Virus record (IMG/VR): IMGVR_UViG_3300025018_000091
Length of the DNA: 64,000 nt
Reading direction: 5' to 3' (one strand)
DNA from: a virus
Lineage: Duplodnaviria > Caudoviricetes
Position numbers and translations under genes: made by a program. The notes below the pieces were generated by a model that saw only the letters and a list, made by a program, of their open reading frames with translations, searched no databases and had not been told where the DNA came from. Shown here piece after piece: positions 1-64,000 of the stretch; position 1 is the first letter of the stretch; every line of letters begins with the position of its first letter.

Positions 1-603
1 CATCTTGGAATTTTCTCCAGCCGAATAGTGGTTATGAGCATAATCCCAGTTAGCTACATGCAAACCATAACTGCATGTTTGGGTAGGATCTTCATTGACT
101 TTATTACGAGGCATTTCAACAGTCTTGCCAACGGAATTGTCAATTGTTCCTGTGTATTGGTCCAAAAAATCACCACGAACCTTCTTATAAGCGATAAAAC
201 AACCATTATCAGTGATAGGATGATCGTTCTTCTCCAAGAATTCAAACAATTCATTGACTGCACGGAACGAAGGGTTCTTCTGAAGATTCTCAGCAAACTT
301 CACCAAAGGTTCATAGGGCAAGCCTTCATTGGAGAATCGTACAATCTTATCACCAAGAACCTTGGGAGCTAAAACTTCTTTGACAAAGATTTGACCGTTA
401 TCAACAACAAAGTTCCCCTTACCAAAAGCCTCAATTCTCTTGGCGGCTGAAACTAGATTTGGAATCTCTTCCAAATTCTTTTCCTTTACAGCCTTAATAA
501 GATGGTCTGCAAGCGCATCTGTTCTGGAAACAATATGCGTTTGTCCATCATAATTTACGGTAATATTCTGATCTGTAATCAACCAACTAACTCTTGTGCT
601 CAT
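1..603 (-). CDS. rIIB: rIIB-like protein (3' end runs off the window; not in ORF track)
   Basis: Manual translation from ATG at 603 (AGGAG upstream): MSTRVSWLITDQNITVNYDGQ...NPSFRAVNELFEFL...ITDNGCFIAYKKVR...VEMPRNKVNEDPTQTCSYGLHV. These are rIIB-type motifs, directly downstream of rIIA. Confidence 0.85.
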   Translation of the reverse strand, partial: MSTRVSWLITDQNITVNYDGQTHIVSRTDALADHLIKAVKEKNLEEIPNLVSAAKRIEAFGKGNFVVDNGQIFVKEVLAPKVLGDKIVRFSNEGLPYEPLVKFAENLQKNPSFRAVNELFEFLEKNDHPITDNGCFIAYKKVRGDFLDQYTGTIDNSVGKTVEMPRNKVNEDPTQTCSYGLHVANWDYAHNHYSAGENSKM

Positions 604-617
604 GTTCATTCTCCTGT

Positions 618-2717
618 TTAGTCTGCATCTACGTAATTAATATACTTTGACAAATCACCAACCAAATCATTATATTGGTAGGTATTTAAATGTTTAATTA
701 GGGGATATTTATTGTTATATTTAACATCCATAGCTCCTATATCATACTCTGGATTATTCTTAACCAGATCTTCAAGATCCTTACTTGTAATATCTCCATT
801 AATTGACTCAAAAATATCTAGCAAACCATAATCTGTTTGAGCTAGTTTTTTGATCTTTTCATGCAAATCCAATCTTTTAAGAAACAAACTATCAGGATCT
901 GAGATTAATTTCTTAAATTTGTTAGCGTTCCTTAATTGTCGGTTATCAACTATATATTGATTGTTTCTCGCGAAGTGAATCTCGACAAAATTAATTGTAG
1001 TGTTTGCAATAACTTTTGTCTTAAGAAAATCTTCAAGGTTTACAAAGTTTGCAAAATCCGCATCAATCCTATCTTGAGGCGCAGAAGCATCCAATCCATA
1101 AAAAGAAACGCCTGGAAATGTTTTCATAAGAGTTTTAAATGCGGAACCATTAAGACTCTTACCATTCTTAAGAATTGCCCACCTATTACCCGCATAAGAA
1201 TATGACTCCTTCGATATCTGACAAAGAACCTTTATATTCTGATCATCATCGATAGACGAAAAACTAACTTGCCTAAAATTATAGTTACTAGGCTCTACCT
1301 TGAAAACAAGCAATCTTGATGTTGATGCTGTATATTTTCGTGACGAAGCCTTTGTAATCTCCGACAAAAGCCTAGGCTTCATTGAGGCTAAATTATGCTT
1401 TACATTTAGTATATCCTCAGTTACTTTATCATTCGGACAAATTACTTGAACGTTCTTTAAGTTAGGATTGTCTTCGAAAGCCTTTTTTACATGGCGACCA
1501 GTAGGCTCCTTAATAGTTAGATCATTAATGAAAAGCTCAGAATTCTCTTCAAAATGAAGAGATTTATTACTTCCCTGCCTACTAATCTTATTAGGGTCTG
1601 TTCCATACTTTCTAGAATACTTGCCCTTAGTAAAATAGAATACCGGGCAATCAATTGTTAATACCGAGTGATCTACTAATGGAATTCCGCGCCAATACAG
1701 TTTACCCAAGAACCCAATGTTCGAAAAAGCACTAGTTAATTCTTGGCGATAATATACATTAGCTAGCCACAAATTATCAAAAGATTCAATTTTAGAAACA
1801 ACTCTAGACTTAACTTCTGCTGCCATACTATCAAGTCTATCTTTGATCTTATCTTGTGTCTTTTTGTCTAGATACACCTGTTCGCGACTCGCTGACAAAC
1901 TAAGTTCACCAACATCGAAATATAAATAAACATTTCCTCGTGCAGAATCAATCATCTTGCTATCAGCATATGTTCTTAAAGCTGAAAGCTCAAGTGGATA
2001 TTCAATACCATCAATGATTAATTTGATCTCTCTATGCCAACTATTAGATACGGTACCAATAGACCATTTATCGCCTTCAATCACTGTAGTGGTCTCAACA
2101 TAATTAATGTTACCACCCTTAATAATTGGCTTCACGTCCCAATAACGAGTTGATTGTTCTGTCCACTGAATAAAATGTTTTGTGTCTACGAGTTTAACAG
2201 GAATGATAATTTCCGTTCCATTAGGTGCTGTAGTGGTCGAAGAAGAGAATAATGCTAACTTTCCAACCTTAGTTTCATCAATGAAACATGCATAATTATA
2301 TTGCATACCATTAACATTAGTGACGATTGTAAATGTGTCAGAATAGGAGAAAGGAGTCTTTGCTCCCAATCCAAACCCACCTGTTTGTAAATTGTCTTCT
2401 CTTTTTGTACTGGCGGTGTATTGAATAAAAATGTTAGACATACGGTCAGGACTGATGCCTGGACCAAAATCTTTAATCTTATAGAATGGTTCTAGTGAAT
2501 TTGGAAGATGAATCTCAATTGGAACTTCGGGTGTTCCAACTTCACGATGAGCATCTCTTGCATTACATGAAATCTCCCTGCAAATAGCAAGAATTGGATT
2601 TGAATACATTTTGTTACGCAAGATATCAAAGATCATACCTTGGTCTTTGATCGAGAAAAACTGTTCTTCAAGCTCGCCAGATGTCTCAATAGTCGGTCTA
2701 TCTTCATTCAATCGCAT
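618..2717 (-). CDS. rIIA: rIIA-like protein (N-terminal GHKL/HSP90-like ATPase)
   Basis: MYSNPILAICREISCNARDAH, IKDFGPGIS, GGFGLGAKTPFSY, LSLSASREQ; adjacent to rIIB. Confidence 0.9.
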   Translation of the reverse strand: MRLNEDRPTIETSGELEEQFFSIKDQGMIFDILRNKMYSNPILAICREISCNARDAHREVGTPEVPIEIHLPNSLEPFYKIKDFGPGISPDRMSNIFIQYTASTKREDNLQTGGFGLGAKTPFSYSDTFTIVTNVNGMQYNYACFIDETKVGKLALFSSSTTTAPNGTEIIIPVKLVDTKHFIQWTEQSTRYWDVKPIIKGGNINYVETTTVIEGDKWSIGTVSNSWHREIKLIIDGIEYPLELSALRTYADSKMIDSARGNVYLYFDVGELSLSASREQVYLDKKTQDKIKDRLDSMAAEVKSRVVSKIESFDNLWLANVYYRQELTSAFSNIGFLGKLYWRGIPLVDHSVLTIDCPVFYFTKGKYSRKYGTDPNKISRQGSNKSLHFEENSELFINDLTIKEPTGRHVKKAFEDNPNLKNVQVICPNDKVTEDILNVKHNLASMKPRLLSEITKASSRKYTASTSRLLVFKVEPSNYNFRQVSFSSIDDDQNIKVLCQISKESYSYAGNRWAILKNGKSLNGSAFKTLMKTFPGVSFYGLDASAPQDRIDADFANFVNLEDFLKTKVIANTTINFVEIHFARNNQYIVDNRQLRNANKFKKLISDPDSLFLKRLDLHEKIKKLAQTDYGLLDIFESINGDITSKDLEDLVKNNPEYDIGAMDVKYNNKYPLIKHLNTYQYNDLVGDLSKYINYVDAD

Positions 2718-2783
2718 GTCTATCTCCTAGACTAAATTGTTCCAATAATTATGGACGACTCACTGCCGCCCGCTTTCTCTGAC

Positions 2784-2811
2784 AATATGCTTCCTTAAAA
2801 ATTAGAGTCAA
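2784..2811 (-). promoter_or_regulatory. sigma70-like early promoter
   Basis: TTGACT-N16-CATATT upstream of rIIA; same architecture recurs at 8 sites. Confidence 0.65.
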
Positions 2812-2841
2812 CTCGCGCTCATTTTTTAAAATTGAAACCGA

Positions 2842-3324
2842 TTAATTTATCGCCATCCAAACCAAGGGAATCAAAAAGATTATATGAATGATTTGATCGA
2901 CGGTAATCATGATGATTTTGCCTAATGGAGTCTTAGAAAATTCAAAAAAACCTTCTTTATCATCCCTTGGGTATCCAATTATATTTCCTTCAGAAAGTAC
3001 TTGATATTTATAAAGTTCAAACATTTCTGGCGGCTTGCGAACATACTTAGCCCAAAGATAGACTGGAATATATGTATCCTCAATGAAATGAGAAAAGAAT
3101 AAAATTAGCAATCCTGCATAAAATTCAAAAAAATTAAGCTGCATTAGCAACATAATTGGAATAAATCCGGCAGTATAAATTAAACAATGCCTTGCTCTTA
3201 TTAATGGAGAATTGTTCTTCTCCATTGCTTCTTTATGAGTTTGAAATAACCAATCTACAACAAAATGTACAAATGTTAATAGAAAAAGAAGCCCGCCTGC
3301 ATTAGCTAATGTTTGAATTATCAT
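2842..3324 (-). CDS. DUF3307-like membrane protein
   Basis: HFVVDWLFQT, HCLIY, SHFIED, VDQIIH motifs with hydrophobic segments. Confidence 0.7.
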   Translation of the reverse strand: MIIQTLANAGGLLFLLTFVHFVVDWLFQTHKEAMEKNNSPLIRARHCLIYTAGFIPIMLLMQLNFFEFYAGLLILFFSHFIEDTYIPVYLWAKYVRKPPEMFELYKYQVLSEGNIIGYPRDDKEGFFEFSKTPLGKIIMITVDQIIHIIFLIPLVWMAIN

Positions 3325-3617
3325 TTCTTATTCTTTTCGAAATAAAGCTTTTCTGCCTGCTCATAAGTAAGATTTAGATGTTCTAACAAAAAATTAAGTA
3401 GAGCATATTGAGAACAATGTTCTACTCTGCAAATACAACAGCTTATACATTGTTCATACTGAAAATCTGGGTCATCACCCTCGGGAATCCACGTAAATTC
3501 GGGATCAGCACATGTTTTACTACAAAATTGAGCACCGCACTCACAATAGATAGTATAATCACTATCATCTCTAAAACCAGTGCGGCACTTATGACATTGA
3601 TAATAATCAACACCCAT
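3321..3617 (-). CDS. hypothetical Cys-rich (Zn-binding) protein
   Basis: Multiple CxxC motifs; overlaps neighbours in operon fashion. Confidence 0.6.
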   Translation of the reverse strand: MGVDYYQCHKCRTGFRDDSDYTIYCECGAQFCSKTCADPEFTWIPEGDDPDFQYEQCISCCICRVEHCSQYALLNFLLEHLNLTYEQAEKLYFEKNKK

Positions 3618-3619
3618 AA

Positions 3620-5227
3620 TTATGCCCTTAAGTCAAACACTCTACCGAATGGCGGTGTAAATGCACTTCCACTTGTAATCAGCCAGATAACATCTTTACC
3701 AGGATTTTTCATCTCTACGATATCAGAATCCAATAAAAATCCATCTGTAATTACAATTAGAAAGTCACAATGACCAAGATTTTGTTCATAATTTTCAAAG
3801 AAATCGGCAAATTTGGTTCCACCTCTGCCATATACTTTTACTTTCATAAGTTCTTCTTGATCAGCCTTTTTGATCTTAACAGCCTTGTCCCAATAGATTT
3901 CTGCATCGGCTGGAACGATTGTTCCTTCCGCACGCTCATCTAAAGCGCATAGCTGAGATAAACCGAATGCCATATCGTCCTTACCCATAGAACCACTAGT
4001 ATCAAGTAAACAACCAAAATGAGCATAATAGTTCCTTCTTTTAGGAACAAGCAACCCTACAAACATAGGACGAGTTCTAAATCTAGTCCAATCATTACGA
4101 CCATTTCCTGCTCTAGCTTTTATTAAACGAGTACGAATAATATCTTGCCAAGTAACTTTAGGTGCAGTCAATTTGCCTAACTCATCTTCTAGCGCAGCAG
4201 GAACATGCCCTGCCATTTTCTTTGCAGCTTCCATAGCATCAGAGATTCTCTTAGCTAATTTCTCTTCAGATTCTTCTGTATCCATGTGGTCATCTAAAGT
4301 TCCACCGAATCCAAAGATATCAAAACCACCGCCACATTCTGGGCAACTCCCTCCTCCACAGCTTGGACATTGGTCATCATCACCTTGATCGTCACCATTA
4401 CTGGGATTATTTCCCTTTCCCTTTTCCTTACCTTTCCCATCACCTTTGCCTTTATCTTTACCTTTTTGACCAGATTTAGGGAACTTATACATACCAACAC
4501 TGCCGCATTTAGGACACTTAGGTAGTAAGTTATATAGCATATCGTAAATCTTTTCGGGGCGTTTCATTTCCTCTTCTAGATCCGGATCAGCATAATAAAA
4601 CTTAACTGACTTCTCCCTGCGTTCTAATTCTTTTTGTTCTTGAGGAGTTAGTTCTCTATCTTCATTCGGCTTAGGAAGGCTAATATGTGGGTCTTGGTCA
4701 AATCCTGGGTGTAAATCTTCAAATCCTTTTGGTGGATGGAATGGATCTTTAAGCAACTTGGCATATGCTTTTAGCGGCATATATCTTCCCACTTCCTTAG
4801 TGAAGACGTCATGGGGATTATGTTTTCTTGCTTTTAAGTCTTCCATACAAGTACCGTTAACAATATAGTCGACGGCGATGTTCCATAGCTTAGGTATACG
4901 AGAACCTCTGCGTTGAGGGTGCATATAAATTGCGTGCCATGCTTCATGGCTACAGATAATACGCAATCCCTTTCGACTTGTTTTTAAAACGAATTTTGGA
5001 TTCCAATAATACCTTTTGCCATCAGTTGCGGCGGTAGGCATATTAAGAGTACAGATGTGATCTATTGGATACATTAAACCAAAAATCAGCGGGTCTCCAC
5101 CTAAACCTGTACCAACGTGTTCGTTGTTATATCTTGTACCTAATTCTAAAAAGACCTGTGATAATTTTTCTTCAGCTTTGGCGACTAACTTATCATCAAC
5201 CTTACCAATGATTCTAGAAAATTTCAT
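3620..5227 (-). CDS. DUF2201-type putative metallopeptidase + VWA domain protein
   Basis: TAATDG, HEAWH (HExxH), WNIAVDYIVN, C-terminal LDTSGSM...GGT...ITDG MIDAS motif. Confidence 0.85.
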   Translation of the reverse strand: MKFSRIIGKVDDKLVAKAEEKLSQVFLELGTRYNNEHVGTGLGGDPLIFGLMYPIDHICTLNMPTAATDGKRYYWNPKFVLKTSRKGLRIICSHEAWHAIYMHPQRRGSRIPKLWNIAVDYIVNGTCMEDLKARKHNPHDVFTKEVGRYMPLKAYAKLLKDPFHPPKGFEDLHPGFDQDPHISLPKPNEDRELTPQEQKELERREKSVKFYYADPDLEEEMKRPEKIYDMLYNLLPKCPKCGSVGMYKFPKSGQKGKDKGKGDGKGKEKGKGNNPSNGDDQGDDDQCPSCGGGSCPECGGGFDIFGFGGTLDDHMDTEESEEKLAKRISDAMEAAKKMAGHVPAALEDELGKLTAPKVTWQDIIRTRLIKARAGNGRNDWTRFRTRPMFVGLLVPKRRNYYAHFGCLLDTSGSMGKDDMAFGLSQLCALDERAEGTIVPADAEIYWDKAVKIKKADQEELMKVKVYGRGGTKFADFFENYEQNLGHCDFLIVITDGFLLDSDIVEMKNPGKDVIWLITSGSAFTPPFGRVFDLRA

Positions 5228-5263
5228 ATGAACTCCAATTCATTATATATCTTAAGGTTGCTA

Positions 5264-6421
5264 TCAGTCATCTACTTGCTTCTTGATCTTATTAAGAACC
5301 TCTTCCCAATCAGGATGTTCATCTAGATTAAATTGAACTAAACGATCAATTTGAATTTGGCTACGAACAGCGACCAAAACATTTTCATACGAAACCCTTT
5401 GGAGGAACTTACCTACATGTTTAATGGATGGAGGAGGTTCATTTTCATTAGATTGATCTAATTGAGTTGCTAAGCGAGCACAAGTAATCATACAGGCTAC
5501 CAACTTCTTAGTAGGAGCCATAGGATTATATCTACTAGATACATCTTTGCCTTCATAGATATCTTCAATCATTGGCAACAGTTCTTGATAATGCTCGTAA
5601 TAGCTAGAATATTTAAGCCCTGCGTCTTTACCAACACACCCAGATACCTTAGTATTAAGGAGTGTAGTGTTCCATCCATGAGCTTCACCTTTATATAGCA
5701 GTTGTGAAGCTCTATCCCAACCTCTAGGAGAAGGGTCAGCATATCGATCATCTGGGTCTACATTACCAAAAAGATCCCTTGGATGGTCAGTAATATATGC
5801 AGTAACAGATGGATGAATGTGACCTCTCTTACCTGCCCATTCAAGCCAGGACGTGGCATCAGCTTCAACCAAATACTTTTCAGACCTATCTAAAAGAGGT
5901 AGGCTTGGTCTTGCGCCACCTTCAGAAATCAAGTTACCAGTCATAATAATTGACTTTAATTGTGGCAATGGACGACCATTAATTGATCTAAACTGAGTAA
6001 ACTCTAATAAAGGAGCCCAAAGGGAAGTATCTGCTTTATCTACTTCATCTAATAGTGCAACAACGCCTTCACTGCCATCAACCATGGGTTCATAGAATTG
6101 AGGTAGTAGGAAATCTACGAATTTTCGTTGTAGATTTGCTGCCATAATATTTGGATAACCGCCCATATCTACTCTTTCAAGCACAGAAAGATTAAGATAA
6201 ACTTCATGCATTCCAGCCTTTTTGATTTGATATTTGGCGATTTCGGTCTTACCGGTTCCTCTTCGACCAAACACTGCAATGTTACTATCCACTTGAATAG
6301 CAGCAGCTATATGTTCTGACAAATCTTTTGTGCTTAGTTTCTGCAGATTGAAATCAGAAGTGGTCATTACCTGTTGTTGCGTTTGAGCCATCTTATTCTC
6401 CGTGTAAATCCATAAATACAA
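5264..6421 (-). CDS. MoxR-like AAA+ ATPase
   Basis: Walker A GRRGTGKT, Walker B LLDEVD, TGN sensor, SPRGW; paired with VWA gene. Confidence 0.85.
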   Translation of the reverse strand: MYLWIYTENKMAQTQQQVMTTSDFNLQKLSTKDLSEHIAAAIQVDSNIAVFGRRGTGKTEIAKYQIKKAGMHEVYLNLSVLERVDMGGYPNIMAANLQRKFVDFLLPQFYEPMVDGSEGVVALLDEVDKADTSLWAPLLEFTQFRSINGRPLPQLKSIIMTGNLISEGGARPSLPLLDRSEKYLVEADATSWLEWAGKRGHIHPSVTAYITDHPRDLFGNVDPDDRYADPSPRGWDRASQLLYKGEAHGWNTTLLNTKVSGCVGKDAGLKYSSYYEHYQELLPMIEDIYEGKDVSSRYNPMAPTKKLVACMITCARLATQLDQSNENEPPPSIKHVGKFLQRVSYENVLVAVRSQIQIDRLVQFNLDEHPDWEEVLNKIKKQVDD

Positions 6422-6446
6422 TAATCATCGGCAATTTGAATGTCAA
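6418..6446 (-). promoter_or_regulatory. sigma70-like promoter
   Basis: TTGACA-N17-TATTGT upstream of the MoxR gene. Confidence 0.6.
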
Positions 6447-6462
6447 TGCCGTGTAAAATAAT

Positions 6463-6768
6463 TCAATTCAAATTTTTAGAATCGCTTGCAATGTTTAGTT
6501 TATTATTTTTGTAATCATCTAAAAATTGCCGATGTACTTGCCAGACATCTTTTCCAAATGACATTTTTCCTGCTGTGAACTGGATCCGGACAATTAATGA
6601 ATCTGGACAAGAAAGTTTTTCTAATTCTTCACAAAGCCACAATCCGGCATAACATACTTCTCTAATAACTGGGGATTCAATTAAACCCTTTGGCAATCTA
6701 TCATCATTATCAATTTCTTTGGACCAACGACTGATATCATCAGTCGAGATAAAGCTCGGTCTAGACAT
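6463..6768 (-). CDS. hypothetical protein
   Basis: Start moved to MSRPSF (ATG 6768) because the longer ORF overlaps a tRNA and terminator. Confidence 0.6.
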   Translation of the reverse strand: MSRPSFISTDDISRWSKEIDNDDRLPKGLIESPVIREVCYAGLWLCEELEKLSCPDSLIVRIQFTAGKMSFGKDVWQVHRQFLDDYKNNKLNIASDSKNLN

Positions 6769-6784
6769 ATATAAATCCTTAATA

Positions 6785-6812
6785 AACAAAAAAGGCTCCA
6801 ATATGGAACCTT
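6785..6812 (-). terminator. Rho-independent terminator
   Basis: AAAGGTTCCA-TAT-TGGAGCCTTT followed by a T-run, right after tRNA-Arg. Confidence 0.6.
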
Positions 6813-6889
6813 TGGTATCCCCGGCAGGACTCGAACCTGCAATCTTCGCGTTCGTAGCGCGCTGCATTAATCCATTGTGCTACGGGGAC
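6813..6889 (-). tRNA. tRNA-Arg(ACG)
   Basis: Cloverleaf, loop CT-ACG-AA, GGTTCGAGT T-arm, encoded CCA. Confidence 0.9.
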
Positions 6890-6895
6890 ATAAAC

Positions 6896-7189
6896 TTACC
6901 AATTAATATATACAAAGTCTTCAGAATCATAATCAGTATTGGAATACCAATTAGTAATTTCACTATCTATCTTACAAGCATAACCTTCTTTTGATAAAAT
7001 CGTCATTGCTTTGCGAAGAATATCTATTGTGAAGGGAAGTTTGGATACTTCGGTTCTCATTCCAAAGTTTCCTAGCTTTGCACTAGAAATAGATAGATTT
7101 CGCAGATATTCGGCTGCTGACTTAGCTTTATCTTGAGACTGGGCGTTGCTTACTTTCTCAGCCATCTTACGTAATTCATGCGCTAACAT
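6896..7189 (-). CDS. hypothetical protein
   Basis: ORF between tRNAs with GAGG RBS. Confidence 0.55.
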   Translation of the reverse strand: MLAHELRKMAEKVSNAQSQDKAKSAAEYLRNLSISSAKLGNFGMRTEVSKLPFTIDILRKAMTILSKEGYACKIDSEITNWYSNTDYDSEDFVYINW

Positions 7190-7207
7190 AGTAACTTACC
7201 TCGTTGT

Positions 7208-7280
7208 TGGCACCCCTGCTAGGATTCGAACCTAGACAAAGAGCTTCGTAGACTCTTGCGTAATCCATTACGACAGGGGT
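7208..7280 (-). tRNA. tRNA-Arg(ACG), second copy with short D-arm
   Basis: Acceptor ACCCCTG/CAGGGGT, loop CT-ACG-AA, GGTTCGAATCC, CCA. Confidence 0.8.
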
Positions 7281-7286
7281 ATAAGT

Positions 7287-7358
7287 TGGCACCCCATAGA
7301 GGAGTTGAACCTCTTGGCTGAGTTTAGAAGACTCTGCTGCAGTTCCGCTGCATGGGGC
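7287..7358 (-). tRNA. tRNA-Arg(TCT), atypical short D-arm
   Basis: Acceptor GCCCCAT/ATGGGGT, loop CT-TCT-AA, GGTTCAACTCC, CCA. Confidence 0.7.
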
Positions 7359-7373
7359 ATATATTATCAAACG

Positions 7374-7448
7374 TGGTGGATATGATAGGAATTACACCTA
7401 CTGCTCCCGATTCTCGTTTCTACTAAATGGTTAATCGGTCCCATACCC
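7374..7448 (-). ncRNA. tRNA-like RNA (acceptor + T-arm + one hairpin; G3.U70, A73, CCA)
   Basis: GGGTATG/CATATCC-A-CCA acceptor, GTAGG-TGTAATT-CCTAT T-arm, CCGATT/AATCGG helix in place of D and anticodon arms. Confidence 0.55.
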
Positions 7449-7452
7449 ATTA

Positions 7453-7528
7453 TGGTGATCCCAACGGGATTCGAACCCGTATTATCAACGTGAGAGGCTG
7501 GTGTCCTGAGCCATTAGACGATGGGACC
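7453..7528 (-). tRNA. tRNA-Glu(CTC)
   Basis: Cloverleaf, loop CT-CTC-AC, CCA. Confidence 0.9.
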
Positions 7529-7532
7529 ATTT

Positions 7533-7607
7533 TGGTGTGATCAATGGAATTTGAATCCATTCTAACTGAGTCACAATCAGTCGTGCAACCAATACACTAT
7601 GATCACC
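7533..7607 (-). tRNA. tRNA-His(GTG) with genomic G-1 and A73 discriminator
   Basis: Loop TT-GTG-AC; acceptor GTGATCA/TGATCAC-A-CCA. Confidence 0.9.
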
Positions 7608-7615
7608 ATAATTAT

Positions 7616-8077
7616 TTACTTAATTTTCCTGCCCCAATTACTGGTTTGAGAGTGACAATTTGGACATAAAAATCTAAGATTTTCCAACCTATTATTTAAC
7701 GGGTTTCCATCTTTATGATCAATTTGTAAAACTAACGGCTTATCATTCCAATAAGAAATTATACCACAAATGTCACATTTTTCTTTTACATTCGATTCCA
7801 ATAAAGCTCTTCGTAATTTATATGCTGTTTCGCGCAATCCATTTCTTCTATTGTAAGTTAATATTACATCTTTATTTAATTTGCCAGTATAATATTTCCC
7901 TCCTTTATTTGCGGCACATCCCAAAAAATGTGATGTATCAATTCCATATTCTACTATTATTTTTTTTTATATGAGACCATGAAGATCCATTTTTATGATG
8001 GAATCCTAATTTTTTCATTACTTCTAAAATAGAAAAAGATTCTTTTACAATTGGCTCAAGAATTTCTTTTGTAAAAC
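7616..8077 (-). pseudogene. HNH endonuclease, frameshifted and lacking a start codon
   Basis: C-terminal LQIDHKDGN...NRLENLRFLCPNCH; upstream FTKEILEPIVKESFS...SHIKK lies in another frame across a T9 run at 7960-7968; the 5' end is fused to a half tRNA. Confidence 0.7.
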
Positions 8078-8121
8078 CAAGTGTCTGAGACTTGTATGTA
8101 TGCCAGTTCCATCACCTAAGC
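8078..8121 (-). pseudogene. 5' part of tRNA-Leu(CAG), T-arm and 3' acceptor strand missing
   Basis: GCTTAGG-TG-ATGGAACTGGCATACAT-A-CAAGT-CTCAGAC-ACTTG, then HNH coding sequence. Confidence 0.7.
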
Positions 8122-8123
8122 AT

Positions 8124-8211
8124 TGGTGCCGATGGTGGGACTCGAACCCACACGAGAATTAACCCCGGAAGTTTTTGAGACTTCTGCGTCTGCCAATTCC
8201 GCCACACCGGC
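8124..8211 (-). tRNA. tRNA-Leu(CAA)
   Basis: Loop CT-CAA-AA, long variable arm, CCA. Confidence 0.92.
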
Positions 8212-8268
8212 ATATCTTATATGTTCTGTTAGTAATATATCGTAAGATTTATTTCCTCTCCTGAACAC

Positions 8269-8296
8269 AATGTAAATCTTTATTTTTGCCTGTCAA
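8269..8296 (-). promoter_or_regulatory. sigma70-like early promoter
   Basis: TTGACA-N16-TACATT upstream of the tRNA cluster. Confidence 0.65.
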
Positions 8297-8324
8297 GCCC
8301 TCGCATTTTTTTTATTTTGCATGC

Positions 8325-8792
8325 TTATTTATTTGGATTTATTATTAAAATTTCTTTTCCAACCGTTTTTGCATAAGCAATACAATTAGCTGTTCCCCCA
8401 GAAGTACCATCATGGATTCCAATTAGAAGATCACATTGATCTACCATCCACATATTCCTAATCTGCATTTTATGTGAACTATATCCTGATTCACTTGTAT
8501 ATACAATATCATGTGCTTTAGATAAAAGCTTTTGATAAATTATCTGCGAAGAATCTGGCCATTTCTTTTCCTGACCTTCAAAGGGCACCGCCGCAATAAA
8601 TGGAATCTTTAATTTTATAGCTATATTTGCTGCCCACTGGTCAACGCCTAATGCCATTCCAGAAATAATCTTTTCAGGTTTAAATTCTCGTAAATGCTTA
8701 TCAATTTGTTGACAAACATGAATGTAAGTTGGGTTTGGAAGATTATATCCGCCAAGTTTATTAGGTCTATGACCAGTAAATGCAATAATCAT
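8325..8792 (-). CDS. YspA/DUF1273-like SLOG-family protein
   Basis: AFTGHRP, ISGMALGVDQWAA, PFEGQEKKW, RNMWMVD, GGTANCI. Confidence 0.85.
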   Translation of the reverse strand: MIIAFTGHRPNKLGGYNLPNPTYIHVCQQIDKHLREFKPEKIISGMALGVDQWAANIAIKLKIPFIAAVPFEGQEKKWPDSSQIIYQKLLSKAHDIVYTSESGYSSHKMQIRNMWMVDQCDLLIGIHDGTSGGTANCIAYAKTVGKEILIINPNK

Positions 8793-9196
8793 TTATACAA
8801 TCTCCATTTATACAATCTCTCTTGGTCTTTTTTCCAAGCATAATAAGATTTACGCCACTTTTCCTTACGAAGACATCCACAAGACTTAATTCCTTTATTA
8901 AAATCGTTAACTTGATAATACTTTATATTACCACATTCGCATTTACATTTGAGCTTATATTTAAATTGTTTAGATGGTAATTGAACAACTTCGATTACTT
9001 CTAACCGACCATAAATATTGCCAACCAATTTAAGTGTGCTTTCTTTCTGAAGAAAAAGAATTTCTCCATTATCTAACTTAATAGCAGCAATACCATTGTC
9101 TCCATAAATTACTTTAGTAATAGTTCTTCCAATCAGAACTTCATTCCAAAAAAGGTTTATTGAGACTATTCTTTTCCCATTTTTTCTTATATTCAA
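8789..9196 (-). CDS. hypothetical protein with endonuclease-type Zn/DNA-binding segment
   Basis: YGRLEVIE...KCKCECGN...KSCGCL, like the N-terminal repeats of the 43558 endonuclease. Confidence 0.5.
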   Translation of the reverse strand: MNIRKNGKRIVSINLFWNEVLIGRTITKVIYGDNGIAAIKLDNGEILFLQKESTLKLVGNIYGRLEVIEVVQLPSKQFKYKLKCKCECGNIKYYQVNDFNKGIKSCGCLRKEKWRKSYYAWKKDQERLYKWRLYK

Positions 9197-9459
9197 GAGT
9201 CATCGTATTCCATTTCTGCTCTATTTATCATATCCATAAATTCTTCACGCAATTCATTATATTCAATATTTCTTTGAAGATATATAATGTGCATAAATTG
9301 CCCGGCAAGATCTCCAAGATAATCATACTTAATTTTTACTTTGCCATGAACAATGGTATTGATATGAGATGTAAACTCAGCAGCACCATCAGCACTATCA
9401 AAGCCTAATACTATTGGCAAATTTACTCTAATATCTTTTGGTTTAATATTAATATTCAT
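9193..9459 (-). CDS. hypothetical protein
   Basis: Operonic overlap with neighbours. Confidence 0.55.
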   Translation of the reverse strand: MNINIKPKDIRVNLPIVLGFDSADGAAEFTSHINTIVHGKVKIKYDYLGDLAGQFMHIIYLQRNIEYNELREEFMDMINRAEMEYDDS

Positions 9460-10184
9460 TTTATTTCTATCGTATGATACGTCGTTGCAGCATTAGAAAC
9501 CAACATATTTCCTCTAATGGCAAGTCCATTAGCTTCATGACAATGCCCATGCAATAAATATGTTGGCAATCTTTTATCATTCACTTTATAGTCTAAAGCG
9601 TTAGTTATAACAGAACTGCCTATAGTATCATTGCCGTGAGTTAAATCAAGCATTTGATACAATGGGGCATGTGTCACCAACACATCTACAAAAGATTCAT
9701 TTAAAGCCTTGACCATTTTCTCGACTTCTAATTCCATTTCTGGAACTTCTCTTTCATAATTAAACATTCCATTTATCGCTGGAACATACGGAAATCCATA
9801 AAAAGTAACGTCTTTATGCAACACAACCTGTTCTGTAAGATTAATGGCTTTTATACCTTCAGATGCAAGAGTTTGAGCCATTAGTTGTGGATGTAAGAAA
9901 TCATGATTGCCAAGAATAAAAAGAAGCGGTCTTCCTTGAAGCCATACCTTAATATTTCTTATATTCTGACTTAACCAATCCAGCTGAAAAGCCATCTCTT
10001 GTGTTAGGTTTTTATTCATAAATGCAGTAGAATTAGGAAAAAAATCACCAGAATGAACTACTGCGTCAAATTTACCACGTAATGTAGGAAATCCACCATG
10101 TGTATCAGAAATATGACAAACTCTCATTTTATATTTCCTTGCAACAACATCAGATACTCTTTTTATTCTAGATACATTAACCAT
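9456..10184 (-). CDS. calcineurin-like metallophosphoesterase
   Basis: HISDTHG, HSGDF, GNHD, THAP, HGHCHE motifs. Confidence 0.9.
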   Translation of the reverse strand: MVNVSRIKRVSDVVARKYKMRVCHISDTHGGFPTLRGKFDAVVHSGDFFPNSTAFMNKNLTQEMAFQLDWLSQNIRNIKVWLQGRPLLFILGNHDFLHPQLMAQTLASEGIKAINLTEQVVLHKDVTFYGFPYVPAINGMFNYEREVPEMELEVEKMVKALNESFVDVLVTHAPLYQMLDLTHGNDTIGSSVITNALDYKVNDKRLPTYLLHGHCHEANGLAIRGNMLVSNAATTYHTIEIK

Positions 10185-10389
10185 ATTTATCTACTTTCAA
10201 ATGAATTAGTACATTATCAATTTTTTTAGGAATAATATTACGTATCTTATAATCTAACCTTGCAATACCAGCTAATACTATGTAATCACCATCATAAGTA
10301 ACAACTTCACAATCATGATACCATGCATAATTCGATAATTTCATTTTCAATTTCAAACGGGCTTGATTTGCTTCAAAAAATGATGTCAT
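10177..10389 (-). CDS. hypothetical protein
   Basis: ORF with GGAG RBS. Confidence 0.5.
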   Translation of the reverse strand: MTSFFEANQARLKLKMKLSNYAWYHDCEVVTYDGDYIVLAGIARLDYKIRNIIPKKIDNVLIHLKVDKYG

Positions 10390-10446
10390 AACCTTATATT
10401 ACTCCATAATCTCATATGTAATATACATAACCTAACTGGACTAAAC

Positions 10447-11115
10447 ATGTCTCACAAAAAAATAATATCATTAGCAAATAGGTTTTTTATTAAATTAGCA
10501 TACGAAGATGTTGCCACTAATCCTGGCGATATGCCTAATAAAGAAAAAAAGACAGTAGATACTGGTATTAATGAGCCCATAAATGATTTACTAGAACCTC
10601 CTTCAGCTTTAATAGAAATGGTTCACAATAACCCATATCAAGATGAAAGAATGTCATCACCAGGTGAAGGAGCAATTGCAGAGAGAAGAGAAATAGTAGA
10701 GAAATTATATGGTTATGCAAAAACTATTTCTAATGAAATTAACTCTGACTTTGGAGTTTTAAAAGATTATTGGTTAACTCATCAAAAAGAATATAAAGCA
10801 TTAGATAATATTAAAAAAGTATTTGATGAATTATTACCAATTATAATATATACTCCGTACGAATTTAAAACCAAATTAACTGATTTCTTAAATTCTAAAC
10901 CAGAACTAAAACTTTATAATCCAGCTAATTCAGTACAACCAATATCAGAAACACAAATGGATAATTTAAAAACTATTTATTATGATTCATATTCTGATAT
11001 GATATTCAGACATACCAATAGAGGTTTGTCAGGTGGTCAGGTGCTAAAACCAGCACATCCTAAAGGAATTAGGATGTTAATGATGTTGCCTTTCTGGATG
11101 GAAGAAAACATGTAA
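10447..11115 (+). CDS. hypothetical protein (plus strand)
   Basis: 222-aa ORF filling a gap between minus-strand genes. Confidence 0.6.
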   Translation: MSHKKIISLANRFFIKLAYEDVATNPGDMPNKEKKTVDTGINEPINDLLEPPSALIEMVHNNPYQDERMSSPGEGAIAERREIVEKLYGYAKTISNEINSDFGVLKDYWLTHQKEYKALDNIKKVFDELLPIIIYTPYEFKTKLTDFLNSKPELKLYNPANSVQPISETQMDNLKTIYYDSYSDMIFRHTNRGLSGGQVLKPAHPKGIRMLMMLPFWMEENM

Positions 11116-11682
11116 TTAATAATCATCAGAGCACATTTTATTCAAAATATCAAGCTCATTCTTTATAATCATTTCTGCAACATGAGACATTTTAGATAGT
11201 TCTCTCAAAGCATCATCTCTATTTAATATAGCCCATCCAGGTATATGAAATAAATAATTGGGGCGCTTTCTAATTCTAGCAGTCACGAGCGCAACCGCCT
11301 CTTTAGTTGTAAGGGTATCATACTCTTTAACAGAAGATGGATCCTCTAACATCTCTTCAACTGTGATTGGCTTACCATTATAGTCCCAACCAGCAGGAAG
11401 ATCTGTTTGTTTTGGATCATCTTTTGGTTCAACCGAAATCATCTGTTTATGTGTTGGCGATTCAATTTGCCTAAAAGACACAAACACTAAAGGAGCTTGA
11501 GAAAATTCCCATTCAATCGAACCATCATTCTTCTTCTGTTCTTTAGGCTCTTTAATATAAAGAGCTGGATTATAATTCTTTGCTATTTCTATAGCCTTAT
11601 CAGAAGCTGCTTGATATCCAGAATATGCACCAACTACACTGATCACATATCTTGCATGTACTACTATATACGCCGCACTCAT
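11116..11682 (-). CDS. hypothetical protein
   Basis: Long ORF in operon. Confidence 0.6.
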   Translation of the reverse strand: MSAAYIVVHARYVISVVGAYSGYQAASDKAIEIAKNYNPALYIKEPKEQKKNDGSIEWEFSQAPLVFVSFRQIESPTHKQMISVEPKDDPKQTDLPAGWDYNGKPITVEEMLEDPSSVKEYDTLTTKEAVALVTARIRKRPNYLFHIPGWAILNRDDALRELSKMSHVAEMIIKNELDILNKMCSDDY

Positions 11683-11691
11683 AATATATCC

Positions 11692-12204
11692 TTATCGAAG
11701 TGGAAACAAAGATGGTTGAGTGCTAAACAAATTCTTCCAAGAATCTAATGCAGTAGCAACTGGAGCAGGCGCAGGCAATGTAGAAGGAACTGTCACAGCA
11801 ACTGGCTGTGAAACAATTGAGCCACTATCAGTTACACTAACACTATTATCACCAACGGTGACTGCAACTGGCGCTGCGGTCATAGGACGTGCAGCGGTCT
11901 TTGCCCTTTGCTGAACATCATATTTAGAATCCAGGTCCCAAGAGTCAGCCAAAGGATGATACAATAGGGCTTGGGCAGTCGAACCATCAGCAAGATTCAC
12001 TGTGATAGGTGAACGACCATAACCTTGAGGTTCAATAGAATTTATCCATGCAGCACGAACAACATCACGAACTTCACGATGGCGTGCATGTGGCATCTTT
12101 TCCTTTACCTTATTGCTGACGTCAAGCGCAGTAAACAATTCATCTGCACTAACAAAATCAGCAACAACCGTATCAACCAAACTCTCCAAATTAGAATTAC
12201 TCAT
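11692..12204 (-). CDS. hypothetical protein
   Basis: ORF with GGAG RBS; Ala/Pro/Val-rich C-terminal linker. Confidence 0.6.
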   Translation of the reverse strand: MSNSNLESLVDTVVADFVSADELFTALDVSNKVKEKMPHARHREVRDVVRAAWINSIEPQGYGRSPITVNLADGSTAQALLYHPLADSWDLDSKYDVQQRAKTAARPMTAAPVAVTVGDNSVSVTDSGSIVSQPVAVTVPSTLPAPAPVATALDSWKNLFSTQPSLFPLR

Positions 12205-12214
12205 ATTTATTCTC

Positions 12215-12718
12215 CTATTTTAGAAATGATTCTAAATCTATTAATTTCATTTTTCCCCAACGATCTAACATAACATTTCTGGAATGTAAGTCGTGGTATT
12301 TAAATTTTAACTGTTTTATTTTAGTTAAGAACTCTTGAATATTCTTTGTACAAAAAGCGGGAACATTTCTTCTATGATAATAATATTCCCACAATATATC
12401 TTGAATCCATATTTCATCTTTATTTCTAGGTATTGGAATTAATTTTTCCATTACATGATAATAATATGGAGCTTCATTATCTATATTTACAGATCCAAAC
12501 TCATAAATTTTAACTACTGACGAATTATTAACTTCGATTAAATAACTTAATAAATCGTTAAATTTGTTTCCAAGTTTAGGATCGCTATCATCTTGAGTTA
12601 CTTTAATTATGCGATTTGGTTTATCTTTTAGATACCACATCCAACCACTACGACACCGAATGGAACGTCCCAATTTAAATTTTTTTTGTAACTCTTCCTT
12701 CAACGCCAGCATATACAC
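12215..12718 (-). CDS. protein kinase-like fold protein
   Basis: IIKVT, VVKIYE, VMEKL, catalytic loop YHDLHSRNVM, LIDL. Confidence 0.7.
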   Translation of the reverse strand: MYMLALKEELQKKFKLGRSIRCRSGWMWYLKDKPNRIIKVTQDDSDPKLGNKFNDLLSYLIEVNNSSVVKIYEFGSVNIDNEAPYYYHVMEKLIPIPRNKDEIWIQDILWEYYYHRRNVPAFCTKNIQEFLTKIKQLKFKYHDLHSRNVMLDRWGKMKLIDLESFLK

Positions 12719-12746
12719 AATGTATATCGTAAAAAATTGGGCGCAA
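12719..12746 (-). promoter_or_regulatory. sigma70-like early promoter
   Basis: TTGCGC-N16-TACATT immediately upstream of the kinase-like gene; the annotated start abuts the -10 box, so the true start may be downstream. Confidence 0.5.
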
Positions 12747-12774
12747 GGGCAGGCATTTTTTAAAACTAACTATC

Positions 12775-12990
12775 TTACTCTGGATCGTCGCGCGGATTAT
12801 CTATAATCATACGAATGCCTTGTGAATTTCCTTTCTTACAAAAAACAAATTCACCTTGGATTCTATATCCATCAAGCAACATCCTATGCTTTAGGATGTC
12901 TTCAAAATCAGAAAGGAACATAGAATATCGACGACCATCTTTTAAAGATTCAAAAACAAAATGCGCTGAGTTTTTTTTGTTGAATAACAT
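12775..12990 (-). CDS. hypothetical protein
   Basis: ORF in operon. Confidence 0.5.
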   Translation of the reverse strand: MLFNKKNSAHFVFESLKDGRRYSMFLSDFEDILKHRMLLDGYRIQGEFVFCKKGNSQGIRMIIDNPRDDPE

Positions 12991-13178
12991 TGTATAAATG
13001 CTAAATTATCTGCAAAAATAGCATTTGGTTCATTAAAACCATCATAATTTACTCTATAAGATCGATAACCTTGTTTAGGGCTACTTGGAGTAGCTGGTTC
13101 CAAGTATCGTCTTGTAAGATTTCCATTTTTATCAAAAGACACTTCATAATTCTGAAAAACTCTAGGATTCTTATTCAT
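12942..13178 (-). CDS. hypothetical protein
   Basis: Overlaps NADAR stop. Confidence 0.45.
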   Translation of the reverse strand: MNKNPRVFQNYEVSFDKNGNLTRRYLEPATPSSPKQGYRSYRVNYDGFNEPNAIFADNLAFIQCYSTKKTQRILFLNL

Positions 13179-13602
13179 GTCGCAACTCCGCTCTAACTTC
13201 CATTAATACCTTGCCAAGCATGTTTTTTCCAGAACCATCAGCACCACATCCCCAATAGTAATCAACTGGAGAGTCTTCAATTAAAATTTCATCATTTGTG
13301 GCAAGTAATTGTTCCCTAAGATTATGATGTTGTACAAACTTAGCAAGAACAGCGTCTTTCATTACCTGATACTTATCAGAATCAAAATGATCACGAAAGG
13401 TTACTGTTTGACCAAGATCTCTTGCTATACGTGGAGTTTTTGCAGAACGAATCATTTCTTGTTCGTCTGTATAAACTGTTTTCATGGCTTGATAATAATG
13501 TTCTACAGTATTCCACCATTTTCCATTAAGAAAAATTTTTGATCTATAGAAATTACCCATATATCCATGAGGGTCTTGTGTTTTATAAAATTTAATTGTC
13601 AT
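13171..13602 (-). CDS. NADAR (YbiA-like) family protein
   Basis: GNFY, TVEHYYQAMK, KFVQH..LREQLLAT, IEDSPVDYYWGCG, NMLGKVLMEVR. Confidence 0.92.
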   Translation of the reverse strand: MTIKFYKTQDPHGYMGNFYRSKIFLNGKWWNTVEHYYQAMKTVYTDEQEMIRSAKTPRIARDLGQTVTFRDHFDSDKYQVMKDAVLAKFVQHHNLREQLLATNDEILIEDSPVDYYWGCGADGSGKNMLGKVLMEVRAELRHE

Positions 13603-13643
13603 TATTTTTTCCTAGAGAATAAAAAGATATATAGATATCAAAA

Positions 13644-14663
13644 ATGAAGAATACAATTATCAATATCTATGTTCATGGTACTCGTCACCAAATTGGTTAT
13701 AAAATAGGTGCTATTCATCAGAAATATATCAAATATAAGGCTGATAAAGCTTATGATGAGATGAATTCTGAACAGCGTAGGTGGGTACTTGCTTCTTGGC
13801 AAATTACCAAAAAATATTGTTCTGATTTTGTTGCCGAGTTAATTGGTATGAGTGAAGGGGCTAAAACTACTCCAATAAACGTTTTTACTAAATTTTGCGA
13901 AGAGATAGATGATTTTAGTAATGGCTGCACTGATATTATCGCAATGCCAAATACTACCAAACATCATGAGACACTTATCGGTCATAATAATGACGAGGTT
14001 CCTGATGATGCCAAACCTATGATTATTAGAAGCACAACTCCAGACGGAATAACTGCCGTAGGAATTTCCTACAATGGTTTTGGTTATGGTGTAGGGTTCA
14101 ATAATCAAGGTATTAGTATAACTGGAAATCATTTATCACAAAATGATATTAAAGAAGGTATTCCAAGATTAGTTTTACTTCAAGAGATGATGAGAGCCAA
14201 AACATTTGAAGATGTTGTAAAAATTGCATCTCATCCGTCTAGAGCTTCCAGTTATAATAATGTTATTGCGACTCCTAAACAGTTAGTATCATTAGAAGGA
14301 TCTAGTAATTATTTAACTCCAATTATTGTTAAAAGCGGTATTTTTGCTCATGCAAATCATTATCTATCTAATAAGCTTAAAGAGAAAGTAGAAAACAAAC
14401 CAAAAAAGGATATGGCAGGATCTATTGCCAGAATTAATAGAGCAGCCCAATTATTGCAAGAATCAAAAGGTCAACATACTATTGATACGTTTAAATCTAT
14501 ATTATCAGACCATGGCTCTAAGGTTAGAGATATTTGTAATCATACTGGAAAGCCTAATGATTCAGAAACAATTTTCTCTATTATAGTTAGACTGGAAGCA
14601 AGACAGCTATATTATACAAATGGAAGACCCTGTTCAACTCCTTGGATACGATTTAAGTTCTAA
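13644..14663 (+). CDS. peptidase C45 (acyl-CoA:6-APA acyltransferase-like Ntn hydrolase)
   Basis: NGCTDI nucleophile site, GHNND, GFNNQGISITGN, HANHYL, SIARINRA. Confidence 0.8.
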   Translation: MKNTIINIYVHGTRHQIGYKIGAIHQKYIKYKADKAYDEMNSEQRRWVLASWQITKKYCSDFVAELIGMSEGAKTTPINVFTKFCEEIDDFSNGCTDIIAMPNTTKHHETLIGHNNDEVPDDAKPMIIRSTTPDGITAVGISYNGFGYGVGFNNQGISITGNHLSQNDIKEGIPRLVLLQEMMRAKTFEDVVKIASHPSRASSYNNVIATPKQLVSLEGSSNYLTPIIVKSGIFAHANHYLSNKLKEKVENKPKKDMAGSIARINRAAQLLQESKGQHTIDTFKSILSDHGSKVRDICNHTGKPNDSETIFSIIVRLEARQLYYTNGRPCSTPWIRFKF

Positions 14664-14940
14664 CTCTACGACCTCTTAAAACATCAATTGGATTCACAGG
14701 TTCAGAATCCAATACTTCCAAAAACGCATCTGATAGTCCAGTCAATGCAGTATCAACATCAGATGCAACACATTTGCAAACTACCTTTTTACCAGATTTA
14801 AATTCACTTCCGTATCTAACAACGGAAGAATAAATACTTCCATCTTTTAGAGTGGAAACTAGCACACCAGGACAAGTTGCATCCTTACGAAATGCGTAAG
14901 AAACGGCTTTAGTTAAATCATTTAGTAGTGTATTACTCAT
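14653..14940 (-). CDS. hypothetical protein
   Basis: Coupled to the Macro gene. Confidence 0.55.
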   Translation of the reverse strand: MSNTLLNDLTKAVSYAFRKDATCPGVLVSTLKDGSIYSSVVRYGSEFKSGKKVVCKCVASDVDTALTGLSDAFLEVLDSEPVNPIDVLRGRRVRT

Positions 14941-15422
14941 TATTCTTCTCCTTCTAACCTATAAATTATTACCTTTGCGCCTTGTGTTTCGTCAATATAA
15001 CGGGCAAAATTAGTTATGGTGCCAAGATAATTTTCCCAATTTCCTCCAGCAGCACCACACCCAATTCTCCATGGGAATGCTACGCTATCTAAATCAGGAA
15101 TTCGAGCAACAGCCATTAAGGATTTATGAAAATACTTTTCTCTTGTCTTTGTTCCATCTAATGTTGATAGTGGATACTTTGGAGTACCTGGATAATATTG
15201 ACCAAGTAATGCAATTACATATCGCTGGTCATCTCCATTTCCTCTAACAATAATAGTTCCTGGCACATCTGGATCTTTTTTTGCAGTATACACATCGGCA
15301 TATGGATAGTGACGGAAAACTGTTTGCGCTAAGTGTGCAGAGCGATTTGTTACACAATTACACTGATGACACAAATACTTTTCTTTAGAATCAAATATAC
15401 TCCCAATAATAATATCTAACAT
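14940..15422 (-). CDS. Macro domain protein (ADP-ribose hydrolase)
   Basis: GSIF...CHQCNCVT, AFPWRIGCGAAGGNW. Confidence 0.88.
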   Translation of the reverse strand: MLDIIIGSIFDSKEKYLCHQCNCVTNRSAHLAQTVFRHYPYADVYTAKKDPDVPGTIIVRGNGDDQRYVIALLGQYYPGTPKYPLSTLDGTKTREKYFHKSLMAVARIPDLDSVAFPWRIGCGAAGGNWENYLGTITNFARYIDETQGAKVIIYRLEGEE

Positions 15423-15452
15423 TATTTCCTCAATATTTGTAATTACTCAATT

Positions 15453-15986
15453 CTATTCATTATATCTTGTTTTAAGATAAGATATCATTAATTCATTAAG
15501 CTCTTGCTCCATTAAATCTAACTTAGCAGAATTTAACCACAATGGAACAAATTGTAAATTTTTTATATCAGAATAATCTTTAGAAGGATCTATTTTATCT
15601 ACAGATGCCCAAAAGGCTTTTTTACTATGTTTGTTAACTATTGAAAAATCCATGTATGGAAAAACTTTTAAACCATGTTTAGCTAATTCTACAAGATCAT
15701 TAATGACTAACTCTTTTCTGCCCGCAAATCTATTATTTTTATCAGAACGTTGTTGCCACCTTAATATCCATTGAATTATACAAAAATCAATATCTTCACT
15801 AGACTTCTTTTCTATTATTTTTTTATGAGATATGTAGTTTTTTTTGTTTCTTCTTCTTTTTTCTTCTGTTGATAAATTATTCCACCATTCTTTATTTTTT
15901 TGGGCATGACAAGATTTACATATAGATCTGTTCTTTTGAAGATTATCTTTAGTTCCACAATGTGTACATTTTCTCATATTAATCAT
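15453..15986 (-). CDS. free-standing HNH-like endonuclease
   Basis: N-terminal CxxC...CxxC, SVDKIDPSKDYS..NLQFVPLWLNSAK; likely start MRKC at 15977. Confidence 0.7.
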   Translation of the reverse strand: MINMRKCTHCGTKDNLQKNRSICKSCHAQKNKEWWNNLSTEEKRRRNKKNYISHKKIIEKKSSEDIDFCIIQWILRWQQRSDKNNRFAGRKELVINDLVELAKHGLKVFPYMDFSIVNKHSKKAFWASVDKIDPSKDYSDIKNLQFVPLWLNSAKLDLMEQELNELMISYLKTRYNE

Positions 15987-15991
15987 AGTGA

Positions 15992-16516
15992 TTAATATGT
16001 ACTTATATTGATAGGATCCTGAAATTTTCTAAACCATGATGGTGGCGCAACTCCTTTATTCCATCTAGCAAAAGAAGCTTTATCTAAACAATAAGCCAAT
16101 CTATAACTAGCTACAACGTCATCTAATATATATTGAGGTTTCACACCAATATGAAATTTTGTTAATGGTCCCGATTTTGGCTTTGCGCCAAGACCTATTG
16201 CAAACTCAATGGCTTTCCTAGATTTTATGTCTTTTTTATATCTTCTGGTATATTCTTCACATAATGCTAATCCATAGATGGCTACCCATTCAAAATTTGA
16301 TAATGTTTCTCTTGCCCATTTTGTTATCGGATGATTTGCATGAGAAATTTTGTATTTATCAAAAGGTTCATAATCTCTTTTATAAGAATCTCCACCTAAC
16401 AAAATTGAATTTGTATTAAGAATTTGTGCAACTTCAGTTGGCATTTTTACTACATGAGAATCACAATGATATTTTGCTGACTGAATAGGATCTTCATCTA
16501 AAACAAATATATTCAT
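15992..16516 (-). CDS. pyrimidine-dimer DNA glycosylase/endonuclease V-like phage protein
   Basis: MNIFVLD..P..SA..HCD.HVVKM.TE.AQIL, HANHPITKWAR, LCEEYTRRY. Confidence 0.75.
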   Translation of the reverse strand: MNIFVLDEDPIQSAKYHCDSHVVKMPTEVAQILNTNSILLGGDSYKRDYEPFDKYKISHANHPITKWARETLSNFEWVAIYGLALCEEYTRRYKKDIKSRKAIEFAIGLGAKPKSGPLTKFHIGVKPQYILDDVVASYRLAYCLDKASFARWNKGVAPPSWFRKFQDPINISTY

Positions 16517-17016
16517 TAATCTTTTACTTTCATCCTACGATCTTTGGGCATTTGTTTATTATATTCAGAAATCCACATTAAAAGCAATAAATGTTGATGA
16601 TCCTCTACATCATCTGCGCCCATTGTATTCCAATTATATTTTTCAACAACTGTTAGTTTAATTGGATCTAATGACCACACTTCACGAGTCTTGTGACAAT
16701 CTGGCACAATTCCTTTATAATGTTTAGGAATATTTTTAATTACTCTTCTTGGAATGAAGATATTAGGTATTTCTTTAACAGCATATATAGTTATGTCTGA
16801 TAAGCTATATAAATTATAATTAGACATATTATCATCATAATGACTTGCAATTAAGCATCCAAATATAGTTGGGGCTAAACATACTCTTGGAGTAATTGTA
16901 TCTTCAACTACGTGACCTTGTTCGCCGATATAACCATTTACTGGAACTCTTGGTACAAATAGTTTTTGTTGACCAACAGTATATGGATCGTTACGAAATG
17001 AAACGTGATAATACAT
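16516..17016 (-). CDS. putative ADP-ribosyltransferase-fold protein
   Basis: YYHVS near the N-terminus, FVPRVP, PRVCLAPTI.GC, VPD...TREVW; coupled to PARP. Confidence 0.45.
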   Translation of the reverse strand: MYYHVSFRNDPYTVGQQKLFVPRVPVNGYIGEQGHVVEDTITPRVCLAPTIFGCLIASHYDDNMSNYNLYSLSDITIYAVKEIPNIFIPRRVIKNIPKHYKGIVPDCHKTREVWSLDPIKLTVVEKYNWNTMGADDVEDHQHLLLLMWISEYNKQMPKDRRMKVKD

Positions 17017-17018
17017 TC

Positions 17019-18509
17019 TTACTTAACCTGTGTTTCAAACTCAATGATATAACGAATACAATGTTGTTGACCAACGCCAGCAGGAGTATAAGTAATGATT
17101 TCATCATTAATGACACCAGACTTACCACCAACTGCAAAAACGCTATGAGCAGGCGCGATGCTCTTCTTGGAGTAGAAGTGCGCACCATTTGCATATTTAT
17201 AATTACCATAAGCAACATCTGCTAGGAATAAGTAGGCAGTCTTATTAGTTCCTTGTGCCCAATAAGATCCCTTAACATCACAATAGTTAATAGACTTAGT
17301 AGATTGAGTTGCCCAATAAATACCATCACCATACATAGAACCAGCATGAACAACGCCAGATGGACGAATCAAAAGTCCCTTGGTTGTAATACCAATCATG
17401 TTTGCTCTACGGGTTCCATGCCAACCTGGTAGGATATTTGCTTTAGCGTATAGGTCTCGTAGAGACTTGGGAACATCGGGGCGTTCTTTAATTAAAGAGG
17501 CGTATGCTTGTGAAGGATCCGACTTCCCACAAGTCTTAGCAATCTGTTCTGCTGCTGCTAACATATTTTTCTCTTCATTATGACGAGAAACTTTGAAAAT
17601 CTTATGCGTCTTTAGTTTACCAAGAAAATGATGATTATGTGCCTTGGTCTTATGTAGCATTGCATCAATCCACTTCCAAGTAGGATTTGAAGGATCAACG
17701 AACTCAATATCAGAATGAAGCGTATCATATTGAGAATCAACATTGCTCTTCTTAGAAATAACCTTTTCAACATCCTTCGCGTTAGAGAATACATCTAAAA
17801 TATCAAAAGCCTTATCAATTTTAAGGTCATCATCAAGTCGCAATACATCAGCATTAATTCGAGTATATCCAAAATTGTGAGGAATATTCGAATAATATAG
17901 ATTAGTAAGCTTATTTAGTTCGGTAACATCAATTTTAGAAGCGTGGATAATCTTTCTGGCTTCTTCAAGGATATCACGTCCTTTGATAATAGAATCGGCA
18001 GACAATTGACCCAATGGACACTTCTTTGTGTCAAGATTCATCTCAACGAACTGAGCGGTAACTCCGAACCAAGTTCTAATCAAATCACCAACTTGGGGAT
18101 GAAGTTTACTGGTTGTTGATTCTTCAGAGACTTTTACACCAATCTTCTTAAGATCCTCAACAGAAACTTGTGAAGTTTCAATTTTGGATTTAGAAACATC
18201 AGATCCAACAGCGGCTTGTACAAGTTTGACTTCTACGTAGCCCTTCTTTAATTTGGACTTAATAATCTTGGCAGCTTCTTGTTCTGCGTCAACTTGACCT
18301 GAACAAATTCGATATTCTTTTGCAGCAGTACCTCCAACGCGCCCATACTGAGTGTATAGGTAAAACTTACCATCTTTAGCTTTTTGAATCTCCAGATTGT
18401 AATACTTGTTATTGTTGTTGATAATGTCTGTAAAATTAAGGGTATATCTCTTTGTAACATCATCAACATCCACAGAAATTGCCCCTGCTTTCAAAACCGG
18501 CTTACCCAT
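17019..18509 (-). CDS. PARP-family ADP-ribosyltransferase (WGR + regulatory + catalytic domains)
   Basis: YYNLEI...YGRVG; LGQLS...LYYSNIPH; WHGTR..N..GI...GL; MYGDGIYWA...KSINYC; NDEIITY (H-Y-E triad). Confidence 0.92.
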   Translation of the reverse strand: MGKPVLKAGAISVDVDDVTKRYTLNFTDIINNNNKYYNLEIQKAKDGKFYLYTQYGRVGGTAAKEYRICSGQVDAEQEAAKIIKSKLKKGYVEVKLVQAAVGSDVSKSKIETSQVSVEDLKKIGVKVSEESTTSKLHPQVGDLIRTWFGVTAQFVEMNLDTKKCPLGQLSADSIIKGRDILEEARKIIHASKIDVTELNKLTNLYYSNIPHNFGYTRINADVLRLDDDLKIDKAFDILDVFSNAKDVEKVISKKSNVDSQYDTLHSDIEFVDPSNPTWKWIDAMLHKTKAHNHHFLGKLKTHKIFKVSRHNEEKNMLAAAEQIAKTCGKSDPSQAYASLIKERPDVPKSLRDLYAKANILPGWHGTRRANMIGITTKGLLIRPSGVVHAGSMYGDGIYWATQSTKSINYCDVKGSYWAQGTNKTAYLFLADVAYGNYKYANGAHFYSKKSIAPAHSVFAVGGKSGVINDEIITYTPAGVGQQHCIRYIIEFETQVK

Positions 18510-18654
18510 TTTATTGTCCTCTTATCTATTCTGACGACTATATTTAGTCTGTTTGATTTTATCGAATGACACTTCTTGCGAAGTTATTGTTAAATACTTA
18601 TAATAAAACTATTTCTCGACAAACTAATTAATTCACATCTACTATGAGGTAACT

Positions 18655-18828
18655 ATGAAAAAGCTTGTAAAACTATTAAAAGATAATCGTGGAGCTAACT
18701 TAGTAGAATATATAATATTAGTTGGAGTAATTGCACTTGTAGCAATTGCTGGATTCAAAATCTTTGGCGAAAAGGTTGATAGTAAAATTCAAGAACAATC
18801 TAATAAAGTTGAGCAGATTGGAAACTAA
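18655..18828 (+). CDS. flp: Flp/Tad (type IVc) pilin, 57 aa, absent from ORF track
   Basis: MKKLVKLLKDNRG-ANLVEYIILVGVIALVAIAGFKIFGEKVDSKIQEQSNKVEQIGN; G cleavage site, E+5 followed by Y; GAGGT RBS. Confidence 0.88.
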   Translation: MKKLVKLLKDNRGANLVEYIILVGVIALVAIAGFKIFGEKVDSKIQEQSNKVEQIGN

Positions 18829-18831
18829 TTA

Positions 18832-19137
18832 TCATTCGCCCGGCTGAGAATATAACTTCATCAGCAGTGCGTCTAATATAAGGCTGAAAATTGCGCCCGC
18901 AAGTGCGTACAAAATAAAAAAATTCCATTGCGGTTTTTCCGCTGACAGCAGATAAACGATCCACCCACAGTGGAATCCTAAACAAAAATAACAATCTAAC
19001 AGTTTGTAGAAGAATGTCCCTACATACTTATTTCTTATTAGTTTATTTCTGATCCATGCCATTATTCCCCATGGACCATCAGATTCCTTTATTAGAAAAG
19101 CTAATCCATATATTGCTAACAAATTAAATAGAATCAT
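18832..19137 (-). CDS. DUF1360-like membrane protein
   Basis: Hydrophobic helices, LLDCYFCLGFHCG. Confidence 0.55.
   Translation of the reverse strand: MILFNLLAIYGLAFLIKESDGPWGIMAWIRNKLIRNKYVGTFFYKLLDCYFCLGFHCGWIVYLLSAEKPQWNFFILYALAGAIFSLILDALLMKLYSQPGE
18875..18902 (-). promoter_or_regulatory. sigma70-like promoter inside the DUF1360-like gene, reading antisense across the pilin toward PARP
   Basis: TTGCGG-N16-TATATT. Confidence 0.45.
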
Positions 19138-19490
19138 GAAAACACCACTAAACTAAAATATCTCTCCATAATATCATCAATATCTTTATTAAATTTAAGT
19201 TCAGTATAATTCATAATTTTATCCATAAAAGAATATGGCATTTTACCTATAATAATTGTATCCTCATAATCATTCTGGATCGTCACACCATTATATTCGA
19301 TATAATCAGAACGCTTTAGCATTCCTTTTTTCTTCTTATAAAAAGTAACACTATTATAACCTCCCCAAAAACACAACACATATTTAGATGTTCTAATAAT
19401 AAAATTACCTACGTAATCTTGAACAATCTCCAAATTGTCCTTATTACAAATTACTGTGTCACTAGGATCGGAATCAAATACGCTACCCAT
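19134..19490 (-). CDS. hypothetical protein (xxLxxF-ending family)
   Basis: Ends RYFSLVVFS; similar to 20240..20569. Confidence 0.55.
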   Translation of the reverse strand: MGSVFDSDPSDTVICNKDNLEIVQDYVGNFIIRTSKYVLCFWGGYNSVTFYKKKKGMLKRSDYIEYNGVTIQNDYEDTIIIGKMPYSFMDKIMNYTELKFNKDIDDIMERYFSLVVFS

Positions 19491-19494
19491 AATA

Positions 19495-19797
19495 TTACCA
19501 TTTATTTGGATCTTTTACATCTAGATTGGAATGATTAAGATGAATATCTTCTAAATTAGATTCTAAACATTGATCATATCCTTCTTGGTCTGCTACGCAT
19601 TCTCTTATGTATTTTTGTTGACATAATTCATCACAAGCATCATCTGTGCTTTCTTGATAATATCGCACATACAGTTCTTGATATCGTTCTTTAACATCAT
19701 AAAAACAATCTCTTTCTTCCTGGGAAAGCTCTTTTAACTCTCTAGAAATTTGGTCTCTAATCTGATAATCAATCATTTCTGCTATTGTATCTGTCAT
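19495..19797 (-). CDS. hypothetical protein
   Basis: Acidic ORF in operon. Confidence 0.55.
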   Translation of the reverse strand: MTDTIAEMIDYQIRDQISRELKELSQEERDCFYDVKERYQELYVRYYQESTDDACDELCQQKYIRECVADQEGYDQCLESNLEDIHLNHSNLDVKDPNKW

Positions 19798-20243
19798 AAA
19801 AATAATCTCAATGGTTCGAATCTGTGCAGTTTCTTTCTAATCTTTTCTATATTATATTCTATAATTATATCTTCTCCAAATATGATATTATCAAAATTCA
19901 AATTACGTATTTCTGGATGTAATTCTAAATCTATTGGAGATTTAATTATATCTATGAAGCTTTCTAATTTCATATCTAAGTAGAAAACCACCCAGCCTTT
20001 TGTTTTTGGCGACTTAAATCTAATAAATCCTCTACGCAGTTCTAAATAATAGTTATCTATTCTTATTAGATAATGATCTGAGTTATAGTTACTATTAAAT
20101 TCATCATAATCTTCTAGATATGTTATACTAAAATTATCTTTATATGATCCACAAAGTAATACTATACAGCCGCCTACATCATGAAAAAATGATTCTAATT
20201 CATCAAATTCTATGAATTTATCATCGTCATCATAATCTATCAT
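19794..20243 (-). CDS. hypothetical protein (xxLxxF-ending family)
   Basis: Ends RFEPLRLFL. Confidence 0.55.
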   Translation of the reverse strand: MIDYDDDDKFIEFDELESFFHDVGGCIVLLCGSYKDNFSITYLEDYDEFNSNYNSDHYLIRIDNYYLELRRGFIRFKSPKTKGWVVFYLDMKLESFIDIIKSPIDLELHPEIRNLNFDNIIFGEDIIIEYNIEKIRKKLHRFEPLRLFL

Positions 20244-20569
20244 AAAAATGCCTTTAGGTTAAAAAACTTATTTAATAAACCATCTATATCTTGTTCACAT
20301 TTTAATTCAGAAAAATTCAATAATGGTTTCATAAAATCTGGAAGATCATATGCATTTAAGAAGATAAGTTTTTTGGTAAGTCTATTATGGATTACAATTG
20401 TGCCAACATTATCACTGTATTCAAAATATAAAGTCACTCCATAATTACTAGTTTCTATTATTATATTTCCAAAATCATCCTTGACAATTTCGATACCTTC
20501 TCCAGAATATACTGGATATCTTTTGAATTGCTCCTCTTCAAATTCTTTTGGTAGTGACCAGTCTCTCAT
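20240..20569 (-). CDS. hypothetical protein (xxLxxF-ending family)
   Basis: Ends KFFNLKAFL. Confidence 0.55.
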   Translation of the reverse strand: MRDWSLPKEFEEEQFKRYPVYSGEGIEIVKDDFGNIIIETSNYGVTLYFEYSDNVGTIVIHNRLTKKLIFLNAYDLPDFMKPLLNFSELKCEQDIDGLLNKFFNLKAFL

Positions 20570-21360
20570 GGTAATATAATTAATTCGTTTTTGTTTACTC
20601 TGAGTTTAGAGCTGATACAATAACTAGCTTCTAAATCTATAATCTCATGACCATCAAACAAATCTCTAACTTCATCGCAATCATCATAAGATAATACCCA
20701 ATTTTTACGTCCATGTAATAATACAGCTAGATCAAAATGATCTCCTGGTGACATCTTCTCAATATATAATGCATTACCCTTCTTATAGTAAGGAGGGTCC
20801 AGATACATTGGCTCATCATTGTATAACTGATCATAAATGACAAAATCTTTATTTGTTACAGTAGTCCTGCCCATTAATAGATCTCTACACTTATCAATCT
20901 TGGAACGCAGCTTCTTACTATTGTACCTACAATCAATTGGATAAGCACTCTTCTGTTCCTTACCGCCTATCGGTCCACTGCTAAGTATCCCTGAAAATGT
21001 AGTACGGTTAAAAAAAATTGCCTTGTAAGCACATCGAACTTCGTCTGTCGTCTGCTCCTCACGCAACTTATAAAAATGTTCCAAGGTCGGCGGTTGGTCA
21101 ATCAGGTTGAGTAGGTCTAAGTAGGGTATTGAATATACGTCAGAAATAACCTTCCAAAAACAATATATCCAATAATCTTTATCATTAGCGTATAACTGTA
21201 TATTTGGATACTTCTGAGCCACCTCTAATAATACTGACCCGCCGCCAACAAACACGTCAGCAAAATTATCTTGCCCAATCATAATTTGATCTATATGACC
21301 CATTAAGATTGGTAGTAGTTTATTTTTTGAACCAGGATATCTAAATGGACTTTGAATCAT
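20566..21360 (-). CDS. dam: DNA adenine methyltransferase (Dam/D12 class)
   Basis: RYPGSK, FVGGGSV, NRTTFSG, YLDPPY. Confidence 0.92.
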   Translation of the reverse strand: MIQSPFRYPGSKNKLLPILMGHIDQIMIGQDNFADVFVGGGSVLLEVAQKYPNIQLYANDKDYWIYCFWKVISDVYSIPYLDLLNLIDQPPTLEHFYKLREEQTTDEVRCAYKAIFFNRTTFSGILSSGPIGGKEQKSAYPIDCRYNSKKLRSKIDKCRDLLMGRTTVTNKDFVIYDQLYNDEPMYLDPPYYKKGNALYIEKMSPGDHFDLAVLLHGRKNWVLSYDDCDEVRDLFDGHEIIDLEASYCISSKLRVNKNELIILP

Positions 21361-21983
21361 CTATGTGCCTTATTCTAGTTAAACCGTCTAATATATTTTG
21401 TTTAGAAGATAATGGTCTTAAATTATCCAAAGACCAACACTTTTTAAAAGTGTCATCATTTACAGATGAATATTGAAGTATTGATTGTGGAATAATGTGG
21501 TCTATCTGCCATGTCCAAGTTAATTGATCATTATCATTCCATTTTGAAGAGATATATGATCCATAATTATTCCAGTTCATCCAAGGTTCAAATTGATTTT
21601 CTAAATGAATCTTAAGTTCAGACATTGTAAATGGTAAAAATTTTAAACATGAATCTGTCTTTTTGCACAAAAACTTATTAAAATAGTATTTTAGATTTCT
21701 AGATATATTTTCTCTTAATTTATATGAAGGATTTTTAATCCTTTTATTATAAAGATAATTTTTACCATATTCTAGAATTAATTTTTTATTGTTATTGTAA
21801 TATTCTTTTTTGTACGTCTTTTGATATGCTTTTAAATCAGGATGTTCATTTCTGTATTTTTTTTTGAGATTTATTCCAACAAACTATACACCTTATTCTT
21901 CGAAATATCTTTCCATTAACTATAGAATGGATAGGGAAATCATCTTCTATTTTTTCTAAACCACAATCTTTACATTTCTTCAT
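21341..21983 (-). pseudogene. HNH endonuclease, apparent frameshift at T9 (21857-21865)
   Basis: MKKCKDCG...CIVC N-terminus joins the ORF-track C-terminus (WQIDHIIPQS...NLRPL) if one A is removed. Confidence 0.75.
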
Positions 21984-22551
21984 TTAATAAACATATATCT
22001 AATAGTTTAATGTCTTCAAAATATACAGCCGACTTACTAGTAAGCTTTGCTAAAATTGGTTTTTTAAAAAGATTCATTTTATGAAGCAATGAAATTGGCA
22101 ATATTTGTTTTATTATTCCATATTTTTGAAACAAATTTACTCCAACAAATGCAACATAATCATTTTCAGAAAATATTTTAAATACATGTTTGTCTTCATT
22201 TTGGAAAATCCAAGATTCTCCGAATTTTGAAGCCTGTAATGATTCTTGTGTTTTAACATGTAAATTGAATTTCTCATCCTTCAAATCAAAATCCCAAGAC
22301 TTTTGCTTAGCTGAATAGATTTTGAAATCAGGATAAGATATGTTTGGGTATTTATCTTTTAGAGAATAGTAAACTGTCAATTCTCCCAATTTACCGATCA
22401 TACTATCTGCAGACCTCTTAATTGCATCAAATTGATTTCTTTGAATATATAATGTTGTGTCTACTGATTCTGAAAATTGTTTACACTTAAACACATCTTC
22501 ATTTGAGAAGATTATTTTATTCATCTGTATGCCTAACTCTAGCGACTCCAT
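21970..22551 (-). CDS. hypothetical protein, possible PD-(D/E)xK nuclease fold
   Basis: GKLGE...WDFDL...LHVKT pattern. Confidence 0.45.
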   Translation of the reverse strand: MESLELGIQMNKIIFSNEDVFKCKQFSESVDTTLYIQRNQFDAIKRSADSMIGKLGELTVYYSLKDKYPNISYPDFKIYSAKQKSWDFDLKDEKFNLHVKTQESLQASKFGESWIFQNEDKHVFKIFSENDYVAFVGVNLFQKYGIIKQILPISLLHKMNLFKKPILAKLTSKSAVYFEDIKLLDICLLNEEM

Positions 22552-23362
22552 CTAATAGATTTTGTTTGGCGCTATATGGTCGCAAGTTTTCTAATGCCCA
22601 ACATTTATTAAATTCTTCATCTTTCATATCAGAATATGAAAAATTAGATTGAGGAATAATATGATCTAAACTCCAAGTCCACGTATTCTGATTATTATCA
22701 TCCCAGACTTTAGAATTATAATTTCCATAATTATCCCACGTCATCCATGATTCAAATTGTTTTTCAAGATGTTCTTTTAATTCTACAATTGAATATTTCA
22801 AATTATCTAAACAACTTTTATAATCTTTTGAAGACCCATTCTTTTTAAATTGTGATCGTATTGCTCGACTAATATTCATTCGTAATCTATAACAAAAATC
22901 AATTTTACGCCTATTTTTACTATAAATACACTGTCTATTCAATATTTTCTCTTTATTCTTTAAATAATATTTTCTTTTACGTTCTGCAATTTTTTCCTTG
23001 TTATCAATATCATATTGTTTTTGATATTCTAATATCAATTCTTTGTTTTCCGGATCGCTACGATATGCTTTTGTATTTGATAATAAAACGCATCTATTTT
23101 CTATATAAAATTTCTTATTATGCTCGCTAATTTTTTCTTTATTATTTGAACGATAATTTTTGTGAATTTCATTCATTTTATCTTTATTACGCTCATAATA
23201 TATTTTATTATACTTCTTCTTTTGTTTAGAGATTTTTTTGCTATTATTATTTTGATAATTTTTTACATCAGAACAAATGCAAATCTTACAAACATTTCTT
23301 CCTTTATAAAATTCATCTAAATTTTTAGAAAGATTACATTTTTTACATTTTTTGGTTGCCAT
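22517..23362 (-). CDS. HNH endonuclease (paralog of 21341 and 59340)
   Basis: CKKC...CKIC, K/N-rich helix, WTWSLDHIIPQS...WALENLRPYSAKQN. Confidence 0.85.
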   Translation of the reverse strand: MATKKCKKCNLSKNLDEFYKGRNVCKICICSDVKNYQNNNSKKISKQKKKYNKIYYERNKDKMNEIHKNYRSNNKEKISEHNKKFYIENRCVLLSNTKAYRSDPENKELILEYQKQYDIDNKEKIAERKRKYYLKNKEKILNRQCIYSKNRRKIDFCYRLRMNISRAIRSQFKKNGSSKDYKSCLDNLKYSIVELKEHLEKQFESWMTWDNYGNYNSKVWDDNNQNTWTWSLDHIIPQSNFSYSDMKDEEFNKCWALENLRPYSAKQNLLDGVARVRHTDE

Positions 23363-23475
23363 ATTATAATGGCAAATTATTGCCTATTTTTGAATTTACT
23401 TTTCATACTAAACATCGCCTGTCACACTTACTATAACCGCCACAACGGGTGTTTTAATAAAGAATATGCGCCAAA

Positions 23476-23874
23476 TTAAGTATCTTCGTGCATATTCATA
23501 GATAATGAGAATCCATAGACCCTATCCCAATGAGATTTCTCCCATCGCATAAGACCTACATTTGGATTTTTAACCGATACACCAAACCAAGCATCATTAT
23601 TCTCAGTTCTAATAAAGATTGAATAAATATTAGGACCATAATAGTTAGCATACTCAGGCTTAGCGCGTAATAATAGAATTCGAACAATCGCAGCAGGATC
23701 GTCGAAAATTAATGGGGCATTGTTGATCTGACAAAACTTCTCGATAGGAATCTTCTCAGTAATTTCATCTTCTTCCTCAACAAATACAATTTCTTCATCT
23801 TGTATTATTCCTTCGGTTTTATCAGAAGTTCTTTCGCTTTCTATTTTAGAATAACGCATGTGAACCTCCAACAA
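23476..23874 (-). CDS. hypothetical protein
   Basis: ORF with GGAGG near start. Confidence 0.55.
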   Translation of the reverse strand: MLEVHMRYSKIESERTSDKTEGIIQDEEIVFVEEEDEITEKIPIEKFCQINNAPLIFDDPAAIVRILLLRAKPEYANYYGPNIYSIFIRTENNDAWFGVSVKNPNVGLMRWEKSHWDRVYGFSLSMNMHEDT

Positions 23875-23939
23875 GATACAAAAAATTGCCTACATTTTAA
23901 GGGTTATTTGTGACTATTGTTTGCTACGCGTCCGACACA

Positions 23940-25838
23940 TTATTGAACCTTATCTAAGAACTCATCCTCAGAAATAAGCACTGTCCCCATTTTTCTTGCT
24001 GCAACTGCCTTAGAACTTGTACTATTAGGATCTGCAATAACAAGATAGGTTAATCCTTTACCAACAGATGATTTGATTTCGGCACCAGCATCTGCCGCCA
24101 TCTTCTCAAGAACAGGACGCTTATTCTTCATAGCACCAGTAAAACAAACGGATGAGCCGCTCATCTTACCAATAACCTTCGCTTTCAACTTAACTCCATT
24201 ATCAAGTAAGTCAAGGATTACTTTTTGATTTTGAACCAAGCCATTAGCTAGAGACGTGGCTTTGCTCGGACCAACACCAGGAACCATCTCAAACTCAGTA
24301 GCTCCAAGCTGCCCAAATTTTTCCAGTGTATCACAGCCAGCGTTCATAATCTGACGAATAGTTGTCGATCCAATCATAGGAATGCTAAGCCCTCCGATGA
24401 AAACGTCCAAACTAACTTCGCTATTCTTCCAAAGACTTTCAAAACAATTTTTCGCAGATTTCTTTCCCATTCTGTCAATAGAAGCAAGATCATCAACAGA
24501 TAAAGTATATAAATCAGCAACAGTTGAAATTTTGCCAGCTTCAACTAATTTTTCAATTAAAGTATCTCCCCACTCTAAAATGTTGAGATCACTAACCCAA
24601 TTCTTAATTCTGCCAACAACTTGTGCCGGACATTTCTCTGTATTGGTGCAGTTAAGATTCTCTCCAACCATAACCAATGTTCCACCACAAGACGGACAAC
24701 TTACTGGAGGTTCGGCAACCTTACCTGTTCCCTTAACTAACTCTTCAATTCTCGGAATAACATCGTTAGCTCTTGCAACAAGTACAGTCGCCCCAATATC
24801 TAGCCCTAAATCTTCAATATAAGACATATTATAGATACTTGCTCGTGTAACTGTAGCTCCAACAAGTGAAACTGGATCAACTACTGCCACCGGGGTTAGA
24901 CGACCACTATTACCAACTTGCCAGATAATATCTCGAATAACAGACTCACGAGTCTCATTATCAAACTTAAATGCAATAGCGCCCAACGGTCGCATGTCCT
25001 TGTCACCCAAAGACATTTGTTTAGCCATGTCATTGATATGAATTACTAATCCATCAATGTCATAGTCAAGTTTGTCACGATCAACATCTTGATAATTTCT
25101 CCAGTGCAAGTTGACCTCAGAGGCATTATTAAACACCCAGTAGTCAGGAATGATGAGTCCAAGAGACTTAAGCCACTCGAACTGTTCAACCTCTGTATTG
25201 AAGTCAACATCACCTAAAGCCTGGTAAAACATGATAGAAAGATGTTCGGAACCAACGCCATCCAATCTTTTAGAGACTCCCGATGCGGCATTACGAGGAT
25301 TGGCTTTATCAGAAAAATGTTTCTTATGCTTAGACTTCAGCATAATAATCTCGCCACGAATCGAACCATTAAAGGCTTTTGATAGCTGAGACTTAACTCC
25401 ATCCATCTTTCTGACATTGACTGTGATATCTTCGCCAATATCACCATCTCCGCGAGTAATGGCTTGAATCAATACACCATCTTCATAGATCAACTCAATG
25501 GATATCCCGTCCAATTTTTGTGTAACAAACAGAACTTCTGATAAAGCATTATCATCTGTCCACTTAGAAAACTCTGTTGGAGTATTAATCTTGTTCAAAG
25601 ATCCCATCGGAATCTGATGCTTAGCTTTTGTCCAAGCTGAATTTACTGGAGCACCAACCGCTGTTAAAGCTTTATTTGTGGGATCCAATAGGCGCAACTC
25701 ATCACACCAAGCATCATAAACTTTATCTGATACTTTAACTTGACCGTTGTAATAATCAAGGCGCGCCTGATTGATCTGAACTACTAAATCATCAATACGA
25801 TTCATTACCTTCATCTTTCTGTAATAGTTATACACCAC
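23940..25838 (-). CDS. ligA: NAD-dependent DNA ligase
   Basis: KLDG motif I, TRGDG, IRGE, NPRNAASG, DIDGLV, AFKF, Zn finger, HhH, BRCT. Confidence 0.96.
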   Translation of the reverse strand: MVYNYYRKMKVMNRIDDLVVQINQARLDYYNGQVKVSDKVYDAWCDELRLLDPTNKALTAVGAPVNSAWTKAKHQIPMGSLNKINTPTEFSKWTDDNALSEVLFVTQKLDGISIELIYEDGVLIQAITRGDGDIGEDITVNVRKMDGVKSQLSKAFNGSIRGEIIMLKSKHKKHFSDKANPRNAASGVSKRLDGVGSEHLSIMFYQALGDVDFNTEVEQFEWLKSLGLIIPDYWVFNNASEVNLHWRNYQDVDRDKLDYDIDGLVIHINDMAKQMSLGDKDMRPLGAIAFKFDNETRESVIRDIIWQVGNSGRLTPVAVVDPVSLVGATVTRASIYNMSYIEDLGLDIGATVLVARANDVIPRIEELVKGTGKVAEPPVSCPSCGGTLVMVGENLNCTNTEKCPAQVVGRIKNWVSDLNILEWGDTLIEKLVEAGKISTVADLYTLSVDDLASIDRMGKKSAKNCFESLWKNSEVSLDVFIGGLSIPMIGSTTIRQIMNAGCDTLEKFGQLGATEFEMVPGVGPSKATSLANGLVQNQKVILDLLDNGVKLKAKVIGKMSGSSVCFTGAMKNKRPVLEKMAADAGAEIKSSVGKGLTYLVIADPNSTSSKAVAARKMGTVLISEDEFLDKVQ

Positions 25839-25848
25839 ACCTAACTAC

Positions 25849-25876
25849 AATATAAGGCGCGGAAATAGCGTGTCAA
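25849..25876 (-). promoter_or_regulatory. sigma70-like early promoter
   Basis: TTGACA-N16-TATATT upstream of the ligase. Confidence 0.7.
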
Positions 25877-25895
25877 GTAGCACGAATTTTTTAAA

Positions 25896-26192
25896 TTAAG
25901 CTTTTGTTAGGGCTTGAAGAAACTCAAAAGTTCTTTTAGCTGAACCTTCATCATACTGCCATTTGATCTTAGTAAGTTTTTTGCATTCATCTTTGAAATG
26001 AATTCTAAATGCTGGATTAAAAAGCATGTTATCGCTTTTTGCAACCTTAATAGATTTTCCGCAATGAATACAAACACACTCATATTTGGCAGTATCATAC
26101 TTACTTAATTGTAATCTAGATATTGCAAACAAATGACCATTATATTCATTCTTTTGAATTTCATTTGTTTCATTTGTTCTATATGGATTCAT
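25896..26192 (-). CDS. hypothetical protein (NPYR N-terminus)
   Basis: ORF in operon. Confidence 0.5.
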   Translation of the reverse strand: MNPYRTNETNEIQKNEYNGHLFAISRLQLSKYDTAKYECVCIHCGKSIKVAKSDNMLFNPAFRIHFKDECKKLTKIKWQYDEGSAKRTFEFLQALTKA

Positions 26193-26193
26193 A

Positions 26194-26751
26194 TCAAGAC
26201 TTCTTTGGTTTTCTCTGTTTTACTAAATAAAATGGCGGCGATACAGCAGTGCTAAACTCGCTAGCCGCCTCTAACGCCATAACAATTCTTTTTTCTGCAC
26301 TTTTGCCGACAGTAGAGAACAAAGATCCTAATGCAAGGTCTGTTCCACATCCAATTGCATAATAAGGAGTAGATGGAAGTCCAACTTGGAAATCTGAATC
26401 TACTACATATAAAATACCCTTGTATCCTACTAAAAATACACCACCATCAGCATCATCTTCTTTATCAAATGCAAACCCATTCATATTAAAACATGTTCTT
26501 ACATTATCAATAAATGATGTTGTCATGTATTCTAAGTCATCTTCTACTTCTTGTAGAGGTGGAACGAATTTATAATGAAGTAATTGCCCCATACGAAAAG
26601 AGTTTGTAAAACCCATAATAAAAGGACCGTTCTGAAAAACTTTCTTATCTTCTCTGACGCAGATAGAAGTGCCTGCTGATGCCGCACTATCTCCACCAAT
26701 ATAAACAGTTCCTTTATCAACCAACCCAACAATACAGGTTAAATTTTTCAT
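26194..26751 (-). CDS. HslV/proteasome beta-like Ntn hydrolase
   Basis: TCIVG...YIGGDSA, KVF, YAIGCG...ALGSL, ALEAASEF. Confidence 0.75.
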   Translation of the reverse strand: MKNLTCIVGLVDKGTVYIGGDSAASAGTSICVREDKKVFQNGPFIMGFTNSFRMGQLLHYKFVPPLQEVEDDLEYMTTSFIDNVRTCFNMNGFAFDKEDDADGGVFLVGYKGILYVVDSDFQVGLPSTPYYAIGCGTDLALGSLFSTVGKSAEKRIVMALEAASEFSTAVSPPFYLVKQRKPKKS

Positions 26752-26762
26752 GCTACACCTAA

Positions 26763-27395
26763 CTAAGATGACTCGTTAAGTTCCGTCATCTCTATAATAG
26801 CACTATATCGTTCAACCAGTCTTCTTATCTCATCTCTAATAAAAGTAATTTGTTTTAGATATATTTCAGGGCAAATTTTTAATAAACGATCAAATAAATC
26901 AAAATAATGTTCTTTTGTATCATCTATTTGTTTCTTTTGAAATTTTTGACTAGTACCCTTAACTATTAATGATCTGAGATTATCTAACCTATCACATGCT
27001 TTAATTGTAAGAACTTTCCAGTCTGTGCATGTCATAAGCCTATCGTTATAGCCTTCTTTTGGATTTTTACTTAAAAGTTGAACCATTCTAGCAACTTCTT
27101 TTCCAAAAGAATGTTCCAGTAATTCTGGAGTTAAATCATCAGTATCTTCAACTGCATCATGTAATAGACACGTAATAATCATATCACGGTCCATTATTCT
27201 CATATCATCCATTAAAACTAATGCTGTGCGTCTGACATGTTCAAAATAGCGTAAAGGCTTTCCATCCACCTCTTCCTTTCTAAATTGAGCGCGATGACCA
27301 AACTTAGCCAATACATAGGCTAATTTGATATCAAGCTGGTCAGACGGGGAAAAATATGGACGAATTCTATTTTGAAATGTTTCTTTGTTTTCCAT
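26763..27395 (-). CDS. RelA/SpoT-type HD hydrolase (small alarmone hydrolase/Mesh1-like)
   Basis: H..Q.R...Y..H, LLHDAVEDT, IKACDRLDNL. Confidence 0.85.
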   Translation of the reverse strand: MENKETFQNRIRPYFSPSDQLDIKLAYVLAKFGHRAQFRKEEVDGKPLRYFEHVRRTALVLMDDMRIMDRDMIITCLLHDAVEDTDDLTPELLEHSFGKEVARMVQLLSKNPKEGYNDRLMTCTDWKVLTIKACDRLDNLRSLIVKGTSQKFQKKQIDDTKEHYFDLFDRLLKICPEIYLKQITFIRDEIRRLVERYSAIIEMTELNESS

Positions 27396-27397
27396 AA

Positions 27398-27916
27398 TTA
27401 TCTTTTCTTAGGAACATATAGTCCTGATGAAATTTCCTTTAATACTTTATTCGGCGCATTAAAGTAAATTAATATCTCTTTAATGAAATCATAAAATGGA
27501 TATACTTGTCCGCGCCTAATAGTTAGTATTGAAAATGCATTAATTGGATCATACCCTTTAGATAACATATATGCATATACAATACTTGGAGACCTACTTA
27601 CCCCAGCAAAACAATGAACATACACTTTTCCTTTAGAAATATTGCTATCAATAAATGACAAAACTTCTGGAAGGATATTACAAATACAATTACTTGAACC
27701 ATCATCAATTGATATTGTTTTATGATTAATACCAATTAAATTAAGATTCGGCAATTCTATATCAGTAACATCATTAAATTCAGTCTTATCATTATCACTT
27801 AGAAAGAACTCAGAACCAACTGATAGACATGCGGAAAATCCAGAATTAACTCCATCTTTTATATCCTGGACTTCCGTAAAACTGCCTAAATATAAGTTAT
27901 CGATAATCTCTTGCAT
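27398..27916 (-). CDS. dual-specificity protein phosphatase
   Basis: IIDNLYLGS, VHCFAGVSRS. Confidence 0.9.
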   Translation of the reverse strand: MQEIIDNLYLGSFTEVQDIKDGVNSGFSACLSVGSEFFLSDNDKTEFNDVTDIELPNLNLIGINHKTISIDDGSSNCICNILPEVLSFIDSNISKGKVYVHCFAGVSRSPSIVYAYMLSKGYDPINAFSILTIRRGQVYPFYDFIKEILIYFNAPNKVLKEISSGLYVPKKR

Positions 27917-28668
27917 TAAAAGACCAACTTTTCAATATAATTTCTATCTGAAGAGAATACTGGTATTTCATTATCAACAACCCATTCAGATCGTTCTACA
28001 ACTTCTTTTTCTCCAGTAAAATGATTAGTTGAATCTTTCATGGTCTTAGTTTTTACAATACAACGACCTCTCTTTTGAGTAGTCGGGCAATTGTTCCAGT
28101 TAAATCCCTTTTGAAAGCACATTTCTTGCAAGGCTGAATTATTTTTATTATTGCATTCCTTGTGAGAATATAGGGAACGAGCCAGCATCTGAACTGAATT
28201 TCTAGTTGCATCCTGTTGTCTCCAGATAAAGTAATTGCACACCTCTTCCTTTGGCAAAACAAATGCTCGGCTATCAAATACTGCTAGCTTATAAACTCCA
28301 AAGAGTTTATGAGACACACCAGTCATCACAGCAGATGCCATTCCAGCCGAAACACTAACCATTTTTTGAAGATTATTATCAAACCACGATTGTGTTTCAA
28401 GTGTAGTGTAATTATTCAGAAGCAATGAAATCTCATCAGATTGAACATATGCTAACTGACATCCCTGAACATTGCTACACAAATAGGTAGCTACATCATT
28501 AATACAATCAATTAGATCTTGATCGAAAGGTTTTTCACAACCTTTAGTGTAGGAATGAAATGCTTTGCCGTCAACCCTAATTATGACAGGCATTCTAATC
28601 GGCAATTTAAGACGATATGCGTCCTCATAAATCTTCATTCGGTCGCCAAGAGAATCTTTAGTGCTCAT
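27916..28668 (-). CDS. thg1: tRNA-His guanylyltransferase (Thg1-like)
   Basis: IRVDGKAFH, YVQSDEISL, FDSRAF, WRQQDATRNS. Confidence 0.95.
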   Translation of the reverse strand: MSTKDSLGDRMKIYEDAYRLKLPIRMPVIIRVDGKAFHSYTKGCEKPFDQDLIDCINDVATYLCSNVQGCQLAYVQSDEISLLLNNYTTLETQSWFDNNLQKMVSVSAGMASAVMTGVSHKLFGVYKLAVFDSRAFVLPKEEVCNYFIWRQQDATRNSVQMLARSLYSHKECNNKNNSALQEMCFQKGFNWNNCPTTQKRGRCIVKTKTMKDSTNHFTGEKEVVERSEWVVDNEIPVFSSDRNYIEKLVF

Positions 28669-28674
28669 TGTAAT

Positions 28675-29211
28675 TCATCCATGTGAAATTTCTGAGTAAA
28701 CATTTGCTTCTTTACTAAACAAGAAAATCTTTAATTTATTTTTATCCATCAAGATATCTTCGAAAGATACTGGATCTGATTCTCTTTCTTCAATTTCTTC
28801 TGATTCATAATCTTCATAACCACATTCACCATAGTACCCATTATCTATCGGATAAGAATACTCGGGAGAAAAGAATGTGTTTGCTTTTTGACCATCTGAA
28901 TATGTAAATCTAATATTATAAACGATTTTTTTGGCGCCTGTCTGTTCTTTTAGAACGGACTCAAACCTTTCTTTTATTTCTTCGTCGCCATGAACCATTA
29001 TATGTGCAGCAACATAATTTATTTTAACAAGTGAATTATCTAAATAAATTTCAGTAGAAGCAAAATCTCCACCATTTAGTACAAGATTTCCATTATTATC
29101 TAATTTGATCGTATCAAAATCCTCTGTTTCCACAAAAGGATAATGCATTGTGACGCTATGAGAACTAGAACTATTAGTCTCAAAAACATTTTTTCTAATA
29201 TTAATTGTCAT
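28675..29211 (-). CDS. hypothetical protein, ETNSSSSH family copy 1
   Basis: NIRKNVFETNSSSSHS; start adjusted to ATG 29211. Confidence 0.7.
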   Translation of the reverse strand: MTINIRKNVFETNSSSSHSVTMHYPFVETEDFDTIKLDNNGNLVLNGGDFASTEIYLDNSLVKINYVAAHIMVHGDEEIKERFESVLKEQTGAKKIVYNIRFTYSDGQKANTFFSPEYSYPIDNGYYGECGYEDYESEEIEERESDPVSFEDILMDKNKLKIFLFSKEANVYSEISHG

Positions 29212-29212
29212 A

Positions 29213-29362
29213 TCAAATCCACTTAATTTCTGAATCAATGCTTGAAGAATTTAGAAATAAAAATTTCTTTAATCTATCATCATTAGAACCACTATAATTC
29301 AAAGTGATACTATGGCTGCTTGAACTGTTTGTTTCGAATACATTTCTTCTAATATTAATCAT
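29213..29362 (-). CDS. 49-aa internally deleted ETNSSSSH family copy 2
   Basis: Keeps both family termini (NIRRNVFETNSSSSHS; LKKFLF...SEI) but lacks the middle. Confidence 0.55.
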   Translation of the reverse strand: MINIRRNVFETNSSSSHSITLNYSGSNDDRLKKFLFLNSSSIDSEIKWI

Positions 29363-29375
29363 AATAATGTCTTTC

Positions 29376-29858
29376 TTAGCAGTAGATTTCCCCACCCTCA
29401 ATCTTGTTGTCCCTTCCAAAAATAAATTTGGCAAGTCTCTTTTTATTATTTAAAATATCAGTGAATGAAAGTTCATCATCATTTTCATTATACCAATAAA
29501 CACCTTCAATGTCTGGACAATAGAAAGTGTTGGCTTTTTCGCCATTAAGTTGTTTGAAAAATCTAATGTCGTAAGATATTCTCTTTGCTCCAGTATACTC
29601 TTTAAGAACAGACTCAAATCTTTCCATAAGCTTATCATCGCCATGAACACGAATGTAAGTTGCAATTAATGCTGCTTTTGATTGTGCTCCCGCAATTTCA
29701 AATTCAATTCCAGTAAAATCTTCACCAGCAATCAAAAGCATTCCGTTCTCATCAGGAAGTAATTTATCATCTAAATCACAATCTTCATTAAATGTAATTG
29801 AAATTGTATGAGAACTTGAACTATTTGTTTCGAATACGCCTCGTCTAATATTAATCAT
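29376..29858 (-). CDS. hypothetical protein, ETNSSSSH family copy 3
   Basis: NIRRGVFETNSSSSHT; shares VHGD...ERFESVLKE.TGAK and KANTF with copy 1. Confidence 0.7.
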   Translation of the reverse strand: MINIRRGVFETNSSSSHTISITFNEDCDLDDKLLPDENGMLLIAGEDFTGIEFEIAGAQSKAALIATYIRVHGDDKLMERFESVLKEYTGAKRISYDIRFFKQLNGEKANTFYCPDIEGVYWYNENDDELSFTDILNNKKRLAKFIFGRDNKIEGGEIYC

Positions 29859-30727
29859 AATCTATCTCCATATTTTTTGTAATAATCTAATAAAAATTGA
29901 CCACAACTGGAGCCAACATCACTACCAGGCGGTTCATAATATTCGTTTTCTATACCGTTATCTGTCAAAATCTTTCTAAACTCAGACACTCTATTTGATG
30001 CTTGAATTTTATAATCTTTCTCACTTAACTTTAATATTTTTACATTGAAGCCAGTACCTTTTAATAATTCTGATAACTCTTTTGCGTCTATATCTTTATC
30101 ATTAAGAAGGTCCATTAATGAATAATGGATTTCTACAGCATTATTAGTTTCTTCTTTATATGCTTTCAATAGTTCTATCGACTCTATGTGAGGCAACGCT
30201 GCAGGCATTAATTGCTTTCTTATAGCAGGATCTATTGTGTGTAGCGAATAATGGAATTTAACTAATTGTTGAAGATTGTTAGCAATAACTAAATCTTTAA
30301 ACTTTATGAAACTATGTTTAGATGGAATTAATGAAGCCACTGCGAAACGTACTAAGTTATAATCATCACAAAAGTACAAATCAGACAAAGACGCCATGGT
30401 TTTAATAACCTTTTCGGTACTTAGCAAAGGCTCTCCACATCCCATAAAAGAAATTAAAAGAATCTTATTGTCATCATGAAATGTAGTGACAGAATATTTA
30501 ATACCATCAATCATCTCATCGGGTCGCAAATTCCTTACCGGAAGGTCTAATCCAGTTAAAAAGCAAAACTTACATCCTAAATTGCATGCAGTTTGAGTTG
30601 GAACAACGACAATATCTTTCCCGTCTCCCTTGTTGATGTAAGAAAATTCTAATACATCATCTTGAGATAAGAAGACTTGTTTAACTGTTTTATCTATTCT
30701 TGAACGCAAAGTTTCAACTAATTTCAT
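29855..30727 (-). CDS. RlmN/Cfr-like radical SAM protein (one-piece)
   Basis: CNLGCKFC, FMGCGEP, YSLH, C-terminal GSSCGQF. Confidence 0.85.
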   Translation of the reverse strand: MKLVETLRSRIDKTVKQVFLSQDDVLEFSYINKGDGKDIVVVPTQTACNLGCKFCFLTGLDLPVRNLRPDEMIDGIKYSVTTFHDDNKILLISFMGCGEPLLSTEKVIKTMASLSDLYFCDDYNLVRFAVASLIPSKHSFIKFKDLVIANNLQQLVKFHYSLHTIDPAIRKQLMPAALPHIESIELLKAYKEETNNAVEIHYSLMDLLNDKDIDAKELSELLKGTGFNVKILKLSEKDYKIQASNRVSEFRKILTDNGIENEYYEPPGSDVGSSCGQFLLDYYKKYGDRL

Positions 30728-31002
30728 TCATCAACCTCATCTATCTCTTCTATTTCAATCTCACAATCTGGAATCCAACCTTCCCAAGCGTTAGACCAAA
30801 TGTTATCTTGAAACTTATTTATTCTGAAATAAGTCATGGGCTCGCCCGGAATAAATCCGTCGCCCTTTAATGTCTCATTGATTTTGTGATTCAAGGCTTC
30901 TATTCTAATTTCGTCGTTCTCAAATCTAAAAAATCGTTCTTTGGTTCGCTTCGAAGCGTTATCCATATCAATATATACAATAACATATTTTTTCTCAGAC
31001 AT
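30724..31002 (-). CDS. hypothetical protein
   Basis: Operonic overlap. Confidence 0.5.
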   Translation of the reverse strand: MSEKKYVIVYIDMDNASKRTKERFFRFENDEIRIEALNHKINETLKGDGFIPGEPMTYFRINKFQDNIWSNAWEGWIPDCEIEIEEIDEVDE

Positions 31003-31488
31003 TTACTTTAGCACCTGAAGTCTTTTAATTACACGAGGAGCGTTGCTCTTCCTCATTGGAATCAAACCAATAACCGTTTCAGAACCGGGCTCAATCTCAG
31101 TTAACCCAGCATCTATTACAGTAACTCTATTTGATTCTACAATTTGATCTTTAATCTTCTTCCACTCTTTGTCATCCGCTTTAAGAACAACCTTGCGGAA
31201 AGATCCATCCAACCAAGCTTGGAATAAATCAGCATCTTCCTGGCTGAAAGGCATTGGGTGGTGAGCTAAGTCCATATCTATAAATAGATAATCGAAATAC
31301 TTGATTAACAGCATTTGTGCAGCATGAGCACATTGAGCCGCAGTCTTACCAATACTCATATTTAATGACTCTCTAACAATCAAATACATGATGATAGGGT
31401 CTTCTTGATTTGCTCGTGCAGCTATAGCCTCTGGCGAATTATGATCTGTCATACCAGACAACTTAACCATTATACCACCTGACGTCAA
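31003..31488 (-). CDS. pth2: peptidyl-tRNA hydrolase type 2
   Basis: MSIGKTAAQCAHAA, KVVLK, DAGLTEIEPGSETVIG. Confidence 0.93.
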   Translation of the reverse strand: MTSGGIMVKLSGMTDHNSPEAIAARANQEDPIIMYLIVRESLNMSIGKTAAQCAHAAQMLLIKYFDYLFIDMDLAHHPMPFSQEDADLFQAWLDGSFRKVVLKADDKEWKKIKDQIVESNRVTVIDAGLTEIEPGSETVIGLIPMRKSNAPRVIKRLQVLK

Positions 31489-31509
31489 CCCATGGCGTAA
31501 TTTTAAAAA

Positions 31510-32787
31510 TTAGTAATCAGTTTTCCAATATGGGAAACGAAGAACTTTAAATAACTCTAGGGCATTTGTTTCGCTATCATATTGAGTTCTTGTGACATTT
31601 CCATAATCAATGACTTCTTGATTTTGAAAACTATATTTAATATCAACATTACAAGCAAAAATTATAGAGTTACCATTACCGCCATATAAAAATACACGAT
31701 CATATATAATTGCAGCTTGTGATTGGAACACTTCTCCAAGAATTTGTTGTGATAATTGTGTCCAAACTATTGGTAAACTCAAATCACATTTAAATATCTT
31801 TGTATAATATGTTTCATTTGGTGGTGTTGTTTCTGTATAATGATAATATCCATCAACTAATATATAAGATCCGACACGTTCCTTATCTATTCCAAAAAGA
31901 TATCCACTTTCGCCAATAGTTATAAACTGAGCAAATGCCATTGGATGTGGGAGCGTGTCCTCAGTTGTCCAATCACTACTCTCATTAATTAAATCGCTTA
32001 ATTCTATATAATATGTATTAGATGTAGGTAAATGACCATAAGTATTGGATATTATTCCCCCAAATAGATATATTCTTTCATTTATATAACCTAAAGATGA
32101 CCCATATAATGGTGAAGGAAGTTTTCTACTATGTGTGTTCCAGATTAATGGTTGATCAACAGTAGCATAATATACATAATCTACTGGCTCATTAATAGTA
32201 TGACCACCAAATAGATAAATATAACCATCGGATCCTGTTAATACTAACTGTGAATGGTATAGCTCTTGGGGCAAAATAGATCCATGATTGGTCCAATCTA
32301 ACGGATCTGTTAGTGGTGCAGAGTATACAGTGTCTGTTGCAACTCCATTATTTCCACCAAATAGATAAACTCTGTCATATATAATGGCAACTTGTGCTCC
32401 ATACAATGGAGTTGGAAGAGTTGCGTCAGTATCTATCCACTCTGTTGGACGACCTGTCGATGCTCTATAGATTTTATCTGATATTTTTCCTCCAAAAAGA
32501 TAAATATATCCATCTATAATAGCTAAATGAGAATCTTTAAGAGTACTTGGAAGCTGAGTATAGGTAGTGCGCCAATCAGTTGGTTTAGGAAAATTAAAAT
32601 CTACTGGTCCTGTACCTGCTGGAATTGCATATGCCACAACATCTACAAATAGATTTGTTCCTCCCCTAGATCCAGTATAATAATATCCATCATAGTCAGG
32701 ATAACCGTCTACCACCCATGTTCTATATTCAACTGGAGACGAATCAACATCTCTCCCTAACATTTTAAAGGATATGCTTGTCATCAC
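31510..32787 (-). CDS. Kelch-repeat beta-propeller protein
   Basis: Repeated (I/V)YLFGG...W...LPxPL units. Confidence 0.8.
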   Translation of the reverse strand: MMTSISFKMLGRDVDSSPVEYRTWVVDGYPDYDGYYYTGSRGGTNLFVDVVAYAIPAGTGPVDFNFPKPTDWRTTYTQLPSTLKDSHLAIIDGYIYLFGGKISDKIYRASTGRPTEWIDTDATLPTPLYGAQVAIIYDRVYLFGGNNGVATDTVYSAPLTDPLDWTNHGSILPQELYHSQLVLTGSDGYIYLFGGHTINEPVDYVYYATVDQPLIWNTHSRKLPSPLYGSSLGYINERIYLFGGIISNTYGHLPTSNTYYIELSDLINESSDWTTEDTLPHPMAFAQFITIGESGYLFGIDKERVGSYILVDGYYHYTETTPPNETYYTKIFKCDLSLPIVWTQLSQQILGEVFQSQAAIIYDRVFLYGGNGNSIIFACNVDIKYSFQNQEVIDYGNVTRTQYDSETNALELFKVLRFPYWKTDY

Positions 32788-32812
32788 ATTAATGTGACAA
32801 TATTACATATCT

Positions 32813-35371
32813 TTAATACTTGTCTTTTCTAGTTTGTGTAGCAATATCCCATAATTGATCTGTACTCATTCCAGCGTATTGTTTATTCTGCTTATAGACA
32901 AGAAATAACTCAGATTTAGAACGCGTTATGGCAACATACCAAAGATTTGCTTCCTCTCCCTCAACTCCAGGACCATAACGATATGTACTTACTAATACAA
33001 ATACTCTGTCTCGTTCCATTCCCTTCGCTTTATGGGTAGTTGAAAAGATAACTTTATTATTATCATCACCATCATTGAACAATTTTTCAATTGTTTCTTT
33101 CAAATCTTTGATTGTTAAAGTACCTTCACACAAATTTAATAAACATTCTGCCTTATCAACACAAATATCTGTACTCTTTTTCTCAGAAAGTAACCTTTCA
33201 ATCTCTTGTTCTCTCCAAGAATTTACATAAGCAATGAATTTATTTATTGTTTTTGCTTTAGACTTCTTAATAAAATACAAAAGATTAGCTCTAACATCTT
33301 TTCCTTGGATGTTGGCAGGGATTCCCGCTCTTAAAAATGCCATGCAGTGTTTAACTAATGGAGCGTTTGTTCTAGATAGAACAAAATCGCCAGCTTTAGC
33401 TAGTTTTTGAAGTTCATGCACTTGAATATCATGAATGATTCCTTCAGGTGCAGTCTCTGCAGCTTCAATATCTGGTACAACTTGCTGAGCCATTGTAACA
33501 ATTTTCTTTGGACACCTATATGTAATAGATAATGGAAGTGTTTTTGCCTTCAACTTATTGATAAAATTAGGTATAGCCTCGCTATCAGCACCCCTAAATT
33601 GATAGATAGAATTATGACTTAAAATGCCATTTCCAATAAAATTAGCAGAATCTTCTACTTCTAAATCATAAAATACACCCTTATTATTTTTTATATCAAT
33701 TATTGTTTCTTCTGATAATTTACCATCATTATTGCAATATACTTTCATACCGACATGTAATCCTGATGCAGTTATTAAATAAGGATTCCTCCCCAAAATA
33801 GATAACCTCTCATTTATTTCAGCTCCAGTTAATGTTCGTAACATTGTTGCAAATATTATTGCTTCATTATAGTTAGCAAAATATTTTCTGATTCTAGAAT
33901 TTTTGCCTTTAGAAAAATGTATTTTATTAGCACGTAATAATTCATCAATTTTATTATCTTTCCATTCTAATGTAACTTGAGTATTCTTTTTTGAATGTGC
34001 ATTAACTCTAATTGTATGTTTATTGGTATTAGAGTTTGATGATACAATCCAATGCGGATATTGTTTACTTAGTTTTTTATCTTCTAATAAACGAAAACCA
34101 TTTCTCCCAAAATAATCAAACACCTTATTTATTCTATCCTGATTTAATCCTCTATTAGTACCATTAAATACACAAGTGGGTATTCCATATGTTAAAGAAT
34201 ATAATTCCTCAAAAAACAAAGCCTCTTCATTTGTTTCAACAATATCAAGAACCCATAATTTTTCTGCATTTTCCGACCTAGCACGTAGACCAAAAGGATA
34301 TTTAGAATCTTTCCATGTATTAGTTTTACCAACTCTATACCCCAAATCACGCCTATACATTAAGTATACAATGTATTGATTATTGAGTTCTGGATAAGAT
34401 GCCCATATTTTATGGTTTGGCGACATTAATAACTTTTTACCAGATTGTGTAGTTATCTCACGCCCAAAACTCCATAATGATAATTGCTTATTAACAATTT
34501 TTTTGTAATCTAATTTACCATTGTTAAAACACAATATACTATCACCAACATTACAATCTTTTATTGAAACAGATTTTCCTAAAATATCTATTTTAGTATT
34601 TTCATCTACACATTGGGCAGGATCGCCTACAGCAATGATTCTTCCGCCAGGTTTACATGCAGACATAACCATTACCATTTGTGCAGTATTAAGATCCTGC
34701 GCTTCATCTACAAAGACAGTATCAAATTTTCCAACATTTAAATGATATACGAATGGAAACCATATCATATCATCAAAATCAATGACTTGTTTAGTTTCTT
34801 TACATCTACCAAGAGCCTTAATAACATGTTCAATAAACTTTTCACGAGTTAATTCGAAGATTTCAATGCCAAATTTATCAATTAAATCTCCAATTTTGGA
34901 CGGAGTATCAAATAAAAATCCTTTACATAGTGAAACACACTTGCAAATACTCATATTAAGTTCCCATAAATCATGATCATCACCAATAATTGATGATACA
35001 ATAGTAGAACATTTCTTATTTTCTAGTACAACTTCTCCAAAACTTTGCTTAATAGCTCTAAAGCCAAGCGAATGAAGAGTCATCACGTCTATGTAGGACG
35101 GTGCTCGTTGTTTTAATTCATCGGCAATAGCTTTATTGAAGGCAACCATAAGCGTTTTCTTGCCTCTTGGTAGATATTTGAAACCTTCAACAATAGTAGA
35201 AGTCTTACCAGAGCCAGCTCTAGCGATAACTACAGTGTGATCTGTTCCGTATTTGATATCTCTAAAAATATCCTTTTGTAATTCAGACCAATTACGCTTA
35301 GGATTTGCCTTAACAATGTGAGAGTTGTCTGGTTTTTTAGGTGGAAACTTATTAGTTTTCTTCGGCGGCAT
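32813..35371 (-). CDS. UvrD/Rep-like SF1 helicase containing an intein
   Basis: ARAGSGKT, AFNK, DEAQD, VGDPAQ|SIYQFRGA, TYRCP, STTHKAKGME, YVAITR. Confidence 0.92.
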   Translation of the reverse strand: MPPKKTNKFPPKKPDNSHIVKANPKRNWSELQKDIFRDIKYGTDHTVVIARAGSGKTSTIVEGFKYLPRGKKTLMVAFNKAIADELKQRAPSYIDVMTLHSLGFRAIKQSFGEVVLENKKCSTIVSSIIGDDHDLWELNMSICKCVSLCKGFLFDTPSKIGDLIDKFGIEIFELTREKFIEHVIKALGRCKETKQVIDFDDMIWFPFVYHLNVGKFDTVFVDEAQDLNTAQMVMVMSACKPGGRIIAVGDPAQCVDENTKIDILGKSVSIKDCNVGDSILCFNNGKLDYKKIVNKQLSLWSFGREITTQSGKKLLMSPNHKIWASYPELNNQYIVYLMYRRDLGYRVGKTNTWKDSKYPFGLRARSENAEKLWVLDIVETNEEALFFEELYSLTYGIPTCVFNGTNRGLNQDRINKVFDYFGRNGFRLLEDKKLSKQYPHWIVSSNSNTNKHTIRVNAHSKKNTQVTLEWKDNKIDELLRANKIHFSKGKNSRIRKYFANYNEAIIFATMLRTLTGAEINERLSILGRNPYLITASGLHVGMKVYCNNDGKLSEETIIDIKNNKGVFYDLEVEDSANFIGNGILSHNSIYQFRGADSEAIPNFINKLKAKTLPLSITYRCPKKIVTMAQQVVPDIEAAETAPEGIIHDIQVHELQKLAKAGDFVLSRTNAPLVKHCMAFLRAGIPANIQGKDVRANLLYFIKKSKAKTINKFIAYVNSWREQEIERLLSEKKSTDICVDKAECLLNLCEGTLTIKDLKETIEKLFNDGDDNNKVIFSTTHKAKGMERDRVFVLVSTYRYGPGVEGEEANLWYVAITRSKSELFLVYKQNKQYAGMSTDQLWDIATQTRKDKY
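33611..34612 (-). mobile_element. intein (334 aa) in helicase motif III
   Basis: Starts CVDENT, block B LLMSPNHKIW, ends VFYDLEVEDSANFIGNGILSHN followed by Ser+1. Confidence 0.92.
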
Positions 35372-35459
35372 CTTGTTCCTTCTTATTATGTTCTATCATA
35401 TGAGAAATATATCCATAATTAATGAGTAATTGGATTACACTATCGATCTCTATACATAA

Positions 35460-36377
35460 TTATATTCTCCTTGGAAAGAAAAGATATGATGTTCTATTAT
35501 AAAGCTGGCTATCTAACTCTATTAATCTATCAAAATCTTCAACAGAATAAAAATCTTTATCAATTCCTTTAAGACCTAACTCTGCACCAAACAATGCACC
35601 AACAATGGCGGCTGTTGTATCTGTATCTCCACCAGCTCTAATAGCGGTTCTAACTGCATCTGTATAATTATCAAACTTTAAATAACAATAAATGGCAGCG
35701 GGAACAGTTTCTCTTACATTAGCTCTAGTTCCCAAAATCTTTAAAGCTTGGTCTGGTTTAATATGTTCAGAATCAATTAATGATCCTAGGCTATAAATAG
35801 TGTTCTTTACCTTACAATCGGGTAAATGAATACAGATTTTCTCTAACAAATTATCTGTATCATGATTTACAGCATATGCGGCAGCTAATGCAATGGTAAT
35901 TGCCCCCGCTTCAGCATCTTCTGATACGTGGGTAATAGCACTATCCATCTTAGCAATACTAACTAATGACTTAATATCATTACGGAAATATACGCCAAAA
36001 GGGGCTGCTCGCATAGCGGTACCATTACCATATGAGCCTGCAATACCAGATTCACTCCAATGTTTACCAGAATCAAGATTTTGCATTGCCATTAGAGTGG
36101 TTTTACCATAACCCCTGGCTAAACCAGACTTAATCCATGCTAAATAGCGCTGGGCAAGATCATCCGGGTTAAATCCTGAGTTAATAATTAGAGACTCAGC
36201 AACTACAATACTCATCTGAGTGTCGTCTGAATACTGCCCTGGCTTCAATTTATGATGTTCACTACCTAAATAAGTTGTGCCATCCCAATCCATAAGCTCT
36301 TTATTGTTGACTAATTTTGTCTCAAATGGTACGCCAAGCGCATCCCCAATAGCAGTTCCCAATAATACATTACTCAT
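35460..36377 (-). CDS. ADP-ribosylglycohydrolase (DraG/ARH family)
   Basis: AIGDALG, YSDDTQM, GNGTAMRAAP, GGDTDTTAAIVG. Confidence 0.95.
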   Translation of the reverse strand: MSNVLLGTAIGDALGVPFETKLVNNKELMDWDGTTYLGSEHHKLKPGQYSDDTQMSIVVAESLIINSGFNPDDLAQRYLAWIKSGLARGYGKTTLMAMQNLDSGKHWSESGIAGSYGNGTAMRAAPFGVYFRNDIKSLVSIAKMDSAITHVSEDAEAGAITIALAAAYAVNHDTDNLLEKICIHLPDCKVKNTIYSLGSLIDSEHIKPDQALKILGTRANVRETVPAAIYCYLKFDNYTDAVRTAIRAGGDTDTTAAIVGALFGAELGLKGIDKDFYSVEDFDRLIELDSQLYNRTSYLFFPRRI

Positions 36378-36381
36378 ATAA

Positions 36382-36777
36382 TTACCTTACGCGCTTCTTT
36401 CCGCTTTCTATGGTTTTTAAATACTCTTGATTCGTGTTAGGATCAATTTTCACAACATAATTGCTCTCTTTAAAAGAAATTTCAACTATTAAGTGTATTG
36501 GAATCGCTATTGTAGTGGCTTTTTCTTCATATGTCACAAACCCAGTACTATGATATAAATCAAGTAATGAACTAATATTTGGTTTTGAAATACGTGGGCT
36601 TATACTATTATCAGAAAACCTCTGAAAATAATAGCTTCCACACTTAACAATTTTTACTGTATTTAATGAATTCGAAGATGGTGATGTTACATATGTAATA
36701 GTTATATCTAATCTACCCACATCAATATCAAAACGCTCATCTATTAGTGTTTCTGCTGGTTCTCTATATGGACTCAT
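36382..36777 (-). CDS. hypothetical protein (SPYR N-terminus)
   Basis: ORF in operon. Confidence 0.55.
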   Translation of the reverse strand: MSPYREPAETLIDERFDIDVGRLDITITYVTSPSSNSLNTVKIVKCGSYYFQRFSDNSISPRISKPNISSLLDLYHSTGFVTYEEKATTIAIPIHLIVEISFKESNYVVKIDPNTNQEYLKTIESGKKRVR

Positions 36778-36782
36778 AATAC

Positions 36783-37102
36783 TTAAATCTTTCTAACATC
36801 TAAATTTTCTCTCTCAACTACAATCCAATGTGCCTTACATTCTTTGTTAAAGCACCAACAATGATAATGAGACCCTTCCAGATTACATATTATATTGCGT
36901 TTAAACCAATAATGTTTAACTATTACTCTACTAAAAGGTGTACATAATTCTTTTTGTGTCGTTTAGTTTTATCCCAACTATTTGAATAAACATTACAAAC
37001 TGGACAACACTGAGTTTCTTCACCATATACAAATAAAACTCTTTCAGATTTATCCTGTGGTATCTCTGGAAGAATAGCTGGCGTGCGATAAGGATCGTCC
37101 AT
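36783..37102 (-). pseudogene. hypothetical Cys-rich protein (DPYR N-terminus) with apparent frameshift at T5 36951-36955
   Basis: MDDPYRTPA...CCPVC joins ELCTPF...HCWCFNKECKAHW if one A is added. Confidence 0.5.
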
Positions 37103-37108
37103 AATTAA

Positions 37109-37672
37109 TCACAAATAGCCTTCCAATAACATAGCAATAACAAATGCATGACCCATAGTTTTAATAGGATCATTAATCACTTGCTGGAAAGAATAACCTA
37201 GAACCCTATGATTATAACCATCAAAGTCCCACAAGTAAAGGTCTCCCGGCTCCTCGGACATCTTTTTTAATTGTTGAAATGCGGAAGTTTTTTGAACGGC
37301 TTTAGCATAAAGGGGAATATAAATCTCTTTTCGAGCATCTATATATCCAAGCTTCTTGCCATCCCAATAAGAATACATCGGTTTAGCCCCTTTGCCCATT
37401 GGATATCTAACTGCTCTCACAGAATCCCAGCCATCTTTAGCCCATTTAAAATATCTTTCACCCGGCTCTTTATCATCTTCAGCATAATATTCATATACTT
37501 TACTATATTGCCAAGCGTTTTCAACATTCTTTGAAACATAACCATTATACAAATCAACAGGTCCACAGAAAAATGGGCTTAATCCACTACTCCAATTCTT
37601 AGAATGTGATGTAGTGTTTATTGTAATGGCTGTTTCAGGAACGGGATAATGTGGTCCAGTTACATAAATCAT
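37109..37672 (-). CDS. DUF6939-like protein, possibly NADAR-related
   Basis: NTTSHS...LSPFF, VENAWQYSKVY, DARKEIYIPLY, LYLWDFDG. Confidence 0.45.
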   Translation of the reverse strand: MIYVTGPHYPVPETAITINTTSHSKNWSSGLSPFFCGPVDLYNGYVSKNVENAWQYSKVYEYYAEDDKEPGERYFKWAKDGWDSVRAVRYPMGKGAKPMYSYWDGKKLGYIDARKEIYIPLYAKAVQKTSAFQQLKKMSEEPGDLYLWDFDGYNHRVLGYSFQQVINDPIKTMGHAFVIAMLLEGYL

Positions 37673-37766
37673 TGTTATATACCTTGTGTCGGCTAAGTTT
37701 ACCTAATAAGTTATTAGATTCTAAATTTTCCCGGACACCAAACACTGTAAAACACTTGGAGTTATT

Positions 37767-38642
37767 ATGACAATTCATAATCCTGGCACAAAAGTGCCTA
37801 CATATTCACCATTATGGACAGCCGGAACTAAATTACCTCGTGATAGAGTTACTATGAATGCTTGGGCTCGTTCATTTTATGCTTTAAATCCCGATGTTAA
37901 TAGAATTATAAATCAACATGCACTTTTATTAACTAGCATCTATGAAATAGAAAAGGGAGAATCTAAAGAAACTAATGACTTCTGTAAAGAACAATTAGAA
38001 GATTTAAAATTTCCAAACTTAATTGAAACAATTATTAGAGAATATCTCATCATAGGGGAAGTTTTTCTTTATCTAGAACTAAACAAGAAAGAAAATAAGT
38101 GGAATAATGTTTATATACAAAATCCAGATTATATCTTAATAAAGAAAGATAGCATTAATGGTGAAGAAGCTGCTTTCTTAAGACCAGATGAAAATTTAAG
38201 ACGTATTTGTGTTTCTAATAAACCAGAAGATATTGAAACTTGTAAATTATTACCAAAATCAGTAGTTAAATCAGTTAAAAATGGCGAAAACATATCTATG
38301 CAACCATATAATTTTTGGTATATGATCTATAAATTATCACCATATGATATCAGAGGAAACTCATTTATATTACCACTATTCAATATACTTAGAAAAGAAA
38401 TATTGTCAGATGAAGAAAATCAAATTATTAGAAGTTCTTTAGGGGACATTATGTTTTTTAATGGTAAAGGAATTACTAAAGACGTTTTAATGACAAGGTA
38501 TCTAATAATTATACAACAATTAGAAAACTGGTTTAATCATAAACTATTAGAGCCAGTGGTGGAACTTAGAAACTTAAATGATAAATTACCACAAGTCAAA
38601 TTTAACAAAGACAGATTAAGAAAGTATATCGAACAGATTTAG
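37767..38642 (+). CDS. short portal-protein-like ORF
   Basis: WARSFYALNP, EYLIIGEVFLY, IQNPDY, LRPDENLRRI, SPYDIRG recall jumbo-phage portal N-terminal regions. Confidence 0.45.
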   Translation: MTIHNPGTKVPTYSPLWTAGTKLPRDRVTMNAWARSFYALNPDVNRIINQHALLLTSIYEIEKGESKETNDFCKEQLEDLKFPNLIETIIREYLIIGEVFLYLELNKKENKWNNVYIQNPDYILIKKDSINGEEAAFLRPDENLRRICVSNKPEDIETCKLLPKSVVKSVKNGENISMQPYNFWYMIYKLSPYDIRGNSFILPLFNILRKEILSDEENQIIRSSLGDIMFFNGKGITKDVLMTRYLIIIQQLENWFNHKLLEPVVELRNLNDKLPQVKFNKDRLRKYIEQI

Positions 38643-38643
38643 A

Positions 38644-38865
38644 CTATTTCTTAATCCACTCATAAAATTCCAACATACATTTATAACATAAATCATAAGA
38701 TCGTTCTCCGCCAGCGCTTTCGCCTAAAGGACCAGTTACTCGATCTCTACAATATAGGTGTAATTCCCCGCTATAAAAAGGATTGCCCATTGGGTGACTT
38801 CTATCATCTTCTGCACCACATTTGTCACAAATTAAAATTTCTACTTTAGGAATTATCTTCTTCAT
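38644..38865 (-). CDS. small Zn-finger hypothetical protein
   Basis: CDKC...CYKC. Confidence 0.55.
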   Translation of the reverse strand: MKKIIPKVEILICDKCGAEDDRSHPMGNPFYSGELHLYCRDRVTGPLGESAGGERSYDLCYKCMLEFYEWIKK

Positions 38866-39104
38866 TTTTTCTTTTTAGCTTCAAATTTGATTATTTCAGG
38901 AATGTCTTTTGCATTAAGAATAGTCTCACAATTACAAGCCATACAGATTACAGCATATAGCTCCCAACCAGGATCATGCCAATCACCATTTTCTCCAGAA
39001 TATTGAAGATCATGTGTTTCAACCTCTAATACTGTTTGACAATGATTACAAATAATATCTTTTTTCCATAATTTAGGATCAACTGCATACTTTTTTATCT
39101 TCAT
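38862..39104 (-). CDS. small Zn-ribbon protein
   Basis: CNHC..LE....DL...CMAC. Confidence 0.55.
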   Translation of the reverse strand: MKIKKYAVDPKLWKKDIICNHCQTVLEVETHDLQYSGENGDWHDPGWELYAVICMACNCETILNAKDIPEIIKFEAKKKK

Positions 39105-39300
39105 CTTCTAGATCTTTCACAGCAACATCATATCCAGTTTCGATAGTACCTGGAAATGCTTTAATTGCTTTATCTAATTTAACTTCTTGTAAGATCCACC
39201 ACCCAAAATCATCAAGCTTTTCTTTAAGTTTTTCTTTATCTTCGTCTTTACAATCTAAAAAGAATGTAAGCTCTAATTTAAGCGCTAATTTATCTTCCAT
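39079..39300 (-). CDS. hypothetical protein
   Basis: Operonic overlap. Confidence 0.5.
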   Translation of the reverse strand: MEDKLALKLELTFFLDCKDEDKEKLKEKLDDFGWWILQEVKLDKAIKAFPGTIETGYDVAVKDLEDEDKKVCS

Positions 39301-39541
39301 AATATTCTTCCGCAGTAGGTTTTCTTTTAATCTCTAACCTAAGTAATTTGGGAATCAATTTCTCAACAATATAGAAACGCTTACTACAAACAGCACAATG
39401 AACAAAATAACTATCGTTATCACGTTGCCCGCTGGCTAAATAGCAAATGTCATTTTTATCGAGTTCGAGATCCGAATCACATTGGTCACAATGATATTTA
39501 TAAGACCAATCACTAATATCTATTTTATTAAGCACCTTCAT
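39290..39541 (-). CDS. small Zn-ribbon protein
   Basis: CDQC..LE....DI...CAVC; start adjusted to MKVLNK. Confidence 0.55.
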   Translation of the reverse strand: MKVLNKIDISDWSYKYHCDQCDSDLELDKNDICYLASGQRDNDSYFVHCAVCSKRFYIVEKLIPKLLRLEIKRKPTAEEYYGR

Positions 39542-39740
39542 TTGACACCTTCTTAATAATAAGTGTGCAAGATGAATCATATTTTTCGAAATATTCATCA
39601 ATCTTTTTGGCTGTTTTCTCATTAACCCACAGTTGGAGTTTATTGCCACATTGATCTTCTACAATACGTAGATATTTCTTAACTATAGGATAATGAGAAC
39701 AATAGTCAAACTCAGGTTTTTTCTTACATAAATGTGCCAT
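39528..39740 (-). CDS. hypothetical protein
   Basis: Operonic overlap. Confidence 0.5.
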   Translation of the reverse strand: MAHLCKKKPEFDYCSHYPIVKKYLRIVEDQCGNKLQLWVNEKTAKKIDEYFEKYDSSCTLIIKKVSNEGA

Positions 39741-39742
39741 AA

Positions 39743-39940
39743 TTATCTCTTAGGAATATAGTCTTCGATAGGAATAGGCTTTGCTCCGTTTATGTTTTCC
39801 CAATAGCCACTACGACAATCATAACCATCGATCCAGCGTCTATTTTTTGTACAATCACAAACTAAAACTGGACCAGCGTCATGTCTGCTATCATAGTAAC
39901 ATGGCGTTCCGCAAACAGAACAAAGATAATTCCTACTCAC
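39743..39940 (-). CDS. small Cys-rich hypothetical protein
   Basis: CSVC, CDC. Confidence 0.5.
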   Translation of the reverse strand: MSRNYLCSVCGTPCYYDSRHDAGPVLVCDCTKNRRWIDGYDCRSGYWENINGAKPIPIEDYIPKR

Positions 39941-40080
39941 TTCTCATCTTCTGTAATAATACTTAGCTGACCACATGCCGCTCCCGCCTCAACTTCAGCA
40001 CAAGTAGCTACAGCAATAGCATATTCAAATCCGTAATCTTCCAACTGTTTCTTAACTTTATTTGTAAATTTCTTATTCAT
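39937..40080 (-). CDS. 47-aa peptide equivalent to the RlmN C-terminus (AACGQL)
   Basis: MNKKFTNKVKKQLEDYGFEYAIAVATCAEVEAGAACGQLSIITEDEK; RBS GAGGGG overlaps the upstream TGA. Confidence 0.75.
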   Translation of the reverse strand: MNKKFTNKVKKQLEDYGFEYAIAVATCAEVEAGAACGQLSIITEDEK

Positions 40081-40090
40081 GATAATCCCC

Positions 40091-40876
40091 TCAAGCAATG
40101 TTAACACCCTTAACAACCCCCTCACCCATATCATTCTTATCTGACATCGGATTAGGATTAATTGACGATAACTTAATGAAAAACTTATCCGGATCGAATA
40201 TCCTTCTAAGATTTTCAATATCAAAATCAGCCTCATCTACCAAAGTAAGATTTAGCGTAGTCTTTAGATTAGATTTGGTTCTAATTTCACCAAGCCCAGT
40301 AATATTCACTTTCCTATTATAGGGAATTAGAATGTTCCTTCTCTCCTCATCTAAAGAATGAAGTGAGATTTGCAAGGTGATATTGTCTTTTACCCAAGAA
40401 TAGTTAGCATCTTTCACTCCAATAGTAGAAATGTAATGATGTGTACCTGGATACTTAGCGTCAATAATGCGAATTGCCTTTCGAACTGCGGCAACATTCA
40501 AAAATGGCTCACCCATTCTTGTATAATTAATCTTATGCTCTTTGGCATCTGCAAAATTATACTCTGGATTCTGAGCAATAACAAAATCAACTTGTTCTAC
40601 AATCTCTTCAGCGGTTAATGAACGCCATTTCTTTAATTGTCCAGTAGCACAAAACTTACACCTAACAGGACAACCGCTCATACAAGAAACTCCAATCATC
40701 CAACGTTCAGACCTATCTCCAAAATTGGTATCAGTCATAGAGTTTTGATGTCTCCCAACAGCATCTTTGGTATAAAGTGGAAGAAAAGTATCGGTAACTT
40801 CTACTGGGAAATCATCATCTGTTCGTAGAGCATAAACTGTTCCATTAGCAAATGATTTGGACCTTATGATCTTCAT
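40091..40876 (-). CDS. RlmN/Cfr-like radical SAM protein lacking the C-terminal catalytic-Cys segment
   Basis: CPVRCKFC, RMGEP, QISLHS; ends GVNIA. Confidence 0.85.
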   Translation of the reverse strand: MKIIRSKSFANGTVYALRTDDDFPVEVTDTFLPLYTKDAVGRHQNSMTDTNFGDRSERWMIGVSCMSGCPVRCKFCATGQLKKWRSLTAEEIVEQVDFVIAQNPEYNFADAKEHKINYTRMGEPFLNVAAVRKAIRIIDAKYPGTHHYISTIGVKDANYSWVKDNITLQISLHSLDEERRNILIPYNRKVNITGLGEIRTKSNLKTTLNLTLVDEADFDIENLRRIFDPDKFFIKLSSINPNPMSDKNDMGEGVVKGVNIA

Positions 40877-40888
40877 AATTAAATTTCC

Positions 40889-41224
40889 TTAACAAGTAGG
40901 TCTGGTATAACCAAACCCGCGAGAACATAAATCATCATCAATTGGAGGCTTTTTAACCGCTACTTTTTTTACTGTTTTGTTAATAGATACTTCTTCAGAA
41001 TCCATATTGATAATTTCAACCTTGAAAAAGTCCTCATAATCTTTATCATTACCTTTAATAACACCATTCACAAAACTTCTAATTATTTTAGCAAACATTT
41101 CCGGTTTCTTCTTTGCTAAAATTATACCCAGATTACACATTAACTTTTCATTATCTTTAATTTCATCATATAAATCTTTAAAAGATAATTTATCCAAAAG
41201 CTTATTAATTAAAACACTATTCAT
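40889..41224 (-). CDS. hypothetical protein
   Basis: ORF in operon. Confidence 0.55.
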   Translation of the reverse strand: MNSVLINKLLDKLSFKDLYDEIKDNEKLMCNLGIILAKKKPEMFAKIIRSFVNGVIKGNDKDYEDFFKVEIINMDSEEVSINKTVKKVAVKKPPIDDDLCSRGFGYTRPTC

Positions 41225-42135
41225 AATAGCACCATATCTTTCCCAAAATTAGTTATCAAGTTATTATCTTGATTAAAAATAAACGCCTTAACATAATCTG
41301 CACTACCAACCAAAACCCGCCTTAGATAAAATGGAACCTCACCTAATTCATTGTAATATGTAAAGTTTTCACACTTACATGACTCTCTATCTTTAGCGAA
41401 TTTCTCGAACAAAAATCCATCTCGTACATATAGCTTAGATGTTATGTCTTCATAATCTATGAATAGATTATCACAAGATTGTGTTTTATTCATAAGCGAT
41501 ACAAATCCAACCTGATAAGCTCCGACTTGAATTGCGAAATCTAAATATCCTCTAAGCTTTTCTGGCGAATCAATAAATCCCTTCATTAGATTACATGATA
41601 AGCTAAAAATCTTAGGTCCCATTTTGAATTCTTTTGCAAGATACGTGATGCTTGGAGTTTTAATTCCAAAAATAACGTTATTTTCTATATCATTATAAGA
41701 ATGTCTAGATATATGAATATCATTAAGAACATAAAAATGTGGTATTGTTCTTAATGATTGTAAATTCATACCATTAGTATTAATTGATACAGGGTATGTG
41801 TCTGCCCCACAAACGTCAGTAATCGTATGCAAAATAGATTCTACTGCATTTAAGTCAGATAATGGTTCACCACCAGTAAGACTGATTCTATTTATTACTT
41901 GTTTTTGATGTAATTCAATAAGACTTATTCTAAACTTATTGATATCAATTCTATCTTTTGAAGTAAATCCAGGACAAAAAGAACAGCGTGCTGGACAATA
42001 TCCAGAAGAATAGATATATAGATTTACTTTGTTATTAGCACAAGAACTGCCGCCCGTTGTAGAACAGACATAATCTCTTATGCTAATATGTTTGCCAAAG
42101 ATCTCCATGATATATTTATAATTCGGCTCTGCCAC
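41221..42135 (-). CDS. radical SAM protein
   Basis: CPARCSFC, LTGGEP, NTNG. Confidence 0.88.
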   Translation of the reverse strand: MAEPNYKYIMEIFGKHISIRDYVCSTTGGSSCANNKVNLYIYSSGYCPARCSFCPGFTSKDRIDINKFRISLIELHQKQVINRISLTGGEPLSDLNAVESILHTITDVCGADTYPVSINTNGMNLQSLRTIPHFYVLNDIHISRHSYNDIENNVIFGIKTPSITYLAKEFKMGPKIFSLSCNLMKGFIDSPEKLRGYLDFAIQVGAYQVGFVSLMNKTQSCDNLFIDYEDITSKLYVRDGFLFEKFAKDRESCKCENFTYYNELGEVPFYLRRVLVGSADYVKAFIFNQDNNLITNFGKDMVLL

Positions 42136-43500
42136 GAATCTTTTCTAATGTATCATCTACAAGAATTTCTCCATTCTCATATACAATCCTCATTACAGAC
42201 TGCGGATGCGAATCTGCAACAATAAGTTTTACTGTCTTATATTCACCATATGGAGTTTTAATCAAGTCCAAACGTCCAGCTTTTGAACGCTTGCCATCAT
42301 CTGTAATAGGATCTTTAAAGACATCAATGGATTCTTCGCCACGATTGATATGACAACATTTCATAGCGAATTTTTGCGTGTCACGATTAATCTGTTGTAG
42401 TAATGCTCCACCCATACCAAACGCGATATTGGTAGCACTAAACCCATTAGCTAATAACGCATCAAGAATCTGCTTAATGGAATCTTCATCAATGCCATCT
42501 CCTTGAAGGATTCTAACATTATTGAGAACCATATAATTCTTAGTGTTAGTTGTAGTTCCAAACTTCTCAGCAAGTAACATAGCCGTTTTCAACACTATCT
42601 CAACAGGATCCCCAGAATCGGGGCGGATTACGACCGTCGCACCGGATTTTATAAGTTCTTCACGCAGTTCCTCGCCCCATAGGTGGGAGCAAGCGTTCCA
42701 CAAATTATAAGAATCCGACACCACTGCAAGAAGCGCGCCAGGTTTCGCAAATTGAGTTAGCATATTACGATATGCTTCTATTTCATTTTCCTTACCCCAT
42801 GATGTAATCGAACTATGTTCTGCGGCTGGGATACTAAAACCTGCCATATCAATGTTATAAAATCGATTTGCGCAAACTACACCCATAACTGTGTCACTTC
42901 CCATGAAGTTAACAAGGTGAGCAGCACCACCAATCATTGCAGATTCTTTGCTTGACACTCCGCGAGAGCCAAAATCATGCAATTTGAAGTTAATTTCTGC
43001 CTTTGGGTCATCAGAGGACTTAACTAAAGCATTAAAAATAATGTTTTTAATTGTATAGCTTCTGGTACAAACTGTAGTTGGATACCAGACATATCTCATT
43101 AGGGATGTTTCAAGCCACGAAACAATCCAAAAAACCTTTGGGTCTGTAGATTCTACAGTGACTAAAACGTTGTGATTGGGCACTTTAGTACCCTCTGGAA
43201 CCGCTCGGATACGAACGGGAAGTTTTCCACCAAGATCCTTGGCTATATACATCCAGCCATCATAGTTGAAAGGCTCTCCATGAGCAGCAAAAAAAACTTT
43301 TGCTTCTTCGACTTCTTCAACCGTAACTCTATGAGACAGATATTCCTTTAGATAATATTGCAATCCGAAAAATACAGTCTCAGGATACTGTCCACCACGA
43401 GATTCGATATAACTAAAAAACTCGTCGTTCCTGCGGGGTATTGCAACCAATGCGAAGCCTTATAAGAATCAGTATCTAAAATAAAATTCATTTTTGACAT
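42116..43500 (-). CDS. nadV: nicotinamide phosphoribosyltransferase (apparent one-base indel at A6 43415-43420)
   Basis: True N-terminus MSKMNFILDTDSYKASHWLQYP from ATG 43500 lies in another frame; body YIESRGG, LHDFGSRG, AAEHS, VSDSY, RPDSGD, QGDG, GMGG. Confidence 0.93.
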
Positions 43501-43503
43501 ATT

Positions 43504-43541
43504 ACTCTCCGTATGTTTATAGATTTCCCTCTCTGGGAAAT
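43504..43541 (-). promoter_or_regulatory. leader motif shared with the nadM leader
   Basis: ATTTCCC-AGAGA-GGGAAAT hairpin, then CTATAAA and ACGGAGAGT. Confidence 0.45.
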
Positions 43542-43557
43542 TTTGTTATATACTAAC

Positions 43558-44493
43558 TCACTTGCCATACCCCAATGATTTAAGCACTAACTCTCTTAGA
43601 AGAGCTTCTGCTAATTGGGCAGAATCACTATATCTTAGTGCAGTAGTGATAATTTTTCCACAATAAGAAACTTTAATTGTTTTATACTTACCAGAACTAA
43701 CTTCATAATAACCTTTATATACAGTCCCATCTATTTCAGATTCAACTTCATATGATGATTTCATATTACTCCTAAATTCAACCAGACTATTAATCCAACT
43801 AAAATATTGTTCTACACTAAGATTTCTTTTTGCAAGATTACATATTTTACAACAGGGAACACAGTTATCCATTGTATAGCCAACTAAATTATCAACCCTA
43901 TCAATTCCATTATATTCAAATTCTCGATATTCAAATACAGTCTGCATTTTTAATAGGTTAGATTTTGTCAATCCACAGTAAAAACATGGTTTTAAAATAA
44001 TTTTTTCAAAATCATCTTTACCAATTTCAAAAGATAATTTTCTATTTTTAGCACCATTTTTATATCTGGTATATAATGTAGTTAATGCAACATCTTTTGT
44101 AGGTTTTCTAAATTTTTCAGCTTTTAACTCCTCTTTTTTACACCCGCAACTCTTTACCAAACCTTTTGTAAGATAATAGCTTTTAACTTCAGTAATATTA
44201 CCGCAAATACAATCACAAAGCCAAAGCACCTCACCTCTATCATTTTTAGATAATGCTATTTTTTTTACCGTAAGAAAGCCAAATGTTTTACCAATAAGAT
44301 TCTGCGCCCTTGTTGAACATAAAGTACCACCACAACTAGACGTTCTTCCATTCAAAAGGTCATATGAACTTGTTTTTATTTCTTTTCCACACTCACATTT
44401 GGCTAAAATTCTTTTTCTTGGTGGTAAATCACAATGTATGACCGTAAGTATACCGAATTTTCGCCCAGTTAAATCTATTGGTTTTTTTGGCAC
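43558..44493 (-). CDS. free-standing HNH-like endonuclease between the NAD genes
   Basis: Two FG.LTV...C.CG...SCG repeats, CFYCG, GIDRVDN..GYT.DNCVPCCKICN. Confidence 0.85.
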   Translation of the reverse strand: MPKKPIDLTGRKFGILTVIHCDLPPRKRILAKCECGKEIKTSSYDLLNGRTSSCGGTLCSTRAQNLIGKTFGFLTVKKIALSKNDRGEVLWLCDCICGNITEVKSYYLTKGLVKSCGCKKEELKAEKFRKPTKDVALTTLYTRYKNGAKNRKLSFEIGKDDFEKIILKPCFYCGLTKSNLLKMQTVFEYREFEYNGIDRVDNLVGYTMDNCVPCCKICNLAKRNLSVEQYFSWINSLVEFRSNMKSSYEVESEIDGTVYKGYYEVSSGKYKTIKVSYCGKIITTALRYSDSAQLAEALLRELVLKSLGYGK

Positions 44494-44505
44494 ATCATCT
44501 CCACA

Positions 44506-45522
44506 TTAAAAACGGTTGCAATAATATGCAATAATATGCCAATGATCTTCAAAGAACTCAGCTTCTCTTGTATAGAATTCGCTCAAAGGCATCCACCAAG
44601 CTTTATCTGCATCATCATTACCCTTTACTTGCGGCAATGGTCCAGATTTCAGATTGATAAGAAATGCATGAGTAATTGTTCTGCCTCTTAGAGAACGATC
44701 TGGGTGATCGAAAACTCTTTGGTCAATGATAGCGGAATCTAAATCTTCCTTAGAAACTTTAATACCAGTTTCTTCTTTTAGCTCTCTAATTGCTCCAACC
44801 TTAATCTTTTCATTTTGATTAAGGAACCCGCCAGGTAATGCAATAAGACCTTTGCCTAGATTACCTCTGCGTCTTACAACCAGAACATGCCCACTTTTGA
44901 TAACTACAGAATCAACTGTAACAAAAGTAGGAGGGAAAGGAGCGCCTTCCCAAGCAACAGAATATTGCTTAATGAAGTTATACTCATCTTTCAACTTAGA
45001 AAAAGTTGGAGTATTCTTGAAACTCTCCAGATAATCACCAACTTCTTCAGTTACATATTTCTTATACGCAATATCATGAGTGAAATACAGTCTTCGCAAA
45101 TCTGTTGCATGAGGATATTTATCGATATTCTTCATTGAAATCAATTTCCATTGAGGAAACAATTTCAGATAAAAAGAACTTCGATCATGATCATGACCAA
45201 TGATAGCGATATTGTCAGACCCGTTAGTCTTTTCGTATACCTTTTGCTGCAAATCAGTGAGCCAGAGATTATCATTATATAGATAGTCTCTCATAAAAAT
45301 AGTAGTAACACGCTCATTATCTTCTTTAGATAGAGAGTTACTAATCATTTGGGCGCGCTGATCTGCTGTCCAAGGATTTTTAATGTCTGGAGCCTTGTTG
45401 TGACTCCCAATTACAACAATAACTTTCTCTGCCTGATTAAGAGCTTCTGTTAGCAACTCTTTATGAGCAAGATGAAATGGTTGAAATCTGCCGATAAAAA
45501 TACAATATTCATATAATTTCAT
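44506..45522 (-). CDS. nadM: bifunctional NMN adenylyltransferase / ADP-ribose pyrophosphatase (NadM-Nudix)
   Basis: IGRFQPFHLAH, NPWT..QR, ALPGGF...AIRELKEETG Nudix box, RGRTITHAF, GNDDA. Confidence 0.95.
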   Translation of the reverse strand: MKLYEYCIFIGRFQPFHLAHKELLTEALNQAEKVIVVIGSHNKAPDIKNPWTADQRAQMISNSLSKEDNERVTTIFMRDYLYNDNLWLTDLQQKVYEKTNGSDNIAIIGHDHDRSSFYLKLFPQWKLISMKNIDKYPHATDLRRLYFTHDIAYKKYVTEEVGDYLESFKNTPTFSKLKDEYNFIKQYSVAWEGAPFPPTFVTVDSVVIKSGHVLVVRRRGNLGKGLIALPGGFLNQNEKIKVGAIRELKEETGIKVSKEDLDSAIIDQRVFDHPDRSLRGRTITHAFLINLKSGPLPQVKGNDDADKAWWMPLSEFYTREAEFFEDHWHIIAYYCNRF

Positions 45523-45527
45523 TGAAC

Positions 45528-45594
45528 ACTCTCCGTGTACGCTAGTCTCAATTTATAGAGTATTGAGCGACTATTATTACCCTCTCTCTGAGGG
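45528..45594 (-). promoter_or_regulatory. leader motif shared with the nadV leader
   Basis: CCCTC-AGAGA-GAGGG hairpin, TCTATAAA, ACGGAGAGT. Confidence 0.45.
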
Positions 45595-45664
45595 CTCAAA
45601 CCTATATATATCAGGTCCTATCTAAATGGCAAGATAGCCATAGCTTTTCCCGCCTTGCACAACT

Positions 45665-45692
45665 AATGTAATTTTTTAAAATGCCGGGTCAA
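45665..45692 (-). promoter_or_regulatory. sigma70-like early promoter
   Basis: TTGACC-N16-TACATT upstream of the NAD operon. Confidence 0.65.
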
Positions 45693-45788
45693 GTCGCTGG
45701 TAATTTTTAACTAAAGAATAGAAATTTTTTAACATTAAACGGATCTTGCATGGGCTCACCGTACTTAGATATGTTCAGTTTCGTCAAA

Positions 45789-45820
45789 CAAAAAAGGCGA
45801 TGCTTACGCAATCGCCCTTT
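45789..45820 (-). terminator. Rho-independent terminator
   Basis: GGCGAT-TGCGTAAGC-ATCGCC followed by TTTTTT. Confidence 0.75.
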
Positions 45821-45839
45821 AATAACTTATAGAATAAAC

Positions 45840-46715
45840 TTAAAATCTACTTATCAATTCCTGTGGAACCCTTCTAAATACCCTATATTTTGGTTGAGTA
45901 TCAATTCGAGGGGTTCCCTTTAAATTAATCATCTTCTTCTGAGCATCTCCTGGGAATCCAGTTTGATCACTATTAGTGTTAGCATAACCCATACTTTCTA
46001 ACTTAGTTTTTAACTCGTCCCACCAAACATACTTTACTCTAAGTGTTGTGGCAAGTTTTGGCTTAGTTAGACCCTTTGCATATGTGATATTTTGACTAAC
46101 ATAACTACCTGCGCCAACTGATGCTAAACTCTTGAAATCAGAAGACAGTCTTCCTTCATCAAGATCAAATGACTCGGAATCACAATCAGAGATTTCATCA
46201 AACCCTCTGCTATCTGCACACTTTGTATCACGGCATATAGATTTATCAACTAAACGCCTACGAGTACGATCATAAGAATTATACTTATAATTTAGACGAA
46301 CAGGTTCTACATAACCTTCTCCAAATACAGCAACAGCAATAATACCACGATCAGATATGTCACCACGAGCATGTAATGCTACACTATTCTCTGCACTAGT
46401 GAAAACAAATGCCGCACCACCATTCTTAGATTCTGGCCAAGCCTTTAATTGTAATGTACCATAAGCATTAACTAACCACATCTGGCTATCAGGATCAGTT
46501 GTGGCAGGATCTCCAGATAAAACATCTGTTCCATCTACAGAAACTTTTACTTGTACTCTATTACCAGAGTTATTCTTAAACTTAATCTCAAACGGCTCAT
46601 CTCCCCAAGCACCAATAGTATCTACACCATCTATTACATATTTCTTTAATGGACGATTTCTATATGTAGGATGTTGACTTATGATTTCTAGAGTGTAATA
46701 TTTTGACTTAAACAT
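45840..46715 (-). CDS. conserved-looking hypothetical protein
   Basis: FEIKFKNN...VSVDGTDVLSG...GIIAVAVF...GFPGD; AAGGAG RBS. Confidence 0.6.
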   Translation of the reverse strand: MFKSKYYTLEIISQHPTYRNRPLKKYVIDGVDTIGAWGDEPFEIKFKNNSGNRVQVKVSVDGTDVLSGDPATTDPDSQMWLVNAYGTLQLKAWPESKNGGAAFVFTSAENSVALHARGDISDRGIIAVAVFGEGYVEPVRLNYKYNSYDRTRRRLVDKSICRDTKCADSRGFDEISDCDSESFDLDEGRLSSDFKSLASVGAGSYVSQNITYAKGLTKPKLATTLRVKYVWWDELKTKLESMGYANTNSDQTGFPGDAQKKMINLKGTPRIDTQPKYRVFRRVPQELISRF

Positions 46716-46820
46716 TGGCTTGCTCCTTAATTGTTAGCCTCAACAAATTATATATCAGATCTTTCATAGAAATTATCATTTTTTATCAAACATAGCAAAA
46801 TTAATTTCATTGTTTGATAT

Positions 46821-47429
46821 TTAAGATAGTTTTTCGAACAACTTCATATCACCATTGCAGTATAACTTGAGTTTTTCAAGCCAAGCTTTTGATTTAATCT
46901 TGAAACGAACAACTTGATTTTTATTAACTCCCTTACAAACAACGCCTTCAAACGTCATTCCCTTTAGAGTAGAATTTTTTACCTTGTCAACAAAGATAGA
47001 ATTAACTCTTCCTTCAAATAAGACGTTAGGTATATCTAAATGTTGAAATGTTCTAATGAATTCTCTTGGCTCCATCATCCCTCGTTTATAAGGATTTACA
47101 TCAAACAATGTTACTGTTTGAGTTTCATCTTCAATATGTCTTCCAGCAAAAGAATTAGGACCATGATATTCAAAGAAGCATATGACATCACGCCATTTGT
47201 TTTCCTTGAATATCATAGCCAAATCTTCTTCGTATTTTTCTCGAATAATTGGAATTGAATTGCCTAAAGGCTTACTATTCTCATCAATTAGCTGATTTCG
47301 GCTACCGAACTTATAAAAACCTCTTTTAGAGTTCCATTCGGCTCGAATATTATTCCCATCTAGTTTATCAAAAGCATAAATATGGATATCATTTTGAATA
47401 TCCTTTGTGATTGTCGGATACGTTTTCAT
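46821..47429 (-). CDS. RNA ligase-like nucleotidyltransferase
   Basis: KLDG motif I, FEYHG, EGVVCK motif IV, FKIK motif V. Confidence 0.7.
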   Translation of the reverse strand: MKTYPTITKDIQNDIHIYAFDKLDGNNIRAEWNSKRGFYKFGSRNQLIDENSKPLGNSIPIIREKYEEDLAMIFKENKWRDVICFFEYHGPNSFAGRHIEDETQTVTLFDVNPYKRGMMEPREFIRTFQHLDIPNVLFEGRVNSIFVDKVKNSTLKGMTFEGVVCKGVNKNQVVRFKIKSKAWLEKLKLYCNGDMKLFEKLS

Positions 47430-47616
47430 CTTGTATTTCTTTAATTATGCATCTCTTGATGCAAAATACCTTATAATCTTTATGAAATTTCTTTGTAGCT
47501 TTATTCTCTGCACTTTTTGAGTTTCTAGCTTCTACATTAAAATTACGACGCTCTTCATAATCAAAACCATTGAAACTTTCTCTATCAAATATAATTTCAA
47601 TAAGATATTTCTTCAT
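47389..47616 (-). CDS. hypothetical protein
   Basis: Operonic overlap. Confidence 0.5.
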   Translation of the reverse strand: MKKYLIEIIFDRESFNGFDYEERRNFNVEARNSKSAENKATKKFHKDYKVFCIKRCIIKEIQDENVSDNHKGYSK

Positions 47617-47638
47617 AACATATCCAAATTAATATTGA

Positions 47639-47917
47639 TTATAGAACACAATATACTTGATCTTCGCGCATAAGCAATAATTTTTGCCCATCCACTGTAA
47701 TTTCTGTAGCCATATTCTTGTTAAAAGCTACAACATCATCAACTGCGATCTCTAGTGGTACAGATACTCCACCAGATGTTAAATGTCCAGACCCAACAGC
47801 AACAACTTTTCCAGTAGATACCTTCTCTTCTGCTGCCACAAGAAATAAACCACTTGGGGTTGTTTCTTCTGCGTCATTTTTACTAACCAAAATCATATTT
47901 CTTACAGGTTTTACCAT
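47639..47917 (-). CDS. groES: co-chaperonin GroES
   Basis: VKPVRNMILV, TPSGLFL, GKVVAVGSG, LLLMREDQV; start adjusted to MVKPV. Confidence 0.9.
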   Translation of the reverse strand: MVKPVRNMILVSKNDAEETTPSGLFLVAAEEKVSTGKVVAVGSGHLTSGGVSVPLEIAVDDVVAFNKNMATEITVDGQKLLLMREDQVYCVL

Positions 47918-47942
47918 GTTATTTCTCCTAACAAACAATATA

Positions 47943-48461
47943 TCAATAACTGTTTGATTCAATATTTTTAATTAACTGTTCAAAACAAAACTTAATCTTT
48001 CTTCTCTCGCAATCTTCGTCAAACCTAATATCAAACTCGTAAACATTTTCATAAGGTGAAAAGTCCAACGCTTTGATTTTTAATATCTTACAAGCACTTT
48101 TTATAAGAACATTAGGCACGGCTTGGTCACTTACCAAGCATTCTTCCTTTGCAATATTTAGAATTTTTATTCTTAGATTGCTATAATACAACCGCTTATA
48201 TTTTTCTAATTTATCAGGAGAGAAATTGAAATGTTAACAATATTCAAAGAATGGCTGATTGCCACGTTTGTTATTGCATTCGGCACAAGACACTGTAAGA
48301 TTTGTAGTATTAAATGTACCTCTCTTACTGCCAGGAACAATATGTTCCATTGTAACAGTCTCTAACGTAAGTGGTATATCACAATAACAACAGACTAAAC
48401 CGTCTCTAACAATAACCGACTCTCTAATTCTCTTTTGGCGACGTCTTTCTTGAGCACCCAT
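47943..48461 (-). pseudogene. HNH endonuclease interrupted by one in-frame TAA (48234-48236)
   Basis: CCYC...TMEHIVP...NLTVSCAECN; the frame continues past TAA into ORF 47943..48191. Confidence 0.65.
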
Positions 48462-48471
48462 AAATATATCC

Positions 48472-49116
48472 TCATCCTAAATGTGATGTATCATTAATAC
48501 AATGCAAACGCCACCCCTTATCTCCAAAAGATAATTCAGTAATAGATGTATTATCTATCTCTATCTTCCATGTAAAACTCTTATCAAACCCCATTACATA
48601 ATGTAATAAACTTTTAATTGTTACGCCGTGAGAAAATACTGCAATACCTAATGGTTTATCCAACCCATACAAATACTCCAACTTATCCTTATTATATAAG
48701 ATTTCTTCTTCTAGCCATTTAGATGCCCTGCGCTCGACCATATTTTGAGATTCACCACCGGGTGGTTTAAATCCCATATTCATATAACCCATTCTTAATA
48801 AGATATCTTTTGTTACAGTTTTACTCCTACTGCACTCGGTCCAATCACCAGCATCATATTCTACTAATTCGGGAACCGTTATTATCTTAGATTCTGGGAA
48901 AACTATTTTTGCAGTATCTAGCGCCCTAATACAAGTAGAAGAAAACACATAATCAAAATAACTATGTACTAGTTTTCTACGCAAACAATCTGCTTGATAT
49001 CTACCATATTCAGTAAGTTTCGTATCGGGTAATTGTCCCATTATATCTGGTTGAATATTAACTTCTGATTCGCCATGACGAATAAGATATAAATTAAAAG
49101 CCATATTATCAAGCAT
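48472..49116 (-). CDS. histidine phosphatase family protein
   Basis: LIRHGES, SSTCIRALDTA, ELVEYDAG, FSHG. Confidence 0.9.
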   Translation of the reverse strand: MLDNMAFNLYLIRHGESEVNIQPDIMGQLPDTKLTEYGRYQADCLRRKLVHSYFDYVFSSTCIRALDTAKIVFPESKIITVPELVEYDAGDWTECSRSKTVTKDILLRMGYMNMGFKPPGGESQNMVERRASKWLEEEILYNKDKLEYLYGLDKPLGIAVFSHGVTIKSLLHYVMGFDKSFTWKIEIDNTSITELSFGDKGWRLHCINDTSHLG

Positions 49117-49507
49117 CTTGTGTTGTTCTTCCTACTGTAAGATGAAGTCCGAATTGCGGATCTCTTTTTAGCCCATACTTCTCGCGCAAATCATTAAGAT
49201 ATTTACACTTAACATTAAGCCAATAATACTCACCATTATCTCGAACACCTGGTTCATATTCAAATTCAACTATTTTATTAGCATCCATTTTCCATAGATT
49301 ATAATTAGGAATGCGTTCTCCACGAATAATAGAAATATGCGTTCCCCATACAGGTCTAGTAAGTTTGCCCAAATAAGGATATTCACGATAGAATAAACAT
49401 CTATAATATTCAGATATTGAATCATCAGCCATAAGAACAAGCCAACGATCAGAAGATGCAAGATGCGTTCTTGGAGAATATACTAATTTCCCAATTGACT
49501 TAAACAT
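49109..49507 (-). CDS. 2H phosphoesterase-like protein
   Basis: Two HxS/T motifs: THISI and LHLTV. Confidence 0.6.
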   Translation of the reverse strand: MFKSIGKLVYSPRTHLASSDRWLVLMADDSISEYYRCLFYREYPYLGKLTRPVWGTHISIIRGERIPNYNLWKMDANKIVEFEYEPGVRDNGEYYWLNVKCKYLNDLREKYGLKRDPQFGLHLTVGRTTQDA

Positions 49508-49530
49508 TATTAATTACCAAACTATAATCT

Positions 49531-49824
49531 TTATTCTTCAGCATTAGCTATTTCAGCTAACACTTCACCGTGACAACTCTGTGGCGCACACCAACATCCC
49601 AATATCTTTCCTTTTAATTCTTTCTTTACCGCCTCTAAAAGCCAAGGCGTCGCAAGTAAATAGTTTCTAAAACACTCTATGGCTTCTTCTCTAGTTTCTA
49701 CTTGACATTCTGCTAAAGTTCCACCTCTATGAGAAAATGGATTGCCCCACTTAGATGGTCGTCCTATATAAACATCGTACTTATCTTTTTTACAATGTAC
49801 TACATATTTTGAATACTTACTCAT
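49531..49824 (-). CDS. DUF4326 family protein
   Basis: VYIGRPSKWGNPF, ELKGKILGCWCAPQSCHGEVL. Confidence 0.88.
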   Translation of the reverse strand: MSKYSKYVVHCKKDKYDVYIGRPSKWGNPFSHRGGTLAECQVETREEAIECFRNYLLATPWLLEAVKKELKGKILGCWCAPQSCHGEVLAEIANAEE

Positions 49825-50258
49825 AAGAATGCTTTTAACTTACCCAATTTATGTAATGCTTTCAATAAAATGCTACAGCTATCCACTATTTTATACACAT
49901 CATCCATTTCAACTATAGAAGTAGCATCAGGATATTTGAAAAACATTATTCGTATTTCTGGAAATATCTTAAATCTAGAATCCGATCCTACATAAATCTC
50001 TTTTTTATCTATGATTTCAGTACTAGATCTCCTAAGATCAAAAATACGCACAGTGACCCTTATCGCTGGCGTATAAAAAAATCCTTTTGAATTAATTGAT
50101 GCAAGATTATATGGAAAAGTTCTAACCTCTAACAAAAAATCATGCATATAGAATTCAAACAAATTGTCTGGTGAAGCTTTAATATATTGAATAGATTGTT
50201 TTTTAAATTTAGATAAATCTAAATTATCACCAAAATCATACCTATATCTATATTGCAT
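49821..50258 (-). CDS. hypothetical protein (xxLxxF-ending family)
   Basis: Ends KLGKLKAFL. Confidence 0.55.
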   Translation of the reverse strand: MQYRYRYDFGDNLDLSKFKKQSIQYIKASPDNLFEFYMHDFLLEVRTFPYNLASINSKGFFYTPAIRVTVRIFDLRRSSTEIIDKKEIYVGSDSRFKIFPEIRIMFFKYPDATSIVEMDDVYKIVDSCSILLKALHKLGKLKAFL

Positions 50259-50270
50259 AATTCATCAATC

Positions 50271-50344
50271 TGGCTCGGGAACAGAGATTCGGACTCTGAT
50301 TTTACCTGTCGGAAAGGTACGACCTACCATTAGTCGATTCCCGA
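50271..50344 (-). tRNA. tRNA with CCG (Arg) anticodon on a Gln-like body
   Basis: Acceptor TCGGGAA/TTCCCGA-G-CCA, loop TT-CCG-AC, T-loop TCCGAAT. Confidence 0.7.
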
Positions 50345-51058
50345 ATTATTCATTTTTGCTATCTTATTAAAACGTTTTCTAACCGCGTTATCACTAATTC
50401 CCAGTATGCGTCCTACTTTAGAAAAACCATAATTATTAACCATTTCAATTAGGTTACTTATTTTATCCCAATCAATTTTGCCTTTACTCTTATTTGAGCA
50501 ACCAATACAACGAATAGAATTATTTTGTATTTCTTGCCCACAATCAATACATAAAGTTTGTTTATTTGCGATTGCAACATTTTTACCAGCATAATTATCT
50601 GTTTGCGCATGACAATTAGGACATAATATTCTTAAATTTTCAATCCTATTATCATTGCTAATACCATTTATATGATCAATTTGTAACGATAGTATCTTAC
50701 CATTCCACTCTGGAGGCAAATCGCACTCATAACATTTATTATCCAATAAACCTTCCTTTAATAATCTTTGTTTTAACTGTCTTCTATCATATGTAGAGCC
50801 TTCTACTAAAATATCAGATAATGATTTGGCTCCATTTGTTAGCCAAGGCATTGGTCTATTTTTATTAGATCCGTTACCAAGCCTAATATGAGAAAAATCT
50901 ATATTTTCTTTTTTCAATCTGGTTTTTAATGCTACATAATTTGCACTAGAAGTACATAATCCAAAGAATTTTAATATATCACTTAATGTATTACTGGTAG
51001 CAACCGTATTTTTTAAATCATCTACTGATGCTGTCCATATTTTATTTCTTCTATTCAT
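50330..51058 (-). CDS. HNH endonuclease
   Basis: LQIDHINGISNDNRIENLRILCPNCH; stop lies inside the downstream tRNA 5' end. Confidence 0.9.
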   Translation of the reverse strand: MNRRNKIWTASVDDLKNTVATSNTLSDILKFFGLCTSSANYVALKTRLKKENIDFSHIRLGNGSNKNRPMPWLTNGAKSLSDILVEGSTYDRRQLKQRLLKEGLLDNKCYECDLPPEWNGKILSLQIDHINGISNDNRIENLRILCPNCHAQTDNYAGKNVAIANKQTLCIDCGQEIQNNSIRCIGCSNKSKGKIDWDKISNLIEMVNNYGFSKVGRILGISDNAVRKRFNKIAKMNNSGID

Positions 51059-51112
51059 TGACCACCAACAGGATAACTATCACCCATGTAATATATCCTG
51101 TTATTAGTAGTT

Positions 51113-51187
51113 TGGCTCGGGGTCAAGGATTCGAACCTTGATTTTATGGGTCAGAGCCACACGTCCTAACCGTTAAACGAACCCCGA
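51113..51187 (-). tRNA. tRNA-Gln(CTG)
   Basis: Loop CT-CTG-AC, acceptor TCGGGGT/ACCCCGA-G-CCA. Confidence 0.9.
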
Positions 51188-51229
51188 ATAGCTACATAAC
51201 ATGTAATGTTATTGCTATGTAACTTTATA

Positions 51230-51622
51230 TTATTCCAAAAACGGATGCCAGCCTAATGTTTCAGACCAAAAACTGCAAAAATCATGATAGTTTTGAGTGA
51301 CCCTATCTTCCGTATAAGCTTTCTTAAACAAATCTAACTCTTGAAAATATGTATCCTTATCTTTTCTGAAGATATCAATTTGTTTAGACATCATATCTGC
51401 CGCTACTTTGGGCTCCCACTGAATAGCCAGAGCTGATTGTGTCTTAACTCTATGAAGCTCTTCTTTAATCTGTTTTAATTGTTTTTCTTGTGTTTGAAGT
51501 AAATCAAACATAATTTCAAAAGCAGCTGTTAAAGATTTAAAATATTCAATTGGTTCTTTTGTACCAACTGCGCCATTCATTTCATCAATAATTACTTGTG
51601 GGAAATTTACATTAGTAGGCAT
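51230..51622 (-). CDS. hypothetical protein
   Basis: Coupled to tsf. Confidence 0.6.
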   Translation of the reverse strand: MPTNVNFPQVIIDEMNGAVGTKEPIEYFKSLTAAFEIMFDLLQTQEKQLKQIKEELHRVKTQSALAIQWEPKVAADMMSKQIDIFRKDKDTYFQELDLFKKAYTEDRVTQNYHDFCSFWSETLGWHPFLE

Positions 51623-52550
51623 CTTTATTCATTGTCCTATATACTGGTTCAACGTGCTCTTCAGCCATTTGTGCAGCTTCATCTGCAAAATTATCAACTG
51701 GCTTATCTATACCTTCACCAACTTGACATCTAATAAAATTAATTAACTGAATCTCTCCACCTAATTTTAGACCTAAGTTACTTACAAGATCGCCAACAGA
51801 TACTTTTGGTGATGTTACAGACTCTTGATTAAGTAAACAAACTTCAGTATACCACTTATTCATCTTACCAAGCATAATCTTTTCATGAGCGGCTTCTGGT
51901 TTATTCATCTCATTAAGCTGAGTTTGAAAAATTGCCTTCTGTCTATTAACAACATCTGGAGATAATTTATAAGGAGATATTGCTAAAGGATTCATTGCAG
52001 CTATTTGAAGCACTAAATTATTTGCAAGCTCAATAAACTCCTGATTAGACGCGGCTTCTTTAGACGGAGCCAACACAGTTAGTATGGCGCCAATCTTTTC
52101 ATTAGTATGAACATAAGAAAATATAGCAGTATTTTCCTTAAACATAGTTTCAACCCACCAACGACGAACTACAATATTCTCTTTTGTCATTGACAATAAC
52201 TCTTGTCTTTGAGATTCAACTAAATCAACAGACCACATAGCATTGCTATTAGCAGCGTTACATAATGAATCTAAACATACATCAACAAAACGCTGAAACT
52301 CTGGCATTTTTGCTACAAAATCTGTAACCGAATTAACCTCAACCATTACAACATGGTTGCCTACACGGCTAATACCAACTACACCTTCAGATGCGGCTCT
52401 ACTTCCAACAGACACTAATTTGCCTTTTGCCTTAATCACATCAACAGCTTTATCTAAATCCCAATTGGTTTCAACTAAAGCGTCTTTACAGTCTTTCATT
52501 CCAGCTTGAGTTAATGCTCTCAAATCTCTAATCATATCAGTATTAGTCAT
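51612..52550 (-). CDS. tsf: translation elongation factor Ts
   Basis: LRALTQAGMKDCKDAL, ASEG, EVNSVTDFVAK, ENIVVRR, LQIAAMNP, GKMNKWYTEVCLL.Q, RCQVGEGI. Confidence 0.95.
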   Translation of the reverse strand: MTNTDMIRDLRALTQAGMKDCKDALVETNWDLDKAVDVIKAKGKLVSVGSRAASEGVVGISRVGNHVVMVEVNSVTDFVAKMPEFQRFVDVCLDSLCNAANSNAMWSVDLVESQRQELLSMTKENIVVRRWWVETMFKENTAIFSYVHTNEKIGAILTVLAPSKEAASNQEFIELANNLVLQIAAMNPLAISPYKLSPDVVNRQKAIFQTQLNEMNKPEAAHEKIMLGKMNKWYTEVCLLNQESVTSPKVSVGDLVSNLGLKLGGEIQLINFIRCQVGEGIDKPVDNFADEAAQMAEEHVEPVYRTMNKDAY

Positions 52551-52569
52551 TGTTACTTCCTTTTACGAC

Positions 52570-52597
52570 AATGTAAATTTTATAAATTGCCAGTCAA
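52570..52597 (-). promoter_or_regulatory. sigma70-like early promoter
   Basis: TTGACT-N16-TACATT upstream of tsf. Confidence 0.65.
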
Positions 52598-52613
52598 GTG
52601 GCGTGAATTTTAA

Positions 52614-52856
52614 TTATTCAGCGAAGTCAATTAAAAATTGAGTATCGAGGAACTGGGCACATTCATCACATATAGGACCAAGATACATAGATGCTTTACC
52701 ACTTGAGTGATTTTTACATCTACCTGGACTGTGAGAGCCCATTAGTTTGCAAGAATCCTGCTCACAAGTACATCTTGTGTTCTTTTTATCCTTCTTGGCA
52801 TGTTTAATGACAAGTTGATCGGCTAATTCTATTACTTTTGCTGTAGCAGTTTTCAT
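52614..52856 (-). CDS. small Cys/His-rich hypothetical protein
   Basis: CTC...C...H...C...CxxC. Confidence 0.5.
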   Translation of the reverse strand: MKTATAKVIELADQLVIKHAKKDKKNTRCTCEQDSCKLMGSHSPGRCKNHSSGKASMYLGPICDECAQFLDTQFLIDFAE

Positions 52857-52917
52857 ACCTATATGAAAATATATGCCTAAGTGGAGCGATTAAATCTTTT
52901 CGAAACTATCATTTTAG

Positions 52918-53610
52918 TTGTATATAAATATGCAAGCATCACAAGACACAATTTTTATTGAATTTATTGATAAATTTGAATCTAAAGATAATATAATGTT
53001 AACATGTCCGCAATGTAATAATCACTTTGAAAAGACAAAGCGAGAAATAAGAAATAAAATAATTATACATAAAACAAAAACAATATATTGCTCTTTTAAA
53101 TGTTATCAACAATCACGAATAACGATAAAAAATGTAAATTGCAAACAATGTAATACACTATTTTTAAAAGAAAAATCAAGAATAAAAAAAACTAAAAATA
53201 ATTTTTGTTCAAAAAGTTGCGCAGCAACATATAACAATACCCACAAAACCAAAGGAAATAGAAGATCAAAATTAGAAATTTGGATAGAATCTCAATTAAA
53301 TTCATTATATCCAAAATTACAAATTATATATAATTCTAAAAATATAATTAATTCAGAATTAGATATTTATATTCCATCACTTAGATTGGCTTTTGAACTT
53401 AATGGAATTTTTCATTATGAATCAATTTATGGTAAAGAAAAATTAAAATCTATACAAAATAATGATAATAGAAAATTTCAAGCCTGTTTAGAACAACATA
53501 TTGAATTAGCTATTATTGACACAACACATATGACAAATTTTAAAGAAAAGAAAGCTGTAAAATATCTTGATATTATCACTAATATAATTAATCAATCTAT
53601 ACAAAAATAA
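52918..53610 (+). CDS. free-standing endonuclease (Zn-finger repeats + PD-(D/E)xK/Vsr-like domain)
   Basis: CxxC...YCSxxC repeats; ELDIYIP..RLAFELNGIFHY. Confidence 0.75.
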   Translation: MYINMQASQDTIFIEFIDKFESKDNIMLTCPQCNNHFEKTKREIRNKIIIHKTKTIYCSFKCYQQSRITIKNVNCKQCNTLFLKEKSRIKKTKNNFCSKSCAATYNNTHKTKGNRRSKLEIWIESQLNSLYPKLQIIYNSKNIINSELDIYIPSLRLAFELNGIFHYESIYGKEKLKSIQNNDNRKFQACLEQHIELAIIDTTHMTNFKEKKAVKYLDIITNIINQSIQK

Positions 53611-53650
53611 TAAGACGACAACTCTTTAATAAGATTTTTAACCACTCTCG

Positions 53651-53745
53651 TGGGCGATGGATATGAACCATCTAATTCGGACTTTTAAATTCCAAAGGAA
53701 TTATTTATCCGAATGTTGACCATGTAATCCTATCAGGCATTCGTC
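53651..53745 (-). ncRNA. structured RNA / tRNA remnant with T-arm
   Basis: Nested hairpin ATTCGGA/TCCGAAT + AATTCC/GGAATT, then GATGG-TTCATAT-CCATC. Confidence 0.3.
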
Positions 53746-53747
53746 TA

Positions 53748-53822
53748 TGGAGCGACCAGTGGGGCTCGAACCCACGACATTCTGCATGGCAAGCAGACAT
53801 TCTACCACTGAATTATGGTCGC
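53748..53822 (-). tRNA. tRNA-Gly(GCC)
   Basis: Loop TT-GCC-AT, CCA. Confidence 0.92.
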
Positions 53823-53847
53823 TTAAAGGCGTCAAAGAATGAAAAGA

Positions 53848-53953
<106 letters not shown>

Positions 53954-53978
53954 GATGTATTCCTTTCGGCATACGCCA

Positions 53979-54053
53979 TGGAGCGGGTGAAGGGATTTGA
54001 ACCCTCAACTTCAAACTTGGAAGGATTGTACTCTACCATTGAGTTACACCCGC
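53979..54053 (-). tRNA. tRNA-Gly(TCC)
   Basis: Loop CT-TCC-AA, CCA. Confidence 0.92.
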
Positions 54054-54150
54054 ACATTACATATAACATTTTATGCCCCAGTTAACCATTTAATATTTTC
54101 AAATCCAACATATTTTTGTATTACTCCATATTGATAGTTAAAAGTTCATA

Positions 54151-54585
54151 TCACTTAGTAAGCTTGTAAATACAAAACTTATTTTTCTTTTCAACTACAA
54201 TCGGCAAATTCAACAAAACATTCCACTGCCCTGTTCCTTTAGAAGTTATTCCTTCTTTCTTAATATCTCTTCTTACTACAATATATGCAGTACCTCCCAC
54301 CTTTAAATAACTTTTAATCGCATTTACAATCTCGTTTACTATTTGTGGCTTAACAACATTTAAAACATAATTGCAAATAATTGTATCATATTGATGATTA
54401 GGTTTTTGTGGAAAATAATATGGATCATATTTGTCTGCTAATAACAAATTAGCATCACTACCACGACCACACCCGTAATCTAAAAGATCTCCTTTTAATA
54501 GATCATTGTCACTAATATATTGTGCCGGTAATGATAATTTATTTCTAGAAATTGCTGTCAAATATGATTTATCATCAAGTTCCAT
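54151..54585 (-). CDS. class I SAM-dependent methyltransferase domain protein
   Basis: LDYGCGRG, YDTIICNYVLNVV. Confidence 0.8.
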   Translation of the reverse strand: MELDDKSYLTAISRNKLSLPAQYISDNDLLKGDLLDYGCGRGSDANLLLADKYDPYYFPQKPNHQYDTIICNYVLNVVKPQIVNEIVNAIKSYLKVGGTAYIVVRRDIKKEGITSKGTGQWNVLLNLPIVVEKKNKFCIYKLTK

Positions 54586-55054
54586 TATAGCTTCTCTATC
54601 CTCAATAAATAAGGATCTACATAAAAATAACCACGTTTATAATCTGCATAACCTTCTGTTCTATTAAAAGAAGATCGTTTTCCATCACTTCTCTTTGGTG
54701 CATTAGGAAGATTATGCACTGTCTTAATCTGTAAATAAATCTTTATTTCTGGCGAATCTACTGATTGTAACCAATAGTAATAATACTTAAATCCTCACCG
54801 GGAAGATTATTAAAATCTACATAATTACCAAATTTAGATTTAACTTTACTTCTAATATTATTCAATTTAAACTCTATATAAGGACCATGATCCCCATACA
54901 CAATTCGTTCATATCCTTTAAATAATAGAGTCCCAGAAGAAGGCGAATAGAACTCAGTTGAGAAATCTCCCTCTTCAGATAGGTCTAGTTTAGATTCCAA
55001 CTCTTCTTTATCTTGCAATCTATTCTCATAAATTGCGGTTGTTTGAAAAACCAT
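54585..55054 (-). pseudogene. hypothetical protein with apparent frameshift at 54789-54791
   Basis: ERIVYGDHGPYIEF joins KYYYYWLQ...GYADYKRGYFYVDP if one T is added. Confidence 0.55.
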
Positions 55055-55087
55055 ATGTAATACTCAATTATAATCTATTCTGTGGTG

Positions 55088-55162
55088 TGGTGTATGGTGC
55101 AGGATTTGAACCAGCAACCTTCTGCGAGTCGAGCAGACGCACTACCGTTGTGCTAACCATAC
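55088..55162 (-). tRNA. tRNA-Val(GAC) with atypical loop
   Basis: Loop TC-GAC-TC, CCA. Confidence 0.8.
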
Positions 55163-55164
55163 AT

Positions 55165-55347
55165 TTATCTCGGAACTTTTTCTTCACTAATACAGCAAGA
55201 ATCTGTTAATGTAAATTGAGACCTGTATTTCTCCCAAGAACATGGTCCGTGATGACCAATTGGCAAATTGCAGCGTAATTTTAAATCAAAAGAGCTGAAA
55301 GGCGCTATAAGCCCACATAAACCGTCATATGATTCTATAGAACTCAT
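55165..55347 (-). CDS. small hypothetical protein
   Basis: C.LPIGHHGPC motif; lies between tRNAs. Confidence 0.45.
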   Translation of the reverse strand: MSSIESYDGLCGLIAPFSSFDLKLRCNLPIGHHGPCSWEKYRSQFTLTDSCCISEEKVPR

Positions 55348-55351
55348 TTAG

Positions 55352-55424
55352 TGCGCCGTATGGGACTCGAACCTATAACTTCCACCTTGTAAGGATGGCA
55401 CTCTAACCATTGAGTTAACAGCGC
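55352..55424 (-). tRNA. tRNA-Val(TAC), CCA not encoded
   Basis: Loop CT-TAC-AA. Confidence 0.88.
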
Positions 55425-55427
55425 AAA

Positions 55428-55504
55428 TGGTGTCGCTGGTCGGAATCGAACCGGACCTTGGATCGCTTATGAAACGATTGCCATCACCAGATGACTACAG
55501 CGGC
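55428..55504 (-). tRNA. tRNA(CAT) Met/Ile2, with stem mismatches
   Basis: Loop TT-CAT-AA; extra C in the T-stem; CCA. Confidence 0.75.
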
Positions 55505-55540
55505 ATTACGTATGGTATATATCAGATTATTCATATAATG

Positions 55541-55870
55541 TCATGAAAACGCAGCTATCTTATTTACTCTGCGCATTAATTTTTCAGTCTCTTTAGCCAT
55601 TTCATCTGCAAATGGTTTAGCTAATATTAATACCTTATCTAATTTATCGTTTTCTAACCATAATACATCACCATTTTTAATTTCCCTGTCAACAGATGTA
55701 TATCCAAATCCCCAATGTGAACTATATTCAAATATATAAGCGAGAGGATAAACTAAAAGTTTTAGAAAATACCCATTACAACAAACTTCTATTACATATG
55801 GAACCTTACCACAAGTAAAGTGTTGTAAATAAATAGTTTTATAATCAGTATCAGTTGACATATTATTCAT
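55541..55870 (-). CDS. hypothetical protein (xxLxxF-ending family)
   Basis: Ends RVNKIAAFS. Confidence 0.55.
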   Translation of the reverse strand: MNNMSTDTDYKTIYLQHFTCGKVPYVIEVCCNGYFLKLLVYPLAYIFEYSSHWGFGYTSVDREIKNGDVLWLENDKLDKVLILAKPFADEMAKETEKLMRRVNKIAAFS

Positions 55871-56459
55871 ATAAATGAATTAAACTTTTAACCTTATATG
55901 ATCTTCTATGTAATGGAGATAATCCGTACTTACTAATAGCAGAAATATGTGAAGGACTTCCATAACCTACATTCTTTATCCATCCATATTCTGGATGAAG
56001 CTTATCTAAGAAATGCATTAAACCATCACGATAATTCTTCGCAATTATACTCGCCGCCATTACTGTAGGAAATTTTGTGTCAGCCTTAACCTCCGTCTTG
56101 ATAGTGTAAGCACGCAGACTAGGACAGTCAAATTTTAAATTTCCATCAACAATTATTAAAATTGGATTATGCTCGCCCAGCGCATGGAAAACTTCTATAT
56201 ATGCGTCTCGTAATGCTGAAGCTACTCCAATTTGGTCAATAAGAACATTTGATTTCTCGGATATATGAAATGATATTTCATTAGACTCCACCAAATCGCT
56301 TAACTTGCCTCCCATAATTAAACGTTTCTTTTCAGAAAGCTTCTTAGAATCATTAAGACCCTCTAAATTCCAGTCTTCAGGAGCTTTAACTCCACATACA
56401 ACTAATGGTCCGGCTAAGCAACCGTAGCCTACTTCGTCTGCTCCAATAATATTATTCAT
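55863..56459 (-). CDS. rnhB: ribonuclease HII
   Basis: GADEVGYGCLAGP, LNDSKKLSEKKR, IVDGN, AASIIAK..RD, NVGYG; start adjusted to MNNIIG. Confidence 0.93.
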   Translation of the reverse strand: MNNIIGADEVGYGCLAGPLVVCGVKAPEDWNLEGLNDSKKLSEKKRLIMGGKLSDLVESNEISFHISEKSNVLIDQIGVASALRDAYIEVFHALGEHNPILIIVDGNLKFDCPSLRAYTIKTEVKADTKFPTVMAASIIAKNYRDGLMHFLDKLHPEYGWIKNVGYGSPSHISAISKYGLSPLHRRSYKVKSLIHLYE

Positions 56460-56511
56460 GTAAATGCTATATTCGTTATTATTAGGATCAATATATACAT
56501 TATTAATTTCT

Positions 56512-56766
56512 TTAATCATTTCGCCAAGTCGCAAGTTTAACTACTTCTTCATGAGTAGTATTATTATCTTCACACACCTTATCATAAATCGCCTGCAAGA
56601 CATGAACAACCATTCCGCTTGATAAACTACCATGAATACAATGATCCAATACCTCTAACACTTGAATTGGAGTAGGCGGATTTTTCCACTTACTAATAAG
56701 CGGTTTCATTGTGGCATCTATCTGAGAATCTGGCGCGCTTTGTAACAAATCAATTAGTTCTTTCAT
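56512..56766 (-). CDS. hypothetical protein
   Basis: GGA RBS, operon. Confidence 0.55.
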   Translation of the reverse strand: MKELIDLLQSAPDSQIDATMKPLISKWKNPPTPIQVLEVLDHCIHGSLSSGMVVHVLQAIYDKVCEDNNTTHEEVVKLATWRND

Positions 56767-56774
56767 ATTATTTC

Positions 56775-57533
56775 CTATAATTTAAAACAGGTTTTTTCCA
56801 AAACGCTAAGAACCGAATCCGGTTCACAGCCATATATTCCAGATGCCCAAGCCTGATTACTTTCAATTACTGCCCAACCATCTTCCATAATACCAACATC
56901 CACCACCGATGGTGTAGTTGGCACCACCGCTATTGCTTGGTTAACAAACTTCTCAGCCTCAGCACAATTAGGGTTATGCCAGTGTTTCGGCTCATTAATC
57001 TCGCCATGGTACAAATAACAGCTTACTGTAAGGCATTTGTTACCATCGACGAAACATCTGTACTCTTCTACAAAGTTTACAGGATCAGATATTAATACTG
57101 GCGTTTCAGGTTCTACTACAGGTGGCGGACTAAACTCATGCGCAGTATAAAGCTTAGCATCAAAACATTTATCATCTGCCGGTTTAATAAATCTACTTCC
57201 TTCAAACTCTAAATTACGAGCATCTTTTAATGAGTAAAACTTTACTTCTCTTTTAAGAAATTCATATGGAAATAAAGTTAACCAATGATGCGGATTCCCT
57301 ATTAATCCCCAGTTCATTTGTTGAGATATAACCTCACAAAATGTTTGAGAACCATATGGACAACCGGCAAGATTTGACTCAATAATCTCATCTGGCAATC
57401 TCCAACCAAAATGAGCGCCATGAGTATCCCATCCTCTGGCTCTAGCAACCATTTGCATTGCTAAAATTTCATTATGAAGCCTTCCGGCTCTGGGCTGAGA
57501 GATAAATATCATTTCACATTCCAACATGACCAA
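56775..57533 (-). CDS. ATP-grasp domain protein (DUF4343-like)
   Basis: FIKP...K.F, EEYRCFV, VVDVG, VIESN. Confidence 0.8.
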   Translation of the reverse strand: MVMLECEMIFISQPRAGRLHNEILAMQMVARARGWDTHGAHFGWRLPDEIIESNLAGCPYGSQTFCEVISQQMNWGLIGNPHHWLTLFPYEFLKREVKFYSLKDARNLEFEGSRFIKPADDKCFDAKLYTAHEFSPPPVVEPETPVLISDPVNFVEEYRCFVDGNKCLTVSCYLYHGEINEPKHWHNPNCAEAEKFVNQAIAVVPTTPSVVDVGIMEDGWAVIESNQAWASGIYGCEPDSVLSVLEKTCFKL

Positions 57534-57721
57534 CCTGAAACACTTACTGTGTTCTTACAGTTTGAACATTCTATATAAAAAGAAACATCATGTTCACCCA
57601 TAGAATATCCGCTAGACGATTTTACATCCACTCCAGTATATTCTAATTCATAACAACATATAGTACACATTACCTTTTTAGTTTTTAAAGGCTTATCTGA
57701 TACAACTTTAACTGTCATCAT
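57509..57721 (-). CDS. small Zn-ribbon protein
   Basis: CTIC..LE....DV...CSNC. Confidence 0.55.
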   Translation of the reverse strand: MMTVKVVSDKPLKTKKVMCTICCYELEYTGVDVKSSSGYSMGEHDVSFYIECSNCKNTVSVSGWSCWNVK

Positions 57722-58200
57722 AAATCCTTCCTAATACCACAGAAAGCATTAACTGCACGAGAAAGCAGTTCTTCCTTTAAACAAATCTCATCACACAGCA
57801 TCATTCTGTGATATCCAATATCATGAAGCCATGCAATCTCTACAATGTCAGAACAAGAAGGAATTTCACTATCAATAATAGATAGAAGTAATCTAGAACC
57901 AACACAAGCTTCTGGATCTTTATCAATTATCATTCGTAGCGCAGGAACAATATCATGCGGTCTTGGCAATTCAACATACATATCACCACGTGCTGCAACA
58001 AGAACTAAATTCTCTTTCTTCTGAAAAGTAGAAACAAAACGCATTCCTTCAAGGCTTTCAATCTTTAACCACACTTCAGCATCTTGTCCAACCAATTCTT
58101 GGAACTGGTCTACATCAGATTGTTTCTCTACATATGAAAGAAAATACTTTTTGAATCCAGCAGCCTTTACTTGCTCAATCTTCTTGATTTCTTCTGGCAC
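57718..58200 (-). CDS. C-terminal half of a pyruvate kinase-like barrel
   Basis: FLSYVE..SDV, LKIESLEG, AARGDMYVE, RLLLS...PSCSD, MMLCDE. Confidence 0.6.
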   Translation of the reverse strand: MPEEIKKIEQVKAAGFKKYFLSYVEKQSDVDQFQELVGQDAEVWLKIESLEGMRFVSTFQKKENLVLVAARGDMYVELPRPHDIVPALRMIIDKDPEACVGSRLLLSIIDSEIPSCSDIVEIAWLHDIGYHRMMLCDEICLKEELLSRAVNAFCGIRKDL

Positions 58201-58263
58201 GATTGTTTACTTCTAACACTTTATAAGGGTCAAACATAACTCTTCCTGTCTCCTTGTACTGGA

Positions 58264-58291
58264 AATATAATCATTTTTCGCGGCGTGTCAA
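58264..58291 (-). promoter_or_regulatory. sigma70-like early promoter
   Basis: TTGACA-N16-TATATT. Confidence 0.65.
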
Positions 58292-58325
58292 CGCTCCGCG
58301 CAATTTATAAAATACGGCAAGAATT

Positions 58326-58481
58326 TTACTTACCAATAACAAATACTTGTCTACCGATAAGAACCCTTTTCTTACTATTATATGTGTAATCTACAAAGAA
58401 AATACTACCAGGATCTAGTGGTCTAGACTTAATGATTTTATATTCAATCAGTTTGTCTTTATTTTCTAATAATTTAATCAA
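58326..58481 (-). CDS. small hypothetical protein (51 aa, TTG start; not in ORF track)
   Basis: AGGAG RBS; MIKLLENK...RPLDPGSIFFVDYTY... Confidence 0.4.
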   Translation of the reverse strand: MIKLLENKDKLIEYKIIKSRPLDPGSIFFVDYTYNSKKRVLIGRQVFVIGK

Positions 58482-58502
58482 AACATATCTCCTAAAAATA
58501 GA

Positions 58503-58526
58503 AATGGGCGGTTGGAGCCGCCCATT
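58503..58526 (-). terminator. GC-rich hairpin / terminator
   Basis: AATGGGCGG-CTCCAA-CCGCCCATT followed by TCTATTTTT. Confidence 0.6.
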
Positions 58527-58544
58527 ATACTACATTTATGTTAG

Positions 58545-58904
58545 TTAGTTATATCTTGATATTGTGCTAATATTATGTGTCTCTTCATACTGTTGAATTA
58601 ATCTAATGCAATCAGAAGATTGACTTACAGCATCACCAAAATAAGCATTATCGCATATTTTCATCAAGAAACTCTTAATATGTGGCAATGATGTTCTTTG
58701 TACAGCACCACTCTTAATCGATTCTTCAACTCCCATTTCTAATATATTATCTATCTGATTTTGCATTTGCCAAGTTAACTTGGTAAATTCTCTACAAATA
58801 TTAATAATATCAGAAATGTCAATCGGAATACTATATTCGTCTTCTTTCTCGTGGGTTGGGGTTGGGGTACTTACTCTTAAAACTTCCAATTCATGTGCAG
58901 TCAT
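58545..58904 (-). CDS. hypothetical protein
   Basis: GGAG RBS. Confidence 0.6.
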   Translation of the reverse strand: MTAHELEVLRVSTPTPTHEKEDEYSIPIDISDIINICREFTKLTWQMQNQIDNILEMGVEESIKSGAVQRTSLPHIKSFLMKICDNAYFGDAVSQSSDCIRLIQQYEETHNISTISRYN

Positions 58905-59044
58905 GATGCAACTCCATATTTAGAAACTATAATCAGAAAACTTCAATATTTACAGTATATAAGACCTCCTCACAATCAAAATAACCTGTCACTGATATTC
59001 TAAATTATTGGTATTTTTAACGTAATTTCCACACAAATCTATAA

Positions 59045-59374
59045 CTATAAAATAAGTTTATTACTTGACTTTATAGCTTCTTCTAAATTGGAATTAATAA
59101 TCAAATATAAGTCATCAACAGCATAGCCTTTATGGGCAATTCCTATTGAATAGAACTCCTCTGCATAAACATGACATTGAGAACATAATGAAATTCCATT
59201 TTCTTTTACATATCCACCATTCGGTATTTGTGTCCTGGGTGTAATATGATGAGCATCTAACTCTTGTTCTGCTCTATCTTTTGAAGATTTAAACCCACAC
59301 TTAGCGCAACAATACTTGTCTCTCTCAAAACAAGCATCTCTAAATCTTCTTCGTATTTCTTTCTTCTTGGACAT
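59045..59374 (-). CDS. small HNH endonuclease
   Basis: RD.YCCAKCG, LDAHHI, NGISLCSQCH. Confidence 0.85.
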   Translation of the reverse strand: MSKKKEIRRRFRDACFERDKYCCAKCGFKSSKDRAEQELDAHHITPRTQIPNGGYVKENGISLCSQCHVYAEEFYSIGIAHKGYAVDDLYLIINSNLEEAIKSSNKLIL

Positions 59375-60098
59375 ATTTACTTCTATGAAAACGATGATTC
59401 ACGCCGTCTAATATATTTTGTTTAGCAGATAGTGGTCTTAAATTTTCTAAGCCCCAACACTTCTTAAAATTTTCATCTTGCATTGAAATATATGGTAAAT
59501 CTGATTGTGGAATTATATGATCTAATTGCCAAGTCCAGGTTGATTGATCATTGTCATCCCAAATTTTAGCATTATAGACGCCTTGATTTTTCCAAGTCAT
59601 CCAGGGTTCAAATAATTTTTCTAAATAATCCTTTAATTCATCTATCGAATATAATAAGTTATCTTTAATTGAGCCATTCTTATTAGAAGAAGATAGTTTT
59701 AACATCCTTGAAACTGCTCTTGAAATCAAATTTCTTAATTTGTAAGCAGGGTCTGTATCTCTTCTTATTTTCCTTCTCTTATTTTTTTGAACATTAATTG
59801 AGGACCTGTTCTTATCAAGATACAATTTTTTGTTCTTAGATATAAGTTTTTTGTTTTCTAAGTCAGCTCTATAATCTAAACCATATTTGATTAAACTATC
59901 TTTATTAGCTATATAATAATTTCGCCTGTACTTATTTAAGTCGTCTTTGTGCAAAAGACGATATTTATTATTAGCGTCCTTAGTACAAGGAATACATTTG
60001 CTTGATTTTTTATCAAGTTTTTTATAAAACTCACATAGTGGTTTTAAATCACCACATTTGCCACATACCTTATACCCATCTTGCATATAAATATGCAA
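59340..60098 (-). CDS. HNH endonuclease (paralog of 21341 and 22517)
   Basis: WTWQLDHIIPQS...WGLENLRPLSAKQN. Confidence 0.85.
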   Translation of the reverse strand: MHIYMQDGYKVCGKCGDLKPLCEFYKKLDKKSSKCIPCTKDANNKYRLLHKDDLNKYRRNYYIANKDSLIKYGLDYRADLENKKLISKNKKLYLDKNRSSINVQKNKRRKIRRDTDPAYKLRNLISRAVSRMLKLSSSNKNGSIKDNLLYSIDELKDYLEKLFEPWMTWKNQGVYNAKIWDDNDQSTWTWQLDHIIPQSDLPYISMQDENFKKCWGLENLRPLSAKQNILDGVNHRFHRSKYVQEERNTKKI

Positions 60099-60128
60099 AG
60101 CTATTGATAGATATTCAAAAAAGATATC

Positions 60129-60629
60129 TCACAAAGATATCTCTAATTCATTGTAGATAATATCAAACCCATATTTCTCATATAAAACATGAATAGATGA
60201 CCTTACATCCGAATATTTTGAAGACAAATTTGTGATACAATTCTTCCCATCATGCTCCTCATAAAATATAGATTCAAGTGCGTTTACTCCGCATATCTTT
60301 TCCAGCCTATCTAACTCCATTATCAATACATCTATATTTAGATCTGTTGGAGGAATAGTTTCGTGTGTAATACACGGAATGGTATCAGATACTGATTCTG
60401 TGTGAAAAGTCGAAGTTTCCATTTTTTTTGTACTAATAGCAAAATGTATTAATACTTGATACTTATCAACATAAGATGGTATAAATTCTAAAATTTCTTT
60501 TGATTGCCACAATGTATATACTACAAGTCTATGATACCTGTCTTCTTTAACATCATAAAACCATTCTTTACCTTGAACTAAACATCTAAGATAATTGAGT
60601 GCGTCTTCCATATTCATTATAAATTCCAA
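60129..60629 (-). CDS. hypothetical protein
   Basis: ORF in operon. Confidence 0.55.
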   Translation of the reverse strand: MEFIMNMEDALNYLRCLVQGKEWFYDVKEDRYHRLVVYTLWQSKEILEFIPSYVDKYQVLIHFAISTKKMETSTFHTESVSDTIPCITHETIPPTDLNIDVLIMELDRLEKICGVNALESIFYEEHDGKNCITNLSSKYSDVRSSIHVLYEKYGFDIIYNELEISL

Positions 60630-60926
60630 TCAATTATTGCCTCTTATTCTAGATAAGAGTCTTGATAAAATGCCTTTTTTCGGAGGTTTGCAAGGAGTTT
60701 TAACAGAAGAATGTTTCCTTTTTAACTCTTCAATTAATGCTGCTCTTGCATTATCATCTTTAATTATTAGCATAAAGAGATCTTCTTGAGTTTCTCTTAT
60801 GCGCCGACTTAATCTGCAATTAAACTCATTACGAATAATTGTTGCTTCATGAGTTGAACATGAAGTACAGCTGCATTTGCATCTATCACTATGAACAATT
60901 CCTTCAAAACAATAATGAGAATACAT
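60630..60926 (-). CDS. hypothetical protein
   Basis: AAGGT RBS. Confidence 0.5.
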   Translation of the reverse strand: MYSHYCFEGIVHSDRCKCSCTSCSTHEATIIRNEFNCRLSRRIRETQEDLFMLIIKDDNARAALIEELKRKHSSVKTPCKPPKKGILSRLLSRIRGNN

Positions 60927-60940
60927 TAATTACCTTACTT

Positions 60941-61034
60941 TGGCGGAAGGTAGAGGATTTGAACCTCTGGACGGGGTTAATCCCGTCAACAGTTTAGCAA
61001 ACTGCCGCATTAAACCAGACTCTGCCAACCTTCC
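60941..61034 (-). tRNA. tRNA-Ser(GCT)
   Basis: Loop TT-GCT-AA, long variable arm, G73-CCA. Confidence 0.92.
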
Positions 61035-61043
61035 CTGGTTATA

Positions 61044-61966
61044 TTATATCTCGATATTGATAAGTTCTTCATTTAAAGCATTTAGCAGATCAAAATTCTC
61101 TACTGTCTTATAATGATCTGGAATTCCATCTAAACCATAATATGTTCCTGCTAATGCTCCAACAATAGCTGCTGTTGTATCTGTATCTCCACCAGCTCTT
61201 ACCGCCATAATGACAGCATCTTCAAAAGAAGATGTAGCTAATAGACAATAGAGTGTGGCACCTACTGTTTCAGGAACATAACCACTAGTTCCAATAGAAG
61301 CTAGTGCTACCTTAGGATCTATTTTTTCATGAAGAGCTGATTGAACATCTAATAGTTTAGACTTAACAACGCACTCAGGTAACACAGGTATAATCCATCC
61401 TATTAAACTAGATAAAGATATTGTTCCAACCGATCTATCTGATAATATAGCCGTAGCTAAAGCAACAGTACATGATCCTATCTTAGGCTCTAATGAGTTA
61501 TGAGTTATACTGGCATCTTCTATTGCATATTGCATTAGTAATTCTGGTTTGTTTCTATAAACAATACCAATTGGAGATGCCCTCATAGCCGTTCCATTAC
61601 CACCAGATTGTAAGCTAGTTAAACCACTCTCTTGCCAAGTAGCACCTATCTTTAGGTTATTAATAGCTGTAGCTGTAGTTGAGCCAATTCCTCTAGTATT
61701 CTTAGAATCATACCAAGATAAATATTCTTTTGCAACATCTTCTGGATCGAAACCATTTGATTGAATCATACTTTTTGAAAGAGCAATAGTCATTAAAGTA
61801 TCATCTGTATACTGACCAGCTTCACCTTTCCAAAAGTACCACCGGCTTTGAATAAGCCATCCCATTCTGTGAGTGAGGGGCTTATTGCTGCTTTCATTTC
61901 GAATGGATTGCCCAAGGCATCGCCTATTGCGCACCCTACTAATGTTGCTGTTTTGAATTCGGTCAT
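61044..61966 (-). CDS. ADP-ribosylglycohydrolase, second copy (apparent one-base indel at A4 61832-61835)
   Basis: True N-terminus MTEFKTATLVGCAIGDALGNPFE from ATG 61966; body YTDDT, GNGTAMRASP, GGDTDTTAAIVG. Confidence 0.9.
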
Positions 61967-62241
61967 TTGATCTTCTTAGCTCTAACTGTTTTCTTCTTTG
62001 GAGGGTCTGGTGGTACTGCTGACTTAGCAGTTACTTCTTTACCAAAGACCTCTTCTTCTGATATAACAGTTCCTGCCTCAGAATTCTTAAGAATATCTTC
62101 TTTAATACTATCTCGATGTACTACAAAACTCTCTGTAGCACATTCTTTCTTATTAGGATTATTCTTAAACCATTGGCGAATACCATCATAAGCGTATTGA
62201 GCCTCTGTTGGAGACAACAAATTATATACAATGAATGTCAT
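61963..62241 (-). CDS. hypothetical protein
   Basis: Operonic overlap. Confidence 0.5.
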   Translation of the reverse strand: MTFIVYNLLSPTEAQYAYDGIRQWFKNNPNKKECATESFVVHRDSIKEDILKNSEAGTVISEEEVFGKEVTAKSAVPPDPPKKKTVRAKKIK

Positions 62242-62271
62242 TTGAATATAGCCTTACTTAATAAAAAATAT

Positions 62272-62359
62272 TGGCGGAAGGAAGAGGTCTCGATCCCCAC
62301 ACCCTTTCAGGTGCCATCTGCTTTCGAGGCAGCGCCAGTACCTTACTGGTTTACCTTCC
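62272..62359 (-). tRNA. tRNA-Ser(CGA)
   Basis: Loop CT-CGA-AA, variable arm, CCA. Confidence 0.88.
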
Positions 62360-62806
62360 ATAATGAATTTCGGCATGACAATTAGGACAAAGTAATTCCA
62401 AATTATCCATATCATCATTACCACCATCGCATCTTCTTATTTTATGATGTACTGTAAGAATATCTACATTTGGATAACTACAGTGTTCGCAAAAAGAGCC
62501 GCGCAATGAAACTAACCTTTCTTTTAAGATCCTTCGTGATTTTACTTTGTCTTTTATTGGTCTACCAGGACTCTGCCTATAAGTAGACCCAATCCTTAAC
62601 TTATTAGCACACCCTTTACTACAAGTCTTTTTATTCAAACCACTTTTAAACATTTCTCCGCATATTGAGCATTTAACAAATATAGTATTCCATTTGCTAT
62701 AACACTCAATACTACAAAATACATTTCCGCCTTCTATTTGTTTCGGTCTTCTATAAATACTTTTATTACAAACCTTACAATTACAATTTGGTTTTCGGTT
62801 GATCAT
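62351..62806 (-). CDS. HNH endonuclease with Zn-finger repeats
   Basis: CKVC..FCS..C repeats, LTVHHK...DNLELLCPNCH; stop lies inside the tRNA-Ser(CGA) 5' end. Confidence 0.88.
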   Translation of the reverse strand: MINRKPNCNCKVCNKSIYRRPKQIEGGNVFCSIECYSKWNTIFVKCSICGEMFKSGLNKKTCSKGCANKLRIGSTYRQSPGRPIKDKVKSRRILKERLVSLRGSFCEHCSYPNVDILTVHHKIRRCDGGNDDMDNLELLCPNCHAEIHYGR

Positions 62807-62823
62807 ATTTGTGTATATATCAT

Positions 62824-62859
62824 CAACTAACGCAATAAACCAGACTCTACCACGTTTCC
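62824..62859 (-). pseudogene. 5' fragment of a tRNA-Ser
   Basis: GGAAACG-TG-GTAGAGTCTGGTTTATTGC-G-TTAGT resembles the Ser(GCT) 5' half; breaks off in the anticodon arm. Confidence 0.65.
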
Positions 62860-62874
62860 ATAATAATTTTTAAG

Positions 62875-62964
62875 TGGAGGAAGGAATGGGATTCGAACCC
62901 ATGGACGCCTTTCGACGCCACTACCTTTCCAGGGTAGCCAAATAAACCGCTCTTGCACCCTTCC
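62875..62964 (-). tRNA. tRNA-Ser(GGA)
   Basis: Loop CT-GGA-AA, variable arm, CCA. Confidence 0.92.
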
Positions 62965-62966
62965 AT

Positions 62967-63041
62967 TGGAGATGTAGATGGGAATCGAACCCATAACATT
63001 AGTTTTGCAGACTAAGCTCTTAACCATTCGAGCACTACGTC
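62967..63041 (-). tRNA. tRNA-Cys(GCA)
   Basis: Loop CT-GCA-AA, U73-CCA. Confidence 0.92.
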
Positions 63042-63076
63042 ATGTATAGTATATATCAGAAAAGTGATATATCATA

Positions 63077-63799
63077 TTATCTTTTTGATCGAAACACCTT
63101 TACTTTATAAAAAGCGGACCTACTCAATGGATACACACAAAGAATTTCTTCTGAATATACCTCTTCAAAAAATTCAGACTTATCAAGAAGCGTATGTTCG
63201 CGGAATGTTACCACTCGAACCTCTCCGATCAAAGCGATTCTATCCAACATCTCCTGCGTCGTACTCGGACCAAACGAATCATACATATAAAACACCGTCC
63301 CATCGGAGATATCTACATCCAATACATCCGAATGAATCGTTTGAACGTTTTGCAGTCCAAACTATCTTGATAGCTTCCTAGAATCAGCTACCCTTGCCGT
63401 GTCAACTTCAATTCCCCTAACTTGACAATTCGTAATAAGTCCAATAAGGTTAATGAATATCCCACGACCCGAACCTAGATCATAGAATACATCATCTTTA
63501 GATAGATTTAACATCTTGATTGTTGAGACCATAGCCGCAAACTCAGTTGGACCATAGTGTGCATCATCTCTCGGAACCTCTTGTCGTGAATGATTATCTC
63601 CAAACTTGAGTCCACACAAAGCATATAAGTATTTGTATGTTAAATTGTAACCATCATAATCACGAACCAACTGTTCTAGGTGCTTGAGAAGGTTATCACC
63701 TCTTAATTGACCCGAAAGGATTTGATTACGATCTTCTCCTGCTTTGACAATAAGAAGATTTCCAACCTGTATTCTGTGATCAATGTCGTCTTGTGTCAT
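63077..63799 (-). pseudogene. DOT1-like SAM methyltransferase interrupted by one in-frame TAG (63362-63364)
   Basis: HYGPT, FYDLGSGRG, GIEVD; the frame continues FGLQNVQTIHSDVLDVDISDGTVFYMY. Confidence 0.7.
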
Positions 63800-63800
63800 A

Positions 63801-63998
63801 TTAATTCAACATATTATTATTTTCAATACTAATTTTTAATGCGGCTTCTGTCATAGGAGAATCAACTCCACAGTTTTTAATAAGAAACCTAGCAACACCA
63901 TGAATAACAGACAGTTTATCTGAATAATCTACATTAGGATAATTCATTACAGCTGACAATGTAGCATATACCTTATCGGCAGCATCCTGATCATCAAA
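63801..63998 (-). CDS. partial hypothetical protein (5' end outside window)
   Basis: Open frame FDDQDAADKVY...NNMLN-stop. Confidence 0.5.
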   Translation of the reverse strand, partial: FDDQDAADKVYATLSAVMNYPNVDYSDKLSVIHGVARFLIKNCGVDSPMTEAALKISIENNNMLN

Positions 63999-64000
63999 AT

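Follow-up and report, generated by a model that had tools for sequence, protein, structure and literature searches.

The stretch of DNA analyzed here, a window of 64 kb, contains a PARP gene whose carrier is an uncultured 444-kb groundwater phage. As a preliminary description of this DNA had placed it, the gene occupies positions 17019 to 18509 of the minus strand, where the list of open reading frames and its translation give 496 amino acids with an ATG start, behind a Shine-Dalgarno sequence. The same description had assigned to the protein the domain order of PARP2/3 and of bacterial PARPs, and indeed all three Pfam domains were found; the observation of a complete PARP, with WGR, helical regulatory and catalytic domains, in a phage is confirmed. 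The gene, here called P0001, and its features are as follows:

17019..18509 (stop codon included), minus strand: PARP gene P0001, 496 aa, with three Pfam domains and matches to PARP1 and PARP2 in the PDB by sequence and by fold
18228..18446, minus strand: WGR domain, residues 22-94, with motif Y55-G56-R57 (Pfam PF05406, E 8e-16)
17718..18110, minus strand: helical regulatory (autoinhibitory) domain, residues 134-264 (Pfam PF02877, E 1e-19, 71 bits)
17022..17669, minus strand: ADP-ribosyltransferase catalytic domain, residues 281-496 (Pfam PF00644, E 5e-18)
17418-17420, 17316-17318 and 17100-17102, minus strand: key codons for H364, Y398 and E470, respectively (other key residues are M392, K405, S406 and Y409)
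18517..18523, minus strand: Shine-Dalgarno sequence AAGAGGA, 7 nt before the PARP ATG, read from the sequence

The match to PF02877 spans 131 of the 135 profile positions, and no other phage or bacterial PARP tested matched PARP_reg as strongly; Pfam found no domain other than WGR, PARP_reg and PARP in the 496 amino acids. Comparison of P0001 with PDB sequences by phmmer gave human PARP1 (2e-28) and PARP2 (7e-28). In the AlphaFold model (pLDDT 87.9), the regulatory domain forms a helical bundle, and the top Foldseek matches of the model were structures of the PARP1 WGR-CAT on a DNA double-strand break (4dqy, 4opx; TM 0.70/0.75), with full-length PARP2 (6x0l) likewise among the best and PARP1 catalytic fragments matching at TM up to 0.80 by target. 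The gene is under purifying selection, with a dN/dS of 0.065 relative to its closest relative and of 0.04-0.06 within each of the three domains, and more than 500 homologous clusters at 90% identity carry the same three domains. We considered a pseudogene or a chance reading frame and ruled both out on the basis of this conservation and dN/dS. A scan for promoters and terminators around the gene found sites no more numerous than in shuffled sequence, and 20 kb of the window had no megablast match among GenBank phages. No RNA run was listed among the sequencing runs carrying the locus, whose sole full carrier was an aquifer metagenome, perhaps the source sample itself.

We examined the active site against two sets of sequences, a family table of 121 relatives and a set of 93 diverse relatives. 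The H364/Y398/E470 triad, which had been described as intact, aligns with the triad of all reference PARPs; H364 and Y398, like K405, S406 and Y409, are invariant in the 121 relatives and E470 is kept in 120, while across the diverse set conservation of the triad residues is complete or no lower than 90%. The preliminary description had rightly placed the catalytic Glu in the motif NDEIITY: this Glu is E470, which lines up with that of all the PARPs compared. More broadly, the donor site aligns to PARP1 without gaps, with equivalents of H862, G863, M890, Y896, K903, S904, Y907 and E988. M392 lies in an ungapped stretch at the position of PARP1 Met890, and 110 of 121 relatives have Met there as well; Met890 has a role in the acceptor site of PARP1, and mono-acting PARP3 has Arg there (PMC6486540). 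The position of PARP1 Tyr986 is occupied by Asn468 (120 of 121 relatives), where Tyr is found in eukaryotic enzymes and in the PARP of Herpetosiphon (HaPARP), and His in one Bacillota PARP; the Y986H mutation of PARP1 alters branching (PMC6486540). The long eukaryotic acceptor-loop insert is absent from P0001, as it is from HaPARP. In the WGR motif the Trp position is Tyr in all 121 relatives, with G56 and R57 conserved, and this substitution is probably tolerated because HaPARP, which depends on DNA, has the same Tyr.

Using a careful maximum likelihood tree, we placed P0001 within a clade of huge-phage PARPs (support 100/100), nested in a supergroup (95/97) with the eukaryotic clade-1 PARPs (PARP1/2 sequences) and the Herpetosiphon group; the tree does not settle the branching order among the subgroups of this supergroup. 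Thus, the phylogeny with bacterial PARPs that had been suggested groups the phage protein with both HaPARP and the eukaryotic enzymes. Outside the huge-phage clade, the phage PARPs tested belong to another supergroup, together with Bacteroidota and Proteobacteria; the one exception is LR756511 (595 kb), which is on the same side of the tree as P0001 and has a PARG-like frame. The bacterial-PARP layout of P0001 stood, but the rarity implied by a comparison to "rare bacterial PARPs" has to be qualified: the family is common throughout a clade of phages with genomes of 430-490 kb, and PARPs of phages have already appeared in published surveys (PMC4245714, PMC9503650, PMC11662467). P0001 is a further example of an already catalogued type of predicted phage enzyme.

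The closest parallels in architecture come from the compact bacterial PARPs, of which HaPARP makes PAR in vitro and requires DNA, and the Clostridioides difficile CD160 enzyme (CdPARP) makes PAR in vitro (PMC8120803). P0001 shares with these proteins a short N-terminus followed by the WGR, a helical region and the catalytic domain, as well as H-Y-E, and with HaPARP in particular the Y-G-R variant of the WGR motif, along with a bacterial-type PARG in the same genome. The two differ, however, in that they are only ~28% identical, in that the regulatory domain of P0001 is much more eukaryote-like (71 bits to Pfam PARP_reg, against no match for HaPARP), in the Asn for Tyr noted above, and in that P0001 is borne by a phage, with erasers spread over ~70 kb and not in an operon. 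With human PARP2/PARP3 and the WGR-HD-ART portion of PARP1, P0001 shares the order of three domains and the fold (TM 0.62-0.70 to DNA-bound PARP1/PARP2), but identity is ~21%, zinc fingers, BRCT and a basic N-terminal tail are missing, the WGR Trp and Tyr986 are replaced by Tyr and Asn, and the acceptor loop is ~25-35 residues shorter. Other phage PARPs (Cellulophaga phi4:1/phi17:2, Xanthomonas XacN1, Klebsiella 05F01/FBKp34 and the "PART" family of Iyer et al. 2022) likewise combine WGR and PARP catalytic domains with an H-Y-E-type triad, but they mostly have no regulatory domain detectable by Pfam and their genomes have no PF10021 PARG. We found no report in the literature of enzymatic activity for any phage PARP.

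The H-Y-E triad is no guarantee of polymer synthesis, since PARP3 and PARP4 carry it too. Polymer synthesis by the phage PARP is nevertheless plausible, if unproven, because Met occupies the Met890 site and because of the placement in the tree; thus, the original judgment of poly(ADP-ribose) synthesis as plausible was fair and is strengthened by these two features of the sequence.

Several genes for removal of ADP-ribose accompany the PARP gene. We compared the surroundings in 27 huge-phage loci, and reached the record bearing the PARG (L150) from the window through three exact-protein look-ups:

L150:3905-4756: bacterial-type PARG, 283 aa (PF10021, 146 bits), with an intact GGG-X6-8-QEE signature, motif GGGFLSGAVAQEE
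14940..15422, minus strand: macrodomain of the TARG1/DarG/Poa1p class, 160 aa (AlphaFold pLDDT 91.8; Foldseek TARG1 4j5q, E 1e-8, and DarG 5m3i, TM 0.72/0.76)
13171..13602, minus strand: NADAR ADP-ribose N-glycosidase (Pfam PF08719, 133 bits; TIGR02464, 136 bits)
35460..36377, minus strand: ARH/DraG-type ADP-ribosylglycohydrolase (Pfam PF03747, 241 bits)

As the preliminary description had reported, the window holds no PARG, since tblastn with the PARG of a relative as query was blank over the 64 kb. Its conclusion that only the ARH or Macro proteins would be left to take chains off proved wrong: the search of the rest of the genome that it had proposed found a bacterial-type PARG ~66 kb beyond the PARP gene, outside the window, on a record that is 99.98% identical to the window over an overlap of 10,159 bp, and a PARG is likewise present in each of the four near-complete relatives. 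The PARG of the phage itself is two small reading frames downstream of Ro60, in an RNA-repair setting. Bacterial-type PARGs also reverse ADP-ribosylation of the 2'-OH of RNA and of phosphate ends (PMC11833690), and one complete huge phage bears a PARG but no PARP; we therefore downgraded the co-occurrence of PARG as strong proof of polymer synthesis. The macrodomain, which had no Pfam match, lies downstream of the PARP gene in 24 of the 27 loci, and by our own reading of the alignment it has Gln where TARG1 and DarG have a catalytic Lys; NADAR is present in 19 of the 27. PARG, TARG1 and ARH3 reverse the products of PARP1-3 on proteins and DNA ends (PMC8385414). Instead of being partners of the PARP, the macrodomain and NADAR could serve as counter-defense against DarT.

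The neighborhood also contains enzymes of NAD+ salvage and of DNA metabolism, a membrane protein and a protein of no known family:

42116..43450, minus strand: NAMPT (NadV), NAD+ salvage (Pfam NAPRTase and NAMPT_N)
44506..45522, minus strand: NMNAT-Nudix fusion of the NadM type, NAD+ salvage (Pfam CTP_transf_like and NUDIX)
23940..25838, minus strand: NAD-dependent DNA ligase (LigA) with BRCT, 5.4 kb upstream of the PARP gene (Pfam DNA_ligase_aden, OB, HHH and BRCT)
18832..19137, minus strand: DUF1360-like membrane protein, 101 aa, directly upstream of the PARP gene (Pfam PF07098, at the cut-off)
11692..12204, minus strand: P0276, a 170-aa protein of no known family and a candidate PARP partner by its conserved position near the PARP gene

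Other DNA enzymes near the PARP gene are UvrD, an endonuclease VII-like gene and a Pyr_excise-like gene, and the DUF1360-like gene is upstream of PARP in all 27 related loci. We scanned ~35 neighbors and found repair, NAD, tRNA and ADP-ribose genes, but no structural gene, MuF fusion or head-packaging context. A 166-aa gene that starts 2 nt past the PARP stop codon was rejected as a conserved partner, since it occurs in only one of the 27 loci.

P0276 recurs near PARP genes far more widely. It consists of an N-terminal domain of ~85 aa (LFTALDVSN...RHREVR), a low-complexity linker and a C-terminal TQPSLFP, and 22 of the 27 huge-phage loci have it, on the PARP strand and 1.2-4.7 kb downstream of that gene. 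In 17 loci of Armatimonadota and 3 of Kofleriaceae, its N-terminal domain comes immediately after PARP; the domain is also found in phage LR756511 and in a Planctomycetota MAG, where it lies upstream of PARP. The gene that follows HaPARP carries a P0276-like domain by profile comparison only (hhalign probability 77%, E 2e-5; BLASTP of P0276 against that gene found no match), which weakly suggests that the domain occurs in Chloroflexota. A profile of the P0276 family had no meaningful match in the PDB, Pfam has no model for it, and the Atlas leads, winged-helix and DUF7225, were sub-threshold only. The TQPSLFP at the extreme C-terminus is conserved and resembles the bacterial sliding-clamp-binding motif QL[SD]LF. 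P0276 might be an accessory factor dedicated to this PARP lineage (huge phages, Armatimonadota, Kofleriaceae and probably Chloroflexota), with the N-terminal domain binding DNA or the PARP and TQPSLFP tethering it to replication forks, an idea that we regard as speculative and rather improbable. If it is true, PARPs of prokaryotes and phages would possess their own cofactor for targeting or specificity, comparable to HPF1 or XRCC1 for PARP1/2. The occurrence of the domain near PARP genes in four bacterial phyla and two phage lineages offers a starting point for finding what these PARPs target or how they are regulated.

On balance, we lean toward the view that P0001 is an active ADP-ribosyltransferase of the DNA-dependent PARP type, kin to human PARP1-3 and HaPARP, that operates in a DNA-damage or DNA-end circuit run by the phage. 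The dependence on DNA, polymer formation, targets and biological role of this enzyme we infer as follows. PARP produced by the 444-kb phage in the infected cell would bind a DNA nick or end through its WGR domain, and this binding would release the helical regulatory domain from the catalytic one. With NAD+ supplied by the phage NAMPT and NMNAT, the enzyme would then attach ADP-ribose to itself, to proteins close by and/or to phosphorylated DNA ends, most likely as short or long chains of poly(ADP-ribose). The phage PARG would then remove the chains, and the TARG1-class macrodomain and ARH the last unit. Such a circuit might signal DNA damage or DNA ends for replication and repair of a very large genome.

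We weighed this circuit against the idea that P0001 acts like human PARP3, as a mono-ADP-ribosyltransferase activated by breaks that would place single units on proteins or 5'-phosphorylated DNA ends, with the macrodomain and ARH, and not PARG, as its erasers. We consider this doubtful, but a possibility to be kept in mind. PARP3 has the same WGR-HD-ART layout behind a short N-terminus (preprint 10.64898/2026.10.17.759577) and, although mono-acting, has H-Y-E (PMC6486540); the Asn at the Tyr986 position and the missing acceptor-loop insert also fit, as do the macrodomain close to PARP in most loci while the PARG lies ~66 kb off near Ro60, and the removal of PARP3 products from DNA ends by TARG1 and ARH3 (PMC8385414). 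However, the Met890 site holds Met and not the Arg of PARP3, HaPARP makes PAR with the same compact layout (PMC8120803), and all 4 near-complete genomes from the clade carry PARP and PARG together.

A related question is whether DNA itself is the main substrate, such that ADP-ribose or PAR would cap phosphorylated ends or nicks (of phage termini, replication intermediates or cut host DNA), either as a shield against nucleases or as a mark for the NAD-dependent ligase of the phage. PARP1, PARP2 and PARP3 do modify phosphorylated DNA ends in vitro, sometimes better than themselves, and thereby block phosphatase access, but this modification has no established role in vivo even in eukaryotes (PMC8385414). 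The neighborhood is rich in erasers of ADP-ribose on nucleic acids (NADAR, the DarG/TARG1-class macrodomain) and in DNA enzymes (LigA, UvrD, the endonuclease VII-like and Pyr_excise-like genes), yet the substrates of NADAR are adducts on guanine, a product not known from PARPs (PMC11833690), and nothing in the sequence separates protein from DNA targets; we think this reading unlikely. Finally, the enzyme might be a weapon, which consumes NAD+ or modifies host proteins to shut down the host or exclude competitors, as T4 Alt and Mod do. Host proteins are indeed the target of most characterized phage ARTs (PMC9503650), and the phage could refill its own NAD+. However, the full autoinhibitory helical and WGR domains point to tight control by DNA and not to constitutive activity, the four classes of eraser in the phage fit a reversible mark, and in contrast to the head-packaged ARTs of the T4 Alt or MuF-fused type, P0001 has no MuF fusion and the neighbors scanned include no head or packaging genes. 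Thus, we find a role as a weapon very improbable.

PARP signaling is usually regarded as a eukaryotic DNA-damage response. In phages of the 430-490 kb clade, strong selection maintains a highly eukaryote-like PARP together with PARG, a TARG1-class macrodomain, ARH, NADAR, NAD+ salvage and an NAD-dependent ligase, a nearly self-contained kit for writing, erasing and supplying ADP-ribose. Since this kit could be reconstituted from a few small soluble proteins, it may serve as a probe of the role of PARP outside eukaryotes.

The PARP gene had been described from the sequence as encoding a WGR, a regulatory and a catalytic domain, and this architecture was confirmed in all particulars by Pfam, AlphaFold and Foldseek:

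17019-18509 (-): PARP gene, 496 residues, ATG start, Shine-Dalgarno AAGAGGA 7 nt upstream
residues 22-94: WGR domain (Pfam, E 8e-16)
residues 134-264: PARP regulatory helical domain (HD; Pfam, E 1e-19, 131 of 135 profile positions covered)
from residue 281: PARP catalytic domain (Pfam, E 5e-18)

The order of the three domains is that of PARP2/3, and the nearest solved structures by sequence are those of human PARP1 (2e-28) and PARP2 (7e-28). The AlphaFold model, which drew on 93 relatives, had a mean pLDDT of 87.9 and a pTM of 0.78, with poor definition confined to the WGR-HD linker (residues 112-128) and one loop. In Foldseek, the whole model matched PARP1 WGR-CAT on a DNA double-strand break (4dqy/4opx; TM 0.70 query, 0.75 target), and also full-length PARP2 on a bridged break (6x0l). 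Moreover, comparison with the closest relative yielded a Nei-Gojobori dN/dS of 0.065 overall, with similarly low values in the WGR (0.061), regulatory (0.042) and catalytic (0.055) domains; all three domains are under maintenance. Judged from its sequence, this is a real and intact PARP, kept by selection and of the DNA-dependent type by likeness, in a huge phage.

To examine conservation of the active site, we aligned the 121 closest members of the family with named reference PARPs. The H-Y-E triad that had been claimed is indeed intact, since H364 and Y398 are invariant among the 121 relatives and E470 is found in 120 of them. K405, S406 and Y409 are likewise invariant, and by motif these six residues correspond to PARP1 His862, Tyr896, Lys903, Ser904, Tyr907 and Glu988 (in the order H364, Y398, K405, S406, Y409, E470); the alignment with PARP1 is ungapped through the donor-site stretch. 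M392 lies opposite PARP1 Met890, an acceptor-site residue (PMC6486540), and is Met in 110 of the 121 relatives, such that the phage PARP resembles polymer makers at this position. Unlike PARP1, the phage protein has Asn at the Tyr986 position, and it lacks the eukaryotic acceptor-loop insert, as does the PARP of Herpetosiphon aurantiacus. In all 121 relatives, Tyr replaces the Trp of the W-G-R motif; the Herpetosiphon PARP, which still requires DNA for activity (PMC8120803), has Tyr here too.

The window is low in GC (about 0.29-0.39), carries almost every gene on one strand and has 16 tRNA genes; an aquifer metagenome is the only public run with a full DNA match to it. Homologues of the PARP form more than 500 clusters at 90% identity, all with the same three domains and many located on 430-490 kb contigs, and 27 IMG/VR loci encode the phage PARP at 52-90% identity. 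In a tree inferred with IQ-TREE (LG+C20+F+G4; 67 rows, 444 columns), which takes a subset of bacterial loci and omits one long-branch row (L064), PARPs fell into two supergroups, each with support of 95/97. The window's supergroup comprises four groups, in no supported order: huge phages (98/98), with the window's own clade at 100/100; eukaryotic PARP1/2 (100/100); Herpetosiphon/Chloroflexota (100/100); and Bacillota plus Armatimonadota (89/81). The second supergroup holds Bacteroidota and Proteobacteria PARPs, together with those of Klebsiella phage 05F01, Xanthomonas phage XacN1, Cellulophaga phage phi17:2 and the uncultured phage LR756500. Because other phage PARPs lie across both supergroups, and the five rows they occupy require five changes on the tree, phage PARPs are polyphyletic. 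The Pfam regulatory-domain scores are in line with this split: the window PARP scored by far the best (71 bits), phage 05F01 scored 27 bits, and this domain had no match in the PARPs of XacN1, Cellulophaga, LR756500, the 595-kb phage LR756511 or Herpetosiphon.

To assess conservation of the neighborhood, we compared the window ORFs with the 27 related loci:

18832-19137: DUF1360-like membrane gene directly upstream of PARP, in 27 of 27 loci
16516-17016 (-): 166-aa gene, starting 2 nt beyond the stop codon of PARP
15453-16516 (-): Pyr_excise (T4 endonuclease V-like) and endonuclease VII-like genes, between PARP and the macrodomain
14940-15422 (-): 160-aa macrodomain gene, in 24 of 27 loci
13171-13602: NADAR, in 19 of 27 loci
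11692-12204 (-): 170-aa gene, in 22 of 27 loci

The 160-aa protein had no Pfam match and is predicted to fold as a macrodomain (pLDDT 91.8), for which the best fold matches were TARG1 (4j5q, E 1e-8), DarG (TM 0.72/0.76) and Poa1p. By eye, an invariant Gln (Q75) sits at the position of the TARG1/DarG catalytic Lys; the Bacteroides protein BT1257 (2fg1) has the same Gln, and Gln-bearing macrodomains may be a mechanistically distinct subgroup. Pfam also confirmed, elsewhere in the window, an ARH (241 bits), NAMPT, an NMNAT-Nudix fusion, an NAD-dependent ligase with BRCT and a UvrD-type helicase (32813-35371, -) with an intein (Intein_splicing, residues 304-587). The three genes between PARP and the macrodomain gene are passengers that vary: the Pyr_excise and endonuclease VII-like genes differ in presence among relatives and thus appear to be optional passengers of no fixed module, and the 166-aa gene, found in only one of 27 loci, is a recent passenger. 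The 166-aa protein, which had no Pfam match, is possibly a second ADP-ribosyltransferase, as ART-fold leads in the ESM Atlas were, by features, the Arr rifampin ART (0.95) and, by structure, RES and Scabin/enterotoxin-like proteins (TM 0.43-0.54).

We also noted several other genes. A 57-aa ORF on the opposite strand (18655-18828, +), in the gap upstream of PARP, comes with a GAGG ribosome-binding site of its own and is kept in the two closest relatives (91% and 77% identity); its product is similar to Flp/Fap pilins (PF04964, 24 bits, under the 32-bit cut-off). The sole sizeable plus-strand gene around NADAR (13644-14663) encodes an acyl-CoA:6-APA acyltransferase/Ntn-hydrolase-like protein (PF03417, 64 bits) and was present in none of the 27 loci. 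Farther away are a 425-aa Kelch-repeat beta-propeller protein (31510-32787, -) and a 145-aa protein (63362-63799, -) with a precomputed match to the DOT1 histone-methyltransferase family (PF08123), unusual for a phage.

Pfam offers no model for the 170-aa family, a candidate partner of PARP, and sequence comparison found no relative of it in the PDB. The gene directly after PARP in a Kofleriaceae MAG is 41% identical to the 170-aa ORF over 105 residues (E 2e-14). We searched with an HMM built from the first 95 residues of the phage proteins. Of the 27 huge-phage loci, 22 carry this N-terminal domain on the PARP strand, 1.2-4.7 kb downstream of PARP; it was also found in the ORF directly after PARP in 17 Armatimonadota and three Kofleriaceae loci, just upstream of PARP in a Planctomycetota MAG, and about 1.5 kb downstream in LR756511. 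Matches were weak in two Chloroflexota loci and absent from the three Bacillota loci. When profiles were compared, the gene that follows the Herpetosiphon PARP matched with a probability of 77% (E 2e-5, 68 columns). All lineages with the domain have their PARPs in the window's supergroup, apart from one weak match (L074, a Chthonomonadales MAG, 23 bits), whose PARP is in the other supergroup. As read from these matches, the partner domain travels with the window's lineage of PARPs. Most phage members (100 of 120) end in Q[PA][ST]LF, typically TQPSLFP[RK][KR] (the last 10 codons of 11692-12204), which we take, by eye, to resemble the bacterial sliding (beta) clamp-binding motif QL[SD]LF.

The preliminary description had found no PARG in the window and left chain removal to ARH or Macro proteins. 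A tblastn search of the 64-kb window with a relative's PARG likewise found none. All four near-complete relatives (97-100% by CheckV) encode a PF10021 protein (151-163 bits); its signature reads GGGFL[AS]GA.AQEE, and in NCBIfam the protein is TIGR02452 (247 bits). We reached sequence beyond the window by three exact-protein look-ups, in which successive loci overlap at 100%; the JGI record is 99.98% identical to window positions 53842-64000 across 10,159 bp, and its locus L150 carries a PARG:

about 84.9-85.7 kb in window coordinates, outside the window (L150:3905-4756): PARG, PF10021 146 bits, 283 aa, motif GGGFLSGAVAQEE

This gene, roughly 66 kb from PARP, is encoded by the same genome or by a variant with two differences in 10 kb. 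Thus, the conclusion that chain removal falls to ARH or Macro proteins fails, and the first reading stands for the enzyme, though not for its erasers.

The PARG is limited as proof of polymer, since bacterial-type PARGs also strip ADP-ribose from RNA 2'-hydroxyls and phosphorylated RNA/DNA ends and can serve as immunity enzymes (PMC11833690), since it lies near a Ro60 gene, and since some PARG-bearing contigs have no PARP. The Ro60 gene (TROVE + vWA_Ro60) is on the JGI record, with PARG about 1.2 kb downstream, after two small ORFs and directly before a GIY-YIG nuclease gene. This setting (L150:1139-5139, about 84.5-88.5 kb in window coordinates, outside the window) suggests a role in repair or quality control of RNA rather than a PARP link. 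Five further PARG-bearing huge-phage contigs had a clear PARP in two cases, a weak match in one and none in two (one rated complete, the other about 75% complete), and of five other phage genomes with a PARP, LR756511 alone had a PF10021 frame. Thus, PARP and PARG co-occur in the window's clade without strict linkage.

Phage PARPs as a kind are already catalogued: Perina et al. (2014) listed genes in Aeromonas phage Aeh1 and Cellulophaga phi4:1 (PMC4245714), Iyer et al. (2022) counted the PARP family among the commonest viral ARTs and stated that some may make polymers (PMC9503650), and a 2024 survey noted jumbo phages that both carry PARP1-like genes and make NAD+ (PMC11662467). We found no published test of a phage PARP in the literature. 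To this we add direct evidence for PARG in the same genome, the acceptor-site Met, the division of phage PARPs into unrelated lineages and, for this genome, confirmation of a partner domain that travels with its PARP lineage. PARG, TARG1 and ARH3 are known reversers of PARP1-3 products on proteins and DNA ends (PMC8385414). On the sequence evidence, the phage PARP is most likely a break- or end-activated ADP-ribose writer, which would work within a phage-encoded set of writer, erasers and NAD supply, and it probably makes ADP-ribose polymers. The phage is uncultured; its small parts lend themselves to testing, and the partner protein offers a useful lead.

Follow-up and report, generated by a model that had tools for sequence, protein, structure and literature searches.

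A conserved two-gene, RlmN-like radical-SAM system of phages with its putative methyl-carrier cysteine on a separate small protein

We report here that an RlmN-like radical-SAM protein of 261 residues and a 47-residue peptide, encoded by neighboring genes of a phage, are very probably the two subunits of a single enzyme. The evidence comes from the collinear homology of both pieces to RlmN, from the conservation of the split across related loci and from natural fusions of the two pieces, and it is accompanied by the absence of both a C118 equivalent and the N-terminal domain of RlmN. The fuller statement, that this is a heterodimeric radical-SAM enzyme of class A (the RlmN/Cfr type) that carries out RlmN-like chemistry with turnover, is one that we favor as a whole with only moderate confidence.

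RlmN and Cfr provide the textbook example of a methylation that proceeds via a protein-bound methylcysteine and two cooperating cysteines. RlmN is the dual-specificity C2-methyltransferase of 23S rRNA A2503 and tRNA A37 (PDB 3RFA, 4PL1, 5HR6/5HR7, 6FZ6), while Cfr, the C8-methyltransferase of 23S rRNA A2503, is responsible for clinically important antibiotic resistance (PDB 9P0P) and uses C338 as the carrier and C105 as the resolving residue. The phage clade, which is widespread, amounts to a natural experiment on this mechanism, in which the carrier cysteine has been placed on a free protein of 40–50 residues and the resolving cysteine has been discarded; either an unknown route resolves the adduct, or the "dead-end" covalent adduct serves as the product. 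The system is also abundant, with thousands of metagenomic homologues that range from gut crAss-like phages to groundwater megaphages, and it occurs in cultured phages too, among them Kehishuvirus "tikkala", Pectobacterium phage Arno162, Yersinia phage P778, Vibrio phage D479 and Moorella phage MTATph1. This conserved two-gene version of the RlmN/Cfr radical-SAM methylases appears to be undescribed; our literature search, which was incomplete, yielded no account of an RlmN-like enzyme from a phage or of RlmN/Cfr in split form, so that novelty remains unproven.

Organization of the locus

The cassette and its neighbors lie on the minus strand of the window, by which we mean the whole stretch of 64,000 nucleotides that was analyzed.

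40091..40876, minus strand: RlmN-like core subunit, 261 aa (ORF and translation)
39937..40080, minus strand: cysteine-loop peptide subunit, 47 aa (ORF and translation)
40087..40092, minus strand: Shine-Dalgarno-like GAGGGG, seen in the sequence, overlapping the core TGA and 6 nt ahead of the peptide ATG
40889..41224, minus strand: 111-aa protein with a Cys-x10-Cys tail (CSRGFGYTRPTC-stop)
41221..42135, minus strand: second radical-SAM enzyme, 304 aa, MoaA/viperin/NrdG-like (Pfam and NCBIfam)
42116..43450, minus strand: NAMPT (nicotinamide phosphoribosyltransferase; Pfam NAPRTase, 1.4e-62, and NAMPT_N)

The source of the window is a giant groundwater phage. The initial annotation had described a large ORF with CxxxCxxC and MGEP that stops after GVNIA, followed by a second ORF that has its own ribosome-binding site, GAGGGG, over the core stop and that contains AACGQL. 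Both descriptions hold: the core contains C69-x3-C73-x2-C76 and MGEP and ends at GVNIA-TGA, and the C-terminal end of the peptide reads ...AGAACGQLSIITEDEK. The junction from core to peptide is GCT TGA GGGGATTATC ATG, the peptide starting 10 nt past the core TGA and in a different frame. The peptide genes of relatives likewise have purine-rich sites of their own, for example AAGGAGG and GGAGG. The remark that the break does not fall at a homopolymer is only roughly true, as a short G4 run is present at the junction; the split itself, however, is conserved across relatives, and the run is therefore irrelevant.

Conservation of the split and natural fusions

A separate peptide gene on the same strand is found in 60 of 62 related loci (peptide HMM, E 1e-10 to 1e-28), where it adjoins the core in 31, is found 0.4–2.7 kb downstream of it in 28 and, in a single locus, lies upstream. 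Other genes intervene between core and peptide in 28 loci, and the junction sequences and frame offsets differ from one split locus to another. The loci are spread over crAss-like, FelixO1-like, Vibrio, Moorella and megaphage genomes, as well as many metagenome-assembled genomes. The closest 120 core homologues are, without exception, 256–285 aa long, and the full-length cluster representatives at E<1e-30 all terminate where the core terminates.

A class-A enzyme would be expected to have core and cysteine loop in one polypeptide, and this is met only by rare fusions. The peptide is fused at the N-terminus of the core in P0132 and P0147 and at its C-terminus in P0190 and P0193. P0147 combines peptide, core and a second radical-SAM domain in one chain, the extra domain matching the family of the second radical-SAM enzyme of the window over its first ~110 columns only (hhalign, 97%, E 6e-11). 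Vibrio phage D479 has one ORF with two tandem peptide modules.

With two ORFs that are 10 nt apart in different frames and a G4 run alongside, one could suspect a frameshift artefact or the decaying pseudogene of a one-piece RlmN-like gene. The conservation of the split refutes this reading, to which we assign next to no likelihood: the same arrangement recurs in 60 of 62 loci with differing junctions and, in 28 of them, with intervening genes, and both pieces are strongly conserved. Moreover, a contig of the probable source run spans the junction at ~15x word depth and contains no indel. The junction is covered by that run only; other aquifer runs hold parts of the stretch and offer no independent check. 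The proposal of a real two-subunit enzyme rather than a frameshift is thus supported by homologues that are mostly split and by the predicted binding of the peptide to the core, and neither of the outcomes that would have contradicted it, close homologues that are all single ORFs together with an indel in the reads or a peptide that does not bind the large subunit, was encountered when looked for, the second by prediction. We treated as a separate matter a divergent clade with the motif RKIGVSL, in which Gly likewise occupies the C118 position and a cysteine loop is lacking; its surroundings (pyruvate kinase, GreA) look cellular, and its two short contigs showed no separate ACGQ peptide.

The core subunit

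The core consists of RlmN-type N-terminal β strands and a radical-SAM core with C69/C73/C76 and MGEP, and it thereby meets the class-A expectation of a CX3CX2C motif and a GEP-type motif within an RlmN-type fold. It aligns with the RlmN profile at E 2e-43 over RlmN columns 86–313 (hhalign). In the AF2 model (pLDDT 83) the last strand and tail are of poor confidence; its top PDB fold matches are, without exception, RlmN (6fz6, 4pl1, 3rfa, 5hr6) or Cfr (9p0p) (Foldseek). Family models place the core more loosely. Pfam gives Radical_SAM (PF04055) and a weak Fer4_12 only, and the single PHROGs match is to phrog_24834, of unknown function. The best NCBIfam match is RlmN (TIGR00048), at 85.5 bits against a cutoff of 290, while the Cfr models (NF000424/TIGR04432) give 48–51 bits against cutoffs of 468–550; neither family cutoff is met. 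No PADLOC model of a defense-system protein matches core or peptide.

The core nevertheless differs from RlmN in several respects. The N-terminal helical RNA-recognition domain is missing, so that the protein opens directly with β strands and the NCBIfam RlmN alignment does not start before model position 95 of 355. A family-specific, conserved insert of ~20 residues (about 33–57) precedes the first core strand, and the C-terminal cysteine loop is absent. Furthermore, the phage pair is acidic whereas RlmN is basic, core and peptide having median pI values of 6.6 and 4.2, respectively, and canonical RlmN one of 8.7.

The peptide subunit and the predicted complex

The missing loop is found on the peptide, which consists of a helix, a β strand (FEYAIAVAT) and an AACGQL loop with Cys36, and which corresponds by homology to the C-terminal part of RlmN with the methyl-carrier C355. 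A methyl-carrier Cys in an AACGQL loop, as expected of class A, is therefore present, but on a separate 47-aa protein. The peptide profile matches RlmN columns 318–361 (hhalign, probability 94%, E 1e-7), so that the two phage pieces are collinear with RlmN. Cys36 is invariant among all peptides seen, and in 15 aligned peptides L13, G17, A21, A23, E29, A35, G37, Q38, L39 and S40 are invariant as well. The peptide also matches the C-terminus of the one-piece relative P0190 (BLASTP, E 5e-8). The homology to RlmN is visible only by profile–profile comparison: a peptide-profile search of PDB sequences gave chance matches only, with E above 0.5, and no match to the peptide was found in Pfam, NCBIfam, PHROGs or PADLOC. 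A motif scan of the window found no other ACGQ peptide besides this one and the tail of the paralog described below.

Structure prediction of the two pieces together, a check proposed in the initial annotation, predicts that they bind, with an ipSAE of 0.84 in three out of three runs compared with 0.00 for the best control. The same mark is reached by 58 of 80 solved complexes and by 2 of 110 mismatched pairs. The runs show at least 77% contact agreement, with a partner pLDDT of at least 79. In the predicted contacts, peptide residues 18–22 pair with core residues 232–237, and peptide residues 39–41 touch the cluster-motif region, 75–78. The natural fusion P0132 is modeled by AF2 with pLDDT 90 and pTM 0.90, the peptide part reaching 72–94. 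Binding remains a matter of prediction, and the result may partly be a memory of the RlmN fold, as the two pieces together make up a known fold, to which their resemblance could suffice for a pass.

Absence of the resolving cysteine

In class-A enzymes the resolving Cys (C118 in RlmN, C105 in Cfr) is expected 7 residues ahead of the first cluster Cys, and this expectation is not met. G62 of the core aligns with RlmN C118, as had been noted from the sequence alone, and throughout the split clade Gly occupies this position, with rare instances of Asn, His, Asp, Ala or Thr but none of Cys. A Cys three residues further on, to which attention had also been drawn, does exist as C65 but cannot credibly stand in for C118. 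Its counterpart in RlmN is S121, many split members have Thr, Val or Leu there, and canonical RlmNs with an intact C118 can have a Cys at this position as well. We found no other conserved residue in the split clade that could take the place of C118. With no C118 equivalent in the clade, the release step cannot be that of RlmN.

The closest experimental parallels are RlmN C118A and Cfr C105A, in which, as naturally in the phage pair, the carrier Cys is kept and the resolving Cys is gone, and which stall as trapped covalent enzyme–RNA adducts (PMC9692996). These are, however, engineered, dead-end, one-piece RNA enzymes, whereas in the phages the loss dates far back, extends to the whole clade and is under selection; the outcome is thus presumably functional. 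Cfr itself shares the class-A radical-SAM methylase architecture and gives a significant match by sequence and fold, but a weaker one than RlmN, and it differs from the phage pair in being unsplit and in having both the resolving Cys and the N-terminal domain. Nothing here suggests a resistance function for the phage pair.

One-piece proteins without C118 also exist. The window itself encodes such a paralog at 29855–30727, which does have Val in place of C118, as first reported, and retains SSCGQ, and a metagenomic "SNCGQ" clade comprises proteins of ~300 aa. Like the split pair, these proteins are RlmN-like, with a carrier Cys and no N-terminal domain. They differ from it in being single chains, in having Val, Ile, Thr, Met or Asn where the split clade has Gly62, and in belonging to other branches of the tree; they are uncharacterized as well.

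Proposed mechanism, target and alternative readings

In the mechanism that we propose, the core would hold the [4Fe-4S] cluster and SAM, and the peptide would dock by adding a β strand to the last strand of the core (residues 232–237), which would set the AACGQL loop over the cluster/SAM site and complete the RlmN fold in trans. By analogy with RlmN, we infer that Cys36 would be S-methylated by one SAM, that a second SAM would give rise to a 5′-deoxyadenosyl radical that takes a hydrogen from the Cys36 methyl group, and that the resulting Cys-S-CH2 radical would then add to an sp2 carbon of the substrate. The adduct would either be resolved by another base or by the substrate's own chemistry, with the peptide being recycled, which we slightly favor, or it would persist. 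Turnover of the two-piece enzyme is an assumption, given that no conserved replacement for C118 has been found. There is no biochemistry as yet, cluster binding and the product being untested, and the methylation of the cysteine, the radical chemistry and the target are inferred only. The evidence neither establishes nor rules out that the peptide is itself the substrate, as had been suggested; the cysteine loop of RlmN acts as both substrate and enzyme part.

As to the target, we lean towards a small molecule of the adenine- or pyridine-nucleotide type, possibly NAD-related, and away from rRNA or tRNA because of the absent N-terminal RNA-binding domain, the acidic charge and the nucleotide/NAD-related neighbors; this leaning rests on domain loss, charge and gene neighborhood alone. 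To our knowledge, every characterized member of the RlmN/Cfr family acts on RNA. An ordinary two-piece RNA methylase, which would form m2A or m8A in tRNA or 23S rRNA of the host or phage with another group replacing C118, cannot be dismissed but is in our view unlikely. It can be argued from the fact that RlmN and Cfr are the only characterized relatives and rank first in both sequence and fold comparisons, and from the tRNAs that large phages encode. It has to contend, however, with an alignment that starts only at profile column 86, with a net charge that is neutral to acidic compared with the basic canonical RlmN, with scores far under the RlmN and Cfr family cutoffs, and with neighborhoods in which nucleotide/NAD-related genes recur beside the cassette and RNA-related ones do not. 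The same absence of an RNA-binding domain, acidic pair and neighbors leave the earlier idea of phage tRNAs as the target without support.

Alternatively, the peptide might be consumed, with the thioether adduct as the end product and the peptide acting as a one-shot tag or cross-linker on a nucleic acid, nucleotide or protein. This would explain the separate, separately expressed peptide gene, and we retain it as a lesser possibility. The never-Cys position of G62, the covalent stalling of the C118A and C105A variants (PMC9692996; cf. PDB 5hr6/5hr7), the retention of the split almost everywhere, even with the genes kilobases apart, and the tandem double module in Vibrio phage D479 all point this way, as does the place of the peptide gene, which is last in the operon in 15 distinct loci, as expected of a shared co-substrate. 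Consumption would, on the other hand, make the whole enzyme single-turnover in the lineages with fusions at either terminus; the two genes occur in a 1:1 ratio at nearly every locus, the peptide shows subunit-like conservation over its full length, docking strand included, and a one-shot reagent fits a rare target, not a metabolite pool. It is doubtful, though conceivable, that the pair constitutes a "methylene-tagging" system, in which the peptide, for want of a resolving Cys, would become joined via a Cys-S-CH2 bridge to nucleic acid or to an NAD-family nucleotide (adenine or pyridine), altering or protecting the nucleotide pool or marking a host molecule during infection; such tagging would act alongside the NAD-salvage genes of the phage and the second radical-SAM enzyme. 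Finally, a RiPP-like pair, in which the peptide would be the sole substrate, matured and released, and its likeness to the RlmN tail would reflect descent only, seems to us very improbable. A small gene does adjoin a radical-SAM gene, and more radical-SAM genes and a small Cys-tailed protein are close by, yet conservation runs the length of the peptide, which has an invariant ACGQLS and no variable core; the leader/core layout and the RRE or SPASM domain expected of such systems are lacking, as is any recurrent protease or exporter nearby. The fusions at either end of the enzyme argue for a permanent complex instead, and the predicted docking mirrors the RlmN C-terminal stretch.

Gene neighborhood

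Genes that recur around the split cassette encode MoaA/viperin-like radical-SAM enzymes, a small class-I methyltransferase and proteins of NAD salvage; neither RNA-related genes nor proteases or exporters recur. Of 56 distinct loci, 12 have NAD-salvage genes no more than 4 kb from the cassette, a count for which there is no control set and in which several of the 12 loci are related phages. In the window the NAMPT gene lies directly upstream of the cassette. This company of MoaA/viperin-like enzymes and NAD salvage suggests a new phage nucleotide chemistry, possibly linked to counter-defense.

In loci L006, L008, L014, L033 and L048, homologues of the second radical-SAM enzyme (41221..42135) adjoin the core or separate it from the peptide, and the enzyme is likely an accessory partner in a subset of cassettes rather than a universal one. 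In the 15 loci in which the peptide gene ends the operon, it follows the core, the second radical-SAM gene and a methyltransferase-like gene. Among the 90 homologues of the second enzyme, none is long enough (longest 324 aa) to have the peptide fused to its end. The 111-aa protein has no match in Pfam, PHROG or PADLOC. Its type of tail is also present in L007, with no second radical-SAM enzyme within the 4-kb flanks. In L006, L008, L069 and L073, Cys-x10-Cys-type tails adjoin homologues of the second radical-SAM enzyme, and the 111-aa protein is probably a partner or substrate of that enzyme, rather than of the RlmN-like pair.

Gene organization and conservation of the split

Two genes on the minus strand of the window encode the RlmN-like core and its cysteine peptide:

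40091-40876, minus strand: core ORF, 261 aa, with C69-x3-C73-x2-C76 and MGEP, ending GVNIA-TGA
39937-40080, minus strand: peptide ORF, 47 aa, C-terminal end ...AGAACGQLSIITEDEK

The peptide ORF starts ten bases past the core stop, in a different reading frame, and is preceded by GAGGGG, which overlaps that stop. Radical_SAM is the sole match of the core in Pfam, and its best NCBIfam model, RlmN (TIGR00048), scores 85.5 bits where the cutoff is 290, with only model positions 95-248 aligned. The peptide has no match in Pfam, NCBIfam, PHROGs or PADLOC. Immediately downstream of it (38644-39940, minus strand) are five small ORFs of 65-119 aa, at least four of which have paired, zinc-ribbon-like CxxC motifs; two give faint DUF7479 hints and nothing more.

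The split is real and old. Using a peptide HMM, we scanned 62 related loci, fetched from phage records, IMG/VR contigs, and GTDB genomes or MAGs, and found a peptide gene in 60, always on the same strand as the core; it adjoins the core in 31, lies 0.4-2.7 kb downstream in 28 and is upstream in 1. Of the two loci without a match, one is a contig that has only 724 nt downstream and the other is a fragmentary copy. All peptide genes have a start of their own, in most cases behind a purine-rich ribosome-binding site. The same pair occurs, with a different junction, in the crAss-like Kehishuvirus 'tikkala' (63% identity) and likewise in Moorella phage MTATph1 and Vibrio phage D479. Yersinia phage P778 and Pectobacterium phage Arno162 have the peptide gene one or two genes further downstream of the core. 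Out of 5.8 billion proteins, the best 120 homologues all fall in the range 256-285 aa, and all full-length members among the cluster representatives at E<1e-30 stop at the core end. Only one sequencing run, probably that of the source sample, covers the junction, and its contig spans this point without an indel. The initial annotation had held that homologues that are all single ORFs, with reads showing an indel, would refute a natural split; neither is the case, and the retention of the split together with the intact junction excludes a frameshift artefact.

The same aquifer samples (runs X1-X4) contain another contig, at ~107x in X1, that matches the core gene only at 40411-40442 and 40692-40709, short conserved stretches, and a related gene is therefore also present in those samples. 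Two family members (P0129, and L059 2-1765) carry a LAGLIDADG intein at the third cysteine of CX3CX2C; insertions of this kind typically occupy conserved sites of important phage genes.

Homology of both pieces to RlmN

We compared alignment profiles of 26 cores, 15 peptides and 14 canonical RlmNs. The cores align with RlmN columns 86-313 (probability 100%, E 2e-43) and the peptides with columns 318-361 (probability 94%, E 1e-7), the helix-strand-AACGQL stretch that holds the methyl-carrier cysteine; core and peptide are therefore collinear with RlmN. As judged from sequence, the two together make up a single RlmN that has been divided. The window peptide is also similar (E 5e-8) to the C-terminal end of P0190, a one-piece relative, and an AF2 model of the core (pLDDT 83) has only RlmN and Cfr as its top PDB structure matches. 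It is near-certain that the pair is an RlmN/Cfr-type enzyme of two subunits, one of which provides the cysteine loop in trans, and the initial proposal that the catalytic-Cys segment of an RlmN-like enzyme resides on a separate 47-aa gene is thus upheld by the collinear profiles and the separate peptide gene in 60/62 loci. We found no family model, PHROG annotation or paper describing such a two-gene pair, and both genes are 'hypothetical' in public records; it is apparently an undescribed variant of RlmN/Cfr.

Structure prediction of the two pieces together, suggested earlier as a check, was run with cluster and SAM and gave an ipSAE of 0.84 in 3/3 runs, against 0.00 for the best control; the ipSAE mark is attained by 58 of 80 solved complexes and by 2 of 110 mismatched pairs. 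Contact agreement between runs was at least 77% and partner pLDDT at least 79. In the model, peptide residues 18-22 are paired with core residues 232-237, and residues 39-41 contact the N-terminal strands as well as residues 75-78 in the cluster-motif region. Because core and peptide are halves of a known fold, the passing score may be a memory of that fold; it speaks to likeness to RlmN and is not measured binding.

Natural fusions also exist. The peptide part is joined at the C-terminus in the one-piece P0190 (347 aa) and P0193 (337 aa), and at the core N-terminus, as a circular permutation, in P0132 (315 aa) and P0147 (695 aa). P0147 is a single chain (contig L063 67-2154) of peptide, core and a C-terminal second radical-SAM domain, which resembles the ~300-aa radical-SAM family of the window (hhalign 97%, E 6e-11, first ~110 columns only). 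All four are nested among or beside split members in the tree, and retention versus re-fusion is unresolved. The core's last strand and tail have higher AF2 confidence in the P0132 fusion (pLDDT 90, pTM 0.90; peptide part 72-94) than in the core alone.

Differences from RlmN and Cfr

The resolving cysteine, RlmN C118, is missing from the window core, where Gly (G62) aligns with it, as the initial annotation had it. No member of the split clade has Cys at this position, which is taken by Gly or, rarely, by Asn, His, Asp, Ala or Thr; among 150 representatives, the residue is Cys in canonical one-piece RlmNs, Gly in the split clade, and Ile, Val, Thr, Met or Asn in a third, one-piece 'SNCGQ' clade. 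The Cys pointed out three residues past the Gly is present (C65) and nearly invariant among close relatives, but as a stand-in for C118 it is not credible: Kehishuvirus, Moorella, D479, Yersinia and many other members have Thr, Val or Leu instead, and the position aligns with RlmN S121, where Cys also occurs in canonical RlmNs that keep C118 (e.g. 6fz6).

Unlike RlmN, the core lacks the N-terminal RNA-recognition domain and contains a conserved insert without RlmN counterpart (residues ~33-57), in whose region L32, P33, Y35, T36, K37, N45, R55 and R58 are invariant among close relatives. Model confidence is low in the insert, which partly contacts the peptide in the complex model. The split pair is acidic, with a median pI of 6.6 for the core and 4.2 for the peptide versus 8.7 for canonical RlmN.

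The window also encodes a paralog:

29855-30727, minus strand: one-piece RlmN-like paralog, 290 aa, carrier cysteine (SSCGQ) kept

It does have Val at the C118 position, as previously stated, has no N-terminal domain, and forms a long branch within the canonical RlmN part of the tree. Separately, P0208 (L065 2132-2971) and ~12 related cluster representatives form a divergent, cellular-looking RlmN-like clade of 260-286 aa, with the motif RKIGVSLxSGC and Gly at the C118 position, that stops short of the cysteine loop; its short contigs showed no separate cysteine peptide, and P0208 itself lies between pyruvate kinase and GreA.

Turnover or a persistent adduct

By inference, Cys36 of the peptide would be methylated and then converted to a methylene radical, which would attack an sp2 carbon. 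RlmN or Cfr without the resolving cysteine is trapped as a covalent enzyme-RNA adduct (PMC9692996). Given the missing C118, a persistent peptide-substrate adduct is thus a serious rival to turnover, in keeping with the experimental behaviour of C118 mutants, the stubborn maintenance of the split, the position of the peptide as last gene of multi-enzyme operons and the tandem double peptide in D479, where a small ORF (L003 3330-3578) holds two near-identical copies of the whole module, each with an AACGQM loop. On the other hand, the existence of fusions, the 1:1 gene stoichiometry and the subunit-like conservation of the peptide lead us to favour slightly turnover by means other than C118.

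Gene neighbourhood and possible target

Across 56 distinct loci, only core and peptide are universal. In 15, a 243-aa MoaA/viperin-like radical-SAM gene and a 148-aa class-I, minimal methyltransferase-like gene lie, in that order, between core and peptide, forming a compact operon of four genes that ends with the peptide (e.g. L010 4799-5964). Contigs binned with Clostridia, Bacilli and Prevotella MAGs commonly carry this operon. A ~300-aa MoaA/viperin/NrdG-like radical-SAM enzyme occurs in 6 loci, including the window, and lies between core and peptide in L008, L014 and L048. NAD-salvage genes are found within 4-kb flanks of the cassette in 12/56 loci from ~8 lineages (NMNAT-Nudix or NrtR-type Nudix in 8, NAMPT in 5, NAPRTase in 4); because several of these loci are related phages and there is no control set, this proximity is a lead and not a result. 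The loss of the RNA domain, the acidic charge and the gene neighbours lead us to lean towards a nucleotide-type small molecule as target, perhaps NAD-related, over rRNA or the tRNA suggested earlier, the target itself being unidentified.

Distant members of the ~300-aa radical-SAM family lie within NAD operons (PRPP synthetase, NMNAT, PnuC, NadR, CinA, NAD kinase, NAPRTase, NAD synthase, NrtR), from which the split RlmN pair is absent. Each is preceded by a small protein ending Cys-x9-11-Cys-stop, and in the window, too, the radical-SAM enzyme is paired with a protein that has such a tail:

41221-42135, minus strand: MoaA/viperin/NrdG-like radical-SAM enzyme, 304 aa
40889-41224, minus strand: 111-aa protein of the same Cys-tail type, end CSRGFGYTRPTC
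40889-42135, minus strand: the two as a pair, also at L069 4625-5915 and L073 3261-5903

The 304-aa enzyme and its Cys-tailed partner seem to make up a module of peptide and radical-SAM enzyme that is undescribed and linked to NAD metabolism.
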